In this document: positions 1 through 64,000 of the stretch, one piece after another
How the letters are laid out: every line of letters begins with the position of its first letter
How positions within the stretch are numbered: position 1 is the stretch's first letter
DNA from: Trypanosoma brucei
Lineage: Eukaryota
Assembly: GCA_000002445.1 (NCBI GenBank)
Contig: CM000208.1
Span: 1,632,001-1,696,000, forward strand
DNA: 64,000 nt
Direction of reading: 5' to 3'
The notes under the pieces: generated by a model
Told to the model about the DNA's origin: nothing
The model's database searches: none
Seen by the model: the letters and a program-made list of their open reading frames with translations, nothing else
Translations under genes and position numbers: made by a program

Positions 1-96
1 CTGAAGTGCTGTGGTCTTTCTGTTGCGATGTTAAAGATACTGGCCCTCGAATCAATGTTTACCGGTGGAAGCTGTACACCTGTGTTGTGTCTGACA

Positions 97-134
97 ATCT
101 CTCTCTCTCTCTCTCTCTTTTTTTTGGGGGGGGG
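97..134 (+). promoter_or_regulatory. (CT)n-T8 polypyrimidine tract followed by a G9 run; candidate trans-splicing/polyadenylation signal upstream of PMM
   Basis: ctctctctctctctctcttttttttt then ggggggggg, ~420 bp upstream of the PMM ATG. Trypanosomatid splice-acceptor selection depends on such polyY tracts. Confidence 0.4.
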
Positions 135-553
135 AACGTGGATGTAAGTTCGCAGTCGCTTTGTTTAAGAGTTTAGTAATATCTTCGCGTGTGTCCACGA
201 GGTGGGCGACAACTAGATTGTTCTGAGCCGCTACTGCGTATGTGCTCCGTCACCGATTCCTGTTGTTGGATGTTCAGATAATGGTGCGGGGAAACTTTCC
301 ATGAATCACCTGGGATGCCTTGTGTAGAAGTGTCCTTTGTCTTTGTGGTTTGGTGGCACTGCCTCTCATTTCTTCAACCATCTTTTCATTTTTTAAATGG
401 ACTATTTTCTCTTCATTTTAATGGATATCATCACTCTTGGTATGTATGTGGAGCCATTTGCATCGTCATCGTTACTTTCCCCATGCATGAAGTAGGTATT
501 TACATCAGTTCTTGTTCCTTTGCCGCTTCATTTTGATAACAAAGCCACACGCT

Positions 554-1291
554 ATGAAAAGAGTTCTTTTACTCTTTGACGTTGACGGAACGCTAACCCC
601 TCCTCGACTTTGCCAAACGGACGAAATGAGGGCTTTGATAAAGCGAGCGCGGGGTGCAGGGTTTTGTGTGGGTACAGTTGGAGGATCTGACTTTGCAAAG
701 CAGGTTGAGCAACTCGGACGTGACGTCCTCACTCAGTTCGATTACGTATTTGCAGAAAATGGTCTACTGGCGTACCGGAATGGATTAGAGATTCATCGGC
801 AAAGTTTGTTGAATGCACTTGGAAACGACCGCATTGTAAAATTTGTTAAGAAAACGCTGCGGCTTATTGCTGACCTTGATATTCCGGTCCAGAGGGGCAC
901 ATTTGTCGAATATAGGAATGGTATGATAAACGTTTCGCCGATAGGACGCAACTGCTCCCAGGCTGAGAGAGATGAATTTGAAGTTTATGATAACGAACAC
1001 AGAGTCCGTGCAAGCTTAATTGCGGAGCTGGAGAATAGCTTCCCCGATTTTGGGCTGAAATACTCTATTGGTGGACAGATAAGCTTTGATGTCTTTCCAG
1101 TAGGCTGGGACAAAACCTATTGTTTGCAGTTTGTTGAAGACGACTTCGAGGAGATCCACTTTTTTGGCGATAAGACCCAAGAAGGTGGAAATGACTACGA
1201 AATTTACACGGACAAGCGGACTATTGGGCACAAAGTTACTTCCTACAAAGATACCATTGCAGAGGTGGAAAAAATAATTGCCATGAAGTAA
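554..1291 (+). CDS. PMM: phosphomannomutase (HAD superfamily, eukaryotic PMM type)
   Basis: ORF 512..1291. The first ATG is at 554 ([18 protein letters not shown]). The N-terminal DVDGTLT matches HAD motif I of the PMM family. Length (~246 aa) and C-terminal conservation ([24 protein letters not shown]) fit eukaryotic PMM. Confidence 0.9.
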
Positions 1292-1638
1292 GCTACCAGG
1301 CTTTCTTCACAGTTTTTTCGAAGACAACGTACAAACACCCTTACTTACCGTTGGTTTCTGATGGGATGGAACTCAATTGCTTTGGCACCGTTTTCTTTTA
1401 GCATCCAGGAAGAACCATGGCACATTGAGTGTACCGAAGTTTGTGGATGCGGTTTACCTTTTTTGATTTTATATTTCCTAGTTCATGGAGACACATCCCT
1501 TCTTTTTGGTGGTGGACTGTGCTGTTCATATTCAATCAAGTGTCTTTCCAAACCATATGTAGCGGGATGCTTTAAAATATTCACTAGAGTAACTATTCTC
1601 TTTCGCCCTTATCGACCGAAGAAATTGAGGCAGCGATA

Positions 1639-2553
1639 ATGGATCACCCTCCCGCAGGACCGTTTGGAGGAGGGGAGTGCCGCTGCACTGGTATACGTTT
1701 TTGCCAGCACTGCATAGATTCAGATCGTGCACAGTCTATAGTCAGGCGGCACGTTTCACTCGCAAACGCATCTGATGTCGTTCTACGGCAATATACTGAC
1801 CAGCGAATGTCCTCATGCTCCTTCGCTTGCGTGGGACCTAGTCTGCTTTCTATGTGCTGCGCATGTAGGACCGTTTTTGAAACGGCTGGTGGAGTACTAA
1901 AGTGCTGCGGAGATCACAAAGGTTTTATCGCGCGAACTGATATCGAACTATCCGGATTAACGATCCAACCAGGGTTTGTTTCTCCTAATGAAGAAGAGTA
2001 CCTGGTGGCATTCTTTGATAATCCAGCCCCCTTTGCTGCCTGGAAAGTTTCACAAAGCGGAAGGAGGAAACAGGAGTACGGGCCTAAGGCCAATTTTAAG
2101 AAACGGAAGTTGAAGGTGGGTGATTTCCGAGCCTTGCCGCATCAGATGAAAACGACTCTGGACAGGGTCCGGTCCTTTGTTGCAGAACAAACGATGAGGG
2201 AATATTGTATTGTGGAAGTATCAGTTTTGGAATATACGGCTGAGTGTAGTTGTTTGGATCCTCACATCGACGACACGTGGCTATGGGGTGACCGCATTGG
2301 TGGTCTTAACTTGTTGGATGACGTTACTTTAACATTTGTGAGCGCTGATGAGGTCGCAGTGACCGTGTTTGTCCCACGTGGTGCTTTTTTTCTGCTAACC
2401 GGTGTAAGCCGCTACGAATGGATGCATGGCATACGGCGTGAGGATGTTAAAAACCGTCGTGTGTCTGTCACATTCCGGGAGTTTGCCGACAATTTGGTCG
2501 TTGATCAAGAAATACTTAAAACTATCGTAATGTCCGCTACGACATTCATTTAG
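1639..2553 (+). CDS. AlkB-like 2-oxoglutarate/Fe(II)-dependent dioxygenase (ALKBH family)
   Basis: Translation contains the HxD iron-binding motif (DPHIDDTWLW). It also has a distal His (EWMHGI) and the RxSxTxR 2OG-binding signature (RRVSVTFREF). The ALKBH-typical FVSPNEEEYL segment is present. A Cys-rich N-terminal extension means the true start could be an internal Met. Confidence 0.7.
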   Translation: MDHPPAGPFGGGECRCTGIRFCQHCIDSDRAQSIVRRHVSLANASDVVLRQYTDQRMSSCSFACVGPSLLSMCCACRTVFETAGGVLKCCGDHKGFIARTDIELSGLTIQPGFVSPNEEEYLVAFFDNPAPFAAWKVSQSGRRKQEYGPKANFKKRKLKVGDFRALPHQMKTTLDRVRSFVAEQTMREYCIVEVSVLEYTAECSCLDPHIDDTWLWGDRIGGLNLLDDVTLTFVSADEVAVTVFVPRGAFFLLTGVSRYEWMHGIRREDVKNRRVSVTFREFADNLVVDQEILKTIVMSATTFI

Positions 2554-2804
2554 TGGCGTTCTGAGTCAGCAACTCGTGTTTCTCCCCCTTAAAGGTTTTT
2601 TTGCATGCAATTGCACTTACAGCGCAGTGACGTGGTAGTTGTTTTGTTTTGCGTGACGGTGTTGGAGTATCCGATCAACTATTTCCCCCCTGATAAATTT
2701 TATGCCCTTTATATATTGTTTCTACTGATATTTTCCGTACTCTAGGTTGACGACCGGAAGGGATTTTACATCCGTGAGGATAGTAGTAAGATATTGTTTC
2801 CGCT

Positions 2805-3980
2805 ATGCTGCCTATACTAAAGGCCGGGGAAGACGAGGGGGGTCCCCGGATCCCCCCTCCTCTATGGTGTGAGGCGAAGCGTGAGGCGTTAATCGATGGC
2901 AAAGGAAAAGTTAATCTTGAGGTAATGCTTGTTCATTTTCTTCGGCAAGGACGTTTGAGCAAGCACGATGCACTCAACATAATTCAAAATGCATCAAGTG
3001 TACTTCGTACGGAACCCAACGTCCTGAGGATTGCTGATCCTTCGGTTGTAGTCGTCGGCGACGTTCGGGGACAGTTCTACGATTTAGCAAAAATTATATT
3101 TATAGGTAATATGTTCAGTAGGGCAAAAACGTATTTGTTTCTAGGTAATTATATTGACTCATGTTTTTTTAGCACCGAGTGTATACTCCTTTTGCTTGCG
3201 GCGAAACTAACCCACCCGAGTTGTGTATTTTTGCTTCGTGGAAACCATGAATGCCGTTTTATGTCGAATATTTTCGATTTTCGGGGAGAGTGTCTGAAGA
3301 AATATAATGACGATGTTTACGAAGCCATTATGACAGCGTTTGATTGTCTTCCACTGGCAGCTGTTGTAAACAATCAGTATTTTTGTGTACATGGAGGTCT
3401 TTCACCTGACGTTACGAGTGTTGACAATATTCGCTTAATTTATCGATTTCGGGAACCCCCGTCGAAAGGGGCTATGTGTGATTTATTATGGTCTGATCCG
3501 TTTTGGGATGTAGAGAATCCGTCGTCAGTTTGCGAAGGTTCTAGAGATGATTATTACACCCCTGGAAATGGCCCATCGTACGGTACGGCGCCATGCTTTC
3601 TTGACAACGAGCAGAGAGGTTGCAGTTATTTGTTTAACTATCATAGTGTAAAGCACTTTTTGTTGACGAATGGTCTTCTTTGCGTCGTACGTAGCCATGA
3701 GGTTCAAGATGATGGTTATAAGTTGTATAGGTTCAACAGTGTTTCCAATTTTCCGTGCATGATGTCCGTTTTTTCTGCCCCTAATTACTGTGATAACTTG
3801 CACAACAAGGGTGCAGTCCTCATTCTTGAGGGGAAACAAATAGGTATAAAGCAGTTTTGTTGCTCGCCTCATCCTTATGTTCTCCCAAAGCATCTTAACG
3901 CATTTGAATGGTCATTCTCTTACCTGTTGGATAGTGTTCGCGACATATTTGCTTCCATCATTTCGTGTGAGGGAGCATGA
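2805..3980 (+). CDS. PPP-family Ser/Thr phosphatase-like protein with degenerate catalytic motifs (predicted pseudophosphatase)
   Basis: The PPP fold signatures GNHE, HGG (CVHGGLSP), LLWSDP, RSHE and SAPNYC are present. The metal-binding motifs are altered: GDxHG reads GDVRGQ (His->Arg) and GDxVDRG reads GNYIDSC (Asp->Asn, Arg->Ser). Confidence 0.75.
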   Translation: MLPILKAGEDEGGPRIPPPLWCEAKREALIDGKGKVNLEVMLVHFLRQGRLSKHDALNIIQNASSVLRTEPNVLRIADPSVVVVGDVRGQFYDLAKIIFIGNMFSRAKTYLFLGNYIDSCFFSTECILLLLAAKLTHPSCVFLLRGNHECRFMSNIFDFRGECLKKYNDDVYEAIMTAFDCLPLAAVVNNQYFCVHGGLSPDVTSVDNIRLIYRFREPPSKGAMCDLLWSDPFWDVENPSSVCEGSRDDYYTPGNGPSYGTAPCFLDNEQRGCSYLFNYHSVKHFLLTNGLLCVVRSHEVQDDGYKLYRFNSVSNFPCMMSVFSAPNYCDNLHNKGAVLILEGKQIGIKQFCCSPHPYVLPKHLNAFEWSFSYLLDSVRDIFASIISCEGA

Positions 3981-6900
3981 TGAGACTCAAGTTTCCTGTT
4001 TGTAGAACTTACATTGTCGACCCCCTTTCCGTTCTATGCCTACGAGTGCCAGCAGCGAGAGGGTATATATACGCACATATAAGCTTCTTTCTTTTATCTC
4101 GCATTTTTGATTTTAACACCGCTCCGTTGTATTTAGGTGTGGGTTAGTATTTAGTTTAAAATTCTTTCAAGTCCTCTCAACTCAGCCAGGGTCGTAAAGA
4201 GCAAGACACAGAGGGGAAAGCTGCCCTATAATCGCCTGTGGCGCATTTTCATGAGTCCTCATTAGGTGTTCCTGCGCCAGCGGCCAAAACATTGCATCAT
4301 TCCGTCGCCGTATGGAACCAACAATTGTGAAAAAAAAAAAGGATTTAATCGGGGGATCCCCTTGGAGCAGATCACTGTTATGAGGTTTATTATGAGTGTT
4401 GCGAACAGGGAAACAGCTGGTGATGTTTATAGACGTTCTGCTTTGGTATTGAGTATATGATTGCTGTACCAACTGCCATGAGGCAGTCATTAATACTTTT
4501 TTTGACTTTTAATTCGTTCTTTGATCAAAAGTGTACGTGTATGGAATCATCTTGAATATTTGGAGAATTAATCATACGTCCGGAAGATTTGAATATAGTA
4601 ACTTCTTCTACCAGAGACCGAAATACCGGGATGTGTGATTTTATGCGGTTGCCGCTGGGAGCACGCTTCTATGCGTGCCTTTTACGAGGGCGCCTACGTT
4701 GTTGCAAGTGTGATCTGTGCGGCATTTACTCGTACAGCGGAGAGCGGGGATATCGCTTCTGGGGTATGCGGGAACGGGACATTGAATGCCTTCTTTTCAT
4801 CGTTAACACTCAACTTATTGAACATCTGTAGATGTCAAAGGGTGCCGATGCCGACTGATCATCGAGATAGCGACGGAGTTACCGTTGTTCCCTGGAGTGA
4901 TGTCCGATTTTACCAAATATGAGAGGAGGAGGTCTGTGTTTTCTCTTTTGACCGGACCGGTTATGAAATGAGTGATTTACCACTGCATTCAGCATGTGCA
5001 ATGACAGCAGTAAGGTTTGTAACTCCGCTTAAATCACCACGAGTATGTGAGTGCTCGTGTGATATGTTGTACTGCGCAAGAAAGAAACACGTGGACCCAA
5101 TTCCTGCCGTATCGACCCTCGGCAAAAACGTTTCGAGCACCTCTTCGTTAAATATACGCTTGTGGATGGGCTTGAACGAGAGCGTTCGGCATCAAGATAT
5201 ATGTTTCCTGTGTAGGTAAAGACAATAGATTCGAAGTTGACGTTTCCAGAAGTGTGCAACACGCTGTGGGAAGATTCCACTGGAAGCTGCATAATTTTGT
5301 TATGTACAGATGCCGTAGGTTCATTCGGTTGCTTCTAGAACCTCGTTGGAGGATTAGATAGGCATACAGGGAGTACGCCGTTGCTTGCTCGAGGTTATAG
5401 TGCACCTCCTGTTGACACGAACGGACATACGCACGTGTGTGAACACGAAGTGCCCTTCAAACCTTAAGGATTCGATGTTTCAGTCTACTTTATCATGCTG
5501 AGGGGTTAAACTGACCTATGCGTTTTTGCACTTGGGTGTGGTTTTAGAATTCTTTGAGAGGCGGGATATTAGCATGCAGTGCCTCTGTGCTCTATATCTT
5601 CCATGCACATCCGGTCTGGTGAATGACCCTATCTCTTTACTACGCGGTGTCATGCGGCTTATACTGACAGTTGTTAACTCTGGTGCATCCTGCTGGCGTG
5701 TTAATGGCCCTCGTTGAGCGGTGAGATGTGGAGCTCCCCTCCTTTTCAAGTGGTTCTGTAAATGGTGGCTAATCGTAACTCATTCTACAGATTTGCAGCT
5801 ATGTTTTTTCCGCAGGCGCGCTGTGCAGAGATGTGTGATGCTTACAGGTGGATACCACATACTGCTCCGTTGCTGTGCGGGTTATGCTTGGGATGCAGAC
5901 ATGGAAGGGTTGGGGAATACTGACTTCCACGATGTGGGTGGCGTTAACGCTGACGAAGAAAAATATTGTTTTTGTAGATTGATTGTCAAACGAGCTGCGC
6001 GGGTGGCGTGGTGGGGGAAGGGCGTTGTTTTATTCTCTGTGTCGCTCAAGCGCTAGATCATGCACTTGAAGGAGTGTCCACCAGCGTCATCGGTGGGGTG
6101 GCTGCGCCCTTCGTTGACCATCTACATGTTTGGGTCGAAATCACTGGCGTTGTCGTCTGCTGTATTCGTGTTGGATTGCTTTACGATGGGGCGGAAGCAA
6201 CGACTCCTCTCAGCAGTGGTAAATGTTCCTCTGACGTTGCGTCTGATGCTGTATTTCTCAGCTTCATACAAGGGGGAGGAACCGAGATTACCACCATCTA
6301 CATGTGTTCTTGGGTCTTCACAGGGCAACAATTTTCTTCTTTTACCCGGCGCCTTTGCGGAGAGTGGCTGCACCACGTTCTTCCCAGGTCGAGAGGGCTT
6401 AATGAGTGAATTACAGGATGAATTGTGGCTACAGTTGCCGTCGAGGCTACTGATTTTAGCTAGATTAGATTTAGCGAACTTTTTATTTGCAGTTGTAGGT
6501 CGTTTGCCGAATAGTGGGATCAACCTCTTTCAGCAAAGGCCCCCTTCATCACTGGCAGTTTTACCCAAACGTTGCATGGGCATGACTCTTGTTGCCCTTA
6601 CAACGTTGTAACTCCTCGCGGAAATGTCTCGATTGTGTCTCTTTCGTATGGACACTTCATTTGGAGGAGGTTTTATCCCTTTTTTCTGATAAATTGATTT
6701 GTTGCAGCAACCTCGTCGTCCCCCAACATGAGTTGCACGGATCAATATTAAAGTGGAAAGAAGGGGTGCTACGACGCAGTGCTTTTGGTCGATGTCGGTA
6801 AGGTATCGCTTTGCTTCGCACTACAGGTTTTTTGTTTGGGGGTATTGCGCGGACGGTGTGTTTGTGTGTGTGTGAAAAGACTATGGGGGTAGCGAAGAAG

Positions 6901-7440
6901 GCCCGGTAAAGGGTCAGATCGTGATGGAGCCGTGACAAACAGTAGGAGTGGTGGTAACATCGAGAGGTGTCGCAACTCGGGCTTCGGTGCGCACAATATA
7001 TGGGAAACGTTGCCCTCAAGGACCCCGCTGCCAGCTACTCGGTATTGGGGCGAAGGGACAAACTTGAAGTCATGGAGTTTGCTGAATTCCCTTCCAGTGA
7101 GAGCCTGCGGGTTGATCAGTTTAGACCAGTTTTAGGATACCCAAAATCTGGAACTTCAATATCCCACTGTTTTGTCTCCGCACAGCCTTAAGGTTGTGAA
7201 ACGTCACGAACAGGGAGTGCCGTAGGACCACGTGGGTACCCGCTTTAATAACCGCAGGGGCTAGCCGTGTTTTACTATTCCCCTCCCCGATAAAAGAGGC
7301 AGTAGCACTGTTCCTTCTTGTTTTCATATTTGTTTTCGTTTTGTAAAAAAAAATTCCTTGGATGCTCTTCTTTTTCCTCCTAACCTTTTATCAATTATTC
7401 CAATGGAAAAAAAAAGCAGCAACAGGACTCACCGGCCACT

Positions 7441-8460
7441 ATGGTGGATAAACTAACCCCACCATTCGTTCCTCCGTTTCAGCACACGAAAATGCCTGCA
7501 GTGCCGTGCCGGGCAAGCAAAGGGCATCATCAGGTTCAGCTGCAGCACTCCGTGATAACGTTTGGTTCACCAAATGTGGAGGATGGTTCAAGATTCTTCA
7601 GGCAGGTAGTCGAAGGCGTGCGCACAGGTTCAGAGCGAGTGCTACCAAAGGATGAAAGTAGACGATGCCTCAGTGGTGAGAGCGATGGCGCGACTAGTCG
7701 AAGGTTACAGCAGCTGAATACTGACCTTCAGCAGGCGCTACAGAAGCTACGGCAGAGGGACCGGGAAGAAACTAAGCTACGACGAAGGTTGTCTGTAGTT
7801 CAACTCAAGCTAGAGGAAGCGGCTGAGCGTCACAGTGCTACGATAGAACACGTCCTCGGGCTGATGGACGTGTACGGATCACGTATGGAGGAACAGAGGA
7901 TGGAGCTTCAGCGATTGCGCGCAAAGGTAAATAACTGTGATAAAACCTCCGAAGGGCTTAGAAACGAGGGGGTAATCAGTGCTCCAGTTGGAGTCCGTGG
8001 GTTGAAGGCTAGTGCTGTGCAGGCAGAGAATGAAAGCCTGAAGAATCGCGTTAAGTCACTCACTGATGAGAGGGAGGAGTTGAGGAAAATGACACAAAGG
8101 CTACAGGATGAAAAGGAGGAGAACCTACAAACTTTTTCCAACATACGGAACAAGTTAACGGCCGATATCATGGATAAACAAGAACAAATACATCAAGCTA
8201 ACAAAAAATTGAAAGAGTTATCGGATGAAGCTGCGGCTAGGGATATCTTGGTTCAACAAGTGCGACTTTTCGTGCAAATGGTTTGCCAGCCTGATTTCCA
8301 CGTGGTTAAGGACACCTCTCTCCAACCAGTCGACCGGAGCAGGACCGAACCAACAGGTTTTGTTTTAGTTCCCCTGACGCTGATGCTGCAGGGTTACTCT
8401 CTACTTTCAAACGAAGACCGCGATGACCTTGTAGAACTGTACCGGCAACGGCTCACTTGA
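7441..8460 (+). CDS. hypothetical coiled-coil protein
   Basis: 339-aa ATG-initiated ORF on the coding strand of the transcription unit. The central region is rich in heptad-like E/K/R/L/Q repeats (LQQALQKLRQRDREETKLRRRL...). No recognisable catalytic domain. Confidence 0.4.
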   Translation: MVDKLTPPFVPPFQHTKMPAVPCRASKGHHQVQLQHSVITFGSPNVEDGSRFFRQVVEGVRTGSERVLPKDESRRCLSGESDGATSRRLQQLNTDLQQALQKLRQRDREETKLRRRLSVVQLKLEEAAERHSATIEHVLGLMDVYGSRMEEQRMELQRLRAKVNNCDKTSEGLRNEGVISAPVGVRGLKASAVQAENESLKNRVKSLTDEREELRKMTQRLQDEKEENLQTFSNIRNKLTADIMDKQEQIHQANKKLKELSDEAAARDILVQQVRLFVQMVCQPDFHVVKDTSLQPVDRSRTEPTGFVLVPLTLMLQGYSLLSNEDRDDLVELYRQRLT

Positions 8461-9318
8461 AAAGTAACACCCACGCCGGCTGATACCTCGTACTAAAACC
8501 ACGTGGAGTAGTGTGTGAAACAGTATTTTTTCTCCCCGTTCTTTCTCATCAGCACGCTAATATAACTTCTTTACCTCGCTACGCAACGGGTGCGTACGCC
8601 GAGAGGGTCAGAAACGCATGTTAGCCACTTATTTTTAAAAAAAGAAAAAGAGAGCAAACACTTCTCGGTCCTGTGGGGAAGAAGTGTCCCTATTTTTCAC
8701 CACATTTTAGTGTTGGTTACTTAAAACATTTGCTCGGGGTATCTGCGCATACATTGGGCAAACTGTGTATCAGCCGTTTGGTGATGTATGTGGTGGCATA
8801 AACATGGTGGTACACGAACTCCCCACCCCCATCCCCGCGGTAGAAGAAGTCTACCATGTGTCACTAGCGTTCATGTGCAATTTTTGTTTTTGTGATGGCA
8901 ACAACAGAGAGGACCATTGGCAGTAACAGTTTTCTCTCTTTTTTTTGTTATTTTGTGCACACAAATGGACATTGTCTTTTTTCGTGTATTCCATAATGGT
9001 TTTAGCAGATCGTACGTGTACGTTTTGGCCTGCCTCTGTGTTTCTTTCCCGTACTATTGCTCTCCGTTCTGTCCCCTCTCCGGCGTATTGTCGTTCAGGT
9101 TTAGGTCACCAAAGGTGACGTAGCTTGCTGTGGCCATCAATACGGAAGGAAAAGAAGGGAAAAGGACGTTTATAACTCGGAAAACAGGGCCCCGGTAGCG
9201 TAGTCTAGTGACCAGTGTGAGCACCTCTAAGCAAAAAAGAAGTTAAGGGAGAGAAAGATAGGACAAAGTACGAGCGTGTGGAAGAAAGGGGAGGTAATCG
9301 ACGCAACACCTTGGTTAA

Positions 9319-9804
9319 ATGTCTGTCGCACCAAAACGTACGGCCGAGTTGCTGTGGCTAGAGCAGCAGCGGGCGAGGCAGTATGAACAGCATCGGAAAC
9401 GTGTGGAGCAACAGAAACCATGTGTCGACAACAAGACTCCCCGAAATCTAAGCTTGAGCAACAAGCGCGCCCTCATGGAACAAGAACGACGAAAATGCAT
9501 TGACGAGGAAAACAGACGGTTAGTTGTGAATATGTCCGCTATTATGGAACGTGGAGGCGGCATCGACAACAAGGAACCTTGGCGTCGTACCAACGGCCCC
9601 CGCGACGCAGAAATTCGTCGGAGAAGAGAACAGCAAAAGCTTGCGGAGGAGAACTTAAAATTACTTCACCGTTTAGAGAACGTCAAGCCTGTGTATCGCC
9701 TTGAAAAGTGGGAAATGGAGCGAGATGAAAACGAGATACTCGTCGACCGAATCAGCCGCTACCCGTATATACCAATGAATAGAAGGAAGGGCGTGGGTGA
9801 GTAG
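9319..9804 (+). CDS. hypothetical highly charged (R/E/K-rich) small protein
   Basis: 161-aa ATG-initiated ORF, same strand as its neighbours. Strongly basic/acidic low-complexity composition. No recognisable domain. Confidence 0.35.
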   Translation: MSVAPKRTAELLWLEQQRARQYEQHRKRVEQQKPCVDNKTPRNLSLSNKRALMEQERRKCIDEENRRLVVNMSAIMERGGGIDNKEPWRRTNGPRDAEIRRRREQQKLAEENLKLLHRLENVKPVYRLEKWEMERDENEILVDRISRYPYIPMNRRKGVGE

Positions 9805-10327
9805 TAGATAATGTTCTGCAGCCCCACTCTGCGTGCTGGCTGTTACTTCTTTGCAAGTACTTAGTCGCCCACTTTTACCCCTCTCCCTTGGGCTGCGGCA
9901 TCCTTTTTTTTTTTTTTAGCAGGCTACCGCTCCACTTATGTATGTATTCTGTGAAGTTTACTAGAGACCCTGCATATTTTATCCGTGTGGCGTCTCAAGT
10001 CGTGGCCCACCCGCCATATATGTGAGCACACACGCATATATAAATATATATATGAATCTGATTGTTTGTGAAATAGATGTGTCAACTACTGGGGAAAGAG
10101 CAACGACACAAACGGAGGAAACGCCACTCACTTAGCCGACGTTGTCTTTCTCGTGCCTTTTTTTTACGGTCTAACATATGGCAGCTCACAAACTCGTTAA
10201 TATATGAATTTTTTGCACACGTATCAAATCTTCTTTACTCCTTTTCTTTACGGGGTGCAGCTTCCAATTCACACAGAACAAATAAATAAGCATCCATACA
10301 CAGTTGCAAGGGCTAAGTGTCCGATCG

Positions 10328-11689
10328 ATGGTTGTGAATTCTGATGGGGTGCTTAAGGACAACTACACAGATGATCAAACATCGGAAGAAGACCCTAACG
10401 GTGATAACATAAGGACAAACAGGTCAAGCGATGATGGCCCAAGGAGGGGCATAATGAGATTTACTGAGCCGCTGTTTAGTCGGGTGATACCACACGGTGG
10501 AACCCTTTCCAACACTTTCACTTTTGCCTCGGCTACCCTCGGTGGAAGCATAGTCGCCCTGCCATGGGCTTTCCACGCGGTGGGAATAGTGATGGGTACC
10601 GTCTACCTGTTTTTGATGACATTAGTGACTGCATACACCGTCACCATTATTGGATTTGTCATGAAGAAGTCGCGATTCAGTGGCTTCGAGCAGATGTCCC
10701 TAGTTGTGCTGGGCCGGGGTGCTGCCTACTTGATGTCCGTTGTTATGGGCGCCAGTTGTCTTGGTGCTGCTGTCGCTTATGTCATCGCCGTGCGCACTTT
10801 GCTTGAACCGCTACTGCAGCAGTCTCCGTTGACGTCAAATTTTTTTGGAACGACCGCGGGTGTCCGCCTAACAACATTTTTTGTTTGGCTGTTGGGGATG
10901 CTTCCGCTTGTTCTGCCAAAACAGATCAATTCCCTGCGCTACTTCTCGGCGATTGGAGTAGTTTGTGTGGTTTACTTTTCAGTCGCCATAATTGCACACG
11001 CCACTATGGCTGGAGTACCGAAGCGTGGTGACGTTTCAATGTTTCAGGGTGGAAACATCGCAGTTGAGGGATTTGGTATTTTTATCTTTGCGTATCTATG
11101 TCATTGTGTTGCATTCCAAACATACTATGAAATGAGGATTCCCAGTGTGAGAAAATTATTTATTTCAACTACCATCGCCATGATATTTTGCTCTGTACTG
11201 TACTGGTTTGCAGGCGTGTTCGCCTATTTGGAGTTCGGCCCGGAGGTTAAAGACTCAGTGTTGTACATGTATGATCCCATCAGTGATCCCATGATGTTCG
11301 TTGCGTACGTGGGGCTCGTTGCCAAATTATGTGTTTCCTACGCGATGAATATGCTTCCTTTGCGAAACACAGTGTATTTCCTCCTTCAGTGGGAGATTCA
11401 GCAGCTACCATATTGGAAGCACACAGCTGTAGTGACGGTAATGTCCATATTGGTACTTATTTGTGGCATTTTCTTTCCCAAGATCAGCACTGTGTTTGGT
11501 TTCGTAGGCTCTGTTTGTGGCGGCCTCATTGGCTTTATTTACCCCGCTCTTTTCTACATGTATTCAGGAAACTGGTCATTGGCGACTGTTGGATGGTTTC
11601 ACTACATCATGACCTACTGCGTCTTAATGCTTGGTGTCGCCAGCGTGGTGTTCGGCACGGCGGCGACGATTTATGCGATTATCAATTAG
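10328..11689 (+). CDS. amino acid transporter (AAAP / Aa_trans family)
   Basis: ORF 10304..11689 starts at TTG. The first ATG is at 10328. After a hydrophilic N-terminal tail there are about 11 hydrophobic segments. The FTEPLFSRVIPHGGTLSNTFTFASATLGGSIVALPWAF motif region is typical of trypanosomatid amino-acid permeases. Confidence 0.8.
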   Translation: MVVNSDGVLKDNYTDDQTSEEDPNGDNIRTNRSSDDGPRRGIMRFTEPLFSRVIPHGGTLSNTFTFASATLGGSIVALPWAFHAVGIVMGTVYLFLMTLVTAYTVTIIGFVMKKSRFSGFEQMSLVVLGRGAAYLMSVVMGASCLGAAVAYVIAVRTLLEPLLQQSPLTSNFFGTTAGVRLTTFFVWLLGMLPLVLPKQINSLRYFSAIGVVCVVYFSVAIIAHATMAGVPKRGDVSMFQGGNIAVEGFGIFIFAYLCHCVAFQTYYEMRIPSVRKLFISTTIAMIFCSVLYWFAGVFAYLEFGPEVKDSVLYMYDPISDPMMFVAYVGLVAKLCVSYAMNMLPLRNTVYFLLQWEIQQLPYWKHTAVVTVMSILVLICGIFFPKISTVFGFVGSVCGGLIGFIYPALFYMYSGNWSLATVGWFHYIMTYCVLMLGVASVVFGTAATIYAIIN

Positions 11690-12267
11690 TCACACTTTGT
11701 GTGAGGTTTCATGTGCGTACGTAATGCCTGGTTTTCTTGGCACCGCAGTTTGTTTGTACACACAAACTTTTGGAGCGTCTGCCCTTTGTTTTTTCGCCGC
11801 GGGGCGAGGGGGGAGTTAATAGGAGGGATACGGCGAAAGGCGCGTGTTCGCTGTCGTTTTTCTTGATGTTTCTTCCACAGCTGCTCCTGTTCCCCATTTT
11901 TCCACACATAGAAATAGATGCGTCTTCACTAACCAAATGCGTCCAGGGGGTTCGCCCCATATTTGTTTTATTCCTCTCTCTTTTAACGAACATTAATTGT
12001 GAATCGTGGTCCCATAGCGGTGAATAAATAACGGATATACCCACTTTGGCCACTGATAAAAGCGACCGTGATAACCTTGCTTGACAGTGAAGGGAGTATG
12101 AGTCATATTGCGCTACTGAAAGAATCACAAGATAAGTGCGGCAGGATGCAAAGTGCCATAACGCTCGAGAGGAGGGGAGAGGGAGTGCGGGGTCAATTGT
12201 ACCAATAAAGTAAGTCGATTCCTATGCTTCCCTGTGCAGCGAATGTGGAAAACGCAGAAGAATTTAA

Positions 12268-12290
12268 CTTTTTTCCTTTTTTTTTTTACT
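12268..12290 (+). promoter_or_regulatory. polypyrimidine tract upstream of HSP60 (candidate spliced-leader acceptor signal)
   Basis: cttttttcctttttttttttact lies ~160 bp upstream of the ATG at 12448. Confidence 0.4.
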
Positions 12291-12447
12291 GAAGCCGCGT
12301 GACACAATCAACCATTGCTCCATCAAATACGTGGGGAAAACAACAACAACAACCAGACTTACTCTTCGCCCCACCCCCTACTACCACAAAAAGTTAACAG
12401 GTAACATTAAAAGTGAAAACGCAGACTAATAACAATAAGATCCGAAC

Positions 12448-14136
12448 ATGTTCCGCTGTGTCGTCCGTTTTGGTGCCAAAGACATCCGTTTTGGCACGGA
12501 AGCACGTCAATCTATGCTGAAGGGCGTACAACGCGCTGTGGAGGCTGTTGCAACGACCCTTGGGCCTAAGGGACGTAACGTGATTATCGAGCAATCGTAC
12601 GGTGCTCCGAAGATCACGAAGGATGGTGTAACCGTTGCGAAGTCGATCGAGTTCAAGGACCCGTTTGAGAACATGGGTGCGCAGCTCGTGCGGCAGGTGT
12701 GCAATAAGACAAATGACCTCGCGGGTGATGGAACGACGACATCGGCTGTCCTCGTTGCAAGCATCTTTAGCGAGGGTATCAAATCGATTGCAACCGGGAC
12801 GAATCCCATTGACATGAAGCGTGGTATGGACCGCGCCGTGGAGGTGATCCTGAAGAACATCGAATCTCAGAGCCGAACGGTAACAAATACGGAGAACGTT
12901 GTGCAGGTTGCGACGATTTCCGCGAACGGTGATGTTGAACTCGGCAAGCTGATTGGGGAGGCGATGGAGAAGGTGGGGAAGGATGGCGTGATCACAACAC
13001 AAGATGGGAAGACATTGACGACTGAGCTGGAAGTTGTGGAAGGCATGAGTGTGGACCGCGGTTACATCAGCCCGTACTTCGTAACTGACGCGAAGACTCA
13101 GAAGGCCGAGCTTGAAGATGCGTTCGTGCTTGTGTCTGCAAAGAAGTTGAACAACATTCATACGATCTTACCGGTGTTGAATCACGTGGTGCGCAGTGGG
13201 CGACCATTGCTGATCATTGCGGATGATGTGGAGAGTGAGGCCCTGACGACGATGATTTTCAATAAACTTCAAGGAAAGCTAAAGATTGCGTGCGTGAAGG
13301 CTCCAGGTTTCGGGGACAACAAGGCTGCGATGCTGCAAGACATCGCCATTTTCAGTGGTGCCTGCGTTGTTGGTGAGGAAGGCAGTGGTGTGGAACTTGA
13401 CGCTGAGAAATTCGACGCCAGCATCTTGGGGAGTGTGAAGAAGGCAACAATCACGAAGGACGATACAGTACTGTTGAACGGTGGTGGCGACGTTGCGATG
13501 ATGAAAGAACGCGTGGACCTGCTGCGCGGGCTCATTGAGCGCGAGACGAGTGACTATAACCGCGAGAAGCTTCAAGAACGTCTTGCAAAACTGAGTGGTG
13601 GCGTTGCCGTAATCCGCGTTGGTGGTGCTTCTGAGGTGGAGGTGAACGAGAAGAAGGACCGCATCACAGATGCCCTGTGCTCGACCCGCGCTGCGGTGCA
13701 GGAAGGCATTGTCCCTGGTGGTGGCGCTGCGTTGCTGCGTGCGAGCAAAGCATTGGACGGATTACTACAGGATCAGTCACTCACCGCTGATCAACGGACT
13801 GGCGTGCAGATCATCCGTAACGCGGTGCGGTTGCCCGCCCACCGCATTGTTGCCAATGCTGGAAGGGAAGGTGCTGTTGTTGTTGAGAAGGTGCTCGAGA
13901 ACACTGATGCCGCTGTTGGTTACGATGCGCAGCTTGATCGCTACGTGAACATGTTTGAAGCCGGAATAATCGACCCCGCGCGTGTGGTTCGTGTTGCGCT
14001 TACTGACGCTGCGTCTGTTGCCAGCCTCATGATGACGGCAGAGGCCGCGGTTGTGGATTTACCGAAGGATGATGCACCTGCTGCAGGTGGTATGGGAGGC
14101 ATGGGTGGTATGGGAGGTATGGACGGCATGTATTGA
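12448..14136 (+). CDS. HSP60: mitochondrial chaperonin HSP60 (GroEL/Cpn60)
   Basis: 562-aa protein carrying the GroEL signature block [16 protein letters not shown]. It ends in the characteristic [16 protein letters not shown] repeat. The N-terminal presequence ([11 protein letters not shown]) is consistent with mitochondrial targeting. Confidence 0.97.
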
Positions 14137-14440
14137 TGCTGAGGCAACCTGAGAGCGTTGAGCAGGTGTTGTCCTGGTCATAATGTTCCGCACAGAATTG
14201 AACGTCATCATTATTTATTTATTTATTTATTATTATTCAGCTCGTGTTTTAAATTAATTATTATCATTATTATTGTCGCTTCAGTAGGGTTCTAATTCCA
14301 GGTTATTCGAGTTGTCGAGTCTGTGGTTCGCGGGGGGGGAGACTCTTGGAGGGAGGTACTGTGTTTGAGATTTTGTTGTAGATATGGATGATAGCGTCAA
14401 CTTGTCTTTTGTCTTTGGCCTTCCAATCATTATGTATATA

Positions 14441-14471
14441 TTTTTCTGTTTTTTTTTTGCCTCTTCTGTCT
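14441..14471 (+). promoter_or_regulatory. polypyrimidine tract upstream of the CDC20-like gene
   Basis: A 31-nt T/C-rich run lies 40 bp upstream of the ATG at 14512. Confidence 0.4.
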
Positions 14472-14511
14472 AGGTGTTTTATTTTGTCTTTTTTTGATTC
14501 ATCGATAGGTA

Positions 14512-16305
14512 ATGGACGGTGGCTTCCCTTGGACCAAACACGTGGAATGGAACCGTTTTCGAAACTTAGGTGAAGGTGTTGGTGGGTTTAAAGGCTTTAG
14601 GTGTTGTGGGGGCGGTCAAATGCGTGGTCTATGTGGCACGGAGCTCAGTGTGTGTTGTGACTGTTGTTTAGCTGTTAACGAGAGCGTACATAATCGCCTT
14701 GCGGTTGGCTTGAAAAGGGCAACACCTGAGCCGTTGTGGCAGCCCACCCGTTTAACTTCACCGTACTGCATTTTGTGTGCGAATGGCCTTCGGGATGATT
14801 TCTACACTTCGTGTATGTCCTGGGGTAGGGAAAGTGTTGCCCTCTCTTTGGGTGAAAAAGTCCTTTTGTTTAAATCGTCTTCCCCACGTGAGAGTGCGGT
14901 TTCTCTGAATTTGAGCGGGGAAGCCTGCGGTTATTCAGAGTCAATATCATCAGTAGCTGTTTCCCAGTTTTCGGATTCTCATTGCTTTCTTGGCGGCGTA
15001 AATGGGGCTGTTGGGTTGTATGAGTCACATGGGGGTGGAGAATTATCACTATCGAGCTCCTTTGAGATGCCGCCCCCTCTCTTTGGGGGTGATTTGGCTT
15101 CCGAGGCTGCTTTTAGTGGTGCAACCACCAGTATACGCTGCCTATCGACAACTAATGTTCATCCGTGGGTGGTAGCTGCCGGGACGGCGGCGCATGGACT
15201 TTTTGTACTTGATAGCCGTTTTACAACCCCTGCTGCACGGATGTGTGGCTCCGACCTGTGGAACTCAGTTGATTGTAGACATTCTCAGAGACCACTGTAT
15301 CCTTCTGAGGCGATTTCGCTGCTTTCGTCTTTGAATGGCATTTGCGGTGTGTCGTGGAACTCGTCTGGTTCCCTGGTTGCGACAGGGGAAAGTGGCGGCT
15401 TGGTGAACATATGGTCCCTTTCTAACACTCGTTCTCCTGTGCAGCGGATTAGATTGCCCAGCGCTCATACGACGGTGAAGGCCGTTGCGTTTCACCCGAC
15501 CAACCCATACGAGCTAGTTCTTGGTGGGGCTGCAGATGATGGCTGTGTCCGCGTTTATGATGTCTCATCTGCGACGCCGCATTACAAGTGGGGCGTATCT
15601 ACGGGATGCCAAGTGACACAGGCATTGTATTCTCCTGACGGTTCATTCATTGTTTCTGCACACGGCGCACGGCTCAAGGCCAGTGTAGCCATTGACGCGG
15701 CCAGTGCTCAGTCGCACGCGACAAGAGCCGGTGTATCGCGTACTGATAGCGGTGGAGGGGGTTGGGGAGCAGGTGATGAGTTGCAGTGGTTGACAGAGAA
15801 GTTTGAGCGGGCTATGAAATGTAGCGAGAATGCGGCAGAGTCCTCGATCGACACGTGTTTAGGGTTCAACAGGGCGTCGAGTTCTGGACTGAACGAGGCT
15901 AAGCCCTTATTGTCGGAGGCGCCACCTTTCTCTCTTGTGATGTGGAGGAAAGGTACGCAGCACCAGGGAACGACCCCAATGAGTTTCACCCACGGGAGTG
16001 GTATCCATCATCAGTGTGCCGCAGGTTCACCTTCACGCCGGTGTGAACCACTTCCACTTGTTTCTATGTACACGATGATGGGCCATCGATCGCGACCGCT
16101 GCAACTTGCAGTCCCTTTCTCACAAACTGCAGACCAGGGCTGTATTGCCTCAATCGCTGGCGGTGCTGATTGTACAATTCGGTTCTGGAAGTGTTTTTAT
16201 TCTAGAAGCGAAATGGTAAACTGGGGGCAGCGTGTGTGCGCCTCGTTAAGGACTGCGATCACAGAAGAGGATGTTGAAGAAATGACGGCCATGCCTCTGC
16301 GCTAA
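14512..16305 (+). CDS. CDC20/Fizzy-family WD40 protein (APC/C co-activator-like)
   Basis: WD-repeat blades show Cdc20-like blocks: ICGVSWNSSGSLVATGESGGLVNIWS, HTTVKAVAFHPTNPYELVLGGAADDGCVRVYDV and SPDGSFIVSAHG. A long insertion precedes the last blade (ADCTIRFWKCF). The protein ends in LR, resembling the IR tail of Cdc20/Cdh1. Confidence 0.6.
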   Translation: MDGGFPWTKHVEWNRFRNLGEGVGGFKGFRCCGGGQMRGLCGTELSVCCDCCLAVNESVHNRLAVGLKRATPEPLWQPTRLTSPYCILCANGLRDDFYTSCMSWGRESVALSLGEKVLLFKSSSPRESAVSLNLSGEACGYSESISSVAVSQFSDSHCFLGGVNGAVGLYESHGGGELSLSSSFEMPPPLFGGDLASEAAFSGATTSIRCLSTTNVHPWVVAAGTAAHGLFVLDSRFTTPAARMCGSDLWNSVDCRHSQRPLYPSEAISLLSSLNGICGVSWNSSGSLVATGESGGLVNIWSLSNTRSPVQRIRLPSAHTTVKAVAFHPTNPYELVLGGAADDGCVRVYDVSSATPHYKWGVSTGCQVTQALYSPDGSFIVSAHGARLKASVAIDAASAQSHATRAGVSRTDSGGGGWGAGDELQWLTEKFERAMKCSENAAESSIDTCLGFNRASSSGLNEAKPLLSEAPPFSLVMWRKGTQHQGTTPMSFTHGSGIHHQCAAGSPSRRCEPLPLVSMYTMMGHRSRPLQLAVPFSQTADQGCIASIAGGADCTIRFWKCFYSRSEMVNWGQRVCASLRTAITEEDVEEMTAMPLR

Positions 16306-16999
16306 GAGGGGCGCGCACATATCGAAACGTGTGCGTGCTTATAGATATAGAGATAATTTGGTGAGTCGCCCCAGTGGCGGTTCCGTCCCTCTCCTCCTTC
16401 ATAACGTTATATGTTGTTTGTTTGACACGCTTGAAGTCCCTCGCGTTTTTTCACACCCTAATAGCGAAGTAAGCCATTCACCCGCGGGACTCCCCGATCC
16501 CTCATTTTTTTGATTGGTTACCTCGTTGCATAGACACATGGCAAGAACATTATTTTCTTGAGCAAACATGTGGCCGGCGTTGTTTTATTTATATTTTTTC
16601 CCCTTAGAATGAAAGAGAGCGATGACAGTAAGGATGATGTTTTAAAGACCATGTGGGTCCTTTTCACTTTGTATCAAGTCTCACAACGGCTGTAGAGATA
16701 GCGGCCGAATTTCGGGCGAAGATTTTTCAAAAAAGTAATTAGTTAGAACGCGTGCCGCAAATGGTGGTGCAACTCCTCCTATTTCTTTTTTTTAAAAAAA
16801 CATCGATTATTGTTTCAGCTACGAGCGTGTGGTAAACTAGTTGGTGGTGCACCCCGCATCAATTCATCTTTGGAACGTCTGCATGGAGGTTGGTTGGTTG
16901 TGGCCACCTAGAAGAACTCTTCTTTACACACCCTTTTTTTTATTCGTAGAATATCTTAGACACGAGGGTTTGTAGCGTATTTGTCCCCACCAGTGAGGA

Positions 17000-18214
17000 A
17001 TGGAGTATCGGTGGCTGAATAGGGTTCTCACTGTGGAATTATGCATGTCCATCATAGCCTTTCATCTCGTGCATTTCACCGGAATCGACTGGAATGCTTA
17101 CATGCAGGAGGTGAAGGGCTTTCTGGATGGGGAGCTCGACTACATGAAGTTGAAGGGTGACACCGGCCCTTTGGTGTACCCCGGCGGTTTCGTATGGTCC
17201 CATTCCGCACTTTATTTCATGACGAAAGGTGGTGTTGATGTCGAGATGGCACAGTGGCTGTACTTGGGGATCTATGTGATGGTGCTGGTGTTAGTTGCAC
17301 ATTTGTACTACAACTCGGGGCTTCGTGGGAGGTTGTTCATTCGTCTCCTCCTTTCCAAGCGAATCCGGTCACTCTTCATGTTCCGGCTCTTCAACGATTG
17401 TTGGGCCATGTTTCTGGTCTACTTGTCGGTTATCTGTTTCGCCAGGGGGCGGCGATGGACTGTTGGATGTTTGTTGTACAGTATGGCCGTGTCAGTAAAA
17501 ATGAACATTTTTCTCTTTGCTCCTGGTCTTCTACTGATTCTGTGCAAATCACTTCCTTTTACCGGGGTGGTCAGATGTCTCGCAGTGTGTGCATTGTGGC
17601 AAGTAGTTGCGGGGCTGCCCTTTCTTCTCCACAATCCACGGTCATATATTGTACGGTCGTTTGACCTTGGTCGTGTATTCACGTATCGATGGACTGTCAA
17701 TTTCAAGCGCATCTCGGAAGAGATATTTTTTTCGTCCAAGTTTAGCAGGAGTTTGTTGGTGATGCTAGCTGTCAGCTGGTTGTTAGTGTGTTTCCGGCGT
17801 TGGTCCAAGCGTGCTTACCGGCGTGGCCGGTGTGAGAAGCGAGAGGGGACTGTGGTACTTGTGGGTGCGTCAGATGAAGAGGTCTTTCACAATGTCACCT
17901 TAACCCTGATGGAGTCTAATATGATCGGCGTTATCTTCGCTCGTTCATTACACTATCAGTTTTTTCTGTGGTTTTTCTACTTCGTACCGTTTGTCCTCTC
18001 TGCCACACGACTACCGCTGGTGGTGAAAGTGGTTGCCTTTTTAGCAATCCAATACGGATTCGAGGTGTACCCGAGCACAACCGCGTCATCCAGTGTTCTT
18101 CTGAGTGGCTTTTTGTGTGTGTGGCTGGGCATGCTCCTTTTTCCCTCTGAATATAGCGAGACTACTGGAAAAGAGACGACGATAACCCTTACAGCTGTGA
18201 AAAGGGGAAAGTAG
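17000..18214 (+). CDS. ALG3: ALG3 dolichyl-P-Man:Man5GlcNAc2-PP-dolichol alpha-1,3-mannosyltransferase
   Basis: Multi-pass membrane protein. The conserved ALG3 N-terminal block GIDWNAYMQEVKGFLDGELDYMKLKGDTGPLVYPGGFVW matches. Numerous hydrophobic segments follow. Confidence 0.8.
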   Translation: MEYRWLNRVLTVELCMSIIAFHLVHFTGIDWNAYMQEVKGFLDGELDYMKLKGDTGPLVYPGGFVWSHSALYFMTKGGVDVEMAQWLYLGIYVMVLVLVAHLYYNSGLRGRLFIRLLLSKRIRSLFMFRLFNDCWAMFLVYLSVICFARGRRWTVGCLLYSMAVSVKMNIFLFAPGLLLILCKSLPFTGVVRCLAVCALWQVVAGLPFLLHNPRSYIVRSFDLGRVFTYRWTVNFKRISEEIFFSSKFSRSLLVMLAVSWLLVCFRRWSKRAYRRGRCEKREGTVVLVGASDEEVFHNVTLTLMESNMIGVIFARSLHYQFFLWFFYFVPFVLSATRLPLVVKVVAFLAIQYGFEVYPSTTASSSVLLSGFLCVWLGMLLFPSEYSETTGKETTITLTAVKRGK

Positions 18215-18840
18215 GCAACCGGAACAAGTGATCTTGGAAACAGTGGCACATGGGCGGAACGACATCACCGTGCGCAACGCAAATCGTCGTTGGTGGACCG
18301 TTATCGTTCGCTGTTTCATCTTTGAACTGTCCAGGTGGTTTCCGCTCGTCGTTTTGCTGTACTTCGTAATGCGATGATCGGCTGTAGTTCACCTGAATGT
18401 TGTTAACACGCGGAGCGGTATGGCCTTGATAAGATGGCAGGCCTCACTACTCCCTCTGATTTATAATTTCCATTTGGGCCATTAGTGTGTGTTCTGGCTG
18501 TTCCATCGTTTTTTGTGGCCTTTGTTTTTTTTTTTTCGAACCCTCAAAGCATTCTTTCCTACGTGTTTGTCTCCCCGTATTCTTTGCATCGTTGGCATAG
18601 CGACGTGTAAGAGCGGTTGCCGTAGTTTAAAGGATCAGAAACGATAGGAAGGGACGGAGGGAAAGGTGTGTCGAAGAGACTAAGAGAAACAAAGGGCAAT
18701 TGGGTCGCGTCGGGGTCAGGCCAGAGGTGTTCTCTGCAGTTCCTCTCCATCGTTTTGGGTGACGATTGGACCCGCAGAGCCGTGGTGCAGTGGAGCGCAT
18801 CCTCGACCCCCTTAGCCTTCCCTCTCAGCAGTTGTCTGTG

Positions 18841-20754
18841 ATGGGATTCTTCTCGTTTAAGAGCAACGAGAAACTGAAAAGTGGCGCTGATGGAAGGAAT
18901 GCCACCGGAAGTGGAAGTATCAAACCGTCTGGTCCCACCGATGGCGACGGCGGATTCTCAGGTTCGTCCGGCCGTCCTGTTGCACTAACTGCAGAGGAAC
19001 ATCACGAGGGCGTCGACCCACTAGGATATATGTCACACTTGCCCGTCACTGATATCATAGAGCTCTACACCAGTTTCCGCAACTCACTGCAGGAGTGCCC
19101 CGATCTTGTGCAAAAGAGGTATTTCGTGAGCACCGTGAAGACTCTTTCCTCCCAAATGAAACTGAGAGATTTCAGTGAAAAGAGTATCAGCACACATGAC
19201 GGCACAAAACTGCCGATAGTTAAGCGTGTCTTGAGGGAAGTTCCTTCCGTGCGCTCGCGGCTAGCACTTGCGTTGCAAAATTTCTGTCACGTCACCGATT
19301 GGGAGCTGGAAAATGAGGAAATCGAGTGCGGAACTGGTCTTCTTGCCACTCTCCGTGGCGAGTCATCGCGCTTGAGGAGCGGCCATGAAGTAGATGAGGG
19401 CGAGAGTGCGGCCAGATTGATCCCGCGTATGGATTCCTTTGATCCAACCCATATATACAACCTGGTTTCGACAACTGATAAGTTACCTTCGATGCAGGAG
19501 ATGGCCGAACTGATCCGGAGGACGAATGAGTTGCTCCTTCAGGAGGTTAACGTTGTGCTGGTGTCTGCACCATGCGTTGTGGTAGGTGACATACATGGAC
19601 AGAAAAAGGATCTCATAGACAATGTTCTTGCGGCGGGTGGGCCAATAGCCCCGTGCGGCACCGATGCGGTACCCGAGGGTAAACCTGATGATGGAGCAGC
19701 GAAACCCGCAGGGCGGAATTACTTATTTCTAGGGGATATCGTCGACCGAGGTCCAGAAAGCTTGGGTTGCCTCGCGCTTTTGTTTGCTGCTAAGCTAATG
19801 GCACCCAAAAGCGTTCATCTTCTCCGGGGGAATCACGAGAGCTCTGAGACAAACCGCAATTATGGTTTCCTGAGAGAGTGCTGGGAGCGGTACCCGATTA
19901 ATAGTCCGGGGGGCGGTGGTCCTACAGCCTGTACTGGTGGTAACACCGCAATGGACTGCGTGTGGGAGCTTCAAAGTCATCCCCTGTGGGTACTGGCGAA
20001 TGAGACGTTCCGCAGTCTTCCTCTTTGTGCAGTTGTGACAGGGGAGGCTGCCTCTCCTTCTGCTCTCCCCAATTGCGGCAAACACAGGGAAGGTGACCGT
20101 CAGGGCGGCCTCACTTTGTGTGCGATGCATGGTGGCCTTTCGCCTTTCATCGCCGAGAGTCTCGACGGTATTTTGGCTGTTAATCGGTTCCGTGACATTG
20201 TCGATGGTCCACTTGCGGACCTAACGTGGGCCGATCCCGTATCAGCGCTGGCTCTGTTTTCTCCTGGAAATGTAGCTGCTGCGGCAACAACAGCTGGAAA
20301 TGTCGGAAGTGAATTGAGCGATACCAACAACGGTGCCCCGCCTCAACAGCAAGAAGGAAGGTTTCAACATCATCGCATGGCCGTCCAGCGCAGTGAACCC
20401 GTTCCCACAACCAGCGCGACTGTTGGCCACGTGCTAAGCTCCAGAGGCCGCGGTCACAATTTCGGTGAGGACGTAACGCTGCGGTTCCTTCGGAAGAATA
20501 AAATGGATTTTATTGTGCGTGCCCATCAGTGTGTGATGGAGGGTTATGAGTGGCAGCACCAGCGGCGGCTTTTGACGCTATTTTCCGCCCCCAATTACTG
20601 CGGCTGCGGCAACAAGGGTGCTATTCTCATCGTACACGAACGCGGAGACCCCGAGCTGGTGCAGTTTGAAGCAGCTGGTATTCAGATTTGCGGTGCCATT
20701 GCGGCAGTGAGTCCGAAACCGTCACCGGTCCCACCAAAGGAATTTTGTAGTTAA
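18841..20754 (+). CDS. PPP-family Ser/Thr protein phosphatase with kinetoplastid-type extensions/insertions
   Basis: ORF 18766 starts at TTG. The first ATG is at 18841. All PPP catalytic motifs are intact: GDIHGQ, GDIVDRG, GNHE, HGG (CAMHGGLSP), LTWADP, RAHQ and SAPNYCG. There is a ~250-aa N-terminal extension and a ~100-aa insertion between GNHE and HGG. Confidence 0.85.
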   Translation: MGFFSFKSNEKLKSGADGRNATGSGSIKPSGPTDGDGGFSGSSGRPVALTAEEHHEGVDPLGYMSHLPVTDIIELYTSFRNSLQECPDLVQKRYFVSTVKTLSSQMKLRDFSEKSISTHDGTKLPIVKRVLREVPSVRSRLALALQNFCHVTDWELENEEIECGTGLLATLRGESSRLRSGHEVDEGESAARLIPRMDSFDPTHIYNLVSTTDKLPSMQEMAELIRRTNELLLQEVNVVLVSAPCVVVGDIHGQKKDLIDNVLAAGGPIAPCGTDAVPEGKPDDGAAKPAGRNYLFLGDIVDRGPESLGCLALLFAAKLMAPKSVHLLRGNHESSETNRNYGFLRECWERYPINSPGGGGPTACTGGNTAMDCVWELQSHPLWVLANETFRSLPLCAVVTGEAASPSALPNCGKHREGDRQGGLTLCAMHGGLSPFIAESLDGILAVNRFRDIVDGPLADLTWADPVSALALFSPGNVAAAATTAGNVGSELSDTNNGAPPQQQEGRFQHHRMAVQRSEPVPTTSATVGHVLSSRGRGHNFGEDVTLRFLRKNKMDFIVRAHQCVMEGYEWQHQRRLLTLFSAPNYCGCGNKGAILIVHERGDPELVQFEAAGIQICGAIAAVSPKPSPVPPKEFCS

Positions 20755-22663
20755 CGTATCTCAGGGTATGGGCACTAGGGCGGTGAAAAGAAAAAAGGAG
20801 AGTGGGAACGTTTAGCGCAAAGTTGAGGCATGTAGGCACTTTCTTGTTTTTCTTTACTTTTCCATATTTGTTTGCTTGACGCTGTGCTGTGCTGTGCTTC
20901 CTGTGAAGAGGAAGAAATGTGATGGTGTGTGCGGGTACCACCGCATCGATTTTGTAGCAATGACATATTTGAGTTATGCCCTCCTCCCTCTGTAATTACT
21001 TTTTGACTGGTGTCTACGAGAGACCCTCCAACTAACGACGACATCTGGAGGCAGGAGTGCTGCTTGGAATCCGAGCGGATACGGTATTGAAACCGAGCGA
21101 CCTCGCGCGACTCGCCCGCAGCGTTTGAAATCAATGCAACAGGAATAGGCATCTTTCCTTGGAATCTAATAAGGTTGGAATGCCCATGAAATTACAAGCT
21201 TCCTCCACATTTTCTACGCGTAGCTACGCGACAGGGAGAGCTGCAGGCATTAAAGGTTGTGCCGTAAAGATAGCAGTGTTCTCGAGAGAAAGACGGAAAG
21301 GCAAAAGGGGTTTGATGCGAAGGTAAATTCTGTATTACTGTGAGTTTTGAAGTCTTCTGCACGTTTGGGAGACGGCGCCAGTTCTGGGGCTTGCAACACC
21401 TCCAAAAACTTTCTTGCATGGGCCTCTTGAGTGTAGGGTCTCAGAAGATCTCATATTTATTTGATACAACCTTTAAATTTTTTTGTTTTGTGTGTATTCC
21501 TCCAATTTTTTTGAATCTTGGCATGCTGTTTAGTTGCTGACGGTGCAGTCCTTCACATGCGGCAGGCTCAAATCTACGCGTGTGTGCTCGTTGCAACCCT
21601 TTGCTTGTGTTGCGGTAACGCATTGTGGGGAGATGCATATGACGCCAGTGAGAGTCGTACGATTAATTCTATCATTTACTGATGCACGTTCATGGGTTCG
21701 TTGTTGTGTTCTGGGTGTAATCGTTGGGAAGTGATGCACACAATCACACAACTCCGTCACTGAAAAAATACCTTTTGAGTCATGTACTTGACTTCGTGGG
21801 TGCATCAATTGACCTCGCCACTGCGTTCTGCCGGCCGTTTGCCCCTCCATTTATAGGGGAAGGGGGGAAGCGCTGAGGAAGTTGAGGATTGCAACGTTGC
21901 AAAGTGCGACATTGTCCGCAAGGTGGATGAAGTTAAGCCTCCCTTCCCCCATCCGTGCTGCTTCTTGTGTCCTGCATCCTTTCGAATTCGTTTCTTTTTT
22001 TTTTAATTGTTATTGTTGTTGTTGTTTTGGACCCTCCTCGTCTCAGAGGAAGGTCGAGGATGAGAGGATCGGCTGGGTGCCGCGGACATTGGTGTGTTGA
22101 ATGAGACGAGCCTCTTCGTGTGAGTTGGAACAAATTGCTGCCAAGCATCGTTGTGGTACGGCCACTTAATCTCCAGGATTGTTATGGTTGTTCTATTTTT
22201 GCATTATTAGTGGAGCCTTTAGTGCATTATTTGTTTGTTTCAGCTACGGGCTTTTGGTTGGGGCAGTTTATAAAGCGTCCAGAAGGAATTAGGAAGCGCG
22301 TACTTTTCTTCTATGGCTTGCAGGCCGTGTCCCGTTTTTGTTACTAGTGGCATCTGACATTTCGATGGGGGCTACTGCATTATTTTGTTTTCTCCTTTTT
22401 CATTTTGGGGTGCTGGTGGTGAAAGCAACGATACCTAGTATTTTTTTCTAACGTCGAACTCTCTGTTCCGCAGCTCGGCGAGGCAGAATAAAATAAAATC
22501 ACGAGCATGAAGTTGCTGTGCAATTGGGGTTTTAAATGGCGACAACGCAAAACACGAAGATCTTCCACTTTTCCCCCCTGACCCAGTTAATAGCGGGTTC
22601 GAGTACAGATATTAGTGTGTACACAAGTGCAAAAGCGCGCACATATTATTCTGCGGAAGCGTA

Positions 22664-23386
22664 ATGCCGCAGCTGCGGGTGGAGTATGCCAAGTCCGGAC
22701 GCGCGAAGTGCTCTGCCGCATCGTGCAATAAACCGATCTCCAAGCACGAGGTGCGCGTTGGCATTGCCGTTATGTTCCAACCCGTGGGGAGCACTAGCGG
22801 TGAACCAACTCTGTCTTACAAGTGGCGTCATGTCTGTTGTTTCACTGAGCGTCAAATAAAGAACGCTGAAGCTGAGGGTGGACTCGACGCTATTGAGGGC
22901 CTTGAAGAACTGGCGGAGGTGGATAGAGATCTTATAGCACAAATGATGCGCGGGGAGTTGATTGACCGGATGGATGTTATGGGGCGCGTTGGAGATGTCG
23001 AGAACTCGCCTGCCAGCCGTGGTTCCCTAAAGGGAGAGAAGTTTTCCCATTCCGACGGGAGGGCCGCGACAAAACGCAAACGAGGTGATGGGTCCGAGTC
23101 AAGGGAGACGGGTTCTCCACCAGACCTATCAAAAAGAGGCAAGTCCAAAAAGGGTGGTGTGGTCAGCCTGACCCCCAGTCGTGACAAAGATACGAATGAG
23201 GGTGAGATATCAGATTCTACAACAGAGGAGTTTGAAGTTTCCGTTGAGGCGACGAGACCACCTTGCCCATACGGCAAGGAGTGCTTCCGCACCAGCGTGA
23301 GCCACATGGCAGAGTATTCTCACGGGGCAGAATCCGACAGGGCGGTGCCAGCGCGGCTTCGGGCTGTTATAAGGCATTCAGTTTAA
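22664..23386 (+). CDS. zf-PARP (PARP-type zinc finger) plus PBZ (PAR-binding C2H2 zinc finger) protein; putative DNA-break/PAR sensor
   Basis: The N-terminus (VEYAKSGRAKCSAASCNKPISKHEVRVG...WRHVCCF) matches the PARP1/LIG3 zinc-finger consensus EYAKSGRAxCxxC...W.H..CF. The C-terminus (PPCPYGKECFRTSVSHMAEYSHG) fits the PBZ pattern C-x5-C-x6-H-x5-H. A K/R/S-rich linker separates them. Confidence 0.75.
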   Translation: MPQLRVEYAKSGRAKCSAASCNKPISKHEVRVGIAVMFQPVGSTSGEPTLSYKWRHVCCFTERQIKNAEAEGGLDAIEGLEELAEVDRDLIAQMMRGELIDRMDVMGRVGDVENSPASRGSLKGEKFSHSDGRAATKRKRGDGSESRETGSPPDLSKRGKSKKGGVVSLTPSRDKDTNEGEISDSTTEEFEVSVEATRPPCPYGKECFRTSVSHMAEYSHGAESDRAVPARLRAVIRHSV

Positions 23387-24494
23387 AAAGTTGTGTGGAG
23401 ATTTATTATTACAAAGAACGAGGGGGGAAAAGGCTCGTGAAATACGAACCTTGCTGCGCTCTTCCTTCCTCTTCCGGGGGGGGGGGTGTCAAAAATTAAA
23501 AATAAACCTCTTTCTGTCGTTGTTAAACCTGGATATGCATGTGCTTTTACATTTTTACCGGCACCCTTTTTAGTAGTGCGGCTACCTCCCATTTACACCT
23601 CTCTTTGGTTGCTCTTTTCCCCTTCCCGCCTTCTATTAATACCTTTGTGCAACTTATATACTACCCTTCTATCAGCTCGTTTCTTGCCTGTCACAACATT
23701 TGCTTTTTTTCAAAAAAAAGCAGGGGAAGGGAATGATATCAGTGTACCGCAGGTGGTGATTTGTCAGAACGCAGGGGTGCTTTAGTTGGCGGGTTATTAA
23801 GCTGCGTGTGTACCGTATTTTTACCCTTTACAGATCTGGTGCTGCAGTCACGCTGGTTACTAGGTTCTACTGACCACAACGTATGTGCGGTATTAAGCTC
23901 TATGGCGGCTGATCAAAAGAAATTGCGGAAATCGAAAAAAGAAAAAGTGTTACGTACGCTTTCACCGCAGTGTATCGCAATCCCTAGAAGCCCGAGGCGT
24001 TTAACAGTTCGCGCCGCGATTGTGCAGCTGCCTGGCGTCGCGTCATTGGTGATTTGATTACCATCATTTTTACTTTGAAGTTAAGTTGCCTTCTTCGCCT
24101 GGTCTCTGCATGCTATCCGTCTGATTTTTGCTCCACCTCATGGTGTGGGGGGTTACCGTTAAGGGTGGTGAAGAATGCATTACTTCCCAACTTTCAGCAT
24201 ATGAGCTAAGTGTGTGTGTGGGTCAAACGTTGGCGTTGAAATCCGTATGTTCTGCCACCAAATGCACACTGCGAGGAGGAGTTGTATATTGTATACTTTT
24301 TCCAGAAATAATAATTGTGCTCAATCGTCTTTCCGTATCCCCTTGGAGGTGCGTGTCGTGTGTGTCATTCGCCTAACTGTTGGTTAGCTTCTTTTTGATT
24401 AAGCAACTCCTCTGACACCACATCTGCACACACCCTAAAATATGTGTATATATGCGCCCATATTTATTGGTAGCACCGAAGCAGTAAAGGCATC

Positions 24495-25826
24495 ATGTCC
24501 GGGCCTGGGGTTGATTTAACTCCAGTGGGAGCAGTTGCACCAGCGGGAGTTGTACTTCACTCCGGGCAACAGTTTGTAACACCCGGTGCTAATGGCCATG
24601 TGATACGTAACTCTCCCTATGGTTCCAAGCGCCCGTTGTACGGGTGGGGTGACCTTTTTCGTCCTGGAAAGACAGCAATTGTCCCCGGGTGGTCAAATAT
24701 TCACATTGGCGTAAGTTCTCTTAACGCCGTCCCAGGAGCGGACAGACGCATGAGGACGCTGATGACAAAGTACCAAAAAAAGTTTAACTGCCTCGAGCAC
24801 TGCTATACTTTTCACAATGTGGGTGATGAGGACATGTGGCGAACTTGGAGGGAACTCGCCTTGCTTCCTATGAATTCGGGACCTTCGTCGTCGCCAGCAC
24901 AGTCTCCGCGCCAGAGGGATAAAGGCACAGGTGTAAAGGAAAAAGCAGATACTCCCTGCAAGTATGCCTGCGGCGAGAAGAGGAGGAGAGCGAGCCAGAA
25001 TGAAGTCACCACTGCTGATGTTGAAGCCTCCTTCGGTTACGACGATGACGTTGACAGCTGTGCCAACTGTGGTAACCAACACTCGCCTTTTATGTACACA
25101 ATAAAAGCAAATCGGTACCTCACCCATAACCGTTTGCTGGTCATGGACGATGCCACCAAGGAGCACATTACACAGTTTTTTGTTCAGCGTTGCACCTTAC
25201 TGGAACATATCCTCGGCCCCGTACTGTTTCAGCTTCCCCCACACTTTCCGAAAACAGGCGAGCATGTGGCTCGCATTGAAGCAGTTGCTGCCTGTTTACC
25301 TAAAAATATTCGTGTGGCTGTTGAATTTCGTCATGTGTCGTGGTATGCTGAAGACACTCGAGAGCTCTTGCAGCGTTTGCAGTGGGCACAAGTGGTGGCA
25401 CATAACCTTGACGTTTCCGCTGGCTCCGTACATGTCGACACGGGAGTTCCTTTCATGTACGTTCGTATGCATGGCCCGCTGGGTCGCAATGTCGGGGATT
25501 ACGGCCCATTGATTCTTTCGTCGTGGGCAAAACGCATCGTCGAATTTGTGCGTGCCGACCGGGATGGTACCGATGGGAAGGTGGACGGTGCGGTCACACC
25601 GAAGCGAGAGGTTTTCTTTTTCTTTAACAATGGTGACTCCAGCGTGGGTGGCACAACCAGCTCTGTTGTGGACGCTACCTGTTTGGCAGAAAAGGTGAGA
25701 ATGCTCCTGGCGAGGCAGCGCGGAGCCATCCAAGGGGTTGACTATGTCGACGTGAACAGCAGTGAGAGCAGTTGTAACGAAGACGACAGGCGTACTGTAA
25801 AGGAGACATTCATAATAAGTGATTAG
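24495..25826 (+). CDS. DUF72 (UPF0759) family protein
   Basis: Both hallmark DUF72 blocks are present: LGPVLFQLPPHFP and VAVEFRHVSWY. Confidence 0.7.
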   Translation: MSGPGVDLTPVGAVAPAGVVLHSGQQFVTPGANGHVIRNSPYGSKRPLYGWGDLFRPGKTAIVPGWSNIHIGVSSLNAVPGADRRMRTLMTKYQKKFNCLEHCYTFHNVGDEDMWRTWRELALLPMNSGPSSSPAQSPRQRDKGTGVKEKADTPCKYACGEKRRRASQNEVTTADVEASFGYDDDVDSCANCGNQHSPFMYTIKANRYLTHNRLLVMDDATKEHITQFFVQRCTLLEHILGPVLFQLPPHFPKTGEHVARIEAVAACLPKNIRVAVEFRHVSWYAEDTRELLQRLQWAQVVAHNLDVSAGSVHVDTGVPFMYVRMHGPLGRNVGDYGPLILSSWAKRIVEFVRADRDGTDGKVDGAVTPKREVFFFFNNGDSSVGGTTSSVVDATCLAEKVRMLLARQRGAIQGVDYVDVNSSESSCNEDDRRTVKETFIISD

Positions 25827-26496
25827 TACACTTTTCTTGGGTTCAGCACACACACATATATATGGGTACATTCTTATATGCGTTTGTGCACGTATTGGCA
25901 GGGTAGAGAGGAGCACATTGTGGATCAGTGTTTGGAAGGTTTCATCTTTCTCAACTCTTCGTTGTCGTTGGTCGCTAACGTATGGAGCACCAACAGAAGG
26001 GTCTCTCAGTAATATACAAACAAAAAACATGTTCCCTTTCCCACATTATAGTTAGACCTTTTAGTTTATGGGCTTATTTTTGACTTTTTTTTTTGACACT
26101 TAAAAGTGCACATAGACCTGATTTGGTTGTGTGCTAAGTGTCGCGCACCAATCACAGTACATAGTTGCTTGGTATTTCCACCCATCTTCTTGCAGTACAG
26201 CCTGAGGCGACGTCCCTCAGCACGTATGTCGTTCCCTAACAAGTTTACACACTTGCATAAGGCGCGTGAGTTTCATATTCAGATGTGCTATTAGGCCGTG
26301 GGTTTAATTAAATAACACTTTCGATGCTTACTTGTTTGGACACTTCTCTCCTTTACATTCTGAATGTGAGCAGGGCGTACAGTAGGTGTTTTTTACCTTT
26401 TTTTTTTTGCGACGGAGAGAACTGCCTGCTTCTGGTATTTGCGTTAGGTGCCAGTTTCTGTAAGAGGGTCACGGAAACAAGAACGATTATCCGTCA

Positions 26497-27459
26497 ATGC
26501 GAGCTGCGAAGGAACCACCTTTGCCAGAGGATATTCGTGTTCGTCTCGACAATCTGAATGGTGGAAGCACCGCTGATGAGTGGAAGGCTGTCGGTAACGA
26601 TTGCTTTTCTCGGGGCTTTTATCTTAGCGCCATCCGATGTTACACAAAAGCCCTCGATTTGGACTCTAGTAGTGCCGCGGTGTATAGCAACCGGAGTGCT
26701 GCTTATCTGAAGAGTACAATGTTTGCTGGACCGGCTCTTGCATTAAAAGACGCGGAGCACGCCGTGCGTTTGGATCCCGGGTGGTACAAGGCTCACCTCC
26801 GTGTTGCCGATGCGCAGTTTGGACGAAAGAAGTATGAGGAAGCGAAGGCCGCGTACCAAAAGGTACTGGAGCTGAACAATTCCTGTGTTGCTGCAAAGGA
26901 CTCCCTGAAGCTTGTGGAGCAAGAGCTTTTTTTGCAGTTTCTTGATGATCAAAAGAAGAAAGAACGTAAAGATGAGCTAAACGGGGGTGATCAAGATGGG
27001 GTGAGCAAAGGTGATTCCTTCAGTTGGTCACACAATACTACAGGAAGCGGCAATAATGTAACGGCATCACCAACGCCAAGCAACGACAGGGCGCAAGTTG
27101 AGGTTAGTGAAAGCGAGGTCGAGCGTCACATCCGCCTGTGGACACAAGATACCGTCCTTCGCGAGGACCGCACTGGCATGCGTGCATTTGGTGCAACCAT
27201 AGACGAAGCCGACAGGGAGGCGGGTGTGGAATACAAGAAAAATCTTCTGTCGAAGTTTCGCAACCGACTAGAAACTGATGAGCCACTGCGTTCCAACGTC
27301 GAGAGGAGGCTTGACCGGCAGATGCGGCTTGGTGAGAATGTTGACTACCGGAACCCTGAAAAACACCGCGCGATACTCATGCGAGGGACTGATGGTGTGG
27401 GGTTGGGCATATCAACAGACGCGTACAAATCTTATAAGTATGAGAGTACGATGTGGTGA
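26497..27459 (+). CDS. TPR-repeat protein
   Basis: There are three N-terminal TPR-like repeats (WKAVGNDCFSRGFYLSAIRCYTKALDLD..., AVYSNRSAAYLK..., WYKAHLRVADAQFGRKKYEEAKAAYQKVLEL). The C-terminal half is charged and shows no domain. Confidence 0.65.
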   Translation: MRAAKEPPLPEDIRVRLDNLNGGSTADEWKAVGNDCFSRGFYLSAIRCYTKALDLDSSSAAVYSNRSAAYLKSTMFAGPALALKDAEHAVRLDPGWYKAHLRVADAQFGRKKYEEAKAAYQKVLELNNSCVAAKDSLKLVEQELFLQFLDDQKKKERKDELNGGDQDGVSKGDSFSWSHNTTGSGNNVTASPTPSNDRAQVEVSESEVERHIRLWTQDTVLREDRTGMRAFGATIDEADREAGVEYKKNLLSKFRNRLETDEPLRSNVERRLDRQMRLGENVDYRNPEKHRAILMRGTDGVGLGISTDAYKSYKYESTMW

Positions 27460-28434
27460 GATTGTTATTATTATTATTATTGTTGTTATTTATTTTTGTT
27501 TGTTTGTCTGTGCGGAAGAGAAGGTAAGTATTGGTGGGGATGTAGTACGAGAAGTAAGGAAGAGTTGGTAACTGGTTTTGGCAACGCTATGGGGCAGGTG
27601 AGGAAAGGATGGGCTGCAAGTATGAGTTGTAGATGTCTACATATTTTTCTTGTTTTTTTTATTTTCTTCAACCACTCGCCCACTGTTGTCGTTTTTTTTT
27701 TAATTGTTCAGACTTCCCTTCTCTTTTTTTTTTTCACCCTTATCAACTTCAGGTGATGTGATGTGCCTACGTATTCATCCCACCTTCTTGCGAATGGGTG
27801 ATTAGGTAGTATTTACTTTGTTATGTGCACAACGTTGCTTTTCTTTTCTTTCACTTGCGCGTGTGGGCAATGCGAATTCATCTACGGTCGCCACCTTCAT
27901 AAATGAAAAGACTCCTCCATTCGTTGCGTAGGGCTCGACACCTGTATATAAATGTTTATTTATGAACTGTTTTTTTTTTTATGTTTGTGTGACAGTTGAA
28001 AGAAAGAGTTTTGCATGCGCGGTTGTAGTTGGTGGTGTGTGGCCCGCCTTCACTTTGTGGGGTGAGTTTCCTCCGTTATTTTTGTACTAAAGAATGGCGA
28101 TATTCATACCAACAAACATGAACGGGTGATGCTTGAAACAATCGGGGGAGACGGAGGGTCTACCCTTTTTTTTTTTTGCATCAAGGGGGATATCGTAAGG
28201 GAACGGGGTCAAGAACAACAGAGCAAACGGAAAAGAAAGAAATGCAACCCGACCGAAGTCAATAGTCGCTAATATTATTAATAAAATAGGCCGTTATTCT
28301 CCTTGTTATTCTATTTCCCTCCTCCATTCTATTTACTCTTTGTACCCTCTACCACACTAAAATTGGTTGGTAGGTTAAAGATGTTGTTGGTGTTGGGGGG
28401 AAATGAAATGTAACTGACAGGACAGCCAAAGATA

Positions 28435-28473
28435 CAACAACAACAACAACAACAAGAACAGCAGCAGCAGCAA
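28435..28473. repeat. (CAA)7(CAG)5 compound trinucleotide microsatellite
   Basis: caacaacaacaacaacaagaacagcagcagcagca sits within the long ORF-free stretch 27460..29684. Confidence 0.85.
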
Positions 28474-29684
28474 TATTGCGAGACGGTCAAGGGAGAAAGG
28501 TGAAAGGAAGAGCAAAAAAACCAAGGGGAAGTAAAAATGTTGAACCTGAAAGAAATTTGCGGAATAAAAGGTTCACTCCCTGAGGGGACTAACCGGATGG
28601 ACTGAATTTTTTACGCACTGAATTTTGATCCTTTCCTTTTAACCCCCTCGCTTTGTTTTCCGTGGAAGTGACGAAGAAAGTTGCGTAGTGTGGGTGTATG
28701 TTTTTGTGGTGCTTCCGTGTGGTTGCGGTGAATGATTTTCCCCAACAACCGGCGGTTCTCTTTAATTTTTTTTTCCCCTTCCCTTCTTCTCCCTTCCTCT
28801 TTCCTATTGATTTTATAGCCTTATTCCGTAAGACGAAACACTACAAATCACCATGGACACATCCAAGCGTCACATTATTTCTCATCGCTCGGGGTTGTAA
28901 GGAATTCTGTTTTACCCGTTTTTTTTTTCCCCACCGTTAACCCTCCTGTCCTCTAACTTTCCATTTCCTTCTCTCCACAGTTTTTTTATACGAGTGGTGT
29001 ACCCGTGCGTAAGAGCAGGCGAATTCAGGTGTATGTATATATGCATTCCTCTTTCTCTCTTTCTCTCTCTCTATATATATGTGTGTACATGTTTTCTTTT
29101 GTTTGGTATTACCTTCGTGAACAGCTGCCTAATATGGTGGAAAATACTCTTTTTTTTTCCCCCTCTCTCTCTCCATTTTTGATTCTGCTACGGAAAAGGA
29201 TATTAAGGAAGGAGGGAGGAGCGTAGTTCCACCTGAGAGACCGTACGACAAGTGCTAACAACCGGATAACGTCAGCTCAGAGAGGGAAGTAACGAAGAAG
29301 AGGGAGAGAACAGAACCCGAGTAACGAAATCGACATCGACATTAGGTAACACTTTCTGGAGGAATATTTGTCGTCTTCTTTAATATTATTTTTTTTTTGT
29401 ATTTTACGTGTTGCTTTTGTTTATCTTTCGTGTTCGCGTGGTTGGCAGCTGCGGGTGATTAAGAGTCATACGAAACAAAGGCGAGAGTGCAAGGAAAGGT
29501 CACACAGCAAACAGAAAAAAAAAATTACGATATTAATAGCAGGAGAAATACGCTGTTGGGTAAGCTCACAAAACGTTGTCGCAGCTGTACAATCCCCCCT
29601 ACAAGCGCACACATTTATACGAGTAATAATCACCTAAACGCTACACGGGTTCAGGTGTGTAGGTGTGTGTGTAGGTGAGTACCA

Positions 29685-31334
29685 ATGAGCTTAAGACTTG
29701 GTCAGCCGACATCCGAGCAGAGAAACCGACGGGTGTTTCTCCGCTTCACCCCCATTGTTAATGAGGGAACTGAAGAAGGCAAACTGTCCTCTAGCCTTTC
29801 AACAACTACGATGACTTCGAACACGTCATTAGTTGAGGAGCAGTCGCGCAATATCGCCACTAACGTCGATTCAACCCCCAAGTCAAGTATGCCACCTCTT
29901 CCTATCCCTGAAAAGATCGGGAGTAAAAGCAACACACCTCAGGGACTGCTGTCACCGCACAAAGTCATGAAGGAAGAGGCAGGTGCCATGCAATCACCGG
30001 ACAACATACGCTCCCCTGGAAATAGAAAAAAGAAAAATGATGAATCTCCTGTTCGGCTAAGCACTGATTCCTTAACTCAGCAGGAGAGTATGCACCTTGG
30101 GACCATATACACTCGTTACGCCTCCTTTTCACCAAAGGAGGGTTGTTTGGTTAATCTCCTGAATGATGTCACTGGTGCGGGATCTGTTAGCGAATGTGAT
30201 GTGTGGCTTTACCAACTTGAAAATGTCTTGGGGGTGCCCCGCAGAGAACTGTGCGGCGGAACTCTTGGTATCAGACCAGAATCATCTGAGTCCCCGAAAC
30301 AACAATCATATGGACCCAGACGCATGTTGACGTATGGTGAGGTGTTGCGTTTCGCAACCTGGTTGAAGTCTGCGCATAAAATGCGCATTGGACCAAGACA
30401 TGCGTCACTGCCGTCTAATTCTACCCCGGTGAAAGGTGCAGGTAAAGCGGCCGATGACACACCAAGTAAGACTGCCACGCATTCCGGGCGAGAGGTAAAA
30501 AAACTGGACGGCATTAAGAGGCCAAAAGAGAGTGCGAAGTTCAATATTGGCTCTGGAAAGGGAAAGCGGGATAGTGGACCCTCCAGGCTGTTCACACCAA
30601 CTACGGGGAGTAGTGAAGTTCACATGCCCTCCATTGGCAAACGACCGGGTTCGACATCTGTTAGCACGACCACACGCGGTTACAATTTGGAGTTGCAATC
30701 TTTCGCCGAATTGGGCGGTGGCTCGGATGGCACCGGAACCATCCGCCTCATTGATTTGAAGCGGATGTTGCAGTCTTTCAGCATCGAGGCCACCTTTGGC
30801 ACGTGTGTGGGACGGGTGATTGATAAAAATAACACGGGATGCATTACCTTTGAAGAGTTTTTGTGGGTTCTCGAGTTTGGTGTGCGAGGGATGGGCCCAG
30901 CGGCTGCTATCCATGACCATCTGGCTGCGCCTCTCACACCTCAAAATGTAGTCACGCCCCCAGTATCCACGGAGAGGTCTCCGGCCTCTGGCAACAAAGG
31001 GAGGTCGACCAAACCGTCACCATCAAAAAAAGGCCGACTGGCGGCAACACTTGAAGCAATACGCAAGTCATTTGCAGCCCAGTCCGAGAAGTTGTCTCCA
31101 TATTTGACCAGCCTCAAGACCGAGCGCAGGTCGAGGAGCGGCAGGCGGTCACCCAACAACCTTCGAAAAGACCGCAGGAAGCTGAGCATCTCACCCTGCC
31201 GAGGTCTGCTCACACGCTCTACGCCCGGACGACGCTGTTCCTCACGCAAGAAGAGCCGTGGTAGGTCTCCGACAAATAGAGGTACCGGCAAGAGATTACA
31301 TACGGCCAGAAAGGATGTAGCACTCGGGGCGTAG
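29685..31334 (+). CDS. hypothetical S/P/R-rich protein with one EF-hand-like loop and an RS/basic C-terminal tail
   Basis: The canonical EF-hand loop DKNNTGCITFEEF has D1, N3, T5, G6, I8 and E12. The N-terminus is Ser/Thr/Pro-rich. The C-terminus is rich in RSRS/RRS/KK. Confidence 0.45.
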   Translation: MSLRLGQPTSEQRNRRVFLRFTPIVNEGTEEGKLSSSLSTTTMTSNTSLVEEQSRNIATNVDSTPKSSMPPLPIPEKIGSKSNTPQGLLSPHKVMKEEAGAMQSPDNIRSPGNRKKKNDESPVRLSTDSLTQQESMHLGTIYTRYASFSPKEGCLVNLLNDVTGAGSVSECDVWLYQLENVLGVPRRELCGGTLGIRPESSESPKQQSYGPRRMLTYGEVLRFATWLKSAHKMRIGPRHASLPSNSTPVKGAGKAADDTPSKTATHSGREVKKLDGIKRPKESAKFNIGSGKGKRDSGPSRLFTPTTGSSEVHMPSIGKRPGSTSVSTTTRGYNLELQSFAELGGGSDGTGTIRLIDLKRMLQSFSIEATFGTCVGRVIDKNNTGCITFEEFLWVLEFGVRGMGPAAAIHDHLAAPLTPQNVVTPPVSTERSPASGNKGRSTKPSPSKKGRLAATLEAIRKSFAAQSEKLSPYLTSLKTERRSRSGRRSPNNLRKDRRKLSISPCRGLLTRSTPGRRCSSRKKSRGRSPTNRGTGKRLHTARKDVALGA

Positions 31335-33365
31335 AACCTTAACTTTCTGTGTGGTGGAGACAGACAGGGATAGCTAAAGTACGCAATGTGTCTGTGCGTG
31401 TGTATGTGTACGTGTAGGTGTAGGTGGGTGGTTATACTTTTCTAGCAACGCTCTTACATGTAGTGAGAGTGCTCCTAAGTGTTTGAGGAATTATGAAGTC
31501 AGGAGCAGATGGTAACCGGGGGCGTGCTTGTTGTATGTAGAGGCCCTGTTGCTAATTTTTCATCCGCAAATGCGTGCAAATATTTGAGCAGTGTGGTGTT
31601 GGAGGGCGGTACCTATTGAGTAGTTGCTGCGAGGTGGAGGAGTGAGTGTCCTAGTAGCACTGTAAAGGTTACTGTCGAGTGTAGCGGAAATTCGTGTGAA
31701 TGAAAATCGAAATGGAAGGCAATGGTTGCTGTGCGCGTATGCTCCAGCGTACATTTCTTCTCTTTCGATTATTTAGAGGGGAAACAAGAGGACAAGGACG
31801 AGGGAAGTGGTAGAGTGCAAAGAGGGGGGGGGCGGGCCGAGTGATGGTTTCCCCCTTTTCAGTGTTTTACGGTGAGAAGTGGACAGACATGATGGGGGAG
31901 TGAGAAGAGGAAAGAGGATGTGTGGGGTAGTGGAATGTAAATATGTGTGATCACTTCTAGCTTATTGTGTTGTATCGGTAAACCGGTCCTGCATGTGAGG
32001 GTTGTGAACCGACTACGGCGTTTAATCTTGTTGATTATTTCTAAACTTTTTCATTTGCTTCGCCTTCCACCATTTGCTTGGCATTCCCCCCTTAGTATTC
32101 ATCGGTTTAAATTCTTTCGTTTGTTGGTTTCTCCGTCAAACTGCCATAGGGCGGCACGCCAATTCGTATATATATATATCTTAAGCTACAATTTTTGTCT
32201 TTGCTGCTGTTGTTTTTTCTTTTCCACTGCTTCCCATGCTTAACTTTCTTCGTGGCATGCTTGCCATTCCCCTCGGAGCAAGTACAGACCTGTGAAGAAG
32301 TTTAGGAAAAGCCCGAAGATAATAAGGGGAACAAAACGAGTGGCATGGCGAGGCAGGCAAATATGTTAGCTCAGAAGAAGTGTGGCGGCACACCTTTTGT
32401 GGCTATTTGCCCACTGCAACAGGCATTTGCTTCACTCACCATTTAAAAGAAACCATGTATCAAAAGTCCTATCATTTGTGTATTCGTGCTTTTTTTTTTT
32501 CGGTTTTCGGTTGTTGTTGTTTTTTTCGCCGCGCGTTTTTTGCCCTTGCTGTTTTATCGTCTCTCTCCCCTTCCTTTTCCCCCCTTTTGGTCACTTACCG
32601 CCATGAGTAGCAAGCAGACGAGGAAATGAAATCCCATCTTGCACTTGCGTATTTCTCTTCGCACGTTCCATGTGTTCATGAAGTTCACATGCGTTTCTCT
32701 TTTCACACCCGGTCATATATATCTTTGAACACCCCTTTGTTAAACTTTTTATGTTATTACCTGTGGTGGGTTTGGGAAGTGAGAAAGCGGGAGGGGAAAG
32801 GAACGACTGTAAAATAGTGCCTTGGGGGGGGGGGGCTCTGTGTTGATGTGTCCCTTTTCCTTTTCAGCCTTTTTTTTGCCTTTTCCGCGCATAAAATGTA
32901 AGGTGCCCAGGGGCGCATTTTCATCGTTCCCGCCCCACGCATATGTGTGTCAGTTGTGCTAGTGGGTCTGCGCGTAAATGCTAGGATGTGGATGTGGATT
33001 TTCAGATGTACCCATATCTGTTCACTCTTGTTTGCTTGTTTTCACTATATATATATATATATACATATATATGGGTGCATGTATATTTGATTAAAGTGCC
33101 TCGTTCTGTTTTACCCACACCCCGAATTTGTTTGTGCCACTGTCTTCCCTCTTCTTATACCCTTTGCCAATGCTGAAACTTTTTCTTTTACTTTCAATGT
33201 GCCCACCTTCTTGTACACTGTGTGTACTTTCAAATGTGTTCCTGCGTGCGTTATATATGTCATTGTTTTCATGTTTCCTTCCCCTCTATACCCCTCCGTT
33301 TCTTTCTTCTTGTGTTTCATCTGCTCACATATGATTTGTAGTGCACGTGGGGTTGCGGTTTCCTG

Positions 33366-35603
33366 ATGCCCTCCTCTCAGTGGGTAATTTGTTTAGCATC
33401 CATCCGGTTTGACATCGACATAGGCCCTGTCGTGGATCACGTTGCTCCCCATGACGTTTTAACTGAAGAGGGGAAGCGACTCCTCACGCAGGCCAGTTTT
33501 CCTGACTGCAATCCGGAGTACGGACACGACCTTATCTTCTATTTTCAAATGAAGGAGGACTCTCTTGGTGCAAGCAATACACATAGGAAGGACGCTGAAG
33601 GTTCGAGGAATGGCGCCAACACATCTGTGTCCACAACCGTAAAGGACCCTACCTTACGCACTCTAACCTCGGCGACAAATATTTATGGAGCAACTTACTT
33701 CCGTCAAAAGAATGATGCGTCGGTGCCGCGTGGCTACGTCCAGCAGGCCTTCGTATTGTTGTCTCGTTTGCCTTACTTAGTTGTGCATGAGCTCATTCTG
33801 CGCGTTGTAGCTCCTCGCCTCTGTCAGTGTTGTCCGTTCTCGCCTGACACGGAGGTGAAACCGGTGCTGAGTGCTCTGTCGGCCGTACCGTTCACGGCTT
33901 TTGAGCTGGACCCTCTCTTTAATCCCACTCAGTGGTCGCAAGAGGGTGTGTTGGAGCGGGCCCTAGAGGAGATTGGGGGCTGGCCGACGCCCCATCCGCA
34001 CGTTCAGTATGACGTCACGCTCCTTGGTCAGTCTTTCTCATTTATAACGGTAACACGACGGCTGCAAGCACTGGGTGTGCAACGACCAGTAGGTCCACGC
34101 CGGCATGTGATGAATTTAGATGGGCGTGTTGTATTTTTAGGAAATAAGCACCAATCAATGTGCGAGTATAGTATGCTTCCGCTTTACACGCTTCTGAATG
34201 AGCATCTCAGCAATCTAACTCGCATATGGGAGCTCATACTTTCGCATGAGCCTCTATTTATTTGGAGCAATACACCTTCAATGGCATCTGGTGCTGCAAT
34301 AGCTGTTGTATCTCTCATTGAGCCGGTTGTATATAACGGCCTTTTACGTCCTTACTTGACGGTGCAAGATGAGTCGTTTGCCTACCTGAGCCAGTTGGGA
34401 AAGGCAGAACCGTTCTCACGGAGCGATAGTGTTGTTGTGGCGTCCACAAACCCGTTCTTTTTCCGCGCGTTTGATGGCTGGCGGAACCGACTGACTGTGA
34501 TGGACAGACTGGCTCGTAGCAGTGGAAGTGCGAAGGTGGTGGGAGGGGAAACTGTTGGTAGCGGAAACGATAGTGATCCCGCAGTGCACGACGACAACAC
34601 TGTCCCTGTTGTTTCTCGACAGAATAGTGGGAGTGCGTGCCCCTCACCCATACCGGATGGCAACCCGAGCGGGTGCATTCCTTCGCCCGTTTCACCGTTT
34701 GTCCTCACGTACGAAAGTTTTCACCCCACCCTGACCGCCGCCAAAAAATCGGTGGCGCGTAGTGCATCCCCCTCTCAACGTGCACACACAGCTCTCCCGA
34801 GCGCGCGGGGTGCAAGTTCTTTCACGTCACCGTTCTCGTTTTTAGTTGACCACCGTACGCAAACCGCCGTTCTGCTCAGGCGATTGGAACAGGCGTCACA
34901 TTTGAATGCAGAGGCTCAGCTGGCTATGCTGAACATGCACAATCTGGATGCTTGTGGTTGCTCAGACGACAATGTAGCCGACGGCTCTGAGGGTGGTGTA
35001 GGGGCTGTTGGGAGCGGTGACCACGGAGGTGGAGCGAACAACTTGCGCCAGTTTTTCCAGCATAATATTGCCGATGATATAGTGAGAAAGTTCTTCGTGA
35101 CGCTAACGCAGGAATTTCTCATGCCCGTGCGCGCCTGGTTCCAGGTGGCAACGAGCAATTTCAACCTTTTTCATCTGTGCGACCCTGCCATCTATGCGGC
35201 TCTCTCGTCCGAGTCGTTTTTGCAGTTCCTCAAGAACAGCAGAGAGGGCATACCCTCCTTCCTTTCCCATCACCCGTACAAAAAATACAGCGGTATGTAC
35301 AAGCGCTTTGCTAGGGGTTGTTTGTTTCAGTCGTTCCTTTTAAAGTTAGTGGATACAAAGATACGACGTGAACTGGAAGAACTGCAGCTGGATGTTTGGG
35401 CCGCTGAATATACGACGGAGAGGGAACGAGTGGAGATGATTGTTTCGCTCCTGAAGCTTGTGGAAAGGGAGGTGGCGCATTCCCTGGATCCTGATGTTGT
35501 ATTTGTCACCTCAGCGGTGTCGTTGCTTGTGGGGATGGCAACATATGTTAGCGAGTCGCTGCGAGATGAGCTGATGGCTGCGATAAGTAGGTTGAAGCCC
35601 TGA
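33366..35603 (+). CDS. hypothetical 745-aa protein (possible DENN/AVL9-like longin-type N-terminus)
   Basis: Long ATG-initiated ORF. The N-terminal VICLASIRFDIDIGPVVDHVAP resembles the uDENN/AVL9 opening strand. This is weak and by eye only. Confidence 0.4.
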   Translation: MPSSQWVICLASIRFDIDIGPVVDHVAPHDVLTEEGKRLLTQASFPDCNPEYGHDLIFYFQMKEDSLGASNTHRKDAEGSRNGANTSVSTTVKDPTLRTLTSATNIYGATYFRQKNDASVPRGYVQQAFVLLSRLPYLVVHELILRVVAPRLCQCCPFSPDTEVKPVLSALSAVPFTAFELDPLFNPTQWSQEGVLERALEEIGGWPTPHPHVQYDVTLLGQSFSFITVTRRLQALGVQRPVGPRRHVMNLDGRVVFLGNKHQSMCEYSMLPLYTLLNEHLSNLTRIWELILSHEPLFIWSNTPSMASGAAIAVVSLIEPVVYNGLLRPYLTVQDESFAYLSQLGKAEPFSRSDSVVVASTNPFFFRAFDGWRNRLTVMDRLARSSGSAKVVGGETVGSGNDSDPAVHDDNTVPVVSRQNSGSACPSPIPDGNPSGCIPSPVSPFVLTYESFHPTLTAAKKSVARSASPSQRAHTALPSARGASSFTSPFSFLVDHRTQTAVLLRRLEQASHLNAEAQLAMLNMHNLDACGCSDDNVADGSEGGVGAVGSGDHGGGANNLRQFFQHNIADDIVRKFFVTLTQEFLMPVRAWFQVATSNFNLFHLCDPAIYAALSSESFLQFLKNSREGIPSFLSHHPYKKYSGMYKRFARGCLFQSFLLKLVDTKIRRELEELQLDVWAAEYTTERERVEMIVSLLKLVEREVAHSLDPDVVFVTSAVSLLVGMATYVSESLRDELMAAISRLKP

Positions 35604-36140
35604 TGATGCGGGGGAGCGGGAGGGTAAATTGTAAGGAAGTGTATGTGTGAGGCCAGAGCAGGACAATAAATATTGCTAATGTAAGGGCGCAAAAGTGCAT
35701 ACGAGTAGGTGCTTCTATTTCCCCCTCCTTTTTTGCCCCTCTTCTCTTTGACCATTGTTTTGCGTTAAATTTTGCTGTTCTTTTTTTTTTTCGTTGTTCT
35801 TGTTTCACTTGTATCTGACCTAATATGTTGGTGTCGGCTGAAGGAAAACTGCTTGCCAGAAGGAAAGTTCATTCTGTTTGAGCTTCCCTCCTTCTGAATT
35901 AGTGGTCTGCAGCCGCTGGTAAACCCCTTCAACTCTTTCTCTGCACGAGCCATGAAGAATATATATATATACATATATATCAATATGTATATGTTGCAGC
36001 CATAATGTGTACTAGCATGGAAGCGTTCGCTTGCCTACTTGGAAGTATGTTGGGGGGAATTGTTTCCCCGTGTTGGCCTGGTGTTTTTTCATCCTCTTTT
36101 TTGTTTGTCCTTTGTTCATATAACTCGTTTTGTGTTAGCG

Positions 36141-36162
36141 ATATATATATATATATATATAT
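36141..36162. repeat. (AT)11 microsatellite
   Basis: Perfect dinucleotide run. Similar (TA)n runs occur near 33047, 50777 and 57636. Confidence 0.9.
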
Positions 36163-36921
36163 CTTTCGCCATATTCAAGTGAGACAATGTGCGAAAGAAC
36201 GGATGGAGGCGTGGGGAGCCGATTCTGTCTGACCGTTGCTTGCCTTTACCTTTCCTTGCTTTTCCACATGTAAACGTTAACTACCACCCTTTGTGTCTTT
36301 CGTTACTTCACCCTTGCATTTCCTCGCCTTAGGTGTGGACATAAGGAGGGTACCGCGACAGAACATAGGGGAGTTTTTTTTTGTGCATACGTATATCTGC
36401 GTTTGTGTCCTCCTCTCATCAACCGCAATGCCACAGAAACGGCATACCACTTCTTAGGATTCCCTTCGTGACGCGAATATGCGAAGGGGTCCCTTTTTAT
36501 CTAACCGCTTGTGTGGTTCCGTGCTTGTGCGAAACCATAGGGGTATAGGCGGCGCATGGGGACCGAACTGCCCACAGAGGTTATGGAAGGGAGGAATAAG
36601 TGAATGGACATGGACGGATTCATCAAAATTATCTGCCAGTAGTTTACCACCCGTTCACCACAGTTAGTTGCATCGACCACCCATCAATGCTTTGTACAAG
36701 AAGAGCATCTTTCCCCTTTCTTTTTTGTCCGACTCGGAAGGTGAAAGAAGATTGAAAAGAGACAATATTGACAGCCATAGAGGGCTTGCAGCGTGGGATA
36801 GTGTGCGCACTGGGGGTGTACAAGTGGGTACGCAAAAAAATATTTCCCCCTCCCTCGAAATTTTGTTTCTGGCGTTTTCGTCACGCCTTTTTTTTTTTGT
36901 ATTTGAGGGTGCTGTGCATAC

Positions 36922-37968
36922 ATGTTACTTAGTGATGAGCACCTGGCATTGCTGGCGAAGTACTACGCCACGGTAGAGTTCACAGGTGAACAGAAGGACG
37001 CGCTCATAGAAAAATACTGGGAGGCAAATGAAGCTGAGCGCAAGGCCATCGCGAGGGCCTACGCATCGCTCTTTGCCAATGACGCCGACTTCATTCAGCG
37101 ACTGCTTGCCCACTACGATATGCATGTTAGCCCGCATGTGAGTCAGGGTGCGAGCAGTTGCAATGAGAACGGTGAACCCTGCAAGAGTGAGGCGGAGTTA
37201 TCGGCAGGCGCTCCCGCTGAACAGGACGGAAACGGCTCCAATAACGGCAGTCTACCGGCGCGGCCGGCGAAGCCGTCGAAAGGGCCAAGTGGCCAACAAC
37301 TCACGTACTCTCAATTGGTTCTGCGTACGGCAATACAGGACCAGTATTCCAAACTTAGTGGTGACGGCCCCTTTCCGATGGCCTTCGGTTTGGTTTTGTC
37401 CGAGGAGGAGCGCCGTGAAGTCATAGATTTGTACTCTCTGCAATTCCAATACCCCGATCAACCAGAGCTGCAGCGTCTTGTCATACTCCCCCAAACGCAT
37501 TCCACTCGTACCAGGCGTCGTGCGAAAGGGAGCTACACATGGTACCTACGCTCGCTCAACACTAACGAAATGGTGTGCGCCGTGACAATTATGGCACACC
37601 ACTATGAAACGCACCACTTCGTCGAGGTGCCGCTGTTCGCAACTGGGGTTGGGTATAAGAAGCATGGCTTCGGCAGGCTAATGAACGCAGCACTGCTGCA
37701 GTGGTGTGTAGAGACGGGGTTCGAGTTTGTGATGATATCCGCTGACGTTAAGGCGATTCCTTTTTGGTCCCATCTTGGCTATAAAACTATGGAAAAATCT
37801 GAACTCACACGTATTGTCTTCTATTATGAGCACAACTGTTATAAATTTAAGGGTGCTGAGGTTATGATTCGGTACTGCCGTACGTGGCCTACGGACGGAG
37901 TAAAAGAGGCATTGGCTCGAGTGCAGAAGGTGATCGTGTCGGGACATGTGGGTTTAATGGATGCCTAG
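36922..37968 (+). CDS. protein with C-terminal GNAT-family N-acetyltransferase domain
   Basis: The C-terminal FVEVPLFATGVGYKKHGFGRLMNAALLQWCVETGFEFVMISADVKAIPFWSHLGYK matches GNAT motif A (the Q/RxxGxG/A-like acetyl-CoA binding region) and motif B. Confidence 0.6.
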   Translation: MLLSDEHLALLAKYYATVEFTGEQKDALIEKYWEANEAERKAIARAYASLFANDADFIQRLLAHYDMHVSPHVSQGASSCNENGEPCKSEAELSAGAPAEQDGNGSNNGSLPARPAKPSKGPSGQQLTYSQLVLRTAIQDQYSKLSGDGPFPMAFGLVLSEEERREVIDLYSLQFQYPDQPELQRLVILPQTHSTRTRRRAKGSYTWYLRSLNTNEMVCAVTIMAHHYETHHFVEVPLFATGVGYKKHGFGRLMNAALLQWCVETGFEFVMISADVKAIPFWSHLGYKTMEKSELTRIVFYYEHNCYKFKGAEVMIRYCRTWPTDGVKEALARVQKVIVSGHVGLMDA

Positions 37969-37984
37969 GGCGATTCTCCTTGCA

Positions 37985-38006
37985 TGTGTGTGTGTGTGTG
38001 TGTGTG
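37985..38006. repeat. (TG)11 microsatellite
   Basis: Perfect dinucleotide run in the GNAT-DnaJ spacer. Confidence 0.9.
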
Positions 38007-38787
38007 CAGATGTTAATCATAATTACACGACAAAAGGAAAGTCGGGCCTCATTTGTTGCTCTCTATCTCTTTGTGCATTGGTTTGCGTGCGTAAAGTGTT
38101 ACCTCCCCGGCTAAGTGTGTTTGCTGTTTGGCGGGAGCAAAAGAAAAAAAGGAAACGAAACCGGTAGCGATGCATTGATACGTGTGTGTGTGTGTGCTCA
38201 CACTCGCGCATTGTGCACCATTAAGTATTTCAAGATATACGAATACGTATATGCGAACTCGTATAGGATAGTTGTTAATTCTGGCCCCTTCTATCTATAT
38301 TTTTTGTTTGTTACTTTTCTCCTGCACTCTTGTGTTATCATAGTGTTGTATTTTTACACATTTCCCCTTCCTAATTGCAGCACTTGTGACCCCGTGGCAG
38401 TGTGCCTGCTTACGTGTGTTGGTGCCCCATCAACTCTGTGAAGGTGAGAGTGCAGAGCGAAGGGATAAAAGTAAACAAGATAAAAGGGTGATAAAAGAAA
38501 AAAAAAGAAAAAAGGGAGGGAGGAAGAAAAAAAAGAAAAAGGTTACCCAAGGTAACCGTGAGGAGAGTGGAAGGAGGGAGTGTAAGAAGAAAAGTACAGG
38601 AAAGACCGCAATTCCACTCACTCGGACAAAACCCTCAAATACGTACCGCGCATTTGTCCATCCGCACGGGCCTAGCGGAGCCAAACAAACAAACGAGGGT
38701 GAGACAGGTAGTAGAGATCCAGGTTAATAAACTGTAATTTGTACCAAACGAAAGGCGCACGAGATACCAAAGTAACGCTGAAGGAGG

Positions 38788-39612
38788 ATGAACTCTATGG
38801 ATGATGCGGCAATTGTAAATCACGTTATTAACAACAGAAACAACTACTACCGTATTTTGTTTTTGGAACGCACTGCCACCAACGAGGAGATAAAGGCAAA
38901 CTACAAGAAGATGGCCTTGAAGTGCCATCCGGACAAGAACAAACACAAAAATGCGAGTGACGCATTCAAACTGCTAGGCACCGCAAACAGCGTCCTCTCA
39001 GATCAGGCGAGGCGACGAATTTACGATTCCCAGGGTGCTGAAGCCGTACGGCGGCACGACAATGGCGGGATGGGCCACAGGGCACCTGGACACGGTGCAT
39101 ATTACAACGCTAACGACCTCTTCGAGGAGTTTTTTGGGCGTGCTCATCGTATGCATACTGAGCGGCCGTTTGCACACGAAGCTGAAGTACCCGTTAATTT
39201 ACTGATGGCGCTGCCGTTGATCTTCTTCGTGATTCTGGCGTTACTCATCCAGTCGTCTCTTACTGACTTAAGTGATTATTCAAATCCCCATATGCGCAGG
39301 GGTGGTGGCGGTGGTGATGGCATAGATACCTTCAGTTTGACGCCAGACCCCGAGCGTGGACATGTTGTGGAACGTTTAACGGCTCTGAAGGGAGCGCGGG
39401 TGAAGTATTATGTCAAACCGAAGTGGAACGAGCGGGCGTCGCGTGGGAGTGCTGACGTGCGTCGAATGGAAAGGAACGTCGTGCAACAGCAGCAAGAATC
39501 TCTGGCTCGTCGCTGTGAGGCGGAGTCGCTCTCCTACAGAGCACGCGGGCGAAAGGAAACGCCCCCGGTCTGCTCCGAATACGAGTCTTTGCGTCAAGCC
39601 ATGCACCGTTAG
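38788..39612 (+). CDS. DnaJ (J-domain) protein with one transmembrane segment
   Basis: N-terminal J-domain: YYRILFLERTATNEEIKANYKKMALKCHPDKNKHKNASDAFKLLGTANSVLSD...RRIYD, including the HPD tripeptide. A hydrophobic segment LLMALPLIFFVILALLI follows. Confidence 0.85.
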   Translation: MNSMDDAAIVNHVINNRNNYYRILFLERTATNEEIKANYKKMALKCHPDKNKHKNASDAFKLLGTANSVLSDQARRRIYDSQGAEAVRRHDNGGMGHRAPGHGAYYNANDLFEEFFGRAHRMHTERPFAHEAEVPVNLLMALPLIFFVILALLIQSSLTDLSDYSNPHMRRGGGGGDGIDTFSLTPDPERGHVVERLTALKGARVKYYVKPKWNERASRGSADVRRMERNVVQQQQESLARRCEAESLSYRARGRKETPPVCSEYESLRQAMHR

Positions 39613-40087
39613 GCGCGCACTTCACTCCGGTGTGTTTGCAAGGGACGGTTTCGGCGGGTTGGTGTTACGGTCCACACACACACAAGAGACTTTTGTGTGC
39701 GTGGGTGATCTTGTGTTCTGCTTTTGTATTAAACCTAATGTTGTGCACTTTGCATTTCTTGTTGAACTATTTGAATGTGTGTCTCAATCCCTACAAACGA
39801 CCCTCGCTACCATTTTGTCGCCGAATTTGCTTCCCTTTGCCCCCGCCCATGTCTTCCTCGTCATCTGATCACGCACAACGGCAATGCTTCTGTGTAGCGT
39901 CCGAGCTTCGTCCTTCGCCTCCGCAAAATATAGTAATAATAATTATTATTACCACGCACGGCCTTTTTCTTTTGAACAATCGTGTATCATAGAAGTTTTC
40001 AAACACCTATAGAAAGGACACTACACCAGGTGGAGTGATCTCCCATAGAACACAGCCAGCTTCCATTGTATAGAATTTGCCTTATGG

Positions 40088-41539
40088 ATGCCTCACTGCC
40101 CGCGGAGTCCACTGCGAACCCACACGGCTCCCTCGCTACCCCACGAGCAACCGGGTTCTTACACCGCAACTGTTACCTTACATGGTGAGCGGAGGGTAGC
40201 GGATGCATATGCATCTGAAGTTTGTTGGGGCGGCCAGACTGGCACAAGATGGGGCAGCACACACCGTGGGGTTGAGCAGGCTGACGTGTGGAAAACCGCA
40301 TTATGCCCACAAGCGGCATTTCAGAGAAGGGCGTTGTCCCTACTTGGTGAGGGTCATACGGGAACACGCCATGGCCTCCTAAAAGAGCCCCATTTGCGGT
40401 GCTGTGATGCAGGTGAAACCGCACGTCCTACGAGACATATTGAGCGCCACCGTAGTCCCACGACGGTTGGTGGCGATGCAGTTCAACAGCTTGGCACAAC
40501 ATTATGCCATAGTAGTTATTGCCGAATGCCTTCGGTGAATCCTCCGGCAACCGCGTACGAACGAGCCCTTGCAAAGCATGGGAAGCGACTCCTAGCTGCG
40601 GTCCAGAGGGAGCAGAGAAGAAAATTAGAAGAACAGCGGAATCGTCAAGTGCTTGAGCGCCGCAAGGCTCTTTACGAAAGGTATACCAAGTGGAATCGGC
40701 AGTCGACTCATAAGAACGGCTCGGAGCAAACACCAGCGGCGGCTTCCCGCTGTGAAGAGGTTGAGGCCCGGCAGCACAGTGCGCTCACAGTTACCATCGG
40801 CGCTTCTGAAACTGTTGGAAGTTCGCCTTCATCACTCCCAGGTGGGGGGACTTTAGAGACGACGTTACAAGCAACCAAACATTTGCTACTTGAACATACC
40901 ACAGAGGTTGTGGGTTGCTCTACAGCTCCGTTCAATGAGCCTGTTGGGGGAAAACATAACCAAATGCCGCGCAACACCATGTACCCCAAGGAACTACAGG
41001 AGCCACAGAACCATAATTTGGCAGAGTGCGAGTGCTCAACCTCGTTCATGGCGTACTTAGCGGGGAGGCTTTCACCGAGGAGACGCTGCGGGGGTAGTAG
41101 GTTTAATCCCGGATCTGGTGGCAGAGGCGACTTCATCCACGTGTGTTGGCCTCACTGCTTCACTCCACCGCGCCCCTTACCTTGCAGACAAGTTCCACAC
41201 GAATGGGGAAGAAACCTTGTTGCTTCCCTTGCAACGTGTGGTGACGCCGATGGTGAGGGACTGCGGTGGGGATTGCCGTCTCCATTGAGTTGCGTGCTTC
41301 CGGATGATATCCATCAAACTTCGCTGCGGCGCTCTCCTCGCACTGCTGAGGCAACCGCTCTTTCGCAGCGGTACTGCACATCTTTGGATGGTAGTGTAAA
41401 CGAATGTGCTGGGGAAGAACGGCATCTGCTCACCTTCATGCGACCAATGGACCAACCACGCCCCCTCTTGAGTTACCACAGACCGAAAACAATATGTGAG
41501 GATCAAGGAGGCGCTTATGCTGCTTCGGCATGCCCTTAA
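40088..41539 (+). CDS. hypothetical protein (true start possibly an internal Met near 40526)
   Basis: 483-aa ATG ORF on the coding strand. No recognisable domain. The N-terminal ~145 aa look non-protein-like, so the real start may be MPSVNPPATAYERALAKHGKRLL. Confidence 0.3.
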   Translation: MPHCPRSPLRTHTAPSLPHEQPGSYTATVTLHGERRVADAYASEVCWGGQTGTRWGSTHRGVEQADVWKTALCPQAAFQRRALSLLGEGHTGTRHGLLKEPHLRCCDAGETARPTRHIERHRSPTTVGGDAVQQLGTTLCHSSYCRMPSVNPPATAYERALAKHGKRLLAAVQREQRRKLEEQRNRQVLERRKALYERYTKWNRQSTHKNGSEQTPAAASRCEEVEARQHSALTVTIGASETVGSSPSSLPGGGTLETTLQATKHLLLEHTTEVVGCSTAPFNEPVGGKHNQMPRNTMYPKELQEPQNHNLAECECSTSFMAYLAGRLSPRRRCGGSRFNPGSGGRGDFIHVCWPHCFTPPRPLPCRQVPHEWGRNLVASLATCGDADGEGLRWGLPSPLSCVLPDDIHQTSLRRSPRTAEATALSQRYCTSLDGSVNECAGEERHLLTFMRPMDQPRPLLSYHRPKTICEDQGGAYAASACP

Positions 41540-42468
41540 AGGTGTGGATGTGGTTACGCTTCCAAATTCGTTTGTTACCAGTGACAGTTTAACCAAGTTT
41601 TGGACTTTACTGCTGGAGAGTTGAGGAAGAGGGAACTGTAATTTTTTTTTACCTGTGCGTGCCGAGTGGTATATGTGTACGTATGTTTACTTCCAGCCTG
41701 AGCTGGCGAAAAGAGCAAATTGAGTCGGAATATGTAGTGGTTGCTGGGTTCCTCCGCTTGAAGTGTAGTGGGAAGTTGTACCCTGGTTGACTGAGGACTC
41801 TCTCTCACTACGCCCTCATGAATCTTGTTTCCACATCGCTCATCCGCCTGGCGGTTGCTTACAACGTTCGCATATGGTCGTAGTTACGCCTTTACAGGGG
41901 ACGTGTGCACTTGCGCCCCAAGCGTTGGGGTGAATGGGAGGGACATGTTTTTTCAACTCAGTGTTTTGGGGGTAACATTGGCGACGGCATTGAATGTCAG
42001 GATGTTCCCTTGTTTCCTGTGTAATAACGGCATTCTGCGCTTTACTTTTGTACATGCCTTTTTCTTTGATTCCTATCCTGTTGCTGGAAAGCAAGCACTT
42101 TCTATAATTGCTGTTCATCCCGGTGCCACGTGTGCCCTGCATTTTTTCAAGGGGTCCCTGATCGATCCATTATAACAGCAGCAGTGAACTTGGAAAGAGG
42201 GAAAAAGGACAATGTGGCACGCTACGTACACCTTGGTCTGAACAGTAAGGGTTATATGTCGTGGACTTGCTGCCGGCGGTCGCGTGATGACCCAGTGGTG
42301 TCTACGATTAGGGGCTGAGCGTTAGCCAAAGCAAAGCCGCTTTCCGAATCTGTTGGCCCCTACAAGGGCTAAAGGTCTCACGAACTCGAAATGTTAGCCA
42401 TGAGCCACCTTTTTTTTTGTGTATTCGTTTCTTGGAAACTGCGTATTTTGTTGCGGTGCATACATCCA

Positions 42469-42497
42469 GTTGTGTGTGTGTGTGTGTGTGTGTGTGG
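42469..42497. repeat. (GT)14 microsatellite
   Basis: Perfect dinucleotide run in the spacer upstream of the DEAD-box helicase. Confidence 0.9.
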
Positions 42498-43309
42498 ATC
42501 GAAACCCACAAAAACGAAGTGAATTTCCGGGGTTTAGACTCATTTCTCTATTTTCAGAACGAGTATACGGGGTTGTGTTAGTTTAACCATTACTGGAATA
42601 TTTTTCCGTGCACACCCTACACTGTGGTATTGTTATGATGGGAAACGACAGCAATAACGAGATGGTGCCCTCATCCTTTTTGATGTGCCATTTTATGTTT
42701 ACTTTGCATGCTTATCAACAATCTGCGCACCTTTTCATGCCTTCCTCTTCTGCACCACTGCCCTTTCCGATTTTGGTCCGCGTCACGGTACTGCGTGCTT
42801 GCTTAAGAATCTTCGGTTGAGTGACAAGTGTTATTGTGAAACTACCGGACTGAATCCAACGCACCTATTCAACAACTCACGCGAAGGCTCACTCGTAATA
42901 TACGATGTGGGGGTAGTTGGAAGGGATGCGTATGTGGCCGTTTTTTGTAAGCGCAACCTGCGGCAGAGTGATGTGGCTACTTTGCCTTCTTGTTTCTGTC
43001 TTGCCACAGTATTTCCCCTCTTTTTATTTTTTTCGCACTGTTCTGTCCCTGAAGTTTCTCTCGCCTTACGTAAAGTTCACGAAGAAAAAAAAAGCAAAAG
43101 GTCTACTAATCTGTGAGGAAGAAGAAACAGGGGAACCTCCCATACTTTTTTAGGTGCGACCACTTCCCCACACATAGGGGAGACGGTGATTAACACCCAA
43201 ACAAACAGAAAGGTTGCAGATCTTTTATTTCTGTAGTATCCACGTGTTGCTCGCTGTTCCGCAACTTAGTGCGAGCTGTTTGACTGGAGCCTTCTTTGGA
43301 TAATCCAGG

Positions 43310-45016
43310 ATGGAGGAGACGTACAGTCCCTTTACGGGACGTCAAGGCCAGTACAATCAGGGCTACAATGGTGGAGGGCGACGAGATAGCCGCGGCGGTA
43401 TGGGAGAAAGAATAAAACCCGTTGACTGGGGGAATGTTTCTCTCGTTCCCGGAAACTGGAAGGTTCTCGATGGTAAGGCGATCAAAAAGGCAGGGGAGAT
43501 AAAGACATCCACCCCAGAAGCGGGACAACTCAGCGAGGAGGAGGCGACGAAATGGCGAGAAGAACATGTGATCACCATATTTGGTGATGATTGTCCTCCA
43601 CCTATGTCATCGTTTGATCACCTGTGTGGAATCGTTCCACCATACCTTCTAAAGAAGCTCACCGCCCAGAATTTCACTGCACCAACTCCCGTGCAAGCGC
43701 AGTCATGGCCCGTTCTTCTATCTGGTCGTGACCTTGTGGGGGTTGCGAAGACAGGCTCCGGAAAGACGCTTGGCTTCATGGTTCCTGCCCTCGCCCACAT
43801 TGCAGTGCAGGAACCCCTACGCTCCGGTGACGGTCCAATGGTTGTTGTACTGGCTCCCACCCGCGAACTTGCTCAGCAGATTGAAGAAGAAACAAAAAAG
43901 GTTATCCCCGGGGACGTGTATTGCGGTTGCGTTTATGGAGGAGCACCAAAAGGACCCCAGCTTGGGTTGCTGCGGAGAGGTGTGCACATTCTCGTCGCCA
44001 CACCAGGTCGTTTGATAGACTTCTTGGATATTAAACGCATTAACTTGCATCGTGTCACCTATCTCGTTCTAGATGAAGCAGATCGCATGCTTGATATGGG
44101 ATTTGAGCCGCAGGTTCGCAAAATATGCGGCCAGATAAGGCCAGACCGGCAGACAGTCATGTTCTCCGCCACTTGGCCACGTGAGATTCAGCGACTGGCA
44201 GCAGAATTTCAGAAGCAGTGGATACGCATCAGTGTGGGCAGTACGGAACTTCAGGCTAACAAGGACGTCACTCAGCGTTTCATTCTCACACAAGAGTTTG
44301 CGAAGCAGGACGAGTTGAGGAAGCTCATGCAAGAACATCGGGAGGAACGCGTGCTGGTTTTCTGCAAGATGAAGCGGACTGCGGATGAGCTGGAGCGGCA
44401 ACTAAGACGATGGGGCTACGACGCAATGGCTATTCATGGTGACAAGGAGCAGCGGCAGAGGGAGTTCATCCTAGCGAGGTTCCGTAAAGATCCACGATTG
44501 TGCCTTGTCGCCACAGACGTTGCTGCTCGAGGTCTGGACATCAAACAATTGGAAACTGTTATAAACTACGACTTCCCCATGCAGATCGACGACTACGTAC
44601 ATCGTATTGGCCGCACAGGCCGTGCAGGCGCGAAGGGAGATGCGTTTACGCTTATCACGAAGAAGGAGGCTCAAATAACACCTTCAGTGTTGAAGGAACT
44701 TATTGGGATCCTGGAGCGCGCACAACAGGAAATACCTGATTGGATGATCGAATGGAACGCGCAACAGCCGAGATACCAGGTGAAGCGGAATCGCGGTATG
44801 AACGGGTTTGGAAGACATCAAAGCGCCCCCTTCCTGCGTAACGGTCACCGCCCATCGTTCTCAGCGAACGGGAATTATAGTGCTCACGGAAATGGTACAT
44901 TTGGCCTTGGAAAGCACAACGACGACGCTGTTCCCTTCTCGTCATCCGCTATTCAATACAAGCGATTTGACAGTGACGACGAGGCGGAACCGTCCCGCAA
45001 GAAATACGCGAGATAG
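43310..45016 (+). CDS. ATP-dependent DEAD-box RNA helicase (DDX5/DDX17/Dbp2-like)
   Basis: All DEAD-box motifs are present: Q-motif region, motif I AKTGSGKTLGF, Ia PTRELAQQI, II DEADRMLD, III SAT, and VI HRIGRTGRAG. A C-terminal G/N/F-rich tail follows. Confidence 0.95.
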   Translation: MEETYSPFTGRQGQYNQGYNGGGRRDSRGGMGERIKPVDWGNVSLVPGNWKVLDGKAIKKAGEIKTSTPEAGQLSEEEATKWREEHVITIFGDDCPPPMSSFDHLCGIVPPYLLKKLTAQNFTAPTPVQAQSWPVLLSGRDLVGVAKTGSGKTLGFMVPALAHIAVQEPLRSGDGPMVVVLAPTRELAQQIEEETKKVIPGDVYCGCVYGGAPKGPQLGLLRRGVHILVATPGRLIDFLDIKRINLHRVTYLVLDEADRMLDMGFEPQVRKICGQIRPDRQTVMFSATWPREIQRLAAEFQKQWIRISVGSTELQANKDVTQRFILTQEFAKQDELRKLMQEHREERVLVFCKMKRTADELERQLRRWGYDAMAIHGDKEQRQREFILARFRKDPRLCLVATDVAARGLDIKQLETVINYDFPMQIDDYVHRIGRTGRAGAKGDAFTLITKKEAQITPSVLKELIGILERAQQEIPDWMIEWNAQQPRYQVKRNRGMNGFGRHQSAPFLRNGHRPSFSANGNYSAHGNGTFGLGKHNDDAVPFSSSAIQYKRFDSDDEAEPSRKKYAR

Positions 45017-45656
45017 GCGGAATCCGTTTTTCAACCGAAATCACGATACATGTTGAGCCAGCACCAGCAGTGACTGATGATGAAGGGGAAAATGGAAGAT
45101 TTTTTGATCAACAGCTAGTAAGTTAACGAGTAATACGCAATGAAAAGCGATCGAATTCCATGAATTGTTCCGGAAGTGAGAACAGTAGGTATATATATAT
45201 TTATATACGTAATGAATATGGAAGGAACTGGTAAAGGAAAGTAGTATCGTTCAACAAAGTAACCTTTAAAAAAATTGTAACGAAGGAAATGTGCACTTCT
45301 CTTCTTTGAGTGCAGGTGAATCGCTTGACGTTCCTCATTAAATACGGGGAAATGAGAATCTGTAGTGGATGAGTGTAAGCTCCGTCTCTGACAGAATCTA
45401 CCGGATTTTTGTGACGACACTTGCAAGAAGCTTGTCGATCCTCTTTTCATGTGTGTTGTAGACATTTCCCCACTCGGCTCTTTCTGCGCATCCTTTTTCA
45501 AATAATTACACTAAGACAAATGTTGTGCTATACAACAATAAGAGGGTGTTGCATCGCGCTTAAAAACGTTTGTGAACTCCATTGCCGCTCCTGCTATCAT
45601 GCTAATCCCTTTGTTACCCTAATTTACCATGAGATAGGGAGGCGCTACGTTAGCAT

Positions 45657-46418
45657 ATGAATACTATGCAGGGAATTATGAGAGATCTGCGGATGGTTAT
45701 GTCCCCCTTTCTTCTTGTTCTCGTTGTCGCAATTTCCACACCGGCCAGTGCTGCCCGTTTCTTGCTGCAAAACACTCAGCCAATATGCTTTGTTGAGGAG
45801 GTAGGAGAGGACACGCGGTTCTTGACGGGTGTTTACACGCGCAGTGACTCTCTGCCCTATCCACCTACTGTTAAAATGACCATCAAGTCACCGAGTGGCT
45901 CGGTGACGTGGGAGGGCAAAGTTGTGGCAGGAACAAACTCTTTCAGCGCTCCTGTCTCAGCTGGGTCCATTGGCAAGTATCAGATTTGTGTGAGTGTGAG
46001 CACATGGGGATTTAGGGCTTCAGATGATGGATCATCTGTTGTTATGGACGTTAACATTGACCAGAAAACAACTGTAATATCCAAGACGGAAGTGCCTATG
46101 CTGAAGAGACAGAATGTGGGGGGTATGGAAGTGTTCACTTTCCGAGACTTTGGGGGCCAACAAAAGGATATCTTGCGTCCACCAGAATACTTTAAACGCG
46201 TTGAAGGTGCGCTGTCGAAGCTGTTGATGCAGGTGAAAGACGTTAGTTCCGGTATTGATCACAACATTGAGCGTTTCTCACGCATGTTTACCACTTCAGA
46301 AAACACCCACAAGCGCATATGGGCGTTTGGTGTGCTTACCGTGCTGGTCACGATCGCCACCATATGGCTGCAGTTCCGCCTACTGAAGTCCACTCTGCGG
46401 GAGAAGAAGTTGGTGTGA
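45657..46418 (+). CDS. p24/emp24/gp25L family cargo receptor (GOLD domain)
   Basis: A signal peptide (FLLVLVVAISTPASA) is followed by the p24 hallmarks ICFVEEVGED and YQICVS (the CF.EE and Y.FCF motifs). A coiled region, a single C-terminal TM (IWAFGVLTVLVTIATIW) and a cytosolic tail ending KKLV complete the fold. Confidence 0.75.
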   Translation: MNTMQGIMRDLRMVMSPFLLVLVVAISTPASAARFLLQNTQPICFVEEVGEDTRFLTGVYTRSDSLPYPPTVKMTIKSPSGSVTWEGKVVAGTNSFSAPVSAGSIGKYQICVSVSTWGFRASDDGSSVVMDVNIDQKTTVISKTEVPMLKRQNVGGMEVFTFRDFGGQQKDILRPPEYFKRVEGALSKLLMQVKDVSSGIDHNIERFSRMFTTSENTHKRIWAFGVLTVLVTIATIWLQFRLLKSTLREKKLV

Positions 46419-47143
46419 TGCCCTTATGATATGACTCCTTTCTCTTCTCCCGCATGGGGTTTGGAGACCGGAAGTGTACTCCTTTAACTCCTAAATAGCA
46501 AGTGAAGCGTGAAAGTAAGGAACGACGAAGAAGCCAAGGGGTGGAGTTATCATTTTTTTTTACCTTCTGGTGGGGCGTAGTTCCTTTAAAACTTGTGAAT
46601 TTTTCTTACCCGATGGTAGAAGTGATAGAACACAAGCGAAGAGGAAATGAGAGACGCGTAGCAAAAGGTTTATAAAAGGAGGAGACTGGCTCTGCCTTGG
46701 TTTGTGTGTGTGACGGCGGAGGGAAGAGGATGAAAAGGGGGAGCGTTGTTTCGTTATTTACGTTTTTTGCAATTTCCAGGTGTGTTTTTCTTGTTTCAAG
46801 AGGGAGGCTTAGGATACCGCAGAAAATGCGACACTAGACCTACTTGCCCACACGCCACAACGAGGGTGGAAGGCAGCAGTACAAAGGTAACACTTAACGA
46901 GCACGGACCAACTATGAAAAAAAAAACAAAGATAACACTGTTCGTCTTACAAGCGACTTCTCCAATGTCTGGTGTCACTGGGATACCTCTCCACCTCATT
47001 CGCCACCGCGATAAACTCATTTATCGAGCAGAACTTCAACACTTGGCTCTTTTAATTTCCTGATGAATTTATGGGACTTGATAGAAATCTAGGTTAGAGA
47101 AAACGTCGGTTATATTGCCGTGTCCAGTCTAAGGAAACAATGA

Positions 47144-47792
47144 GCGATGGGCGATATTTGGCTCTCATCTCTGTGTGATGACATCACTAAGCGTTTCTGA
47201 CGGAATTCGTATGCTGAACACATAACAAACGCAAATCACTCCACACTGATAACAGCTCCGCAGGCCCCAATCCCTTACCGTACATTCGCAATGAGGCAAA
47301 CGATGAAAAAATAAATGGATCGCTGACTCTGAACACATTATCTGATTGACAGGACATTTCTTTGACTATACCTCTGAATTGTGCCCCACTTCTCTCTCCA
47401 TTCCTCCCTCTTTCTGTTGGTTTCCCCCCCCCCCCCTCCTGCTGCTGCCACTACTATTCCTCCAGGTGTCTATTGCTCCTGGTGCATTACCATTAACTGC
47501 GGTATGATTACAAAGCAATTTTATCCTCACCCTGACGTGAGTGGTTCTGTGACGAGAAACCGATTGACAATAATACCAAGATCTGCTATGAGCCCGTGAT
47601 GTTGTGTGCAGACGCTGTATTAATCCCGCCCCGTATGGCAAACTCATGCCCGGGGCGATTCATGCACAGCGGAGATGCGTATTGTCTCACTTCCCCTTAT
47701 CGTAAAGTCCACTTTCTTTCCTGTTGCGTGCCTGTTTCAAATGTACGCCCGCGCGGTTTTGTGAATGAGGCTCCCCATTCCGCTGTTGTTGC
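47144..47792. repeat. 649-bp interspersed direct repeat, copy A (upstream of BUD31)
   Basis: Near-identical to 49156..49803 at an offset of 2011-2012 bp. It contains a C13 homopolymer at 47424..47436. The flanks diverge immediately outside the boundaries. Confidence 0.9.
47168..47255 (+). ncRNA. candidate C/D-box snoRNA inside repeat copy A (speculative)
   Basis: A perfect C box GUGAUGA sits at 47175..47181. CUGA D'/D-like boxes lie at 47197, 47214 and 47246. The ~85-nt span is typical of trypanosomatid C/D snoRNAs. The same motifs occur in copy B at +2012. No terminal stem or rRNA complementarity was verified. Confidence 0.2.
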
Positions 47793-48104
47793 GGGGTAAT
47801 CTGGTTTTGTGCGTGGCGGGTGCTTGCGCTGCGTTTAGTAGACGTTAACCGATGGAGTTGTTACAAACCCCCCATTTATTCGGATTCGCTATTCCGCAGG
47901 GCGGTGGTTTAGCTCTTCGAGCACATTTGTAGTGCGGGGCGGTGCTGTTACTGCTACTGAGGTGGCTCACTGCTTGTTTAACCACGGTGCCCACTTTTTT
48001 TTCCTTTTTTTGACACCTTAGCTCTCCTCTTCTTCACTTTCGCGTTCTTCCGTTTTCAGGTTAGGAGCTGTGTAGTAAACCAACGAGTATTTTTTTTTTT
48101 AGGG

Positions 48105-48830
48105 ATGCCGAAAATCCGCCCAGGAATGAAGCGGCCGCCACCGGGGTTTGAAAAAATCAATGACAAACTTGACGAATACGACGCAGAGATGCGACTGGCT
48201 CTTTCTGAGGACCCTTCCCAGGCTGAACTACCGGTGCCGTCCAAACGAAAGGACAAACAAAATAAGGTTGAAGCGACTAAAGACAAGCATGCTCAAAGTG
48301 TACAGCGCGGTGATGGTGGTGTAGCGGGCCACTCGGACGGCGAATTAGACAAACCGGAACCCCCCTTGTGGCGAGTGGCGCGAATCAATCGGGAGCGCAC
48401 ACGTTATGTGTTTAATGCGTGTTTCCGAGAGCGGATAATTGCGGAGGAGGTTCTCGACTACTGCTGTGAGATGAATTTCATTGATGCTGGTCTCGTTCGG
48501 CGCTGGTCACTTGCTGGGTATGAACGGCTGTGTTGCAATACTTGCTGCTTACCGGGAGCTGCTAGTGAAGCGGCTCGTATGGTGAATAAGTTTGCAAACC
48601 GTGACAAAAAAGATCGGCGCACTAATGGTAATGATGACACCGGGGGTACCTGCATTTGCCGCGTGCCCGATGAGAAGCGTCTGGCCAAGGCGTTCACTAG
48701 GTGTATGGTGTGTGGGTGCTCTGGTTGTGGTTCGGGGGGTAAGCGCAAGCACGACACCGAGGAAAAAGATAGTGTATCCGACATGAAAAAAGTACGCACG
48801 GACGACTACGAGGTGAAATCGGGTAAATAG
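48105..48830 (+). CDS. BUD31: BUD31/G10 pre-mRNA splicing factor
   Basis: N-terminal MPKIRPGMKRPPPGFEKINDKLDEYDAEMR and C-terminal Cys cluster CCNTCC...CICRVPDEKRL...CMVCGCSGCGSG match the G10/BUD31 family. Confidence 0.9.
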   Translation: MPKIRPGMKRPPPGFEKINDKLDEYDAEMRLALSEDPSQAELPVPSKRKDKQNKVEATKDKHAQSVQRGDGGVAGHSDGELDKPEPPLWRVARINRERTRYVFNACFRERIIAEEVLDYCCEMNFIDAGLVRRWSLAGYERLCCNTCCLPGAASEAARMVNKFANRDKKDRRTNGNDDTGGTCICRVPDEKRLAKAFTRCMVCGCSGCGSGGKRKHDTEEKDSVSDMKKVRTDDYEVKSGK

Positions 48831-49155
48831 TGAAGGATTTGACATTTTTTTTTTCCCCCTCCCGGAAAGTCGTTGCACCAATTGTGAATGAACTTCTTAT
48901 TCTTCGTATGCCCCCTCCCTTTTGTTGGGGTACCCACAAACCCCATCTGTTTCAAAACGGAGCATCCTTTTGTGCCTTTCATTTGCGCACCAACTGCAAT
49001 GGTAAATATTCTTTCACTGCCCATTTTGTGTATGAGAAAGTAAGATTGCTGGCTGGTAGCTCAGTAGCTCAGACAAACTTGTCGCTGTCGGCCTGCAGAA
49101 CGGCTCACGCCGGTGCCACGTTCGGGCGGGGGAACGGTGAAATTGGCTTCATTAC

Positions 49156-49803
49156 GCGATGGGCGATATTTGGCTCTCATCTCTGTGTGATGACATCACT
49201 AAGCGTTTCTGACGGAATTCGTATGCTGAACACATAACAAACGCAAATCACTCCACACTGATAACAGCTCCGCAGGCCCCAATCCCTTACCGTACATTCG
49301 CAATGAGGCAAACGATGAAAAAATAAATGGATCGCTGACTCTGAACACATTATCTGATTGACAGGACATTTCTTTGACTATACCTCTGAATTGTGCCCCA
49401 CTTCTCTCTCCATTCCTCCCTCTTTCTGTTGGTTTCCCCCCCCCCCCTCCTGCTGCTGCCACTACTATTCCTCCAGGTGTCTATTGCTCCTGGTGCATTA
49501 CCATTAACTGCGGTATGATTACAAAGCAATTTTATCCTCACCCTGACGTGAGTGGTTCTGTGACGAGAAACCGATTGACAATAATACCAAGATCTGCTAT
49601 GAGCCCGTGATGTTGTGTGCAGACGCTGTATTAATCCCGCCCCGTATGGCAAACTCATGCCCGGGGCGATTCATGCACAGCGGAGATGCGTATTGTCTCA
49701 CTTCCCCTTATCGTAAAGTCCACTTTCTTTCCTGTTGCGTGCCTGTTTCAAATGTACGCCCGCGCGGTTTTGTGAATGAGGCTCCCCATTCCGCTGTTGT
49801 TGC
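49156..49803. repeat. 649-bp interspersed direct repeat, copy B (downstream of BUD31)
   Basis: Near-identical to 47144..47792. The poly-C run is C12 here versus C13 in copy A. Confidence 0.9.
49180..49267 (+). ncRNA. candidate C/D-box snoRNA inside repeat copy B (speculative)
   Basis: Same GUGAUGA (49187..49193) and CUGA motifs as copy A. Confidence 0.2.
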
Positions 49804-50064
49804 CGCCTCTTCCCTCCCAAGAGTTGGGGTTGAGCATCATATGGTGGTTCTTGAGCAGTATTCTATCCCCCTTATTCCCTCATTCTTTCTTCCTTATCAT
49901 ATATGCCCGTTTTGTGTTATTTTGTAAATGTGGGTGTTCCAATGAAGTAATAACTCTAGAAGCAACCTGGGCGATCCGGGTTACCGTGTTGACTAAAACT
50001 ATCAGCCGTTGTTTTTGCCCACAGAAATCTTGTTGCAGGAGAGGGGTCCGAGTGGTTTTGAGGC

Positions 50065-50442
50065 ATGATGGAGGACGATGAGGGTTTGGATGGGCAGCAG
50101 GAAGTGAGGGAAGTTGTAAAGGAGCGTCCCGTTAGGCTAACCAGCATTGTGCGGCATGACTGCTCCAAGTCCTTCGCTAACGATGTTCTTGAGATGGCCA
50201 ACGTCGTTCTTGACAACTTGCCTGCCGATCGTATGTATAAGGATGTTGCCACTCTCCTTAAGCGGCAGTTGGACGAAACTCAAAAGGGCACATGGCACGT
50301 CATCGCAGGGTCGCATTTCGGTGCGAATGTGACAAACGACGCAGAAACCATGGTGAACCTAAAGATCGACGATATGTATGTTCTTGTGTTTCGTTCTGGC
50401 CCTCCAGACCGTCCGCTAAATGCGAATGATGCAAAGGAGTAA
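50065..50442 (+). CDS. dynein light chain LC8-type (DYNLL) with N-terminal acidic extension
   Basis: C-terminal core TWHVIAGSHFGANVTNDAETMVNLKIDDMYVLVFRSG matches the LC8 family (WHCIVG..FGS.VTHE...F.......LLFKSG). Confidence 0.85.
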   Translation: MMEDDEGLDGQQEVREVVKERPVRLTSIVRHDCSKSFANDVLEMANVVLDNLPADRMYKDVATLLKRQLDETQKGTWHVIAGSHFGANVTNDAETMVNLKIDDMYVLVFRSGPPDRPLNANDAKE

Positions 50443-50965
50443 TCGACGAATGTATTTACTTGTTGAGTGTGCTCGCGTGATGATCGTTTGAAGTAGGCAA
50501 GGCGTTCGCCTGCTTGACGTTATCCATCGGCTGCGGGATTTTTCTTTTCTTTTTTCTCATTCTTTTTGACGCCGTTGCGTTCGGTGTTTTGGATGGACTT
50601 TGAACCAAGGGGATTAAACGGATTGCTAGAGTTAGAGAATCTTTCCCGTGCTGTACCACTTAAGTTACGCTTATACCTACTAGGGACCTTACAGCCTTTG
50701 TCCCGTGGAGCATGTACCGTATACCGGAGAACAAGGAAATGTGAGAACCCGTCTTTGGACACACGTACTGGGGTGCATATATATATATATATATAGTGCA
50801 TTTTTGTGAGAGCCTTTAACCCTCATCTTCCCTTTGACCGATTTCTCGCATTGCTCCGTTTGTGATATATCTTAGCTTTAAAGTTTTTAAGTTTAGCTGG
50901 TTGTTGGCGTTTGCTACAGGTGGGGGGAGTAGCATCATTCTCTGCAAAAGAGAAAACACCCTCCA

Positions 50966-53188
50966 ATGCAGCCACTACAGGCAACCGAACAGACAAAGAA
51001 GAAGCTGAAGTCGTTCGGTAAAAACCGGCGTGAGATTAGGGTGCGCACCACCTATGATGAAAAGGGCAACTGGATGGCCGTGAACAACCCGGACAAGCTG
51101 AGGCAAACGGAGTGCCCAGCTCTTGACCGTTACTATCGTGACCTTCAGCGGTTGTGTACGCCACAGGAGTGGGGCGATGAAATGGCGCTGTTCCGCCAAC
51201 CACTTCCCACTACATTTTGGATCAATGACACGGATCCCTTAGCCCCCGAAATTAGTCGCTATTTCGAATCGCTGCCTGACACAGTAGTCGAGGCTATTCC
51301 GTGGTACCCGATTCGCGGGATGGCGTGGCGTATAAAGGCTGGGAAGACTGAATTTCGGCGTCCCGAAATGAAGGAATTACGGAGTTTTTTAATTCGTCAT
51401 ACTGCCATTGGGACTGTATCGCGGCAGGAAGAGGTGTCGATGCTCCCGCCTTTCTTGTTGGACATTCAACCCACGGACAAATGCCTTGATATGTGCGCAT
51501 CCCCAGGCTCAAAAACAGCTCAAATTCTTGTTTCGTTGGGGCGGCATAAGGTTGTACCTCATGATAGTGATGCCTCACCCTTTCCGTTCGACTACGACAG
51601 CGAGGGGCTTGTGGTCGCTAATGATATTGACACCAAGCGAGCCAACATGCTGGTGCACCAAGTTAAGCGTATGAGGTTGCTATTCCCGTTTGCACTCTTT
51701 ACCAATCATGACGCACAATTCTTCCCCAATATGGTGTTGACCCCTGGAGAAGCGCAACCCCACACATGTGGACAGCAAACTACCGGCGATGATGGCGCCA
51801 CCGAGCTTCGGTTTGATAAAATACTTTGTGACGTTGTCTGTTCTGGTGACGGAACAATCCGCAAAGCTCCACACATACTCAAGATGTGGTCGCCCCGGGA
51901 GGCTATATCGCTGCAGAAGGTGCAGATTCAAATAGCATTGCGTGCCTGTCACCTTCTTCGCGTCGGCGGTCGCCTTGTCTACAGCACGTGCTCTATGAAT
52001 CCCATAGAAAATGAGGCGGTTGTAGCGCAGATTATCCACCGCACGAAAGGGGCTATGAAACTTATTGACTGCTCCTCGTTGCTCCCCGGGTTGCGGTTCA
52101 CCCCGGGTCTCCAAAAGTGGGTGGTGACGAACTCAAAGGGCAATGTGGTGGAAGCTCCATGCCAGGAAGCACACGAAGCACTCTTCCCGCCTGGAACGCC
52201 AGGGGCCTATTCGTCGGATGCGGTTGATGCTATGGACTTGCGCCTGTGTTTGCGACTGCTTCCTTCCCATTGCAACGGCGGCGCATTCTTCATTGCAGTG
52301 CTCAGCAAAGTTTCTGAGTTCCGCTTCCATAAGCATGACGAAACAACGCAGCCAGCTATCACGGTGCCGGCGCACTCTGCCCGCATTTTTGAACGCGAAG
52401 ACAACACATCAGTCGACACGGAAGTTACTCAGGATGGCCTCCCTTTAGGAAAAAGAGAAAGAGAGGAAAACGCACTCGACTTGGCCAAAGATGAGGTTCG
52501 CGGGAGAGGTGTTCCTCCGCAATTTGTTGCAGCTCCGGAGCCCATTATCAACGTCATAACGGACTTTTACCGTGTATCTAGCTTTCCGACGCGTCTGCTT
52601 GTCGTTCGTACAGCAAATGGGCAACGGGAGCTGAAACTTTCCGGTGGGTCTGTCTGCTCCATTGTTTCGCGCTCTGCTCTCGAGGTTTTGCAGCATAAGA
52701 CGGACACTCTTATTGTGGTAAGCGCTGGCCTTCGTGTTTTCGCCCACGAAAATCTTGACGGCGGCTGGCGCATTGCCAGTGAGTCGGCTGTTCTCTTTTC
52801 CAAACTAATGTCCCAGTCCCCGCGACGGCTGTGCGTTCACGTAAGTTTGGTGGAGCGCCTTTTGCAAGGAGGAAAGCTAAAAGACATTCCCTTTAATGAT
52901 ATTGAAGACGAGGCGGTACGTTTCCAGTTGGAGTCAATGGATATTGGCACTGTTCTGCTGAAAATTGAAGCCCCCGGTGCGGTCGGAGGTGTTCTTTACT
53001 CCGTGGCGCTGAGGGCACGTAAGCGGTTGCAGTTATTAGTGGACCAGGAGGACATCGTGGGATTGAGACTGCGGTTGGGACTCCCCGCGACGGAGGCAGC
53101 AAAGGTGGAGGATACCAACGCACAACAGGGGGAGGGTGGTGTTATACCTGCTGATTGCGCGGAGGAAGGGGCGGAGCGCATTCCTTAA
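50966..53188 (+). CDS. NOL1/NOP2/Sun-family RNA (cytosine-5)-methyltransferase (NSUN2/Trm4-like)
   Basis: SAM-binding motif I DMCASPGSKT, motif IV FDKILCDVVCSGDGTIRK, and motif VI TCS (LVYSTCSMNPIENE) carrying the catalytic Cys. Overall length and architecture resemble Trm4/NSUN2. Confidence 0.85.
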   Translation: MQPLQATEQTKKKLKSFGKNRREIRVRTTYDEKGNWMAVNNPDKLRQTECPALDRYYRDLQRLCTPQEWGDEMALFRQPLPTTFWINDTDPLAPEISRYFESLPDTVVEAIPWYPIRGMAWRIKAGKTEFRRPEMKELRSFLIRHTAIGTVSRQEEVSMLPPFLLDIQPTDKCLDMCASPGSKTAQILVSLGRHKVVPHDSDASPFPFDYDSEGLVVANDIDTKRANMLVHQVKRMRLLFPFALFTNHDAQFFPNMVLTPGEAQPHTCGQQTTGDDGATELRFDKILCDVVCSGDGTIRKAPHILKMWSPREAISLQKVQIQIALRACHLLRVGGRLVYSTCSMNPIENEAVVAQIIHRTKGAMKLIDCSSLLPGLRFTPGLQKWVVTNSKGNVVEAPCQEAHEALFPPGTPGAYSSDAVDAMDLRLCLRLLPSHCNGGAFFIAVLSKVSEFRFHKHDETTQPAITVPAHSARIFEREDNTSVDTEVTQDGLPLGKREREENALDLAKDEVRGRGVPPQFVAAPEPIINVITDFYRVSSFPTRLLVVRTANGQRELKLSGGSVCSIVSRSALEVLQHKTDTLIVVSAGLRVFAHENLDGGWRIASESAVLFSKLMSQSPRRLCVHVSLVERLLQGGKLKDIPFNDIEDEAVRFQLESMDIGTVLLKIEAPGAVGGVLYSVALRARKRLQLLVDQEDIVGLRLRLGLPATEAAKVEDTNAQQGEGGVIPADCAEEGAERIP

Positions 53189-54089
53189 TAAAAAGGGAGG
53201 GAGGGAAAAGCAGTTGCAGTTTTGTTGTACACCAGCGACTTGCCCACGAATGAGAGCGCAACTGTGTGCACGTGTGTGTGATATCGTGTTCAAAACCGTG
53301 CGTGGCCACACTTGCGCGTAGTTGAATTGGTATAATTTAAGAATCGTAACATTAAGCGATTAAAGCTTTCAATGTGGACCCCTCATTCCTCTTCTTTCTT
53401 TGGACTTCTTTTCTCTTCCTGCTTTTATTCGTGTGGCGCAGTCGTGCGCTTAACATATCCGTCTGCGGGTTTATTTTGTTTCTGCTGTTGCCTTCGTGTT
53501 TCTCGCGAATTTAAGGCAGTCTGTGTTTAACTATGATGCCTCATTTCGGTTCTCCCGAATTTCTCTTTTCCATCTGTTTTCATTTCGTTCGGCCCCTGCT
53601 GTTTGCGAACGATGCGTGCCCATTTGTCTGCTCGCACACGCAAACAAGGAGTGTAGCGGGTGCAATTGTGGATACGGAGAACAGGTCCGGCCAGCCGTTT
53701 GATCTTTTTCGTCTTTTTGAATCGCCAAGCATATAAAAAACGGGAGCCTCAGGTGTTGAAAATTCTGCACGAGGCACAGTATATACACACATTTTATTTA
53801 TTTGTGCGCGCTCGCAAGCGGATCTAGGGGATAAGGTGCAAATCGCATCGAGTAAGTCACAAAGTAGGGGGGAAAGCGCAAAAACATCGAGTGAGGTGAC
53901 GGCCTTTGGTATCTGTTTACCCCCTTTTTGCTGAAGGAGGGAAATAGTTTCGAAGAAGAGACATTTCCTCTCACGATTGTGTACAAGTATACCTTACAAG
54001 CCATACAATAATTGAAGACTTGGGGATAGATAGATTTTTTTTTCGTTTTAGTTTCACGCACAAAACGGCTTTTCCGTTCCCGTCCAGGT

Positions 54090-55010
54090 ATGTCCACAGC
54101 GAAGAGTTTTCCGATGGCTCAACTTTCTACACGGGCTCAGTATAGCCGTATGCAACGAGAGTTTGTGCAGTTACAAAGGCAGGAGAATCCACGAAATATA
54201 AACTTTACCACTTCTTTAAAAAATCGCCACAAGAATCGCTATTTGGACATATTGGCCAATGAGGAGACAATATATCCACCGGTCCTAAAGGCCGTCGGGG
54301 CACAACCTGGGCGTTATCCCTATATCAATGGGAATTTAATCGATCTTGATTTGCCACATACGTTTGTCGCTTGTCAGGCTCCCGTACCGCAAGGTGTCCC
54401 TGACTTTTTAGAGACCCTCAGTGAGAAGAAGGTGGACCTTGTTGTGATGCTCACTAAACTACGGGAGGGTGGTGTTTTGAAGGCAGAGCGTTATTGGCCG
54501 GAAGAAGAGGAAGATTCCTTGTCATTTCCGGAATCTGGACACGATGCTATAAAGGTGACAAGGGATGCGGAGGCGTCGTACGAGGTTGATGCTGAGCTTG
54601 ACATCGTGCGTCGTCCGCTCGTTATCCATGTACCCGGTAAGCCAATGCATCGGGTGCTGCAAGTGCAGTACGTCGGTTGGCCCGATCACGGTGTTCCAGA
54701 ATCCGCAGCATCATTTGACGAGCTCTTGTCGGTAATCAAGAACTGCGTAACCACTTCCCCCATATTGGTACATTGTAGTGCTGGTATTGGTAGGACGGGG
54801 ACACTAATAGGTGCCTATGCCGCTCTACTTCACATTGAGCGCGGGATCCTTACTGATTCAACCGTATACTCTATAGTTGCAGCGATGAAGCAAAAGCGAT
54901 TCGGTATGGTTCAACGGTTAGAGCAGTATGCAGTTATCTATATGACTGTTCTGGGCCGGCTCGGTGTGGATATTAGTGGACTGGTGTCGACACTTAACTT
55001 AAAAGCGTAG
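54090..55010 (+). CDS. classical protein tyrosine phosphatase (CX5R active site)
   Basis: Active-site P-loop VHCSAGIGRTGTLIG. The WPD loop is VGWPDHGVP. The Q-loop region is QRLEQY. Confidence 0.85.
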   Translation: MSTAKSFPMAQLSTRAQYSRMQREFVQLQRQENPRNINFTTSLKNRHKNRYLDILANEETIYPPVLKAVGAQPGRYPYINGNLIDLDLPHTFVACQAPVPQGVPDFLETLSEKKVDLVVMLTKLREGGVLKAERYWPEEEEDSLSFPESGHDAIKVTRDAEASYEVDAELDIVRRPLVIHVPGKPMHRVLQVQYVGWPDHGVPESAASFDELLSVIKNCVTTSPILVHCSAGIGRTGTLIGAYAALLHIERGILTDSTVYSIVAAMKQKRFGMVQRLEQYAVIYMTVLGRLGVDISGLVSTLNLKA

Positions 55011-55888
55011 TCGGCTGTGCCATAACTTACCCCTTTGCACATGTGTGTGTAGCGCCGCAACGTATCGTATTACTCGTTTGACGAACTGTTCTCCCCTGCT
55101 TTTTCTGTAACCTCTCAGACATGAAGAGTCACATTGGTGTGCGGGAGAGAAGAGGGCTTGACCCGTACAGCATGGCTGGATACTCCTCACGTGCCGTGCC
55201 GCGTGAATAAATGATACGGTAATGCGGAAGTGATAATGTTTGTGGAACGACTTGCCAAACATTGTCGGAGAATTCATGTGTTTTGACGTTAATACCAATA
55301 TCGGTCAACCTCCTTGTGTGTAATTTTTTTTCCCTCATTTTTCTGAAACCAGACCTCCAACGTTTGTTTAACGCTTTGTTTCGAGTGTGAGGAAAAAAAT
55401 AACAACAGAGGGAAGCCTTTGTTCTCTCCACCTCACTTTCTATTACTCACTTTTATTGGAGATATATATATTTTTTCTTTTCGCCCTCAGTCAGAGCAAA
55501 CGGCAACTGTAGGAGGAGATTCATTCCCCGTAAGGGACGGAGAGGGTGCTTGAATCCTCGCAGCCCTGCTATTTGGTGTCGATTCGAAACCTTGGTGTGC
55601 AAACAATAAAACAAACAGAAAACGTAGACTGAGGAGGGACGTGGAGCCCGTACGCCAAGGAGGTAAACCAAAAAGAGGGGGAAAATAACGAAGAGCAGGG
55701 ACAGCAAGAACACGTTTTGGGATTTCGAGGAATAAGTTCAATTTGGTGTCGGCTACGTTTGATCGTTTACGAAGGGTAGAAAAAAGTTCGTAGTAACGAC
55801 CGTACAACAAAAGGTAGCTGGGAAAAAATTGATTGAGTGACACGATTTTGTCATTGCGGCGGAAAACATTAATTCGATCGGCCACGAG

Positions 55889-57415
55889 ATGGCTGGTGCG
55901 GAACAACGACAATTTCACAGCGTAGAGGAAGTTAGCGTAGAGTTAGGTCGCGCATCACTGCATGCTTCTTGGGGTTTCAAGACATATGACGGTGTCTGCC
56001 CCCTTCGTGTACGTGATGTAGCAGCGGAGATTCCTGAAGGTGTAAGGCGCGGTGATGAAATAATTGTAATTAACGGAATCCGACCAGGGAGCTATGATGA
56101 GGGAATGTCATTGCTGCATCAGGCGCAGTCAACCGTTCAGCTATGCGTTCGTCGTAAAGTCAGTGGAAGTAAGTGTGCGACAACAGTTGATGAAGGTGCA
56201 GAACCGCGGGAGTGTGAGTATATTGGTATCGAGCGAAACAGCTGGCGCAATCGAGCCTCACTCCATTCGCTTTCCCCTAGCGCGGAATGGGAGGGCACTA
56301 TATCCCCACAGCAACAACAACGGAAACCTGCGGACCAAACTACTGCAACATCATGTCACCACTCAGAGTCGGGTGTGAGGACGTCTGCACAGCTTGCACT
56401 TGACAAGGTGCTTTTGGCTGCGTGTGGAAAAGACGCACATTGTGAGGACACAATCACTGAAGGTACTACCGACACGGAGGGGCCACCAAGTGGGCCGAGC
56501 AGGGCCCCACTTTCCATTAACAGTCAAGTTGCTGGTATATGGCGAGGCATTTTAACTAGGAAACGGAAGCGTCTTGATGACGCCTCAAGGGATAGCAAAA
56601 ACTACATGGACGTTTGTAGTGTGCTTCCCAAACTTACCCACCAGGTCATTTACGACTGCCAAAACTGCCCCTTTTCAATTGAGGAGGGTTTCGTACCGGA
56701 GTTTCACAAATCTGTCCAGTACATTATGACTGAAAGGGCGCTGTCCCAAAAGCACGCCGCCGGTGACGAGGACGGAGACGGGGACGCGAAAGTGATGCTG
56801 GCGCCGGTGAAGGATCGCTCCGACGAAGATTTGTCAGCGGTGATGGCACAGGTAGAGGCTAAGAAGGCTCAGTGCGAAAAGGAAGTGAGCCAACGCGACA
56901 CTGTTGCTGATGTACACCGAATGAAAAAGATGTTGAGCTCGCAGCAAAGTGGCATGCTGAAGGTGGTGGAAAGCCACCGTGAGAGCCTTCTGCAGAAACT
57001 GAGGGAAGATGTGGGTTGGTATCGAGAGACGGAGTGCAGCGCCCAGGACTTCTTTGCTTTGCACTCAAAGGCCATCTCATGGTGTAGGAAAGCGTCGATA
57101 AAGCAATCTCCCGTTGATTCTAAGGTGAAGTACCCCGCATTTCACCATGGAAACCGCGAGGGCCATAAGCGGCACGAGCACCCTCAACTGCTCCCACCAC
57201 CGCCACCGCCACCGCCACCACCGCTGTCACAGCCGCATTTTCCACCCCCACCGTTTGCAGCGGCCCCTTCTAGCGCTGCTGTTGTCCCTGTGAGTACGGT
57301 TTCACCCCGTGGTAGGGTTGGATACGTTGCTCCCCCAGGGTATGCCAGGCGGCTTCCTCAGCACCCTCCTCTTTTTGATGTACGAACGCTGAATGCGACG
57401 TTGTATCACCGGTAG
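55889..57415 (+). CDS. hypothetical protein with C-terminal polyproline tract
   Basis: 508-aa ATG ORF. No catalytic domain recognised. A run LLPPPPPPPPPPLSQPHFPPPP sits near the C-terminus. Confidence 0.4.
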   Translation: MAGAEQRQFHSVEEVSVELGRASLHASWGFKTYDGVCPLRVRDVAAEIPEGVRRGDEIIVINGIRPGSYDEGMSLLHQAQSTVQLCVRRKVSGSKCATTVDEGAEPRECEYIGIERNSWRNRASLHSLSPSAEWEGTISPQQQQRKPADQTTATSCHHSESGVRTSAQLALDKVLLAACGKDAHCEDTITEGTTDTEGPPSGPSRAPLSINSQVAGIWRGILTRKRKRLDDASRDSKNYMDVCSVLPKLTHQVIYDCQNCPFSIEEGFVPEFHKSVQYIMTERALSQKHAAGDEDGDGDAKVMLAPVKDRSDEDLSAVMAQVEAKKAQCEKEVSQRDTVADVHRMKKMLSSQQSGMLKVVESHRESLLQKLREDVGWYRETECSAQDFFALHSKAISWCRKASIKQSPVDSKVKYPAFHHGNREGHKRHEHPQLLPPPPPPPPPPLSQPHFPPPPFAAAPSSAAVVPVSTVSPRGRVGYVAPPGYARRLPQHPPLFDVRTLNATLYHR

Positions 57416-57786
57416 AGCGATGCAAGTTGACGAGTGCGCTGTGTCTTTTGGTTCCCCAGTCGCGGTCCTAATGATAATTTGGTACTTCCGGCGCAAGGTT
57501 TAAGGTGTTGGTCCTCTCTTCCACCCCTCTTTTGCGCGGTAGTGGACGGTTGCGGCATTTGTGGATGCTTCTGCTCTGACTTCATTTGCTTTTGTTTACC
57601 TGAAGGGTACGCGAGGGGTGTGTAACATTCTTAAACATATATATATATATATATAATGTACATGTGTACGTCCGTGTGTGGTATCGTGTGCGTGCTGTAA
57701 GGGAGCCCACGGGCTTTGCTTAAACCATTTTTACTTCTCACTAACGTGATATCGCTCCCTCTAAAGTCACATTCTTTGCGGGTTGG

Positions 57787-58977
57787 ATGGAAGCTGTTGT
57801 GTATGAGATCGAGCAGGACCCAGATACAAGGTTGCATCGGCTAAGAAATGCTATGCTAGCCTTCGTTTCTGTACCCATGGCTTCTCCTCCTGCAGTGGCT
57901 CTTCTCGTTTCTCTCTCCCTGGACGAACCCCCGGGTTCTTCACGCAAGCAGCAGGATCGGGCCACAACAAAAGCAACGGCGGTCGAGACCCAACTTCGGA
58001 GCGCGTGCGACGATCGAGCCGTGCTTCTGAAGTGGTTGCGAGCCGAGATGAACATCGTGTTAGATATTCCTGTAGCCGCTTCTTTTGAACCTAGTGGGGC
58101 GGAGCAACTCTCCGTACTCTCCACATGGCAACAAGACCAGCACCGGTCCCCCCTGCGTAAAGCGGATATCGTATTACTTTCGTTGCGTAATGTGGCACCG
58201 CTGTGGGATAATCACGAGACTAGTTCATCCCTGCTCGGTCGTCAGCGTGACGTCTGTGCCCCACACCTTGGGTTGTTTCTTCTTGCTCATCAGAGCCTAT
58301 TGCTTGATGTGACCTGCTGTGTCGGAGGTGGAAAGCTGGAGTTGTTATCCCCTGCGGCCTTCAGTCCACTTCGTGCACGGCACATCGCGAAAGGCCGCAC
58401 AGCAGCCGTAGCATTTTACGGCTGTTGGCTGTCGCTAGCAGCAACACCAAGCGGTTTTCACATCTTACAGAAGAGACTTCAGTCACTAAACGAGCACGTT
58501 CTTTCTGCTATGCAGTTGCCCTTGTGCTGTTCTTACGGCGGAAAAGTTGGCAACCTTCAGCATAATTTATCAACGGTACCCAGCCCAGCAGGGGCGGCGC
58601 GACCCCGTGAGGTCCACACGGTTTCCGCACCACTGCTGCCCACGCGTCCATTAAGGGACATATTCAGTCTTCTGGGTTTCCTATTGGCTTGCCCGCACGT
58701 TGACTATTACAGCGAGGCCACTAAGTTTTGTACTCGGGTGGCGACAAGGAGAAAAACTGCATTGGTAACAGAGAACAAGTGTTTCAGCGGCTGCGCGACA
58801 CACAGTGAGGAGGTGGTTAAGAGATATGACAGAAAACGGATGAGAGGCGTGATTCGCGCATCATTGTCCATGCGTTCAAAGCGGCAACAGCACTCAAGTG
58901 CTCCAGATAAAAAACAAACTTTCACACAGCTAATAACATCGGAAGAACCTCTGTGGTATGAAGACTGCGGGTCTTAA
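57787..58977 (+). CDS. hypothetical protein
   Basis: 396-aa ATG ORF on the coding strand with no recognisable domain. Confidence 0.35.
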   Translation: MEAVVYEIEQDPDTRLHRLRNAMLAFVSVPMASPPAVALLVSLSLDEPPGSSRKQQDRATTKATAVETQLRSACDDRAVLLKWLRAEMNIVLDIPVAASFEPSGAEQLSVLSTWQQDQHRSPLRKADIVLLSLRNVAPLWDNHETSSSLLGRQRDVCAPHLGLFLLAHQSLLLDVTCCVGGGKLELLSPAAFSPLRARHIAKGRTAAVAFYGCWLSLAATPSGFHILQKRLQSLNEHVLSAMQLPLCCSYGGKVGNLQHNLSTVPSPAGAARPREVHTVSAPLLPTRPLRDIFSLLGFLLACPHVDYYSEATKFCTRVATRRKTALVTENKCFSGCATHSEEVVKRYDRKRMRGVIRASLSMRSKRQQHSSAPDKKQTFTQLITSEEPLWYEDCGS

Positions 58978-59257
58978 GAGGGGGTCTCCACAGCACCCAC
59001 TACTTCATCTCTCTGAGATCATATACGCTGTCTCGGATTTTGTCTCCACTGCGGTTTGTTGTTGTTTTTGTGGATGGGGTGACTATCCTCTTTTTCAGCC
59101 ATCCTCCTCACTCCATTGTCATTCTCTTTGTGTTTCTCGAACCTAAATAGAAAAAATACGTTGAGAAGGTGCGTATTTGCTTTTCGGTGAACAAAGGTTT
59201 GTATAAAATAAGCCCGCTTTCTCTTATACATAAGCCCCACTTACCCTTGTAAAAAAG

Positions 59258-60727
59258 ATGATGCAAGGATTTCCCTCCTTAGGGGAAAAGGACCCAGCTG
59301 CCAAGCCACCAGCAGAGGGAAAACCGACCTCAGCTTCGGGAGAGAAACAACCGAGCGAAGCAGTACAGGGAATACCGCTATACCAAGGTGATGGTGATGA
59401 TAAAGAAGGATTGAAACGTTTTGTGGTACAGGGGTATAAGGATGTGTGGGCTGCAATATTATACATTTTATGCATTTTCGCCATCGCTGGAATCGGAGTA
59501 CACGCAATGTGGTCGAGAGGCTCCTCCGAAGAAAAACAAGAGGTTAAAAAAACAACAGCAGAAAATGAGCCTTCAAATTCAAAGTCCCTTTGGAGTGTCT
59601 ACTTTCTTGTTGGTGTGGCTGCTGCCGCTTCCATCGGTGCGGCGTCCGTGTCGTTTCTACTGATGCGTATGTTTCCACGCAAGACAATTCTTTTCGCAAA
59701 CATTGCCGCCATAATTATAAACATCATTTCAGCTTTGCTAGCAATATTATCAGGACACATGGTAAGCGGTATCCTCATGATGACATTATGTGCCCTGCAC
59801 ATAATGTGGTTTTTCTTTGCACGGCACCGAATTCCTTTTGCTGCAGAACTTCTCAAGGCCTCTATCGATGTGTTGTCTGGCTACAAGGCGGTATATTTAT
59901 TCAATGTCATGTTATGTGTTGGTTGCACAGGATTACTTATGCTGTGGGCAAACGCTTTTATGTGGACGTATCAAAGAAGTCAAGCGCAAGATTCATCATT
60001 CTCCGGTATAATTTACCTTTTCCTTATGCTTTTCTTATTTTGGACATCGCAGGTGACAACTAATCTGATGCATGTAACAACTGCTGGACTTACTGCTACA
60101 TGGTACTTTGCTGGTAAGGAGAATATGCCAAAGAATCCCACCCTCGCCTCATTCAAGCGAGGTACCACCACAAGCTTCGGCTCCATTTGCTTTGGGTCAC
60201 TGCTTGTGGCAATTATCCGTCTCATACGGTGGCTCGTGTCAACCGCAGAAGACAGTGAACATGAAATATTACGCTGTGTATTCCTTTGTATTATTGGTTG
60301 TTTGGAGAGGCTGATGGAATACTTCAACACATACGCATTTGTTCATGTTGCCATCTATGGTTGTGGGTACATTGAAGCAGCGAAAATGACATGGGAGTTG
60401 TGTAAACAGTGTGTGTTTTCTGCCCTGTTCAATGACACTCTGATTGATGTAACACTCGGGCTACTTGCTACTTGTGGTTCGCTACTGGTTGGTAGTGTTT
60501 TTGGTTTTCTCTTAAAATCCTGGGCAGCATTCGCGCTTGGTTTTGCCGTTTCTATATTGGTTCACCTCCTCATATTCTCCCCCGTGGGTAGTGCTGTAAC
60601 CACCTTATTCGTATGTTATGCGGAAGTGCCTGAGGGCCTTGAGCACTCATCCCCTGACTTGTACGCGGCTCTTCAGAGAACTGACCAAAACGGCACATCA
60701 AATGGAGCAGCACCTCCACGTGTGTAA
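59258..60727 (+). CDS. CTL/Pns1 (choline transporter-like, Choline_transpo domain) membrane protein, tandem copy 1
   Basis: Multi-pass membrane protein. The C-terminal block CFGSLLVAIIRLIRWLV...RCVFLCIIGCLERLMEYFNTYAFVHVAIYGCGYIEAAKMTWELCKQ parallels the CTL1/Pns1 conserved core (C..C..CCLWCLEKCL.YLN.NAY...AI.G..FC.SAKDAF). Confidence 0.75.
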   Translation: MMQGFPSLGEKDPAAKPPAEGKPTSASGEKQPSEAVQGIPLYQGDGDDKEGLKRFVVQGYKDVWAAILYILCIFAIAGIGVHAMWSRGSSEEKQEVKKTTAENEPSNSKSLWSVYFLVGVAAAASIGAASVSFLLMRMFPRKTILFANIAAIIINIISALLAILSGHMVSGILMMTLCALHIMWFFFARHRIPFAAELLKASIDVLSGYKAVYLFNVMLCVGCTGLLMLWANAFMWTYQRSQAQDSSFSGIIYLFLMLFLFWTSQVTTNLMHVTTAGLTATWYFAGKENMPKNPTLASFKRGTTTSFGSICFGSLLVAIIRLIRWLVSTAEDSEHEILRCVFLCIIGCLERLMEYFNTYAFVHVAIYGCGYIEAAKMTWELCKQCVFSALFNDTLIDVTLGLLATCGSLLVGSVFGFLLKSWAAFALGFAVSILVHLLIFSPVGSAVTTLFVCYAEVPEGLEHSSPDLYAALQRTDQNGTSNGAAPPRV

Positions 60728-61407
60728 AACTTCTTAAGCTCATGCATATAAGGAGGATATGTGTTTGTCTCTCTTCTGCAAAAACTTTCCCTCCCATACC
60801 CAATTTCGCACACTCGCACCGTGTGAAGAAGAGTCAAATATCTTTTGTTTTTGATTCACTATATATAATGCACTGAAGCGTGTGTTATGCATGCAAATAA
60901 ATTGATAACATCGCTGACTCTTCTTTTTGTTCTATTATATTACTCTGTTCGATTTGCTCTTGACTATTTTGTATTTTCTTTCCGTTTCATGTGATGGATG
61001 CGAGGGACATAACCACAACATATTGAATGTGTCGCGGTGTAAACTGCTCTGTTGTGAGCGATCGGTATTGTGTTAGTATTTTTGTTCCAAGTGTTGAGGA
61101 AGTTGAATAGAGTCCTGATGCAGTCCACTCATGCGGTAAGCAGTGATGCGCCTTAGTGTGAGAATTCCTTTGATACTGTGTGATTTGCACACTTCCATTC
61201 TTCTTCGTCACTGGAAGCTGTTGCTACTGCATACTAATGCATCATCATTTCCTATTTCCTTTCCTCTTCCATAATTTTCCATTTTCTCTGTTTTTTAATC
61301 AAACAAATAAGATATATTGCAAGTGTACGCAATTGCTATCCAGCAACAAAGGGCTATAGACACTATTATCTCAGTGATAAGGTATTGTTTATTTCTGAAG
61401 AAGGACG

Positions 61408-62880
61408 ATGAACAAGCAATACGGAACAGAAACAAATCGCTACGACTATGATGTGTGGCAGGAAAATCAGCGGAATTGTCGGCAGGAATGTTCACCACAA
61501 GCTGTGCCGCTACAAGGAATACCGCTATACCAAGGTGATGGTGATGATAAAGAAGAGCTGAAACGTTTTGTGGTACAAGGGTATAAGGATGTGTGGGCTG
61601 CAATATTATACATTTTATGCATTCTTGCAACTATTGGGCTTGGAATATATAATATTGTGAAGCCTGATGCTTCAGGAGAAGAAGAAGAGGAAAGTGTCGT
61701 ATCGGTTAAATCATCTAACCCGTTTTCTGGTGTGTTTAAAAGTGTTTACATTTGGATTGCCGTTGCTGGTGGAATTGCCATAGCTGTGGCGTCGCTTTCC
61801 TTTCTCTTTATGAGGATGTTTCCTCGGAAGATTATTATTGTGGCAAATGTTGTCTCGATTATCATCAATATTGGAGGCGCCGCTGCCGCCATTGTGATGG
61901 GGGTGCTTCCACTTGGCATTGCTTTACTCATTATGTGCGCTATGCACATACTGTGGTTTTACTTTGCACGGCACCGAATTCCTTTTGCTGCAGAACTTCT
62001 CAAGGCCTCTATCGATGTGTTGTCTGGCTACAAGGCGGTATATTTATTCAATGTCATGTTATGTGTTGGTTGTGCGGGGTTTACCATATTATGGGGGTAC
62101 GCAGCTGTTCCTTCACTAGAAACTGCCAGTAACAAAGGTGACAGTGGGGCACTAGCGGTTTTGCTACTTCTTTTCCTTATGTTGGTTTTTTTTTGGTCAT
62201 CTCAAGTTACTGGAAATCTGATGCATGTAACAACTGCTGGACTTACTGCTACATGGTACTTTGCTGGTAAGGAGAATATGCCAAAGAATCCCACCCTCGC
62301 CTCATTCAAGCGAGGTACCACCACAAGCTTCGGCTCCATTTGCTTTGGGTCACTGCTTGTGGCAATTATCCGTCTCATACGGTGGCTCGTGTCAACCGCA
62401 GAAGGTAGTGAACATGAAATATTACGCTGTATATTCCTTTGTATTATTGGTTGTTTGGAGAGTTTGATGGAATACTTCAACACATACGCATTTGTTCATG
62501 TTGCCATCTATGGTTGTGGGTACATTGAAGCAGCGAAAATGACATGGGAGTTGTGTAAACAGTGTGTGTTTTCTGCCCTGTTCAATGACACTCTAATTGA
62601 TGTAACACTGAATCTACTTGTTACTTGTGGTTCGCTACTGGTTGGTAGTGTTGTCGGTCTACTCTTCAGATCCTGGGTAGCATTCGCGCTTGGTTTTGCC
62701 GTTTCTATATTGGTTCACCTCCTCATATTCTCCCCCGTAACCAGTGCTGTAACCACCTTATTCGTATGTTATGCGGAAGTGCCTGAGGGCCTTGAGCACT
62801 CATCCCCTGACTTGTACGCGGCTCTTCAGAGAACTGACCAAAACGGCACATCAAATGGAGCAGCACCTCCACGTGTGTAA
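61408..62880 (+). CDS. CTL/Pns1 family membrane protein, tandem copy 2
   Basis: The C-terminal ~300 aa are almost identical to copy 1. The N-terminal ~130 aa are divergent. The 3' flanking sequence is identical to that of copy 1. Confidence 0.75.
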   Translation: MNKQYGTETNRYDYDVWQENQRNCRQECSPQAVPLQGIPLYQGDGDDKEELKRFVVQGYKDVWAAILYILCILATIGLGIYNIVKPDASGEEEEESVVSVKSSNPFSGVFKSVYIWIAVAGGIAIAVASLSFLFMRMFPRKIIIVANVVSIIINIGGAAAAIVMGVLPLGIALLIMCAMHILWFYFARHRIPFAAELLKASIDVLSGYKAVYLFNVMLCVGCAGFTILWGYAAVPSLETASNKGDSGALAVLLLLFLMLVFFWSSQVTGNLMHVTTAGLTATWYFAGKENMPKNPTLASFKRGTTTSFGSICFGSLLVAIIRLIRWLVSTAEGSEHEILRCIFLCIIGCLESLMEYFNTYAFVHVAIYGCGYIEAAKMTWELCKQCVFSALFNDTLIDVTLNLLVTCGSLLVGSVVGLLFRSWVAFALGFAVSILVHLLIFSPVTSAVTTLFVCYAEVPEGLEHSSPDLYAALQRTDQNGTSNGAAPPRV

Positions 62881-63589
62881 AACTTCTTAAGCTCATGCAT
62901 ATAAGGAGGATATGTGTTTGTCTCTCTTCTGCAAAAACTTTCCCTCCCATACCCAATTTCGCACACTCGCACCGTGTGAAGAAGAGTCAAATATCTTTTG
63001 TTTTTGATTCACTATATATAATGCACTGAAGCGTGTGTTATGTATGCATTTTACCGGCTTCACCATGATAAACCACATACTTGATGTAGTAGGTGAAATT
63101 AGATGCCGCAGTATCTGGTCGTGTGTAGCAGTAAATATATTAATAAATAACGACTCTTTATTATCGTAACTGCGCAAAAAGTGTTTAACATGAGCGATAT
63201 TTTTTATGATACGTACGACATTATCGTGAGCGATCGGTATTGTGTTAGTATTTTTGTTCCGTGTGTTGAGGAAGTTGAATAGAGTCCTGATGCAGTCCAC
63301 TCATGCGGTAAGCAGTGATGCGCCTTAGTGTGAAAATTCCTTTGATACTGTGTGATTTGCACACTTCCATTCTTCTTCGTCACTGGAAGCTGTTTCTACT
63401 GTATACTAATGCATCATCATTTCCTATTTCCTTTCCTCCTCCATCATTTTCCATTTTCTCTGTTTTGTAATCAAACAAATAAGATATATTGCAAGTGTAC
63501 GCAATTGCTATCCAGCAACAAAGGGCTATAGACACTATTATCTCAGTGATAAGGTATTGTTTATTTCTGAAGAAGGACGATGAACAAGC

Positions 63590-64000
63590 AACACGGAACA
63601 GAAACAAATCGTTACGACTATGATGTGTCGCAGAAGGATCGGCGAAATTCTGATTCTCGGGAGTGTTCACCACATGCTGTGCCGCTACAAGGAATACCGC
63701 TATACCAAGGTGAAGGTAATAATCAAGAAGGATTGAAACGTTTTGTGGTACAAGGGTACAAGGATGTGTGGGCTGCAATATTATACATTTTATGCATTCT
63801 TGCAACTATTGGGCTTGGAATATATAATATTATGCGGAAGGATTCTTCGATGAAGGATGTAGAAAGCACTAATACAACAGCAGAAAATGAGCCTTCAAAT
63901 TCAAAGTCCCTTTGGAGTGTCTACTTTCTTGTTGGCGTGGCTGCTGCCGCTTCCATCGGTGCGGCGTCCGTGTCGTTTCTACTGATGCAGAAGTTTCCAC
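63590..64000 (+). CDS. CTL/Pns1 family membrane protein, tandem copy 3 (5' part only, runs off the window)
   Basis: ATG at 63590 sits in the same context as copy 2 (identical 5' flank). The first ~80 codons resemble copy 2. It then switches to the copy-1-type sequence NTTAENEPSNSKSLWSVYFLVGVAAAASIGAASVSFLLM. Confidence 0.65.

What the first reader, a model, noticed from the sequence alone, without database searches (positions are those of the whole stretch)
2805..3980. PPP-family phosphatase paralogue with substituted metal-coordinating residues (predicted pseudophosphatase)
The fold-defining motifs GNHE, HGG, LLWSDP, RxH and SAPNYC are all retained. The two motifs that ligate the binuclear metal centre are changed: GDxHG reads GDVRGQ and GDxVDRG reads GNYIDSC. 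The invariant His and Asp of motif 1-2 and the phosphate-binding Arg are therefore lost. A second PPP gene 15 kb downstream on the same strand (18841..20754) keeps every catalytic residue. This suggests a retained but catalytically dead paralogue that may act as a scaffold, substrate trap or regulator.
Basis: partly seen in the sequence, partly recalled or inferred. Interest (0 to 1): 0.55.

Follow-up and report, generated by a model that had tools for sequence, protein, structure and literature searches.

The report
Trypanosome calcineurin A2 with degraded active site
The gene is the Trypanosoma brucei copy of "calcineurin A2", an expressed, strongly conserved calcineurin-like protein that has lost key metal- and phosphate-binding residues and so probably works without normal phosphatase chemistry, as the trypanosome literature has suggested since 2007.

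Summary
ORF 2805..3980 (+) encodes an intact 391-aa protein. It reads GDVRGQ and GNYIDSC where canonical PPPs read GDxHGQ and GDxVDRG (human calcineurin H92->R88, D118->N115, R122->S119, G123->C120). GNHE, HGG, R254, H281 and SAPNY are kept.

It is not a generic PPP. It is the orthologue of trypanosomatid calcineurin A2 (TbCaNA2, Tb927.10.6460), and it ends just after the calcineurin-B-binding helix.

- **Expression:** the mRNA is trans-spliced.
- **Conservation:** gene order is conserved in seven other Trypanosoma species.
- **Selection:** dN/dS is about 0.09, the same as the neighbouring phosphomannomutase gene.
- **Active-site erosion:** all 33 trypanosomatid-type A2 sequences have lost D118. 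They then lost different further catalytic residues lineage by lineage. Bodo saltans keeps an A2-type protein with every catalytic residue.

This pattern supports a selected pseudophosphatase. It most likely acts through calcineurin B or docking interactions.

Three qualifications apply. Brenchley et al. 2007 already flagged this cluster as possible pseudophosphatases. The T. cruzi orthologue was reported to hydrolyse pNPP. The "second PPP" at 18841..20754 is an unrelated kinetoplastid PPP (26% identity), not the active sister; that is CaNA1 on another chromosome.

Verdict: real, ordinary and already known.

The parts
2744..2745 (+). AG trans-splice acceptor, preceded by a pyrimidine-rich tract
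   Evidence: Assembled transcript contig L008 starts with the 3' 27 nt of the spliced leader (TATTAGAACAGTTTCTGTACTATATTG). It then matches the window from 2746 onward. The spliced-leader fragment is absent from the window.
2746..2804 (+). 5' UTR (59 nt) of the mature mRNA
   Evidence: L008 positions 28-86 are identical to window 2746-2804.
2805..3980 (+). CDS of calcineurin A2-like protein (391 aa plus stop); orthologue of TbCaNA2/TcCaNA2
   Evidence: Intact ORF. Pfam Metallophos E 6.7e-29. Best solved relatives are calcineurin A at about 1e-104, against PP1/PP5 at about 1e-55. Orthologues are 80% (T. congolense) to 67% identical and are named 'PP2B catalytic subunit A2'. The AlphaFold model's top 36 Foldseek hits are all calcineurin A.
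3057..3074 (+). Motif 1, GDVRGQ: D86 kept, metal ligand His (human H92) replaced by R88
   Evidence: Arg is kept in all 9 Trypanosoma sequences through synonymous codon changes (CGG/CGC/CGT/AGA).
3144..3164 (+). Motif 2, GNYIDSC: bridging Asp (D118) -> N115, phosphate-binding Arg (R122) -> S119, G123 -> C120; D121 kept as D118
   Evidence: N occurs at this position in 32 of 33 degenerate sequences. Ser119 is encoded by TCA here and by AGT in T. vivax, so the two losses were probably independent.
3240..3251 (+). Motif 3, GNHE: N147 (M2 ligand) and H148 (general acid) retained
   Evidence: These residues are lost in T. congolense (GNNES) and Leishmaniinae (GSNES).
3390..3398 (+). HGG: H196 (human H199, M2 ligand) retained
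3522..3584 (+). Insertion of about 20 aa (SSVCEGSRDDYYTPGNGPSYG) after LLWSDP, specific to kinetoplastid A2-type calcineurins
   Evidence: The loop is 38-41 residues against 20-21 in canonical calcineurins. It is shared with catalytically intact Bodo-type proteins. dN/dS is 0.145. It is modelled with low confidence (pLDDT < 50).
3687..3701 (+). VRSHE: H298 (human H281, M2 ligand) retained; R271 (human R254) lies upstream at NEQRG
3774..3791 (+). SAPNYC motif retained
3888..3968 (+). C-terminal amphipathic helix homologous to the calcineurin-B-binding helix. It includes W369/S370/Y373 (human W352/S353/F356). The protein ends 3 residues later, with no calmodulin-binding or autoinhibitory segment.
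   Evidence: Alignment to human CnA 346-372. W and S are invariant in 33/33 degenerate sequences, and F/Y is 29/4. The AF2 model has a helix at 366-388. The tail after human position 373 is 2 residues, against 149 in human.

Best explanation
The gene is the T. brucei-group orthologue of trypanosomatid calcineurin A2 (TbCaNA2, Tb927.10.6460). It belongs to a kinetoplastid-specific paralogue of the calcineurin catalytic subunit. This paralogue has a loop insertion of about 20 aa and no calmodulin-binding or autoinhibitory tail.

**Shown.** The gene is expressed as a trans-spliced mRNA. The calcineurin fold, the calcineurin-B-binding helix and the W/S/F(Y) pocket residues are conserved. The whole protein is under purifying selection as strong as that on a housekeeping enzyme. 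The M1 metal site has lost two of its three protein ligands (H92->R, bridging D118->N), and the phosphate-binding R122 is Ser. The loss of D118 arose once, at the base of the trypanosomatid A2 clade, after the split from Bodo. Independent losses of other catalytic residues followed.

**Inferred.** The protein no longer carries out normal binuclear-metal phosphoester hydrolysis. It is kept for a non-catalytic role. The most likely role is as a calcineurin-B-binding (hence Ca2+-responsive) partner, scaffold or decoy that modulates or competes with CaNA1/CaNB signalling. The altered but conserved pocket (Arg88 in place of the M1 metal, plus R271, H148 and a possible single M2 metal) may still bind phospho-ligands.
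For: - **Calcineurin identity:**
- **Substitutions at homologous, otherwise invariant columns:** (87/87 canonical sequences invariant at all 11 catalytic-motif positions).
- **Expression:** spliced-leader-containing contig.
- **Conserved gene order** (PMM, 2OG-oxygenase-like, CaNA2) in 7 species.
- **Purifying selection:** dN/dS is 0.07-0.14 for CaNA2 and 0.06-0.12 for PMM in unsaturated pairs. Pooled values are 0.09 for the whole gene, 0.07-0.08 for the core, 0.145 for the insert and 0.147 for the helix.
- **Altered residues are themselves conserved:** Arg88 and Asn115 are kept through synonymous codon turnover.
- **Erosion of other catalytic positions in 33 degenerate sequences**: H92 is Q12/R9/H7/N3/C1/E1; D121 is G23/D9/E1; R122 is N11/G9/R7/S6; N150 is N14/S13/P5/C1; H151 is N17/H16.
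- **Single origin:** the degenerate sequences form one clade (100% bootstrap). It sits inside a larger insert-bearing clade (100%) that includes catalytically intact Bodo saltans CUE73349.1.
- **CnB-helix and pocket residues conserved:**
- **Literature:** the cluster was flagged as possible pseudophosphatases (PMC2175518). TcCaNA2 associates with CaNB (PMC3907409). [quoted passage not shown]
Against: - Recombinant T. cruzi CaNA2 was reported to hydrolyse pNPP, stimulated by Mn2+/Ni2+ and inhibited by EGTA (PMC3907409, Figure 4). The 2025 Expression of Concern covers Figures 3, 5 and 7, not that assay (PMC12136285).
- Motif-based pseudophosphatase calls can be wrong. Yeast Ppn2 is active despite a non-canonical motif 2 (PMC13216928).
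- D86, N147, H148, H196, R271 and H298 are all retained in T. brucei, so one metal site (M2) and the general acid could still work.
- Within the genus Trypanosoma the altered site is well conserved. That would also fit a modified catalytic site.
- CnB binding, metal content and activity were not tested for the T. brucei protein. The AF2 model is poor for residues 216-274, next to the active site.
- The expected effect of H92R/D118N/R122S on catalysis rests on my recollection of PP1, lambda phosphatase and calcineurin mutagenesis. I did not retrieve a paper for it.
Confidence: 0.6

Rival explanations
1. It is still a working phosphatase with a non-canonical active site. It would use a single metal or a loosely bound Mn2+/Ni2+ pair, be constitutively active because it has no autoinhibitory tail, and provide a calmodulin-independent calcineurin activity in the cytoplasm.
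For: pNPP activity was reported for the T. cruzi orthologue (PMC3907409). D86, N147, H148, H196, R271 and H298 are retained. The altered site is conserved within Trypanosoma. Strong purifying selection acts on the core.
Against: - Two of the three M1 ligands and the phosphate-binding Arg are replaced at columns that are invariant in 87/87 canonical sequences.
- Sister lineages of the same clade have additionally lost the general acid H151 (17/33), N150 (19/33) and D121 (24/33). One sequence has even lost D90 and H199. All keep the fold. This is hard to reconcile with conserved catalysis.
- T. brucei lacks R122, which the assayed T. cruzi protein has.
- The assay used 80 mM pNPP and E. coli-derived protein, with no active-site mutant control described in the text I read.
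Confidence: 0.22
2. It is a neofunctionalised ligand-binding module. With Arg88 occupying the M1 metal position, the pocket binds phosphorylated proteins or small phosphate-containing ligands without hydrolysing them (a natural substrate trap or phospho-reader), largely independent of calcineurin B.
For: Arg88 and Asn115 are fixed and held by selection in all Trypanosoma sequences. R271, H148, H196 and H298 are retained. The substrate-trap idea for kinetoplastid pseudophosphatases appears in PMC2994645.
Against: The phosphate-binding R122 is lost in T. brucei and T. vivax. Position 92 is Q/N/C/E/H in other lineages, so the pocket is not conserved across the clade. No structural or binding data exist. 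The CnB-binding helix is conserved.
Confidence: 0.12
3. It is a decaying pseudogene or an annotation or sequencing artefact.
For: T. brucei carries extra substitutions (S119, C120) beyond those in most other Trypanosoma species.
Against: The ORF is intact in 9 Trypanosoma species and many other trypanosomatids. dN/dS is about 0.09. The mRNA is trans-spliced. The sequence is identical in independent assemblies.
Confidence: 0.02

Closest known systems
TcCaNA2 (Trypanosoma cruzi calcineurin A2; HM854297; Orrego et al. 2014, PMC3907409)
   Same: It is the orthologue: 68% identity, conserved gene order, and the same length (392 vs 391 aa). It has the same H92->R and D118->N changes, the same insertion of about 20 aa, and the same truncation after the CnB-binding helix.
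   Different: T. cruzi keeps R122 (GNYTDRS). T. brucei has GNYIDSC. T. cruzi has experimental data (pNPP activity, CaNB association, antisense phenotypes), part of which is under an Expression of Concern. None was found for T. brucei.
Canonical calcineurin A (human PPP3CA; TbCaNA1 Tb927.9.1540)
   Same: Same fold and subfamily (E about 1e-104; Foldseek TM 0.75-0.91). GNHE, HGG, R254, H281, SAPNY, the CnB-binding helix and W352/S353 are conserved.
   Different: H92R, D118N, R122S and G123C. An extra loop of about 20 aa. No calmodulin-binding or autoinhibitory domains. PxIxIT-groove N330 is replaced by Gly, and F346 by His.
Bodo saltans A2-type calcineurin (CUE73349.1, cluster of P0019)
   Same: It shares the loop insertion and a short tail. 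It groups with the trypanosomatid A2 clade (100% bootstrap).
   Different: It keeps all catalytic residues (GDIHGQ, GDYVDRG, GNHE). It therefore represents the pre-degeneration state.
Kinetoplastid-specific PPP pseudophosphatases (kPPP; Brenchley et al. 2007, Szoor 2010)
   Same: They are PPP-fold proteins of trypanosomatids with substituted catalytic residues, proposed to act as substrate traps or scaffolds.
   Different: Those are long-branch, family-unassigned PPPs. This one is a clear calcineurin with an identifiable regulatory partner site.
VPS29 (retromer subunit with metallophosphoesterase fold) and PTP-fold pseudophosphatases (STYX, inactive myotubularins)
   Same: They are phosphatase folds kept for protein-protein interaction after loss of catalytic residues. 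This is from my own knowledge. STYX and the myotubularins are also described in PMC2175518.
   Different: They belong to different families and have different partners. The resemblance is in principle only. No sequence relationship was tested.

Membership tests
Calcineurin A (PP2B/PPP3 catalytic subunit) | PPP catalytic domain closer to PP2B than to PP1/PP2A/PP5 | tested here: met
   phmmer against PDB gives calcineurin A about 1e-104 and PP1/PP5 about 1e-55. The top 36 Foldseek hits are calcineurin A. The NJ tree places it among calcineurins.
Calcineurin A (PP2B/PPP3 catalytic subunit) | Complete binuclear metal centre and phosphate-binding residues (D90, H92, D118, N150, H199, H281; R122, R254, H151) | tested here: not met
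   H92->R88, D118->N115 and R122->S119. The other six are retained.
Calcineurin A (PP2B/PPP3 catalytic subunit) | Calcineurin-B-binding helix after the catalytic domain | tested here: met
   Residues 362-388 align to human 346-372 with the hydrophobic pattern kept. W352 and S353 are invariant. The AF2 model has a helix at 366-388. Physical binding was not testable here. It is reported for the T. cruzi orthologue (PMC3907409).
Calcineurin A (PP2B/PPP3 catalytic subunit) | Calmodulin-binding segment and autoinhibitory domain | tested here: not met
   The protein ends 2-3 residues after the helix. Human has 149 residues there.
Calcineurin A (PP2B/PPP3 catalytic subunit) | Substrate docking sites (PxIxIT groove N330/I331/R332; LxVP pocket W352/F356) | tested here: inconclusive
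   NIR reads GIK (N330 lost, I kept, R->K). W352 is kept and F356->Y. F346, invariant in canonical sequences, is His. The list of docking residues is from my own knowledge.
Trypanosomatid calcineurin A2 (CaNA2) orthologue group | Orthology: best hits, conserved gene order, shared insertion, shared D118N | tested here: met
   67-80% identity to proteins named 'PP2B catalytic subunit A2' or 'calcineurin A2'. PMM, 2OG-oxygenase-like and CaNA2 lie in the same order in 7 species. The insertion is shared. The clade has 100% bootstrap support.
Pseudophosphatase (pseudoenzyme) | Phosphatase fold retained with substitutions at residues required for catalysis | tested here: met
Pseudophosphatase (pseudoenzyme) | Maintained by purifying selection and expressed (not a pseudogene) | tested here: met
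   dN/dS is about 0.09. The mRNA is trans-spliced.
Pseudophosphatase (pseudoenzyme) | Absence of phosphatase activity | not testable with these tools
   No data exist for T. brucei. The T. cruzi orthologue was reported active on pNPP (PMC3907409). Erosion of further catalytic residues across the clade argues indirectly for loss of catalytic constraint.

The most novel reading that the evidence does not exclude
Trypanosomatid CaNA2 would be a true calcineurin pseudophosphatase: a PPP-family catalytic subunit turned into a non-enzymatic, calcineurin-B-bound (Ca2+-sensing) signalling module. The transition would be datable. Bodo saltans is catalytically intact. A single D118N change occurred in the trypanosomatid stem. 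Stepwise, convergent erosion of the remaining catalytic residues followed. In Trypanosoma, an arginine is fixed where the M1 metal sat. That would make it a clean natural system for studying how a metallophosphatase becomes a pseudoenzyme, and a parasite-specific regulator of Ca2+ signalling.
Probability: 0.45. Interest if true: 0.5.

Novelty: already known. Interest (0 to 1): 0.3.

Why it matters
Calcineurin is a central Ca2+ effector and a drug target. [quoted passage not shown]

If CaNA2 is a non-catalytic partner of calcineurin B, two things follow. Inhibitor studies in trypanosomatids (CsA, FK506) would need re-reading. The parasite would also have a lineage-specific regulator of Ca2+ signalling.

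The gene and the pseudophosphatase suggestion are already published.
- a single origin after the Bodo split;
- convergent erosion of the catalytic residues;
- purifying selection equal to that on a housekeeping gene;
- direct evidence that the gene is expressed.

Tried and rejected
- **T. congolense DNA.** This is the closest relative outside the T. brucei group (80% aa identity). I sought its coding DNA for an unsaturated T. brucei-branch dN/dS, but it is not on record. All T. brucei pairs are saturated at synonymous sites (pS 0.73-0.85), so the selection estimate comes from other Trypanosoma pairs.
- **Tree building.** Biopython NJ with bootstrap timed out. I replaced it with a numpy NJ using 300 bootstraps.
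- **Mutagenesis literature.** A full-text search for mutagenesis of the PPP metal ligands gave nothing usable. The expected severity of H92R/D118N/R122S is therefore from memory.
- **T. brucei functional data.** Searches for functional work on Tb927.10.6460 found only one in-silico paper.
- **Rejected: pseudogene decay.** The ORF is intact, selection is strong and the mRNA is trans-spliced.
- **Rejected: the gene at 18841 as the active sister paralogue.** It is only 26% identical and PP2A/PP1-like.
- **Rejected: misalignment of the R/N/S positions.** The flanks are ungapped and conserved, and the columns are invariant in canonical sequences.
- **Structure model.** The model could not be used to inspect side-chain geometry because no coordinates are returned. 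It is also unreliable for residues 216-274.
Full report
**1. What is there**

Window 2805..3980 (+) is an uninterrupted ORF of 391 codons plus a stop. It matches Pfam Metallophos (E 6.7e-29).

The protein is not a generic PPP.
- Against all solved structures, its best relatives are calcineurin A chains. E is about 5e-104, aligned over residues 23-387 to human residues 33-373.
- PP1 and PP5 follow at about 1e-55.
- An AlphaFold2 model was built from 19 aligned sequences (mean pLDDT 76, pTM 0.78). It is very confident for residues 20-190 and poor for 216-274. Its 36 best Foldseek hits in the PDB are all calcineurin A, with TM 0.75-0.91.

**2. Are the substitutions at the true ligand positions?**

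Yes. The HMMER alignment is ungapped across both motifs.

Its numbering was verified at 17 landmark residues. The window protein has the following residues at the human landmark columns:

| Human calcineurin A | Window protein |
|---|---|
| D90 | D86 |
| H92 | R88 |
| D118 | N115 |
| D121 | D118 |
| R122 | S119 |
| G123 | C120 |
| N150 | N147 |
| H151 | H148 |
| H199 | H196 |
| R254 | R271 |
| H281 | H298 |

All eleven columns are 100% invariant in 87 catalytically canonical calcineurin A sequences from across eukaryotes.

By the established calcineurin and PP1 structures (my knowledge), D90/H92/D118 ligate metal M1 and D118/N150/H199/H281 ligate metal M2. So M1 has lost two of its three protein ligands. 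The bridging carboxylate is an amide. The phosphate-binding R122 is gone. The M2 ligands, the general acid H151 and R254 remain.

**3. Identity**

The closest proteins come from T. congolense (80%), T. vivax (75%), T. melophagium, T. cruzi, T. conorhini, T. rangeli, T. theileri and T. grayi (67-73%). Most are named 'PP2B catalytic subunit A2' or 'calcineurin A2' by their sources.

The window is therefore from the T. brucei group. The gene corresponds to TbCaNA2, Tb927.10.6460 (the identifier is given in PMC8470620).

The gene order phosphomannomutase, 2OG-oxygenase-like, CaNA2 is the same in the window and in seven other Trypanosoma genomes.

The protein stops 2-3 residues after the segment homologous to the calcineurin-B-binding helix. 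It has no calmodulin-binding or autoinhibitory region.

**4. Expressed and selected, not decaying**

*Expression.* Two short contigs assembled from public runs (ERR7929162 and ERR7929161) encode the same protein, with one difference (A391G).
- One contig begins with the last 27 nt of the trypanosome spliced leader. I identified this sequence from my own knowledge.
- It joins the genome sequence at 2746, directly after an AG at 2744-2745 that follows a pyrimidine-rich tract.
- The leader fragment does not occur in the window.
- The gene therefore yields a trans-spliced mRNA with a 59-nt 5' UTR.

*Selection.* Nei-Gojobori dN/dS was computed for the species pairs that are not saturated (T. cruzi/rangeli/conorhini and T. 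melophagium/theileri).
- CaNA2 gives 0.07-0.14.
- The adjacent phosphomannomutase gene gives 0.06-0.12, which is indistinguishable. The adjacent oxygenase-like gene gives 0.11-0.30, generally higher.
- Pooled by region, dN/dS is 0.06-0.08 for the catalytic core, 0.145 for the lineage-specific insert, 0.147 for the C-terminal helix and 0.37 for the first 22 residues.
- All pairs involving T. brucei are saturated at synonymous sites. Their dN is 0.18-0.25, between phosphomannomutase (0.16-0.18) and the oxygenase-like gene (0.32-0.39).

*The altered residues are themselves conserved.* Arg88 is encoded by CGG, CGC, CGT or AGA in different species. Asn115 is encoded by AAT or AAC.

**5. The evolutionary pattern of the active site**

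Among the 120 best database relatives, 33 non-redundant sequences lack D118. N is present in 32 of them.

| Position (human) | Residues in the 33 degenerate sequences |
|---|---|
| H92 | Q12, R9, H7, N3, C1, E1 |
| D121 | G23, D9, E1 |
| R122 | N11, G9, R7, S6 |
| N150 | N14, S13, P5, C1 |
| H151 | N17, H16 |
| D90, H199, R254, H281 | retained in 32/33 |

Lineage examples:
- Most Trypanosoma have GDIRGQ / GNYxDRS / GNHE.
- T. brucei and T. vivax have additionally lost R122. They use different serine codon families (TCA vs AGT), which implies independent events.
- T. congolense keeps R122 but has GNNES.
- Leishmaniinae have GDxQGQ / GNYIGNGG / GSNES.

Of 86 columns that are at least 97% invariant in canonical calcineurins, 56 are kept in the degenerate clade. 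Seven of the 11 catalytic-motif columns are among the 30 not kept (Fisher p = 0.044).

I built a neighbour-joining tree from 337 columns, excluding the insert and the catalytic columns.
- The 19 degenerate sequences included form one clade (100% of 300 bootstraps).
- That clade sits inside a larger clade (100%) of proteins sharing the loop insertion of about 20 aa but retaining every catalytic residue.
- One of these intact proteins is in the same 90%-identity cluster as Bodo saltans CUE73349.1. I checked the Bodo protein directly: GDIHGQ, GDYVDRG, GNHE.
- A second Bodo calcineurin without the insert lies outside this clade.

The A1/A2 duplication and the insertion therefore predate trypanosomatids. 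D118N occurred once on the trypanosomatid stem. The other catalytic residues then decayed independently while the fold stayed under strong constraint. This is the signature expected of a pseudoenzyme rather than of an enzyme with a modified but conserved mechanism.

**6. What is conserved instead**

- W352 and S353 are invariant (33/33). F356 is F29/Y4.
- The hydrophobic positions of the calcineurin-B-binding helix stay hydrophobic.
- SAPN and N317 are invariant.
- By contrast, PxIxIT-groove N330 is variable (Gly in T. brucei).
- F346 and K360, both nearly invariant in canonical calcineurins, are replaced throughout the clade.
- The insert contains a conserved Y-x-P-x-x-G-x-x-(Y/F) core. Its structure could not be modelled.

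**7. Most likely mechanism**

*Shown:* the fold, the expression, the selection, the disrupted M1 site and phosphate-binding Arg, the retained B-subunit helix, and the absence of the calmodulin-binding and autoinhibitory tail.

*Inferred:* the protein does not perform normal PPP catalysis. It works through interactions, most plausibly as a calcineurin-B-bound, Ca2+-responsive partner that scaffolds or competes with the canonical CaNA1/CaNB enzyme. Its altered pocket may still bind phospho-ligands.

I give about 0.6 to the pseudophosphatase reading as a whole. The specific CnB-scaffold or decoy mechanism is less certain.

*Main rival (about 0.2): residual or non-canonical activity.*
- Orrego et al. 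2014 reported Mn2+/Ni2+-stimulated pNPP hydrolysis by recombinant TcCaNA2, and association with TcCaNB (PMC3907409).
- That paper carries a 2025 Expression of Concern about blot figures 3, 5 and 7. The concern about Figure 5B was considered resolved, and the activity figure is not among those listed (PMC12136285).
- The T. cruzi protein retains R122. The T. brucei protein does not.
- Yeast Ppn2 shows that motif-based calls can be wrong (PMC13216928).

**8. Relation to the rest of the finding**

The gene at 18841..20754 does keep all catalytic residues. However, it is only 26% identical to CaNA2, with 30% gaps. Its nearest solved relatives are PP2A and PP1 (about 1e-41). It is a separate kinetoplastid PPP with large insertions, not the sister of CaNA2. 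The canonical paralogue is CaNA1 (Tb927.9.1540), on another chromosome (PMC8470620).

**9. Novelty**

- Brenchley et al. [quoted passage not shown]
- Szoor 2010, Orrego 2014 and the 2021 in-silico study repeat or discuss this.
- New here are the wider comparative picture (section 5), the selection estimates and the transcript evidence.
- I found no functional study of the T. brucei gene.

Verdict: real, correctly observed and already known. Interest 0.3.

Noticed in passing
window 3981-6059: There is a stretch of about 2 kb after CaNA2 with no ORF of 150 aa or more. In T. cruzi, T. rangeli, T. conorhini, T. theileri, T. melophagium and T. grayi, a gene of about 1008-1033 aa follows CaNA2 within about 150-400 bp. 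That gene has no tblastn match anywhere in the window (E <= 1e-3). The T. vivax locus also lacks it. It may have been lost or relocated in salivarian trypanosomes.
   Followed up: partly
window 1639-2553 (+): A Cys-rich 304-aa protein with a weak AlkB-like 2OG-Fe(II) oxygenase match (PF13532, E 1.3e-5, below the gathering score). It is syntenic upstream of CaNA2 in all Trypanosoma loci fetched. It evolves faster than its neighbours (dN 0.32-0.39 against T. brucei).
   Followed up: partly
window 18841-20754 (+): A 637-aa kinetoplastid PPP with all catalytic motifs intact. It has a long N-terminal extension and two large low-complexity insertions inside the catalytic domain. Its nearest solved relatives are PP2A and PP1 (about 1e-41), and BSU1 is also among the hits.
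   Followed up: partly
window 3156-3158 (Ser119 codon) and L001/T. vivax equivalent: The phosphate-binding Arg is replaced by Ser in both T. brucei (TCA) and T. vivax (AGT). T. congolense keeps Arg but has lost the general-acid His (GNNES). These look like independent extra hits on the active site within Salivaria.
   Followed up: yes
window 3976 (CDS nt 1172); L008, L009: Both transcript-derived contigs carry G instead of C here, which changes the last residue (A391G). This is presumably a strain polymorphism.
   Followed up: no
window 1-24000 (ORFs); 1-64000 (GC skew): All but two ORFs of at least 150 aa in the first 24 kb are on the + strand. The two on the - strand overlap longer + strand ORFs. 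GC skew is positive in 30 of 32 windows of 2 kb. This fits a single polycistronic transcription unit. Pfam context: PMM 551-1291, CFAP97-like 9319-9804, amino-acid transporter 10304-11689, TCP-1 chaperonin subunit 12448-14136, CDC20-like WD40 14512-16305, ALG3 17000-18214, zf-PARP+PBZ protein 22664-23386.
   Followed up: partly
L010 599-1789 (Bodo saltans CYKH01000148.1): The NCBI gene model of the Bodo A2-type calcineurin (396 aa) diverges from the 421-424-aa cluster members at its C-terminus, just where the CnB-binding helix should be. This is probably a gene-model or assembly problem rather than biology.
   Followed up: no

What the first reader, a model, noticed from the sequence alone, without database searches (positions are those of the whole stretch)
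47144..49803. Two near-identical 649-bp direct repeats bracketing the BUD31 gene; possible snoRNA cluster units
Segments 47144..47792 and 49156..49803 are essentially identical, differing only by a C13 versus C12 homopolymer. They lie 2.0 kb apart, with BUD31 between them, and the flanks diverge immediately outside the boundaries. Each copy carries C/D-box-like motifs on the coding strand. One group is GUGAUGA at 47175/49187 followed by CUGA at +22, +39 and +71. A second group is CGAUGA..CUGA..CUGA around 47300-47345. Spacing and length are typical of trypanosomatid C/D snoRNAs, whose genes are usually arranged as repeated clusters inside polycistronic units. The very high identity implies recent duplication or ongoing homogenisation. 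The spacing could also allow recombinational loss or duplication of BUD31.
Basis: partly seen in the sequence, partly recalled or inferred. Interest (0 to 1): 0.55.

Follow-up and report, generated by a model that had tools for sequence, protein, structure and literature searches.

The report
Known trypanosome snoRNA cluster, two copies
The two identical 649-bp repeats on either side of the BUD31 gene are the two copies of a published Trypanosoma brucei small-nucleolar-RNA gene cluster (TB10Cs2''), which guides four known chemical modifications of ribosomal RNA, so the finding is real but ordinary.

Summary
Segments 47144-47792 and 49156-49803 are identical except for a C13 versus C12 run, and BUD31 lies between them.

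The window is T. brucei TREU927 chromosome 10. Two stretches of each repeat match, base for base, candidates 28 and 29 of Doniger et al. 2010 (PMC3091756). That paper named the cluster TB10Cs2'' (C1-C4, present twice; GeneDB Tb927_10_v5.snoRNA.0100-0107).

Each repeat carries three C/D snoRNAs and one single-hairpin H/ACA-like snoRNA. I checked their guides against the published T. brucei rRNA sequence and modification map. They pair as expected with SSU Gm1700, LSU-beta Am1201, LSU-alpha Gm1605 and LSU-beta pseudouridine 578.

One modest addition comes from the comparison with other species. A copy on each side of BUD31 is present in T. vivax, T. cruzi, T. rangeli, T. grayi and T. theileri. 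Copies are 96-99.9% identical within a genome but only 63-81% identical between species. This points to an old duplication kept uniform by gene conversion.

Novelty: already known. Interest: low.

The parts
47144..47792 (+). Repeat copy A: one unit of the snoRNA cluster TB10Cs2'' (C1-C2-polypyrimidine tract-C3-H4, plus 31 bp of leading and 114 bp of trailing sequence)
49156..49803 (+). Repeat copy B: second unit of the same cluster, identical except C12 instead of C13
47175..47249 (+). TB10Cs2''C1, a C/D snoRNA, given from box C to box D (copy B 49187-49261). Boxes: C GUGAUGA 47175-47181, D' CUGA 47197-47200, C' UGCUGA 47212-47217, D CUGA 47246-47249. The D guide 47231-47244 pairs with SSU G1697-U1710 (13 Watson-Crick pairs plus 1 G-U), and the fifth nucleotide is Gm1700.
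   Evidence: The guide CAAAUCACUCCAC is invariant in four species. rRNA sequence and Gm1700 assignment are.
47301..47377 (+). TB10Cs2''C2, a C/D snoRNA (copy B 49313-49389). Boxes: C CGAUGA 47301-47306, D' CUGA 47329-47332, C'-like UGAUUGA 47343-47349, D CUGA 47374-47377. Guide bases 47317-47325, within the conserved block 47313-47328, pair with LSU-beta C1200-C1208 (9 contiguous bp), and the fifth nucleotide is Am1201.
   Evidence: AAAUGGAUCGCUGAC is invariant in six species. rRNA context and Am1201 are.
47385..47470 (+). C/T-rich spacer between C2 and C3, including the C13/C12 run (47424-47436). It is pyrimidine-rich at the same position in all six species, but its sequence is not conserved.
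   Evidence: run length is 13/12, 11/10 and 9/9 in three T. brucei-group assemblies
47504..47591 (+). TB10Cs2''C3, a C/D snoRNA (copy B 49515-49602). Boxes: C AUGAUUA 47504-47510, D' CUGA 47532-47535, C' UGACGA 47550-47555, D AUGA 47588-47591. The D guide 47575-47586 pairs with LSU-alpha G1602-U1613 (12 bp), and the fifth nucleotide is Gm1605. The D' guide 47523-47531 pairs with SSU G1628-U1636 (9 bp).
   Evidence: Exact match to candidate 28 of PMC3091756. rRNA context is.
47610..47678 (+). TB10Cs2''H4, first published as 'C4': a single-hairpin H/ACA-like snoRNA (copy B 49621-49689). Lower stem 47613-47618 with 47666-47671; pocket strands 47619-47626 and 47658-47665; AGA box 47673-47675. The pocket pairs 7+7 bp around LSU-beta pseudouridine 578.
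   Evidence: Exact match to candidate 29 of PMC3091756. Fold -28.7 kcal/mol, z -3.3. Conserved structure; rRNA context.
48105..48830 (+). BUD31/G10 gene, single copy, bracketed by the two cluster copies

Best explanation
Each 649-bp repeat is one copy of the T. brucei snoRNA gene cluster TB10Cs2''. Each copy encodes, on the + strand, three box C/D snoRNAs (C1, C2, C3) and one single-hairpin H/ACA-like snoRNA (H4, first published as C4). By inference from established trypanosomatid biology, the RNAs are cut out of the long RNA polymerase II polycistronic transcript that also carries erv25, BUD31 and the dynein light chain gene. They then assemble into fibrillarin/NOP58 or CBF5 particles. Their guide sequences pair with pre-rRNA to place Gm1700 on the small subunit, Am1201 and pseudouridine 578 on LSU-beta, and Gm1605 on LSU-alpha. 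The two copies, one on each side of BUD31, are an old feature of the genus Trypanosoma. They are kept nearly identical within each genome by gene conversion between the direct repeats.
For: Identity:
- The window proteins match T. brucei TREU927 chromosome 10 entries exactly.
- Window 47504-47591 and 49621-49689 match exactly the sequences of candidates 28 and 29 of Doniger et al. 2010. The published chromosome coordinates are offset from window coordinates by the same 1,632,000 in both cases.
- That paper reports two further C/D snoRNAs in the flank. It lists GeneDB ids for C1-C4 twice (snoRNA.0100-0103 and 0104-0107), and tested the RNAs by primer extension under NOP58/CBF5 silencing.

Guides, checked against the T. 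brucei rRNA sequence and modification map in PMC10662448:
- C1 forms 13 Watson-Crick pairs plus 1 G-U, and the fifth position is Gm1700.
- C2 forms 9 bp, and the fifth position is Am1201.
- C3 forms 12 bp, and the fifth position is Gm1605.
- H4 forms 7+7 bp around pseudouridine 578, with the AGA box 15 nt from the upper stem.
- These are the same assignments that paper gives for TB10Cs2''C1, C2, C3 and ppH4.

Conservation:
- In six Trypanosoma species the boxes, these guides and the H4 stems and pocket are invariant or nearly so. The spacers and the unused guide positions diverge.

Copy behaviour:
- A covariance model of H4 finds two or three copies around BUD31 in every Trypanosoma locus examined.
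- Within-genome copy identity is 96-99.9%, against 63-81% between species.
- At 47380 both TREU927 copies have T, while both copies in T. b. gambiense and in GCA_003543875.1 have G.
Against: - Rfam has no model for these RNAs, so the library scan was silent.
- No compensatory double substitutions were seen in the H4 stems, only G-U changes. The structural support therefore comes from conservation and folding energy, not covariation.
- The C2 duplex is short (9 contiguous bp).
- For the D' guide of C3, the fifth-nucleotide rule points to A1632. The literature lists Um1630, which was detected by RiboMeth-seq only and not by mass spectrometry. This guide is also not conserved in T. cruzi or T. 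grayi.
- Expression, processing and gene conversion were not observed here. They rest on the cited papers and on inference.
Confidence: 0.96

Rival explanations
1. The repeats are copies of a dispersed repeat or a transposon relic (RIME/ingi/SIRE-like) that happen to contain box-like motifs.
For: Nothing beyond the fact that it is a repeat. Short motifs such as CUGA are common by chance.
Against: There are only two copies in 64 kb, both on the same strand. The copies sit at the orthologous position in six species, and conservation is confined to the snoRNA boxes and guides. The sequences match published, experimentally tested snoRNAs exactly.
Confidence: 0.01
2. The second copy is an assembly artefact: a collapsed or mis-joined repeat in the TREU927 chromosome 10 sequence.
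For: A short T. equiperdum contig (L002, 1773 bp) begins and ends inside the two repeats. This shows that the repeats do break short-read assemblies.
Against: Three independent T. brucei-group assemblies and five other species all show a copy on each side of BUD31, with unique flanks.
Confidence: 0.01
3. The near-identity reflects a recent duplication in T. brucei, as the reader first suggested, and not homogenisation of an old duplication. The matching arrangements in other species arose independently.
For: 99.8% identity is what a very young duplicate would show. T. rangeli and T. theileri have extra copies, so duplication of this unit does recur.
Against: A copy between BUD31 and the dynein light chain gene, plus one upstream of BUD31, is found in all six species. 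Six independent duplications to the same two places are far less likely than one ancestral duplication with gene conversion. The shared T-to-G difference in both copies between T. brucei subspecies shows the copies changing together.
Confidence: 0.08

Closest known systems
T. brucei snoRNA cluster TB10Cs2'' (Doniger et al. 2010, BMC Genomics 11:615; GeneDB Tb927_10_v5.snoRNA.0100-0107)
   Same: It is this cluster. The C3 and C4/H4 sequences and their coordinates match exactly, the cluster is listed as two copies, and the targets agree with later modification maps.
   Different: Nothing differs in sequence. My reading classes the fourth RNA as H/ACA-like (hairpin plus AGA, with no C/D boxes). 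The 2010 paper called it C/D ('C4'). Later papers already list it among the H/ACA guides as TB10Cs2ppH4/ppC4.
Other T. brucei snoRNA clusters (Liang et al. 2005 nomenclature, e.g. TB10Cs2, TB9Cs2, TB11Cs4)
   Same: They are mixed clusters of C/D and single-hairpin H/ACA-like genes, repeated, and lie on the coding strand of a polycistronic unit. TB10Cs2C1, for example, is listed three times about 475 bp apart.
   Different: Those repeats are head-to-tail arrays. Here the two units are 2 kb apart with a protein-coding gene (BUD31) between them.
Concerted evolution of tandem gene arrays in T. brucei (Jackson 2007, BMC Evol Biol 7:54, PMC1855330; from title and abstract only)
   Same: Both concern duplicated copies within T. 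brucei polycistronic units. From the title, abstract and term counts, that paper analyses sequence variation among tandem duplicates and discusses gene conversion and concerted evolution. I did not read its results.
   Different: That work concerns protein-coding arrays. Here the homogenised unit is a non-coding snoRNA cluster split around a single-copy gene that is not itself duplicated.

Membership tests
Box C/D snoRNA | Box C (RUGAUGA) near the 5' end and box D (CUGA) near the 3' end, with internal C'/D' boxes | tested here: met
   C1 has GUGAUGA/CUGA and C2 has CGAUGA (UGAUGA in other species)/CUGA. C3 has AUGAUUA/AUGA, which is non-canonical, but the G-to-U change in box C is matched by a C-to-A change in box D, so that pair is kept. 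All boxes are conserved in six species.
Box C/D snoRNA | A guide of about 9 nt or more directly upstream of D or D', complementary to rRNA, with the fifth paired nucleotide 2'-O-methylated | tested here: met
   C1 gives Gm1700 (13+1 bp), C2 gives Am1201 (9 bp) and C3 gives Gm1605 (12 bp). All were checked against the rRNA sequence and map of PMC10662448. The D' guide of C3 is inconclusive: the rule gives A1632 and the literature lists Um1630.
Box C/D snoRNA | Expressed as a stable small RNA that depends on NOP58/fibrillarin | not testable with these tools
   Reported by Doniger et al. 2010 using primer extension under NOP58 silencing. Not re-examined here.
Trypanosomatid H/ACA-like snoRNA | A single hairpin with an internal pseudouridylation pocket, followed by an AGA box 3 nt from the 3' end | tested here: met
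   The fold has a 6-bp lower stem, an 8+8-nt pocket and a 7+4-bp upper stem, followed by G, AGA and UGC. Energy is -28.7 kcal/mol with z -3.3. The same structure is found in six species with no broken helices.
Trypanosomatid H/ACA-like snoRNA | Both pocket strands pair with rRNA around an unpaired U-N, with the box about 14-16 nt from the target position | tested here: met
   The pocket pairs 7+7 bp with LSU-beta G571-A577 and G580-U586, leaving pseudouridine 578 and G579 unpaired. There are 15 nt from the upper stem to AGA. Position 578 is a mapped pseudouridine assigned to this RNA.
Trypanosomatid H/ACA-like snoRNA | Dependence on CBF5 | not testable with these tools
   The 2010 paper classed this RNA as C/D, while later maps list it as the H/ACA guide. 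The experimental basis was not examined here.
Cluster TB10Cs2'' | Sequence and chromosomal position identical to the published entries | tested here: met
   There are exact 88-nt and 69-nt matches. Both published coordinates equal the window coordinate plus 1,632,000.

The most novel reading that the evidence does not exclude
The bracket of one snoRNA-cluster copy on each side of single-copy BUD31 dates back to the common ancestor of Trypanosoma. It has been kept uniform within each genome by gene conversion ever since, while crossovers that would delete BUD31 are removed by selection. I found no description of this in the literature I could search. It may also mean that the conserved pyrimidine tract inside the unit takes part in processing the neighbouring mRNAs.
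Probability: 0.75. Interest if true: 0.3.

Novelty: already known. Interest (0 to 1): 0.12.

Why it matters
For genome annotation, the result closes the finding. The repeats are the two annotated copies of a validated snoRNA cluster that guides four mapped rRNA modifications. They are not a new element.

The comparative result adds a small, clean example of concerted evolution of non-coding genes split around an unduplicated protein gene over the whole history of a genus. This is relevant to how trypanosomes keep snoRNA dosage without promoters. It also bears on experiments: a snoRNA knock-out at this locus must remove both copies, and recombination between the copies would excise BUD31.

Tried and rejected
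- Rfam gave no hits in the whole window at gathering thresholds, and only chance-level hits in E-value mode. One of those was a weak H/ACA match that happened to lie on H4. Rfam simply has no model for these RNAs.
- There are no tRNAs in the window.
- A full-text search for the sequences found nothing in main texts. They turned up only in a supplementary table.
- Liang et al. 2005 could not be retrieved by PubMed id or by a guessed PMC id.
- I first suspected cluster TB10Cs5, because one paper places it in the UTR of Tb10.6k15.1510. The only other papers that mention that gene id are two flagellum and paraflagellar-rod studies, which I did not open, and the TB10Cs5 targets did not fit the pocket. 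I dropped this lead.
- From memory I equated the C1 target with yeast 18S Gm1271. The T. brucei table shows that site is SSU 1676, and the C1 target is 24 nt downstream at Gm1700. I make no claim about yeast or human equivalents.
- For C2, taking the first CUGA as D' would predict Cm1207, which is not modified. The second CUGA predicts Am1201, which is modified.
- Reading the C3 box D as CUGC would predict Um1610, which is unmodified. I rejected it in favour of AUGA.
- ORFs overlapping the repeats were looked up and are not in the protein collection.
- A blastn search and a covariance-model search of three non-Trypanosoma BUD31 loci found no cluster copy.

Full report
**Observation**

Segment 47144-47792 (649 bp) and segment 49156-49803 (648 bp) are identical apart from a C13 versus C12 run at 47424-47436. 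The flanks lose all similarity immediately outside both boundaries. The copies are direct, both on the + strand, and 2012 bp apart. There is no other copy in the 64-kb window. The ORF between them (48105-48830, +) is BUD31 (PF01125, E 2.4e-38). Its neighbours are a DEAD-box helicase, an emp24/erv25 protein, a dynein light chain and an NSUN-type methyltransferase, all on the + strand.

**Source of the window**

Three of these proteins match entries from T. brucei brucei TREU927 exactly, on a 4.05-Mb record, which is chromosome 10.

**Identification**

The Rfam scan was silent, apart from a sub-threshold H/ACA hit at 47611-47720. That hit drew my attention to a hairpin with an internal loop followed by AGA.

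The literature then settled the identity. Supplementary file 3 of Doniger et al. 2010 (BMC Genomics 11:615, PMC3091756) lists two relevant candidates:
- Candidate 28 lies at chromosome 10 positions 1679504-1679598, with the sequence ATGATTACAAAGC...CTGCTATGA.
- Candidate 29 lies at 1681621-1681689, with the sequence AGACGCTGTATTAATCCC...GGAGATGC.

Both sequences occur exactly in the window, each once per repeat, at 47504 and 49515 and at 47610 and 49621. Both published coordinates equal the window coordinate plus 1,632,000.

The paper states that candidates 28 and 29 form a cluster and that two more C/D snoRNAs were found in its flanks. It names the four RNAs TB10Cs2''C1 to C4. It tested them by primer extension under NOP58 and CBF5 silencing. 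It also lists GeneDB ids for C1-C4 twice, Tb927_10_v5.snoRNA.0100-0103 and 0104-0107. The two repeats are therefore the two annotated copies of this cluster.

**Anatomy of one unit** (copy A coordinates; add 2012 up to the C run and 2011 after it for copy B)

| RNA | Span | Boxes |
|---|---|---|
| C1 | 47175-47249 | C GUGAUGA, D' CUGA, C' UGCUGA, D CUGA |
| C2 | 47301-47377 | C CGAUGA, D' CUGA at 47329-47332, D CUGA |
| C3 | 47504-47591 | C AUGAUUA, D' CUGA, C' UGACGA, D AUGA |
| H4 | 47610-47678 | AGA box three nucleotides from the published 3' end |

- A C/T-rich spacer containing the C run lies at 47385-47470, between C2 and C3.
- In C3, the G-to-U change in box C and the C-to-A change in box D fall on positions that pair with each other, so the pair is kept.
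- H4 has a 6-bp lower stem, an 8+8-nt internal loop and an upper stem. It folds at -28.7 kcal/mol with z -3.3 against shuffles.
- The three C/D RNAs are no more structured than shuffles, as expected for guides that must stay single-stranded.
- H4 contains no C or D box. I read it as an H/ACA-like RNA although it was first published as 'C4'. Later papers already list it as the H/ACA guide TB10Cs2ppH4/ppC4.

**Guide test**

The supplementary data of Rajan et al. 2023 (Nat Commun 14:7462, PMC10662448) give a nucleotide-by-nucleotide table of T. brucei rRNA with mapped modifications and assigned snoRNAs. I checked each guide against it.

| Guide | Pairs with | Length | Modified position |
|---|---|---|---|
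| C1, D guide | SSU G1697-U1710 | 13 Watson-Crick + 1 G-U | fifth from box D = Gm1700 |
| C2, guide upstream of the second CUGA | LSU-beta C1200-C1208 | 9 bp | fifth = Am1201 |
| C3, D guide | LSU-alpha G1602-U1613 | 12 bp | fifth = Gm1605 |
| H4, pocket | LSU-beta G571-A577 and G580-U586 | 7+7 bp | pseudouridine 578 and G579 unpaired; AGA 15 nt from the upper stem |

- These are the same four sites that the paper assigns to TB10Cs2''C1, C2, C3 and ppH4.
- For C2, taking the first CUGA as D' would predict a methyl group at C1207, which is unmodified.
- One published assignment fits less well. The D' guide of C3 pairs with SSU G1628-U1636 (9 bp), so the fifth-nucleotide rule points to A1632.
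- The table instead lists Um1630, seen by RiboMeth-seq only and not by mass spectrometry.
- That D' guide is also not conserved in T. cruzi or T. grayi.

**Comparative evidence**

I fetched BUD31 loci from the following:
- T. b. gambiense
- a second T. brucei-group assembly (GCA_003543875.1)
- T. equiperdum
- T. vivax
- T. cruzi
- T. theileri
- T. grayi
- T. rangeli

The order BUD31, dynein light chain, NSUN is conserved in all of these except the short T. equiperdum contig (L002), which carries only BUD31. Every one of those loci has a cluster copy between BUD31 and the dynein light chain gene and at least one copy upstream of BUD31. T. rangeli has two tandem upstream copies. T. theileri has an extra one further upstream. 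In T. grayi a GP63 gene lies between the upstream copy and BUD31.

Between species only the snoRNA parts are conserved. These are the boxes, the four guides named above and the H4 stems and pocket. The spacers, the D' guide of C1 and the region upstream of box D in C2 are free to vary.

Within a genome the copies are 96.0-99.9% identical over 200-745 bp, spacers included. Between species identity is 63-81% over the alignable parts.

Within the T. brucei group, position 47380 is T in both TREU927 copies and G in both copies of the other two assemblies. Two other sites are polymorphic between copies in some assemblies. The C run is 13/12, 11/10 and 9/9. No difference falls inside a snoRNA.

The simplest reading is one duplication before the radiation of Trypanosoma, followed by continuing gene conversion. 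Three more distant BUD31 loci from unnamed sequencing runs have a different gene neighbourhood (MCM, BUD31, MFS transporter). They have no cluster copy by blastn or by a covariance model of H4.

**Mechanism**

- Shown here: the sequence identity with published snoRNAs, the box and fold anatomy, the guide-target pairing at mapped modification sites, the conservation pattern, and the within-genome homogeneity.
- Taken from the cited papers: expression, dependence on NOP58/CBF5, and the existence of the modifications.
- Inferred from established knowledge of trypanosomatids: the RNAs are processed from the polycistronic RNA polymerase II transcript. Homogeneity comes from gene conversion between the direct repeats. 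Crossovers between them, which would excise BUD31, are presumably selected against.

**Rivals**

- A dispersed repeat or transposon relic is excluded by copy number, orthologous position and the pattern of conservation.
- An assembly artefact is excluded by independent assemblies and species. A 1773-bp T. equiperdum contig that starts and ends inside the repeats does show that they break short-read assemblies.
- A recent T. brucei-specific duplication is unlikely, given the shared arrangement in six species.

**Verdict**

The feature is already known and annotated. The genus-wide bracket around BUD31 with concerted evolution is a modest addition. I did not find it described in the literature I could search, but it is an instance of a known process.

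Noticed in passing
window 59258-64000: There is a tandem array of at least two full genes, plus the start of a third, encoding roughly 490-aa multi-pass membrane proteins. The period is about 2150-2175 bp and repeat blocks are 74-97% identical. The N-terminal regions of the two proteins differ, while the rest is nearly identical.
   Followed up: partly
window 47385-47470 and 49397-49481; same position in L004-L008: A pyrimidine-rich tract sits between snoRNAs C2 and C3 in all six Trypanosoma species, although its sequence is not conserved. In trypanosomes such tracts direct trans-splicing and the coupled upstream polyadenylation. It might therefore split the cluster between two RNA-processing units or define a host transcript for C3 and H4.
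   Followed up: no
L003 5069-5527 (-), 6783-7109 (+), 7480-7797 (+): The T. b. gambiense record carries called 'genes' of 105-152 aa with no Pfam match. Two of them (5069-5527 and 7480-7797) overlap the cluster copies and the third lies in the spacer next to copy B. They are probably spurious ORFs. The T. b. gambiense BUD31 model is also shorter (205 aa) than the 241-aa TREU927 protein: residues 1-202 and 213-241 match in two separate pieces that are not in one reading frame, as if a frameshift lay between them.
   Followed up: partly
L008 325-1173 (T. rangeli); L006 1214-1666 (T. theileri); L007 2615-2798 (T. grayi): The number and spacing of upstream copies vary. T. rangeli has two tandem copies 495 bp apart. 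T. theileri has an extra partial copy about 4.2 kb further upstream. In T. grayi a GP63 (Peptidase_M8) gene separates the upstream copy from BUD31.
   Followed up: partly
window 47523-47535 versus SSU 1628-1636: By the fifth-nucleotide rule, the D' guide of TB10Cs2''C3 points to SSU A1632. The published table assigns Um1630 to this snoRNA, and mass spectrometry found no modification there.
   Followed up: partly

What the first reader, a model, noticed from the sequence alone, without database searches (positions are those of the whole stretch)
59258..64000. Tandem array of CTL/Pns1-family transporter genes with mosaic, gene-conversion-like structure
Three head-to-tail copies are visible, and the array may continue beyond the window. 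Copies 1 and 2 share an almost identical C-terminal ~300 codons and 3' spacer, but have different N-terminal ~130 codons and 5' flanks. Copy 3 shares the 5' flank and first ~80 codons with copy 2, then switches to the copy-1-type sequence ENEPSNSKSLWSVYFLVGVAAAASIGAASVSFLLM. This patchwork suggests repeated segmental gene conversion. It concentrates diversity in the extracellular or N-terminal TM region of a putative plasma-membrane transporter, possibly affecting substrate specificity or surface-exposed loops. Choline_transpo-domain proteins are poorly characterised in kinetoplastids.
Basis: seen in the sequence. Interest (0 to 1): 0.55.

Follow-up and report, generated by a model that had tools for sequence, protein, structure and literature searches.

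The report
Known mosaic CTL/PNS1 gene array
This is the start of a four-gene tandem array of choline-transporter-like (PNS1-type) membrane protein genes on Trypanosoma brucei chromosome 10, whose patchwork of identical and very different segments is real, was made by gene conversion, and was already catalogued in 2007 and 2010.

Summary
The window is T. brucei brucei TREU927 chromosome 10. It holds copy 1 (59258-60727, Tb927.10.6720), copy 2 (61408-62880, Tb927.10.6730) and the first 140 codons of copy 3 (63580-64000, Tb927.10.6740) of a head-to-tail array. Independent assemblies show four copies.

Both complete copies hit PF04515 at E~1e-67. An AlphaFold model matches yeast PNS1 (TM 0.70/0.80).

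The mosaic is far beyond chance. Copies 1 and 2 alternate between 96-100% and 30-50% nucleotide identity. Copy 3 is copy-2-like up to ~63831 and copy-1-like from ~63871 (runs test p<=1e-4). Synonymous divergence is ~0-0.2 in shared blocks and saturated in variable blocks, and the flanking spacers are identical. This points to conversion, not just constraint.

It is not new. This is array "103 / Tb10.70.0040 (DUF580)" of Jackson 2007, and of the 2010 T. b. gambiense genome paper (PHI p<0.001, GARD 6 breakpoints).

My additions are incremental:
- Variable blocks map to the N-tail, peripheral helices M1-M4 and the outer loops. The pocket-bearing core, the amphipathic helices and the C-tail are homogenised.
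- Conversion tracts differ between strains.
- The array is a salivarian expansion of a syntenic locus that is single-copy elsewhere.

The "plasma-membrane transporter" label is doubtful.

The parts
59258..60727 (+). Copy 1 CDS (489 aa; isoform A; EAN78086/Q38AT4; Tb927.10.6720, old ID Tb10.70.0040)
   Evidence: ORF. PF04515 at E 4.4e-67. Exact match to the TREU927 protein. The 1470-nt length matches the Jackson 2007 entry. The ID is inferred from the order of neighbours and from protein masses.
59258..59363 (+). Unique 5' end of copy 1 (codons 1-35). The repeat unit begins only at about 59364, so the array's left boundary lies inside copy 1.
   Evidence: No similarity to the other units upstream of 59364. 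The upstream flank 58978-59257 occurs once per array in other strains.
59364..59476 (+). Homogenised block 1 (pre-M1 motif LQGIPLYQG...VVQGYKDVWAAILYILCI and the inner half of M1). It matches 61511-61623 in copy 2 and the corresponding part of copy 3.
   Evidence: 95.6% nt identity; dN 0.011; alignment.
59390..59404 (+). TREU927-specific micro-conversion tract in copy 1. GATGGTGATGATAAA (DGDDK) is the copy-2 type, whereas copy 1 of T. b. equiperdum and T. b. gambiense carries the copy-3/4 type (EGNNQ).
   Evidence: Four linked substitutions within 11 nt; protein differences at residues 45-49.
59477..59783 (+). Variable block 1 of copy 1 (outer M1, M1-M2 loop, M2, M3, M4). About 50% nt identity to copy 2, with synonymous sites saturated.
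59784..59925 (+). Homogenised block 2 (end of M4, amphipathic helix AH1 RIPFAAELLKASIDVL, start of M5). It matches 61929-62072.
   Evidence: 96.5% identity; dS 0.000.
59926..60016 (+). Variable block 2 of copy 1 (outer M5, M5-M6 loop, outer M6).
   Evidence: 35-50% identity; dS not calculable because saturated.
60017..60895 (+). Homogenised block 3 (inner M6, AH2, M7, M8, AH3, M9-M10, C-tail, stop codon, and 168 nt of 3' spacer). It matches 62170-63048. There is a moderately diverged patch at 60440-60544 (87.6%).
   Evidence: 95.9% over 879 nt. The 3' spacer is 100% identical and follows all four copies in other strains. dS is 0.04-0.16.
60896..61053 (+). Spacer middle segment, type x. It follows copies 1, 3 and 4 in other strains.
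61054..61407 (+). Shared 5' flank of copy 2, with a polypyrimidine tract (probable trans-splicing region). It matches 63226-63579.
   Evidence: 97% identity; sequence; present upstream of copies 2, 3 and 4 in all strains. Jackson 2007 reported a conversion event here between copies 2 and 3.
61408..62880 (+). Copy 2 CDS (490 aa; isoform B; EAN78087/Q38AT3; Tb927.10.6730)
   Evidence: ORF. PF04515 at E 4.1e-68. Exact match. Called 'choline transporter Tb927.10.6730', phosphorylated on its N- and C-terminal domains, in PMC13524880.
62881..63048 (+). Shared 3' spacer after copy 2
63049..63225 (+). Spacer middle segment, type y. It is found only after copy 2, in all three strains.
63226..63579 (+). 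Shared 5' flank of copy 3
63580..64000 (+). Copy 3 CDS, first 140 codons (isoform C; EAN78088/Q38AT2; Tb927.10.6740). It is copy-2-like up to about 63831 and copy-1-like from about 63871.
   Evidence: The translation equals the N-terminus of P0012 exactly. The mass of 54,224 Da matches Tb927.10.6740. Runs test.
63832..63870 (+). Breakpoint interval in copy 3 (M1-M2 loop), where affinity switches from copy 2 to copy 1.
   Evidence: The copy 2/3 blast match ends at 63831. The copy 1/3 match starts at 63871. Informative sites switch at alignment codon 101/102.

Best explanation
The region is the 5' part of a four-gene, head-to-tail array on T. brucei chromosome 10. The genes are Tb927.10.6720-6750, called 'array 103 / Tb10.70.0040' in Jackson 2007. 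They encode PNS1-type members of the choline-transporter-like (SLC44, PF04515) family: 10-TM bowl-shaped membrane proteins.

The array arose by tandem duplication of a locus that is single-copy and syntenic in other trypanosomatids. It now evolves by partial concerted evolution. Non-allelic gene conversion, and occasional unequal exchange, repeatedly copies stretches between units. This keeps about 60% of each unit almost identical even at silent sites: the pre-M1 motif, AH1, inner M6 to M8, AH3, the C-tail, and most of the spacer.

Other segments have diverged so far (30-50% nt identity) that they no longer convert: the N-terminal tail, outer M1, M2-M4, the M1-M2 and M5-M6 loops, and parts of M9/M10. 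Copy 3 is a mosaic with a copy-2-like flank and head and a copy-1-like body, built from tracts of different ages.

Shown here: the block structure, silent-site identity, strain-specific tracts, the fold, and expansion in Salivaria. Inferred: sequence divergence itself blocks conversion (mismatch-repair rejection of diverged heteroduplex, known for T. brucei from the literature as I recall it). Also inferred: the isoforms share one core activity and differ in their peripheral, luminal/extracellular and N-tail surfaces, meaning partners, lipids, sorting or regulation rather than a different central pocket. The biochemical activity of the family is unresolved.
For: - Identity: exact protein matches to TREU927. 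Protein masses fix the gene IDs.
- Family: PF04515 at E~1e-67. PNS1 (9f63) at E 5.5e-32 by sequence. AF2 model with pLDDT 78 and pTM 0.77. Foldseek TM 0.70/0.80 to 9f63, then CTL1.
- Four copies in two other assemblies, with the same order of isoforms A and B.
- Mosaic statistics.
- Conversion rather than constraint: dS is 0-0.2 in shared blocks and above 1 or saturated in variable blocks. Non-coding spacers are identical.
- Ongoing exchange: a TREU927-specific DGDDK tract in copy 1. A 17-residue cluster differs between TREU927 and T. b. equiperdum copy 4. T. b. gambiense lacks isoform C and has isoform E.
- Concerted evolution: T. brucei copies are monophyletic at 100% bootstrap in homogenised blocks, and at 90% and 60% in variable blocks.
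- T. congolense paralogues show the same pattern: core 88% and C-tail 93%, against 35-42% in variable blocks.
- Single copy at the syntenic locus in T. theileri and L. tarentolae. Orthogroup counts are Tb 6, Tco 3, Tv 2, Tc 1.
- Published: Jackson 2007 Table 1 and supplements. Jackson 2010 Table 2, with PHI p<0.001, 4 LRT breakpoints and 6 GARD breakpoints.
- Topology map of variation. PNS1 pocket equivalents are mostly invariant among isoforms.
Against: - Conversion versus unequal crossing-over cannot be separated for every tract from three assemblies.
- The idea that divergence blocks conversion was not tested here.
- Trees on the most variable 115 columns give only 60% support for T. brucei monophyly. 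Some variable blocks could therefore pre-date the T. brucei/T. congolense split.
- Copy number in TREU927 is ambiguous in the literature: 4 in GenBank, in Jackson 2010 and in Jackson 2007's array-catalogue supplement (the file listing each array's coordinates); 5 in Jackson 2007 Table S1; and a fifth locus tag, Tb927.10.6760, in an orthogroup table.
- The topology assignment rests on an AF2 model plus the published PNS1 topology, not on coordinates I could inspect.
Confidence: 0.9

Rival explanations
1. Selection-maintained diversity of exposed surfaces. The variable blocks are kept different by diversifying or balancing selection on the extracellular or luminal face, for substrate or ligand specificity or for antibody avoidance, while conversion homogenises the rest.
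For: The two most variable segments are the predicted outer loops M1-M2 and M5-M6, with 0% invariant positions. Three residues aligned to the PNS1 putative pocket differ between isoforms: T/G at 268, R/S at 351 and G/T at 444. The expansion is restricted to bloodstream-dwelling salivarian trypanosomes. Isoforms are detected differently in bloodstream and procyclic proteomes: 6730 appears only in the procyclic set.
Against: Crude dN/dS in variable blocks is 0.4-0.6, although dS is saturated. Variation is equally strong in the lipid-facing helices M2-M4 and in the cytosolic N-tail. Most pocket equivalents are invariant. The proteins fractionate with Golgi, flagellar-pocket, endosomal and lysosomal markers, not with known surface transporters. 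Transport activity of the family is disputed. Orthologous isoforms are nearly identical between subspecies at 99-100%, so there is no sign of rapid turnover.
Confidence: 0.2
2. Purifying selection alone. The identical blocks are identical only because the protein core is highly constrained, with no gene conversion.
For: The identical blocks coincide with the family's most conserved columns (invariant list).
Against: Silent sites are also identical, with dS 0.00-0.09 in blocks of 41-136 codons. So are 168 nt plus 354 nt of non-coding spacer. The same core is only 78-86% identical in protein between T. brucei and T. congolense. Tract boundaries differ between strains.
Confidence: 0.02
3. Assembly artefact. 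The copies, or the chimeric copy 3, result from mis-assembly of a repetitive locus.
For: Repeats of about 2.15 kb with 880-nt near-identical stretches are hard to assemble. Reported copy number varies between 4 and 5 across sources.
Against: Copies differ by 22% overall and have unique segments. The same A-B-C-D order and the same chimeric copy 3, with 6 aa differences, are in the independent T. b. equiperdum assembly, which is colinear with the window at 99.5% over 12.6 kb. T. b. gambiense has A-B-D-E. Peptides for several isoforms are detected.
Confidence: 0.01
4. Relaxed constraint or decay of the distal copies. The strongly divergent isoforms D and E are drifting towards loss of function rather than being functionally specialised, and conversion of the core merely delays their decay.
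For: D and E sit on long branches. They are 20-28% identical to anything in M2-M6, no closer than to Bodo or Leishmania. Isoform E has lost the near-invariant N392/D393 and carries a 12-residue insertion. E is absent from T. b. brucei and T. b. equiperdum.
Against: D is an intact ORF conserved at 99% between subspecies. It is detected as protein in both life stages (Tb927.10.6750). dN/dS is below 1.
Confidence: 0.15

Closest known systems
Array 'Tb103 / Tb10.70.0040 (DUF580)' in Jackson 2007 (BMC Evol Biol 7:54, PMC1855330) and in Table 2 of the T. b. gambiense genome paper (Jackson et al. 2010, PMC2854126)
   Same: It is the same locus: chromosome 10, a 1470-nt first gene, an 8,022-bp span, and DUF580, which is the former name of PF04515 (from my memory of Pfam). 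Published findings: Ds 0.48 and Dn 0.29; monophyly of copies at 500/500 (concerted evolution); a conversion event between copies 2 and 3 in the 5' UTR; PHI p<0.001; 4 LRT and 6 GARD breakpoints; 3 shared and 1+1 subspecies-specific isoforms.
   Different: Those papers list the array only in tables, as a 'hypothetical protein'. They give no block map, no relation to protein topology, and no link to the CTL/PNS1 fold, which was solved later.
Saccharomyces cerevisiae PNS1 (PDB 9f63) and the PNS1-type branch of the CTL/SLC44 family
   Same: PF04515. Sequence E 5.5e-32 over residues 113-471. The predicted fold matches at TM 0.70/0.80. There are 10 TM helices with three amphipathic helices and no large extracellular domain. 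Equivalents of R354, E393, Y394 and D432 are conserved.
   Different: About 25% identity. Several PNS1 pocket residues are replaced: E293 to Q, R296 to T/G, W390 to R/S, H397 to T, E492 to S and R495 to G/T. The yeast gene is single-copy, not an array.
Human CTL1/SLC44A1 (PDB 7wwb, 9qu3)
   Same: Same Pfam domain and same core fold (Foldseek E 5.6e-08, TMt 0.67).
   Different: 16-19% identity. CTL1 has a large extracellular domain between M1 and M2, whereas the trypanosome loop is about 20 residues. Choline transport by CTL1 is itself disputed.
Other variable T. brucei tandem arrays with sequence mosaics (ISG65, GRESAG4 adenylate cyclases, amino acid, adenosine and hexose transporters, BARP)
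   Same: Head-to-tail units in one polycistron, shared spacers, significant recombination signals and subspecies-specific recombinant isoforms. 31 of 35 variable arrays show mosaics.
   Different: Here the contrast between blocks is extreme: dS about 0 next to saturated blocks within one CDS. The left array boundary lies inside the first CDS.

Membership tests
Choline transporter-like / SLC44 / PNS1 family (Pfam PF04515) | Significant match to the PF04515 profile above the gathering threshold | tested here: met
   227.1 and 230.4 bits against a cut-off of 26.9, covering profile positions 1-326 of 326.
Choline transporter-like / SLC44 / PNS1 family (Pfam PF04515) | SLC44 fold: 10 TM helices in a bowl with three membrane-parallel amphipathic helices (M4/M5, M6/M7, M8/M9) | tested here: met
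   The AF2 model (pLDDT 78, pTM 0.77) has helices consistent with M1-M10 plus the amphipathic helices. Only PNS1 and CTL1 match in the PDB at E<=0.001. Fold description from PMC13160678.
Choline transporter-like / SLC44 / PNS1 family (Pfam PF04515) | Choline (or ethanolamine) transport activity | not testable with these tools
   No functional study of the T. brucei genes was found. CTL1, PNS1 and CherI gave no choline uptake in oocytes.
Metazoan CTL1-type subfamily | Large extracellular domain between M1 and M2 | tested here: not met
   The M1-M2 loop is about 20 residues (89-109, low pLDDT). The closest solved relative is PNS1, which lacks this domain. The genes therefore belong with the PNS1 type.
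Plasma-membrane nutrient transporters of T. brucei (operational class) | Co-fractionation with known surface transporters (hyperLOPIT secretory/endocytic 2) | tested here: not met
   Tb927.10.6730, 6740 and 6750 are classified to, or nearest to, secretory/endocytic 1 or 3, not 2. This is literature data, not my experiment.
Tandem gene array under (partial) concerted evolution | At least 3 head-to-tail paralogues with shared intergenic spacers in one transcription unit | tested here: met
Tandem gene array under (partial) concerted evolution | Within-species copies group together against orthologues of sister species | tested here: met
   T. brucei monophyly is 100% in homogenised blocks and 90% in all variable blocks, but only 60% in the most variable 115 columns. 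Published value 500/500.
Tandem gene array under (partial) concerted evolution | Statistically significant recombination or conversion signal, with silent-site homogenisation | tested here: met
   Permutation tests. dS contrast. Published PHI, LRT and GARD results.
VSG-type segmental gene conversion for antigenic variation | Silent donor archive copied into a single expressed site; monoallelic expression | tested here: not met
   All copies are intact ORFs inside one + strand polycistron with their own splice-site flanks. Several isoforms are detected as protein together.

The most novel reading that the evidence does not exclude
The conversion-resistant blocks (N-tail, M1-M4, outer loops) are actively maintained by selection as a small set of functionally distinct 'cassettes' on a shared, constantly homogenised core. 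Under this reading, salivarian trypanosomes use the array to make stage- or host-specific versions of a PNS1-type protein. The natural chimeras (isoform C, and the strain-specific tracts) would then be a ready-made domain-swap series for finding out what this functionally orphan eukaryote-wide family does.
Probability: 0.15. Interest if true: 0.5.

Novelty: already known. Interest (0 to 1): 0.2.

Why it matters
In itself it matters little. The genes are annotated, and the mosaic and concerted evolution of this exact array are in two published surveys.

There is modest residual value. The CTL/SLC44/PNS1 family is found across eukaryotes, and its function is now openly disputed. African trypanosomes are unusual in having expanded it into several expressed isoforms. 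These keep an identical pocket-bearing core and differ in the peripheral helices, the loops and the N-tail. Because of the shared core, one RNAi or CRISPR reagent could remove the whole family, and single isoforms or natural chimeras could then be added back. That makes the family experimentally tractable in this organism.

Tried and rejected
- Scanning genome contigs for related loci found nothing, because that collection holds only bacteria and archaea. I used the look-up of encoding contigs instead.
- I tried to fetch the TREU927 DNA downstream of the window through copy 3's protein. It is not on record, so copies 3 and 4 were studied in T. b. equiperdum and T. b. gambiense and through TREU927 protein records.
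- Raw identities suggested that copy 2 is closer to a T. congolense paralogue (52%) than to copy 1 (43-45%) in the variable blocks. That would mean the paralogues are older than the species split. Bootstrapped NJ trees gave 0-1% support for that pairing. I dropped the idea, and the age of the variable blocks stays unresolved.
- I checked whether a 2026 paper on a trypanosome 'cell surface transporter' for phenanthridines concerned this family. It does not; that protein is an SLC35F5 homologue.
- Literature searches for a functional study of the T. brucei CTL genes found only passing mentions.
- Rfam and Tandem Repeats Finder found nothing in or near the array.
- A single unequal crossover cannot be the origin of copy 3. 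Its copy-2-like and copy-1-like parts have different ages: dS is 0.25 in the head, about 0 in codons 102-141, and 0.5-0.7 in later A-like blocks.

Full report
**What is there**

The window is Trypanosoma brucei brucei TREU927 chromosome 10. The two complete ORFs of the finding, 59258-60727 and 61408-62880, are exact matches to EAN78086/Q38AT4 and EAN78087/Q38AT3. The ORF at 54090-55010 is the tyrosine phosphatase TbPTP1. A third unit starts at ATG 63580 and runs off the window. Its 140 codons equal the N-terminus of EAN78088 exactly.

Protein masses in a published table fix the locus tags. Tb927.10.6710 (43,696 Da) is the ORF at 57787-58977. Tb927.10.6740 (54,224 Da) is copy 3. Tb927.10.6750 (55,337 Da) is copy 4. 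Copies 1 and 2 are therefore Tb927.10.6720 and 6730.

All large ORFs of the window lie on the + strand, so it is one polycistron. No Rfam family and no short tandem repeat is present.

**Check of the observation**

The repeat period is 2147-2175 nt. Copies 1 and 2 share three near-identical blocks:
- 59364-59476 = 61511-61623, 95.6% identical.
- 59784-59925 = 61929-62072, 96.5% identical.
- 60017-60895 = 62170-63048, 95.9% identical, including 168 nt beyond the stop codon.

Between these blocks, identity is only 30-50%.

Copy 3 shares its 354-nt 5' flank and about 84 codons with copy 2 (61054-61656 = 63226-63831, 94.6%). It then becomes copy-1-like (63871-64000 = 59549-59678, 96%).

The clustering of differences is far outside chance:
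- The index of dispersion is 14.5, against at most 1.68 in 5000 permutations.
- The longest identical run is 190 nt, against at most 46 in permutations.
- Sites that tie copy 3 to copy 1 or to copy 2 form 22 runs, against 77 expected (p<=1e-4).

The shared C-terminal part is interrupted by a 36-codon divergent island (codons 223-258). The divergent N-terminal part contains a conserved island (codons 37-73).

**The whole array and the artefact question**

The independent T. b. equiperdum assembly is colinear with the window at 99.5% over 12.6 kb. It shows four units (489, 490, 490 and 505 aa), followed directly by a BRCT gene, Sec1 and a gamma-tubulin-complex gene. T. b. gambiense DAL972 also has four units, but a different set: 489, 490, 505 and 517 aa.

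Aligning all copies gives five isoform types:
- A is copy 1.
- B is copy 2.
- C is copy 3, a B-head/A-body mosaic that is absent from T. b. gambiense.
- D is the 505-aa form.
- E is the 517-aa form, found only in T. b. gambiense.

The copies differ strongly, and the chimeric copy 3 recurs in a second assembly with only six amino-acid differences. Assembly duplication is therefore excluded.

One uncertainty remains. GenBank, Jackson 2010 and Jackson 2007's array-catalogue supplement (the file listing each array's coordinates) give four copies in TREU927. Jackson 2007 Table S1 says five. An orthogroup table lists a fifth tag, Tb927.10.6760, plus an unplaced-contig copy, Tb11.v5.0578. I could not read TREU927 beyond the window.

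**Conversion or constraint**

Between copies 1 and 2, synonymous divergence in the shared blocks is 0.000 (codons 182-222), 0.04 (430-489), 0.09 (259-394) and 0.20 (37-73). The moderately diverged patch at codons 395-429 has dS 0.16. In the variable blocks it is above 1 or not calculable. The non-coding spacers are identical as well. The same protein core is only 78-86% identical between T. brucei and T. congolense. Purifying selection alone cannot explain this, so sequence has been copied between units.

Exchange is recent and ongoing:
- TREU927 copy 1 carries a copy-2-type tract, GATGGTGATGATAAA, at 59390-59404. Copy 1 of the other two subspecies has the copy-3/4 type there.
- TREU927 and T. 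b. equiperdum copy 4 differ by 17 clustered residues in positions 429-460.
- The subspecies differ in which isoforms they hold.

Copy 3 is not the product of one crossover, because its parts have different ages: dS is 0.25 to copy 2 in the head, about 0 to copy 1 in codons 102-141, and 0.5-0.7 in later copy-1-like blocks.

The spacer adds a detail. Its middle segment comes in two types. Type x (60896-61053) follows copies 1, 3 and 4. Type y (63049-63225) follows only copy 2, in all three strains. The repeat ends about 412 nt after the last stop codon and begins inside copy 1 at about codon 36.

**What the proteins are**

Both complete copies match PF04515 over its full length (E~1e-67). The nearest solved structure by sequence is yeast PNS1 (9f63, E 5.5e-32), followed by human CTL1. 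An AlphaFold2 model of copy 1 has pLDDT 78 and pTM 0.77. In the PDB it matches only PNS1 (TM 0.70/0.80) and CTL1 at E<=0.001. There is no large M1-M2 ectodomain, so these are PNS1-type, not metazoan CTL1-type.

I laid the paralogue variation on the model's helices and the published PNS1 topology (PMC13160678).
- Essentially invariant among isoforms A, B, D and E: AH2, M7, M8, AH3 and the C-tail (fraction invariant 0.78-1.00), and the pre-M1 motif (0.81).
- Variable: the N-tail (fraction invariant 0.06), the M1-M2 loop (0.00), M2-M4 (0.08-0.10), the M5-M6 loop (0.00) and M9 (0.31).

Of 12 PNS1 pocket or cavity residues that I could align, eight equivalents are the same residue in all five isoforms: Q265, R324, E350, E354, Y355, T358, D397 and S441. 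Of those eight, only R324, E354 and Y355 match the PNS1 residue. D393 changes only in isoform E. Three positions differ among isoforms: T/G at 268, R/S at 351 and G/T at 444. So diversity sits mainly on the periphery, rim and tails, not in the central cavity.

**Function**

I found no functional study of the T. brucei genes. The family's transporter status is disputed. CTL1, PNS1 and Arabidopsis CherI showed no choline or ethanolamine uptake in oocytes, and their bowl shape fits no known transport mechanism.

In hyperLOPIT spatial proteomics, Tb927.10.6740 and 6750 are detected in bloodstream forms, and 6730, 6740 and 6750 in procyclic forms. They fall in the 'secretory/endocytic 1' cluster (Golgi, flagellar pocket, trafficking, lysosome) or the '3' cluster (surface and endosomal). 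They do not fall in cluster 2, which holds the amino acid, nucleoside and hexose transporters. Tb927.10.6730 is phosphorylated on its N- and C-terminal domains, which fits both ends being cytosolic. Tb927.10.6720 mRNA is CSD1-bound and changes during RBP6-driven development.

My working model is inference. The isoforms share a conserved core activity of unknown chemistry. They differ in lipid- or partner-facing helices, luminal or extracellular loops, and a regulatory N-tail.

**Evolutionary setting**

The neighbourhood is conserved: PTP1, two hypothetical genes, CTL, BRCT, Sec1 and GCP. The CTL gene is single-copy in T. theileri and Leishmania tarentolae. T. congolense has three members and T. 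vivax has two or three. The expansion therefore belongs to the salivarian trypanosomes.

T. congolense paralogues show the same contrast, with core 88% and C-tail 93% against 35-42% in the variable blocks. NJ trees give T. brucei monophyly at 100% in homogenised blocks, 90% in all variable blocks and 60% in the most variable 115 columns. Support for cross-species paralogue pairs is 0-1%. This agrees with concerted evolution but leaves the age of the variable blocks open.

Isoforms D and E sit on long branches. E has lost the near-invariant N392/D393.

**Comparison with what is known, and novelty**

This locus is array '103, Tb10.70.0040' of Jackson 2007. That entry gives chromosome 10, 1470 nt, coordinates 1641891-1649912, 'DUF580', Ds 0.48 and Dn 0.29. 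Monophyly was 500/500, the orthology scenario was rejected, and one conversion event was found between copies 2 and 3 in the 5' UTR. [quoted passage not shown] There it has 4+4 copies, 3 shared and 1+1 unique isoforms, PHI p<0.001, 4 LRT breakpoints and 6 GARD breakpoints.

The tests it proposed (PF04515, breakpoint analysis, copy number) have been done, or are done here.

What I add is incremental:
- A block map in window coordinates.
- The silent-site contrast between block types.
- The strain-specific tracts.
- The mapping onto the recently solved PNS1/CTL1 fold.
- The caution about the transporter label.

**Verdict**

The feature is real and correctly described in outline. It is explained by partial concerted evolution through gene conversion, and it is already known. 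Interest is low (0.2).

Noticed in passing
L003 (T. vivax SOPI01000403) 1400-17000: In T. vivax the repeated unit is about 5.56 kb. It contains the two upstream hypothetical genes as well as the CTL gene, in three near-identical units. Some CTL copies are split by frameshifts (e.g. 15276-15833 and 15835-16680). This is either a recent segmental triplication or long-read assembly noise.
   Followed up: partly
beyond window end (TREU927 chr10, about +2 to +5 kb): Sources disagree on copy number in TREU927. Four copies appear in GenBank, in Jackson 2010 and in Jackson 2007's array-catalogue supplement (the file listing each array's coordinates). Five appear in Jackson 2007 Table S1. A fifth locus tag, Tb927.10.6760, plus the unplaced copy Tb11.v5.0578, sit in the same orthogroup in PMC10361982 Suppl. 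Data 11.
   Followed up: partly
window 60896-61053 and 63049-63225: The middle of the intergenic spacer comes in two unrelated types. Type x follows copies 1, 3 and 4. Type y follows only copy 2. This is conserved in T. b. brucei, T. b. equiperdum and T. b. gambiense. The origin and role of the copy-2-specific segment are unknown; it may be a 3' UTR element giving copy 2 its own regulation.
   Followed up: partly
L002 (T. b. gambiense) 10357-11910: Isoform E (517 aa, T. b. gambiense only) has replaced the family-wide near-invariant N392/D393 (FNDTLID to FSCFFVD). It also carries a 12-residue insertion in the M9-M10 region. It may be a decaying or neofunctionalised copy.
   Followed up: no
window 55889-57415 and 57787-58977: Two conserved hypothetical genes lie between TbPTP1 and the array. 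They have no Pfam hit. The first ends in a long proline-rich stretch (PPPPPPPPPPP). Both are syntenic in T. theileri, and they are co-amplified with the CTL gene in T. vivax. HyperLOPIT places Tb927.10.6700 in the nucleus.
   Followed up: no
window 57000-64000: The array is more A+T-rich (G+C 0.38-0.47) than the genes just upstream (0.52-0.60). Jackson 2007 lists a low GC3 (0.377) for this array.
   Followed up: no
window 54090-55010 and 50966-53188: Upstream neighbours are TbPTP1 (the tyrosine phosphatase that controls stumpy-to-procyclic differentiation) and an NSUN2-like RsmB/F RNA methyltransferase with a pre-PUA domain. These are ordinary annotated genes.
   Followed up: no
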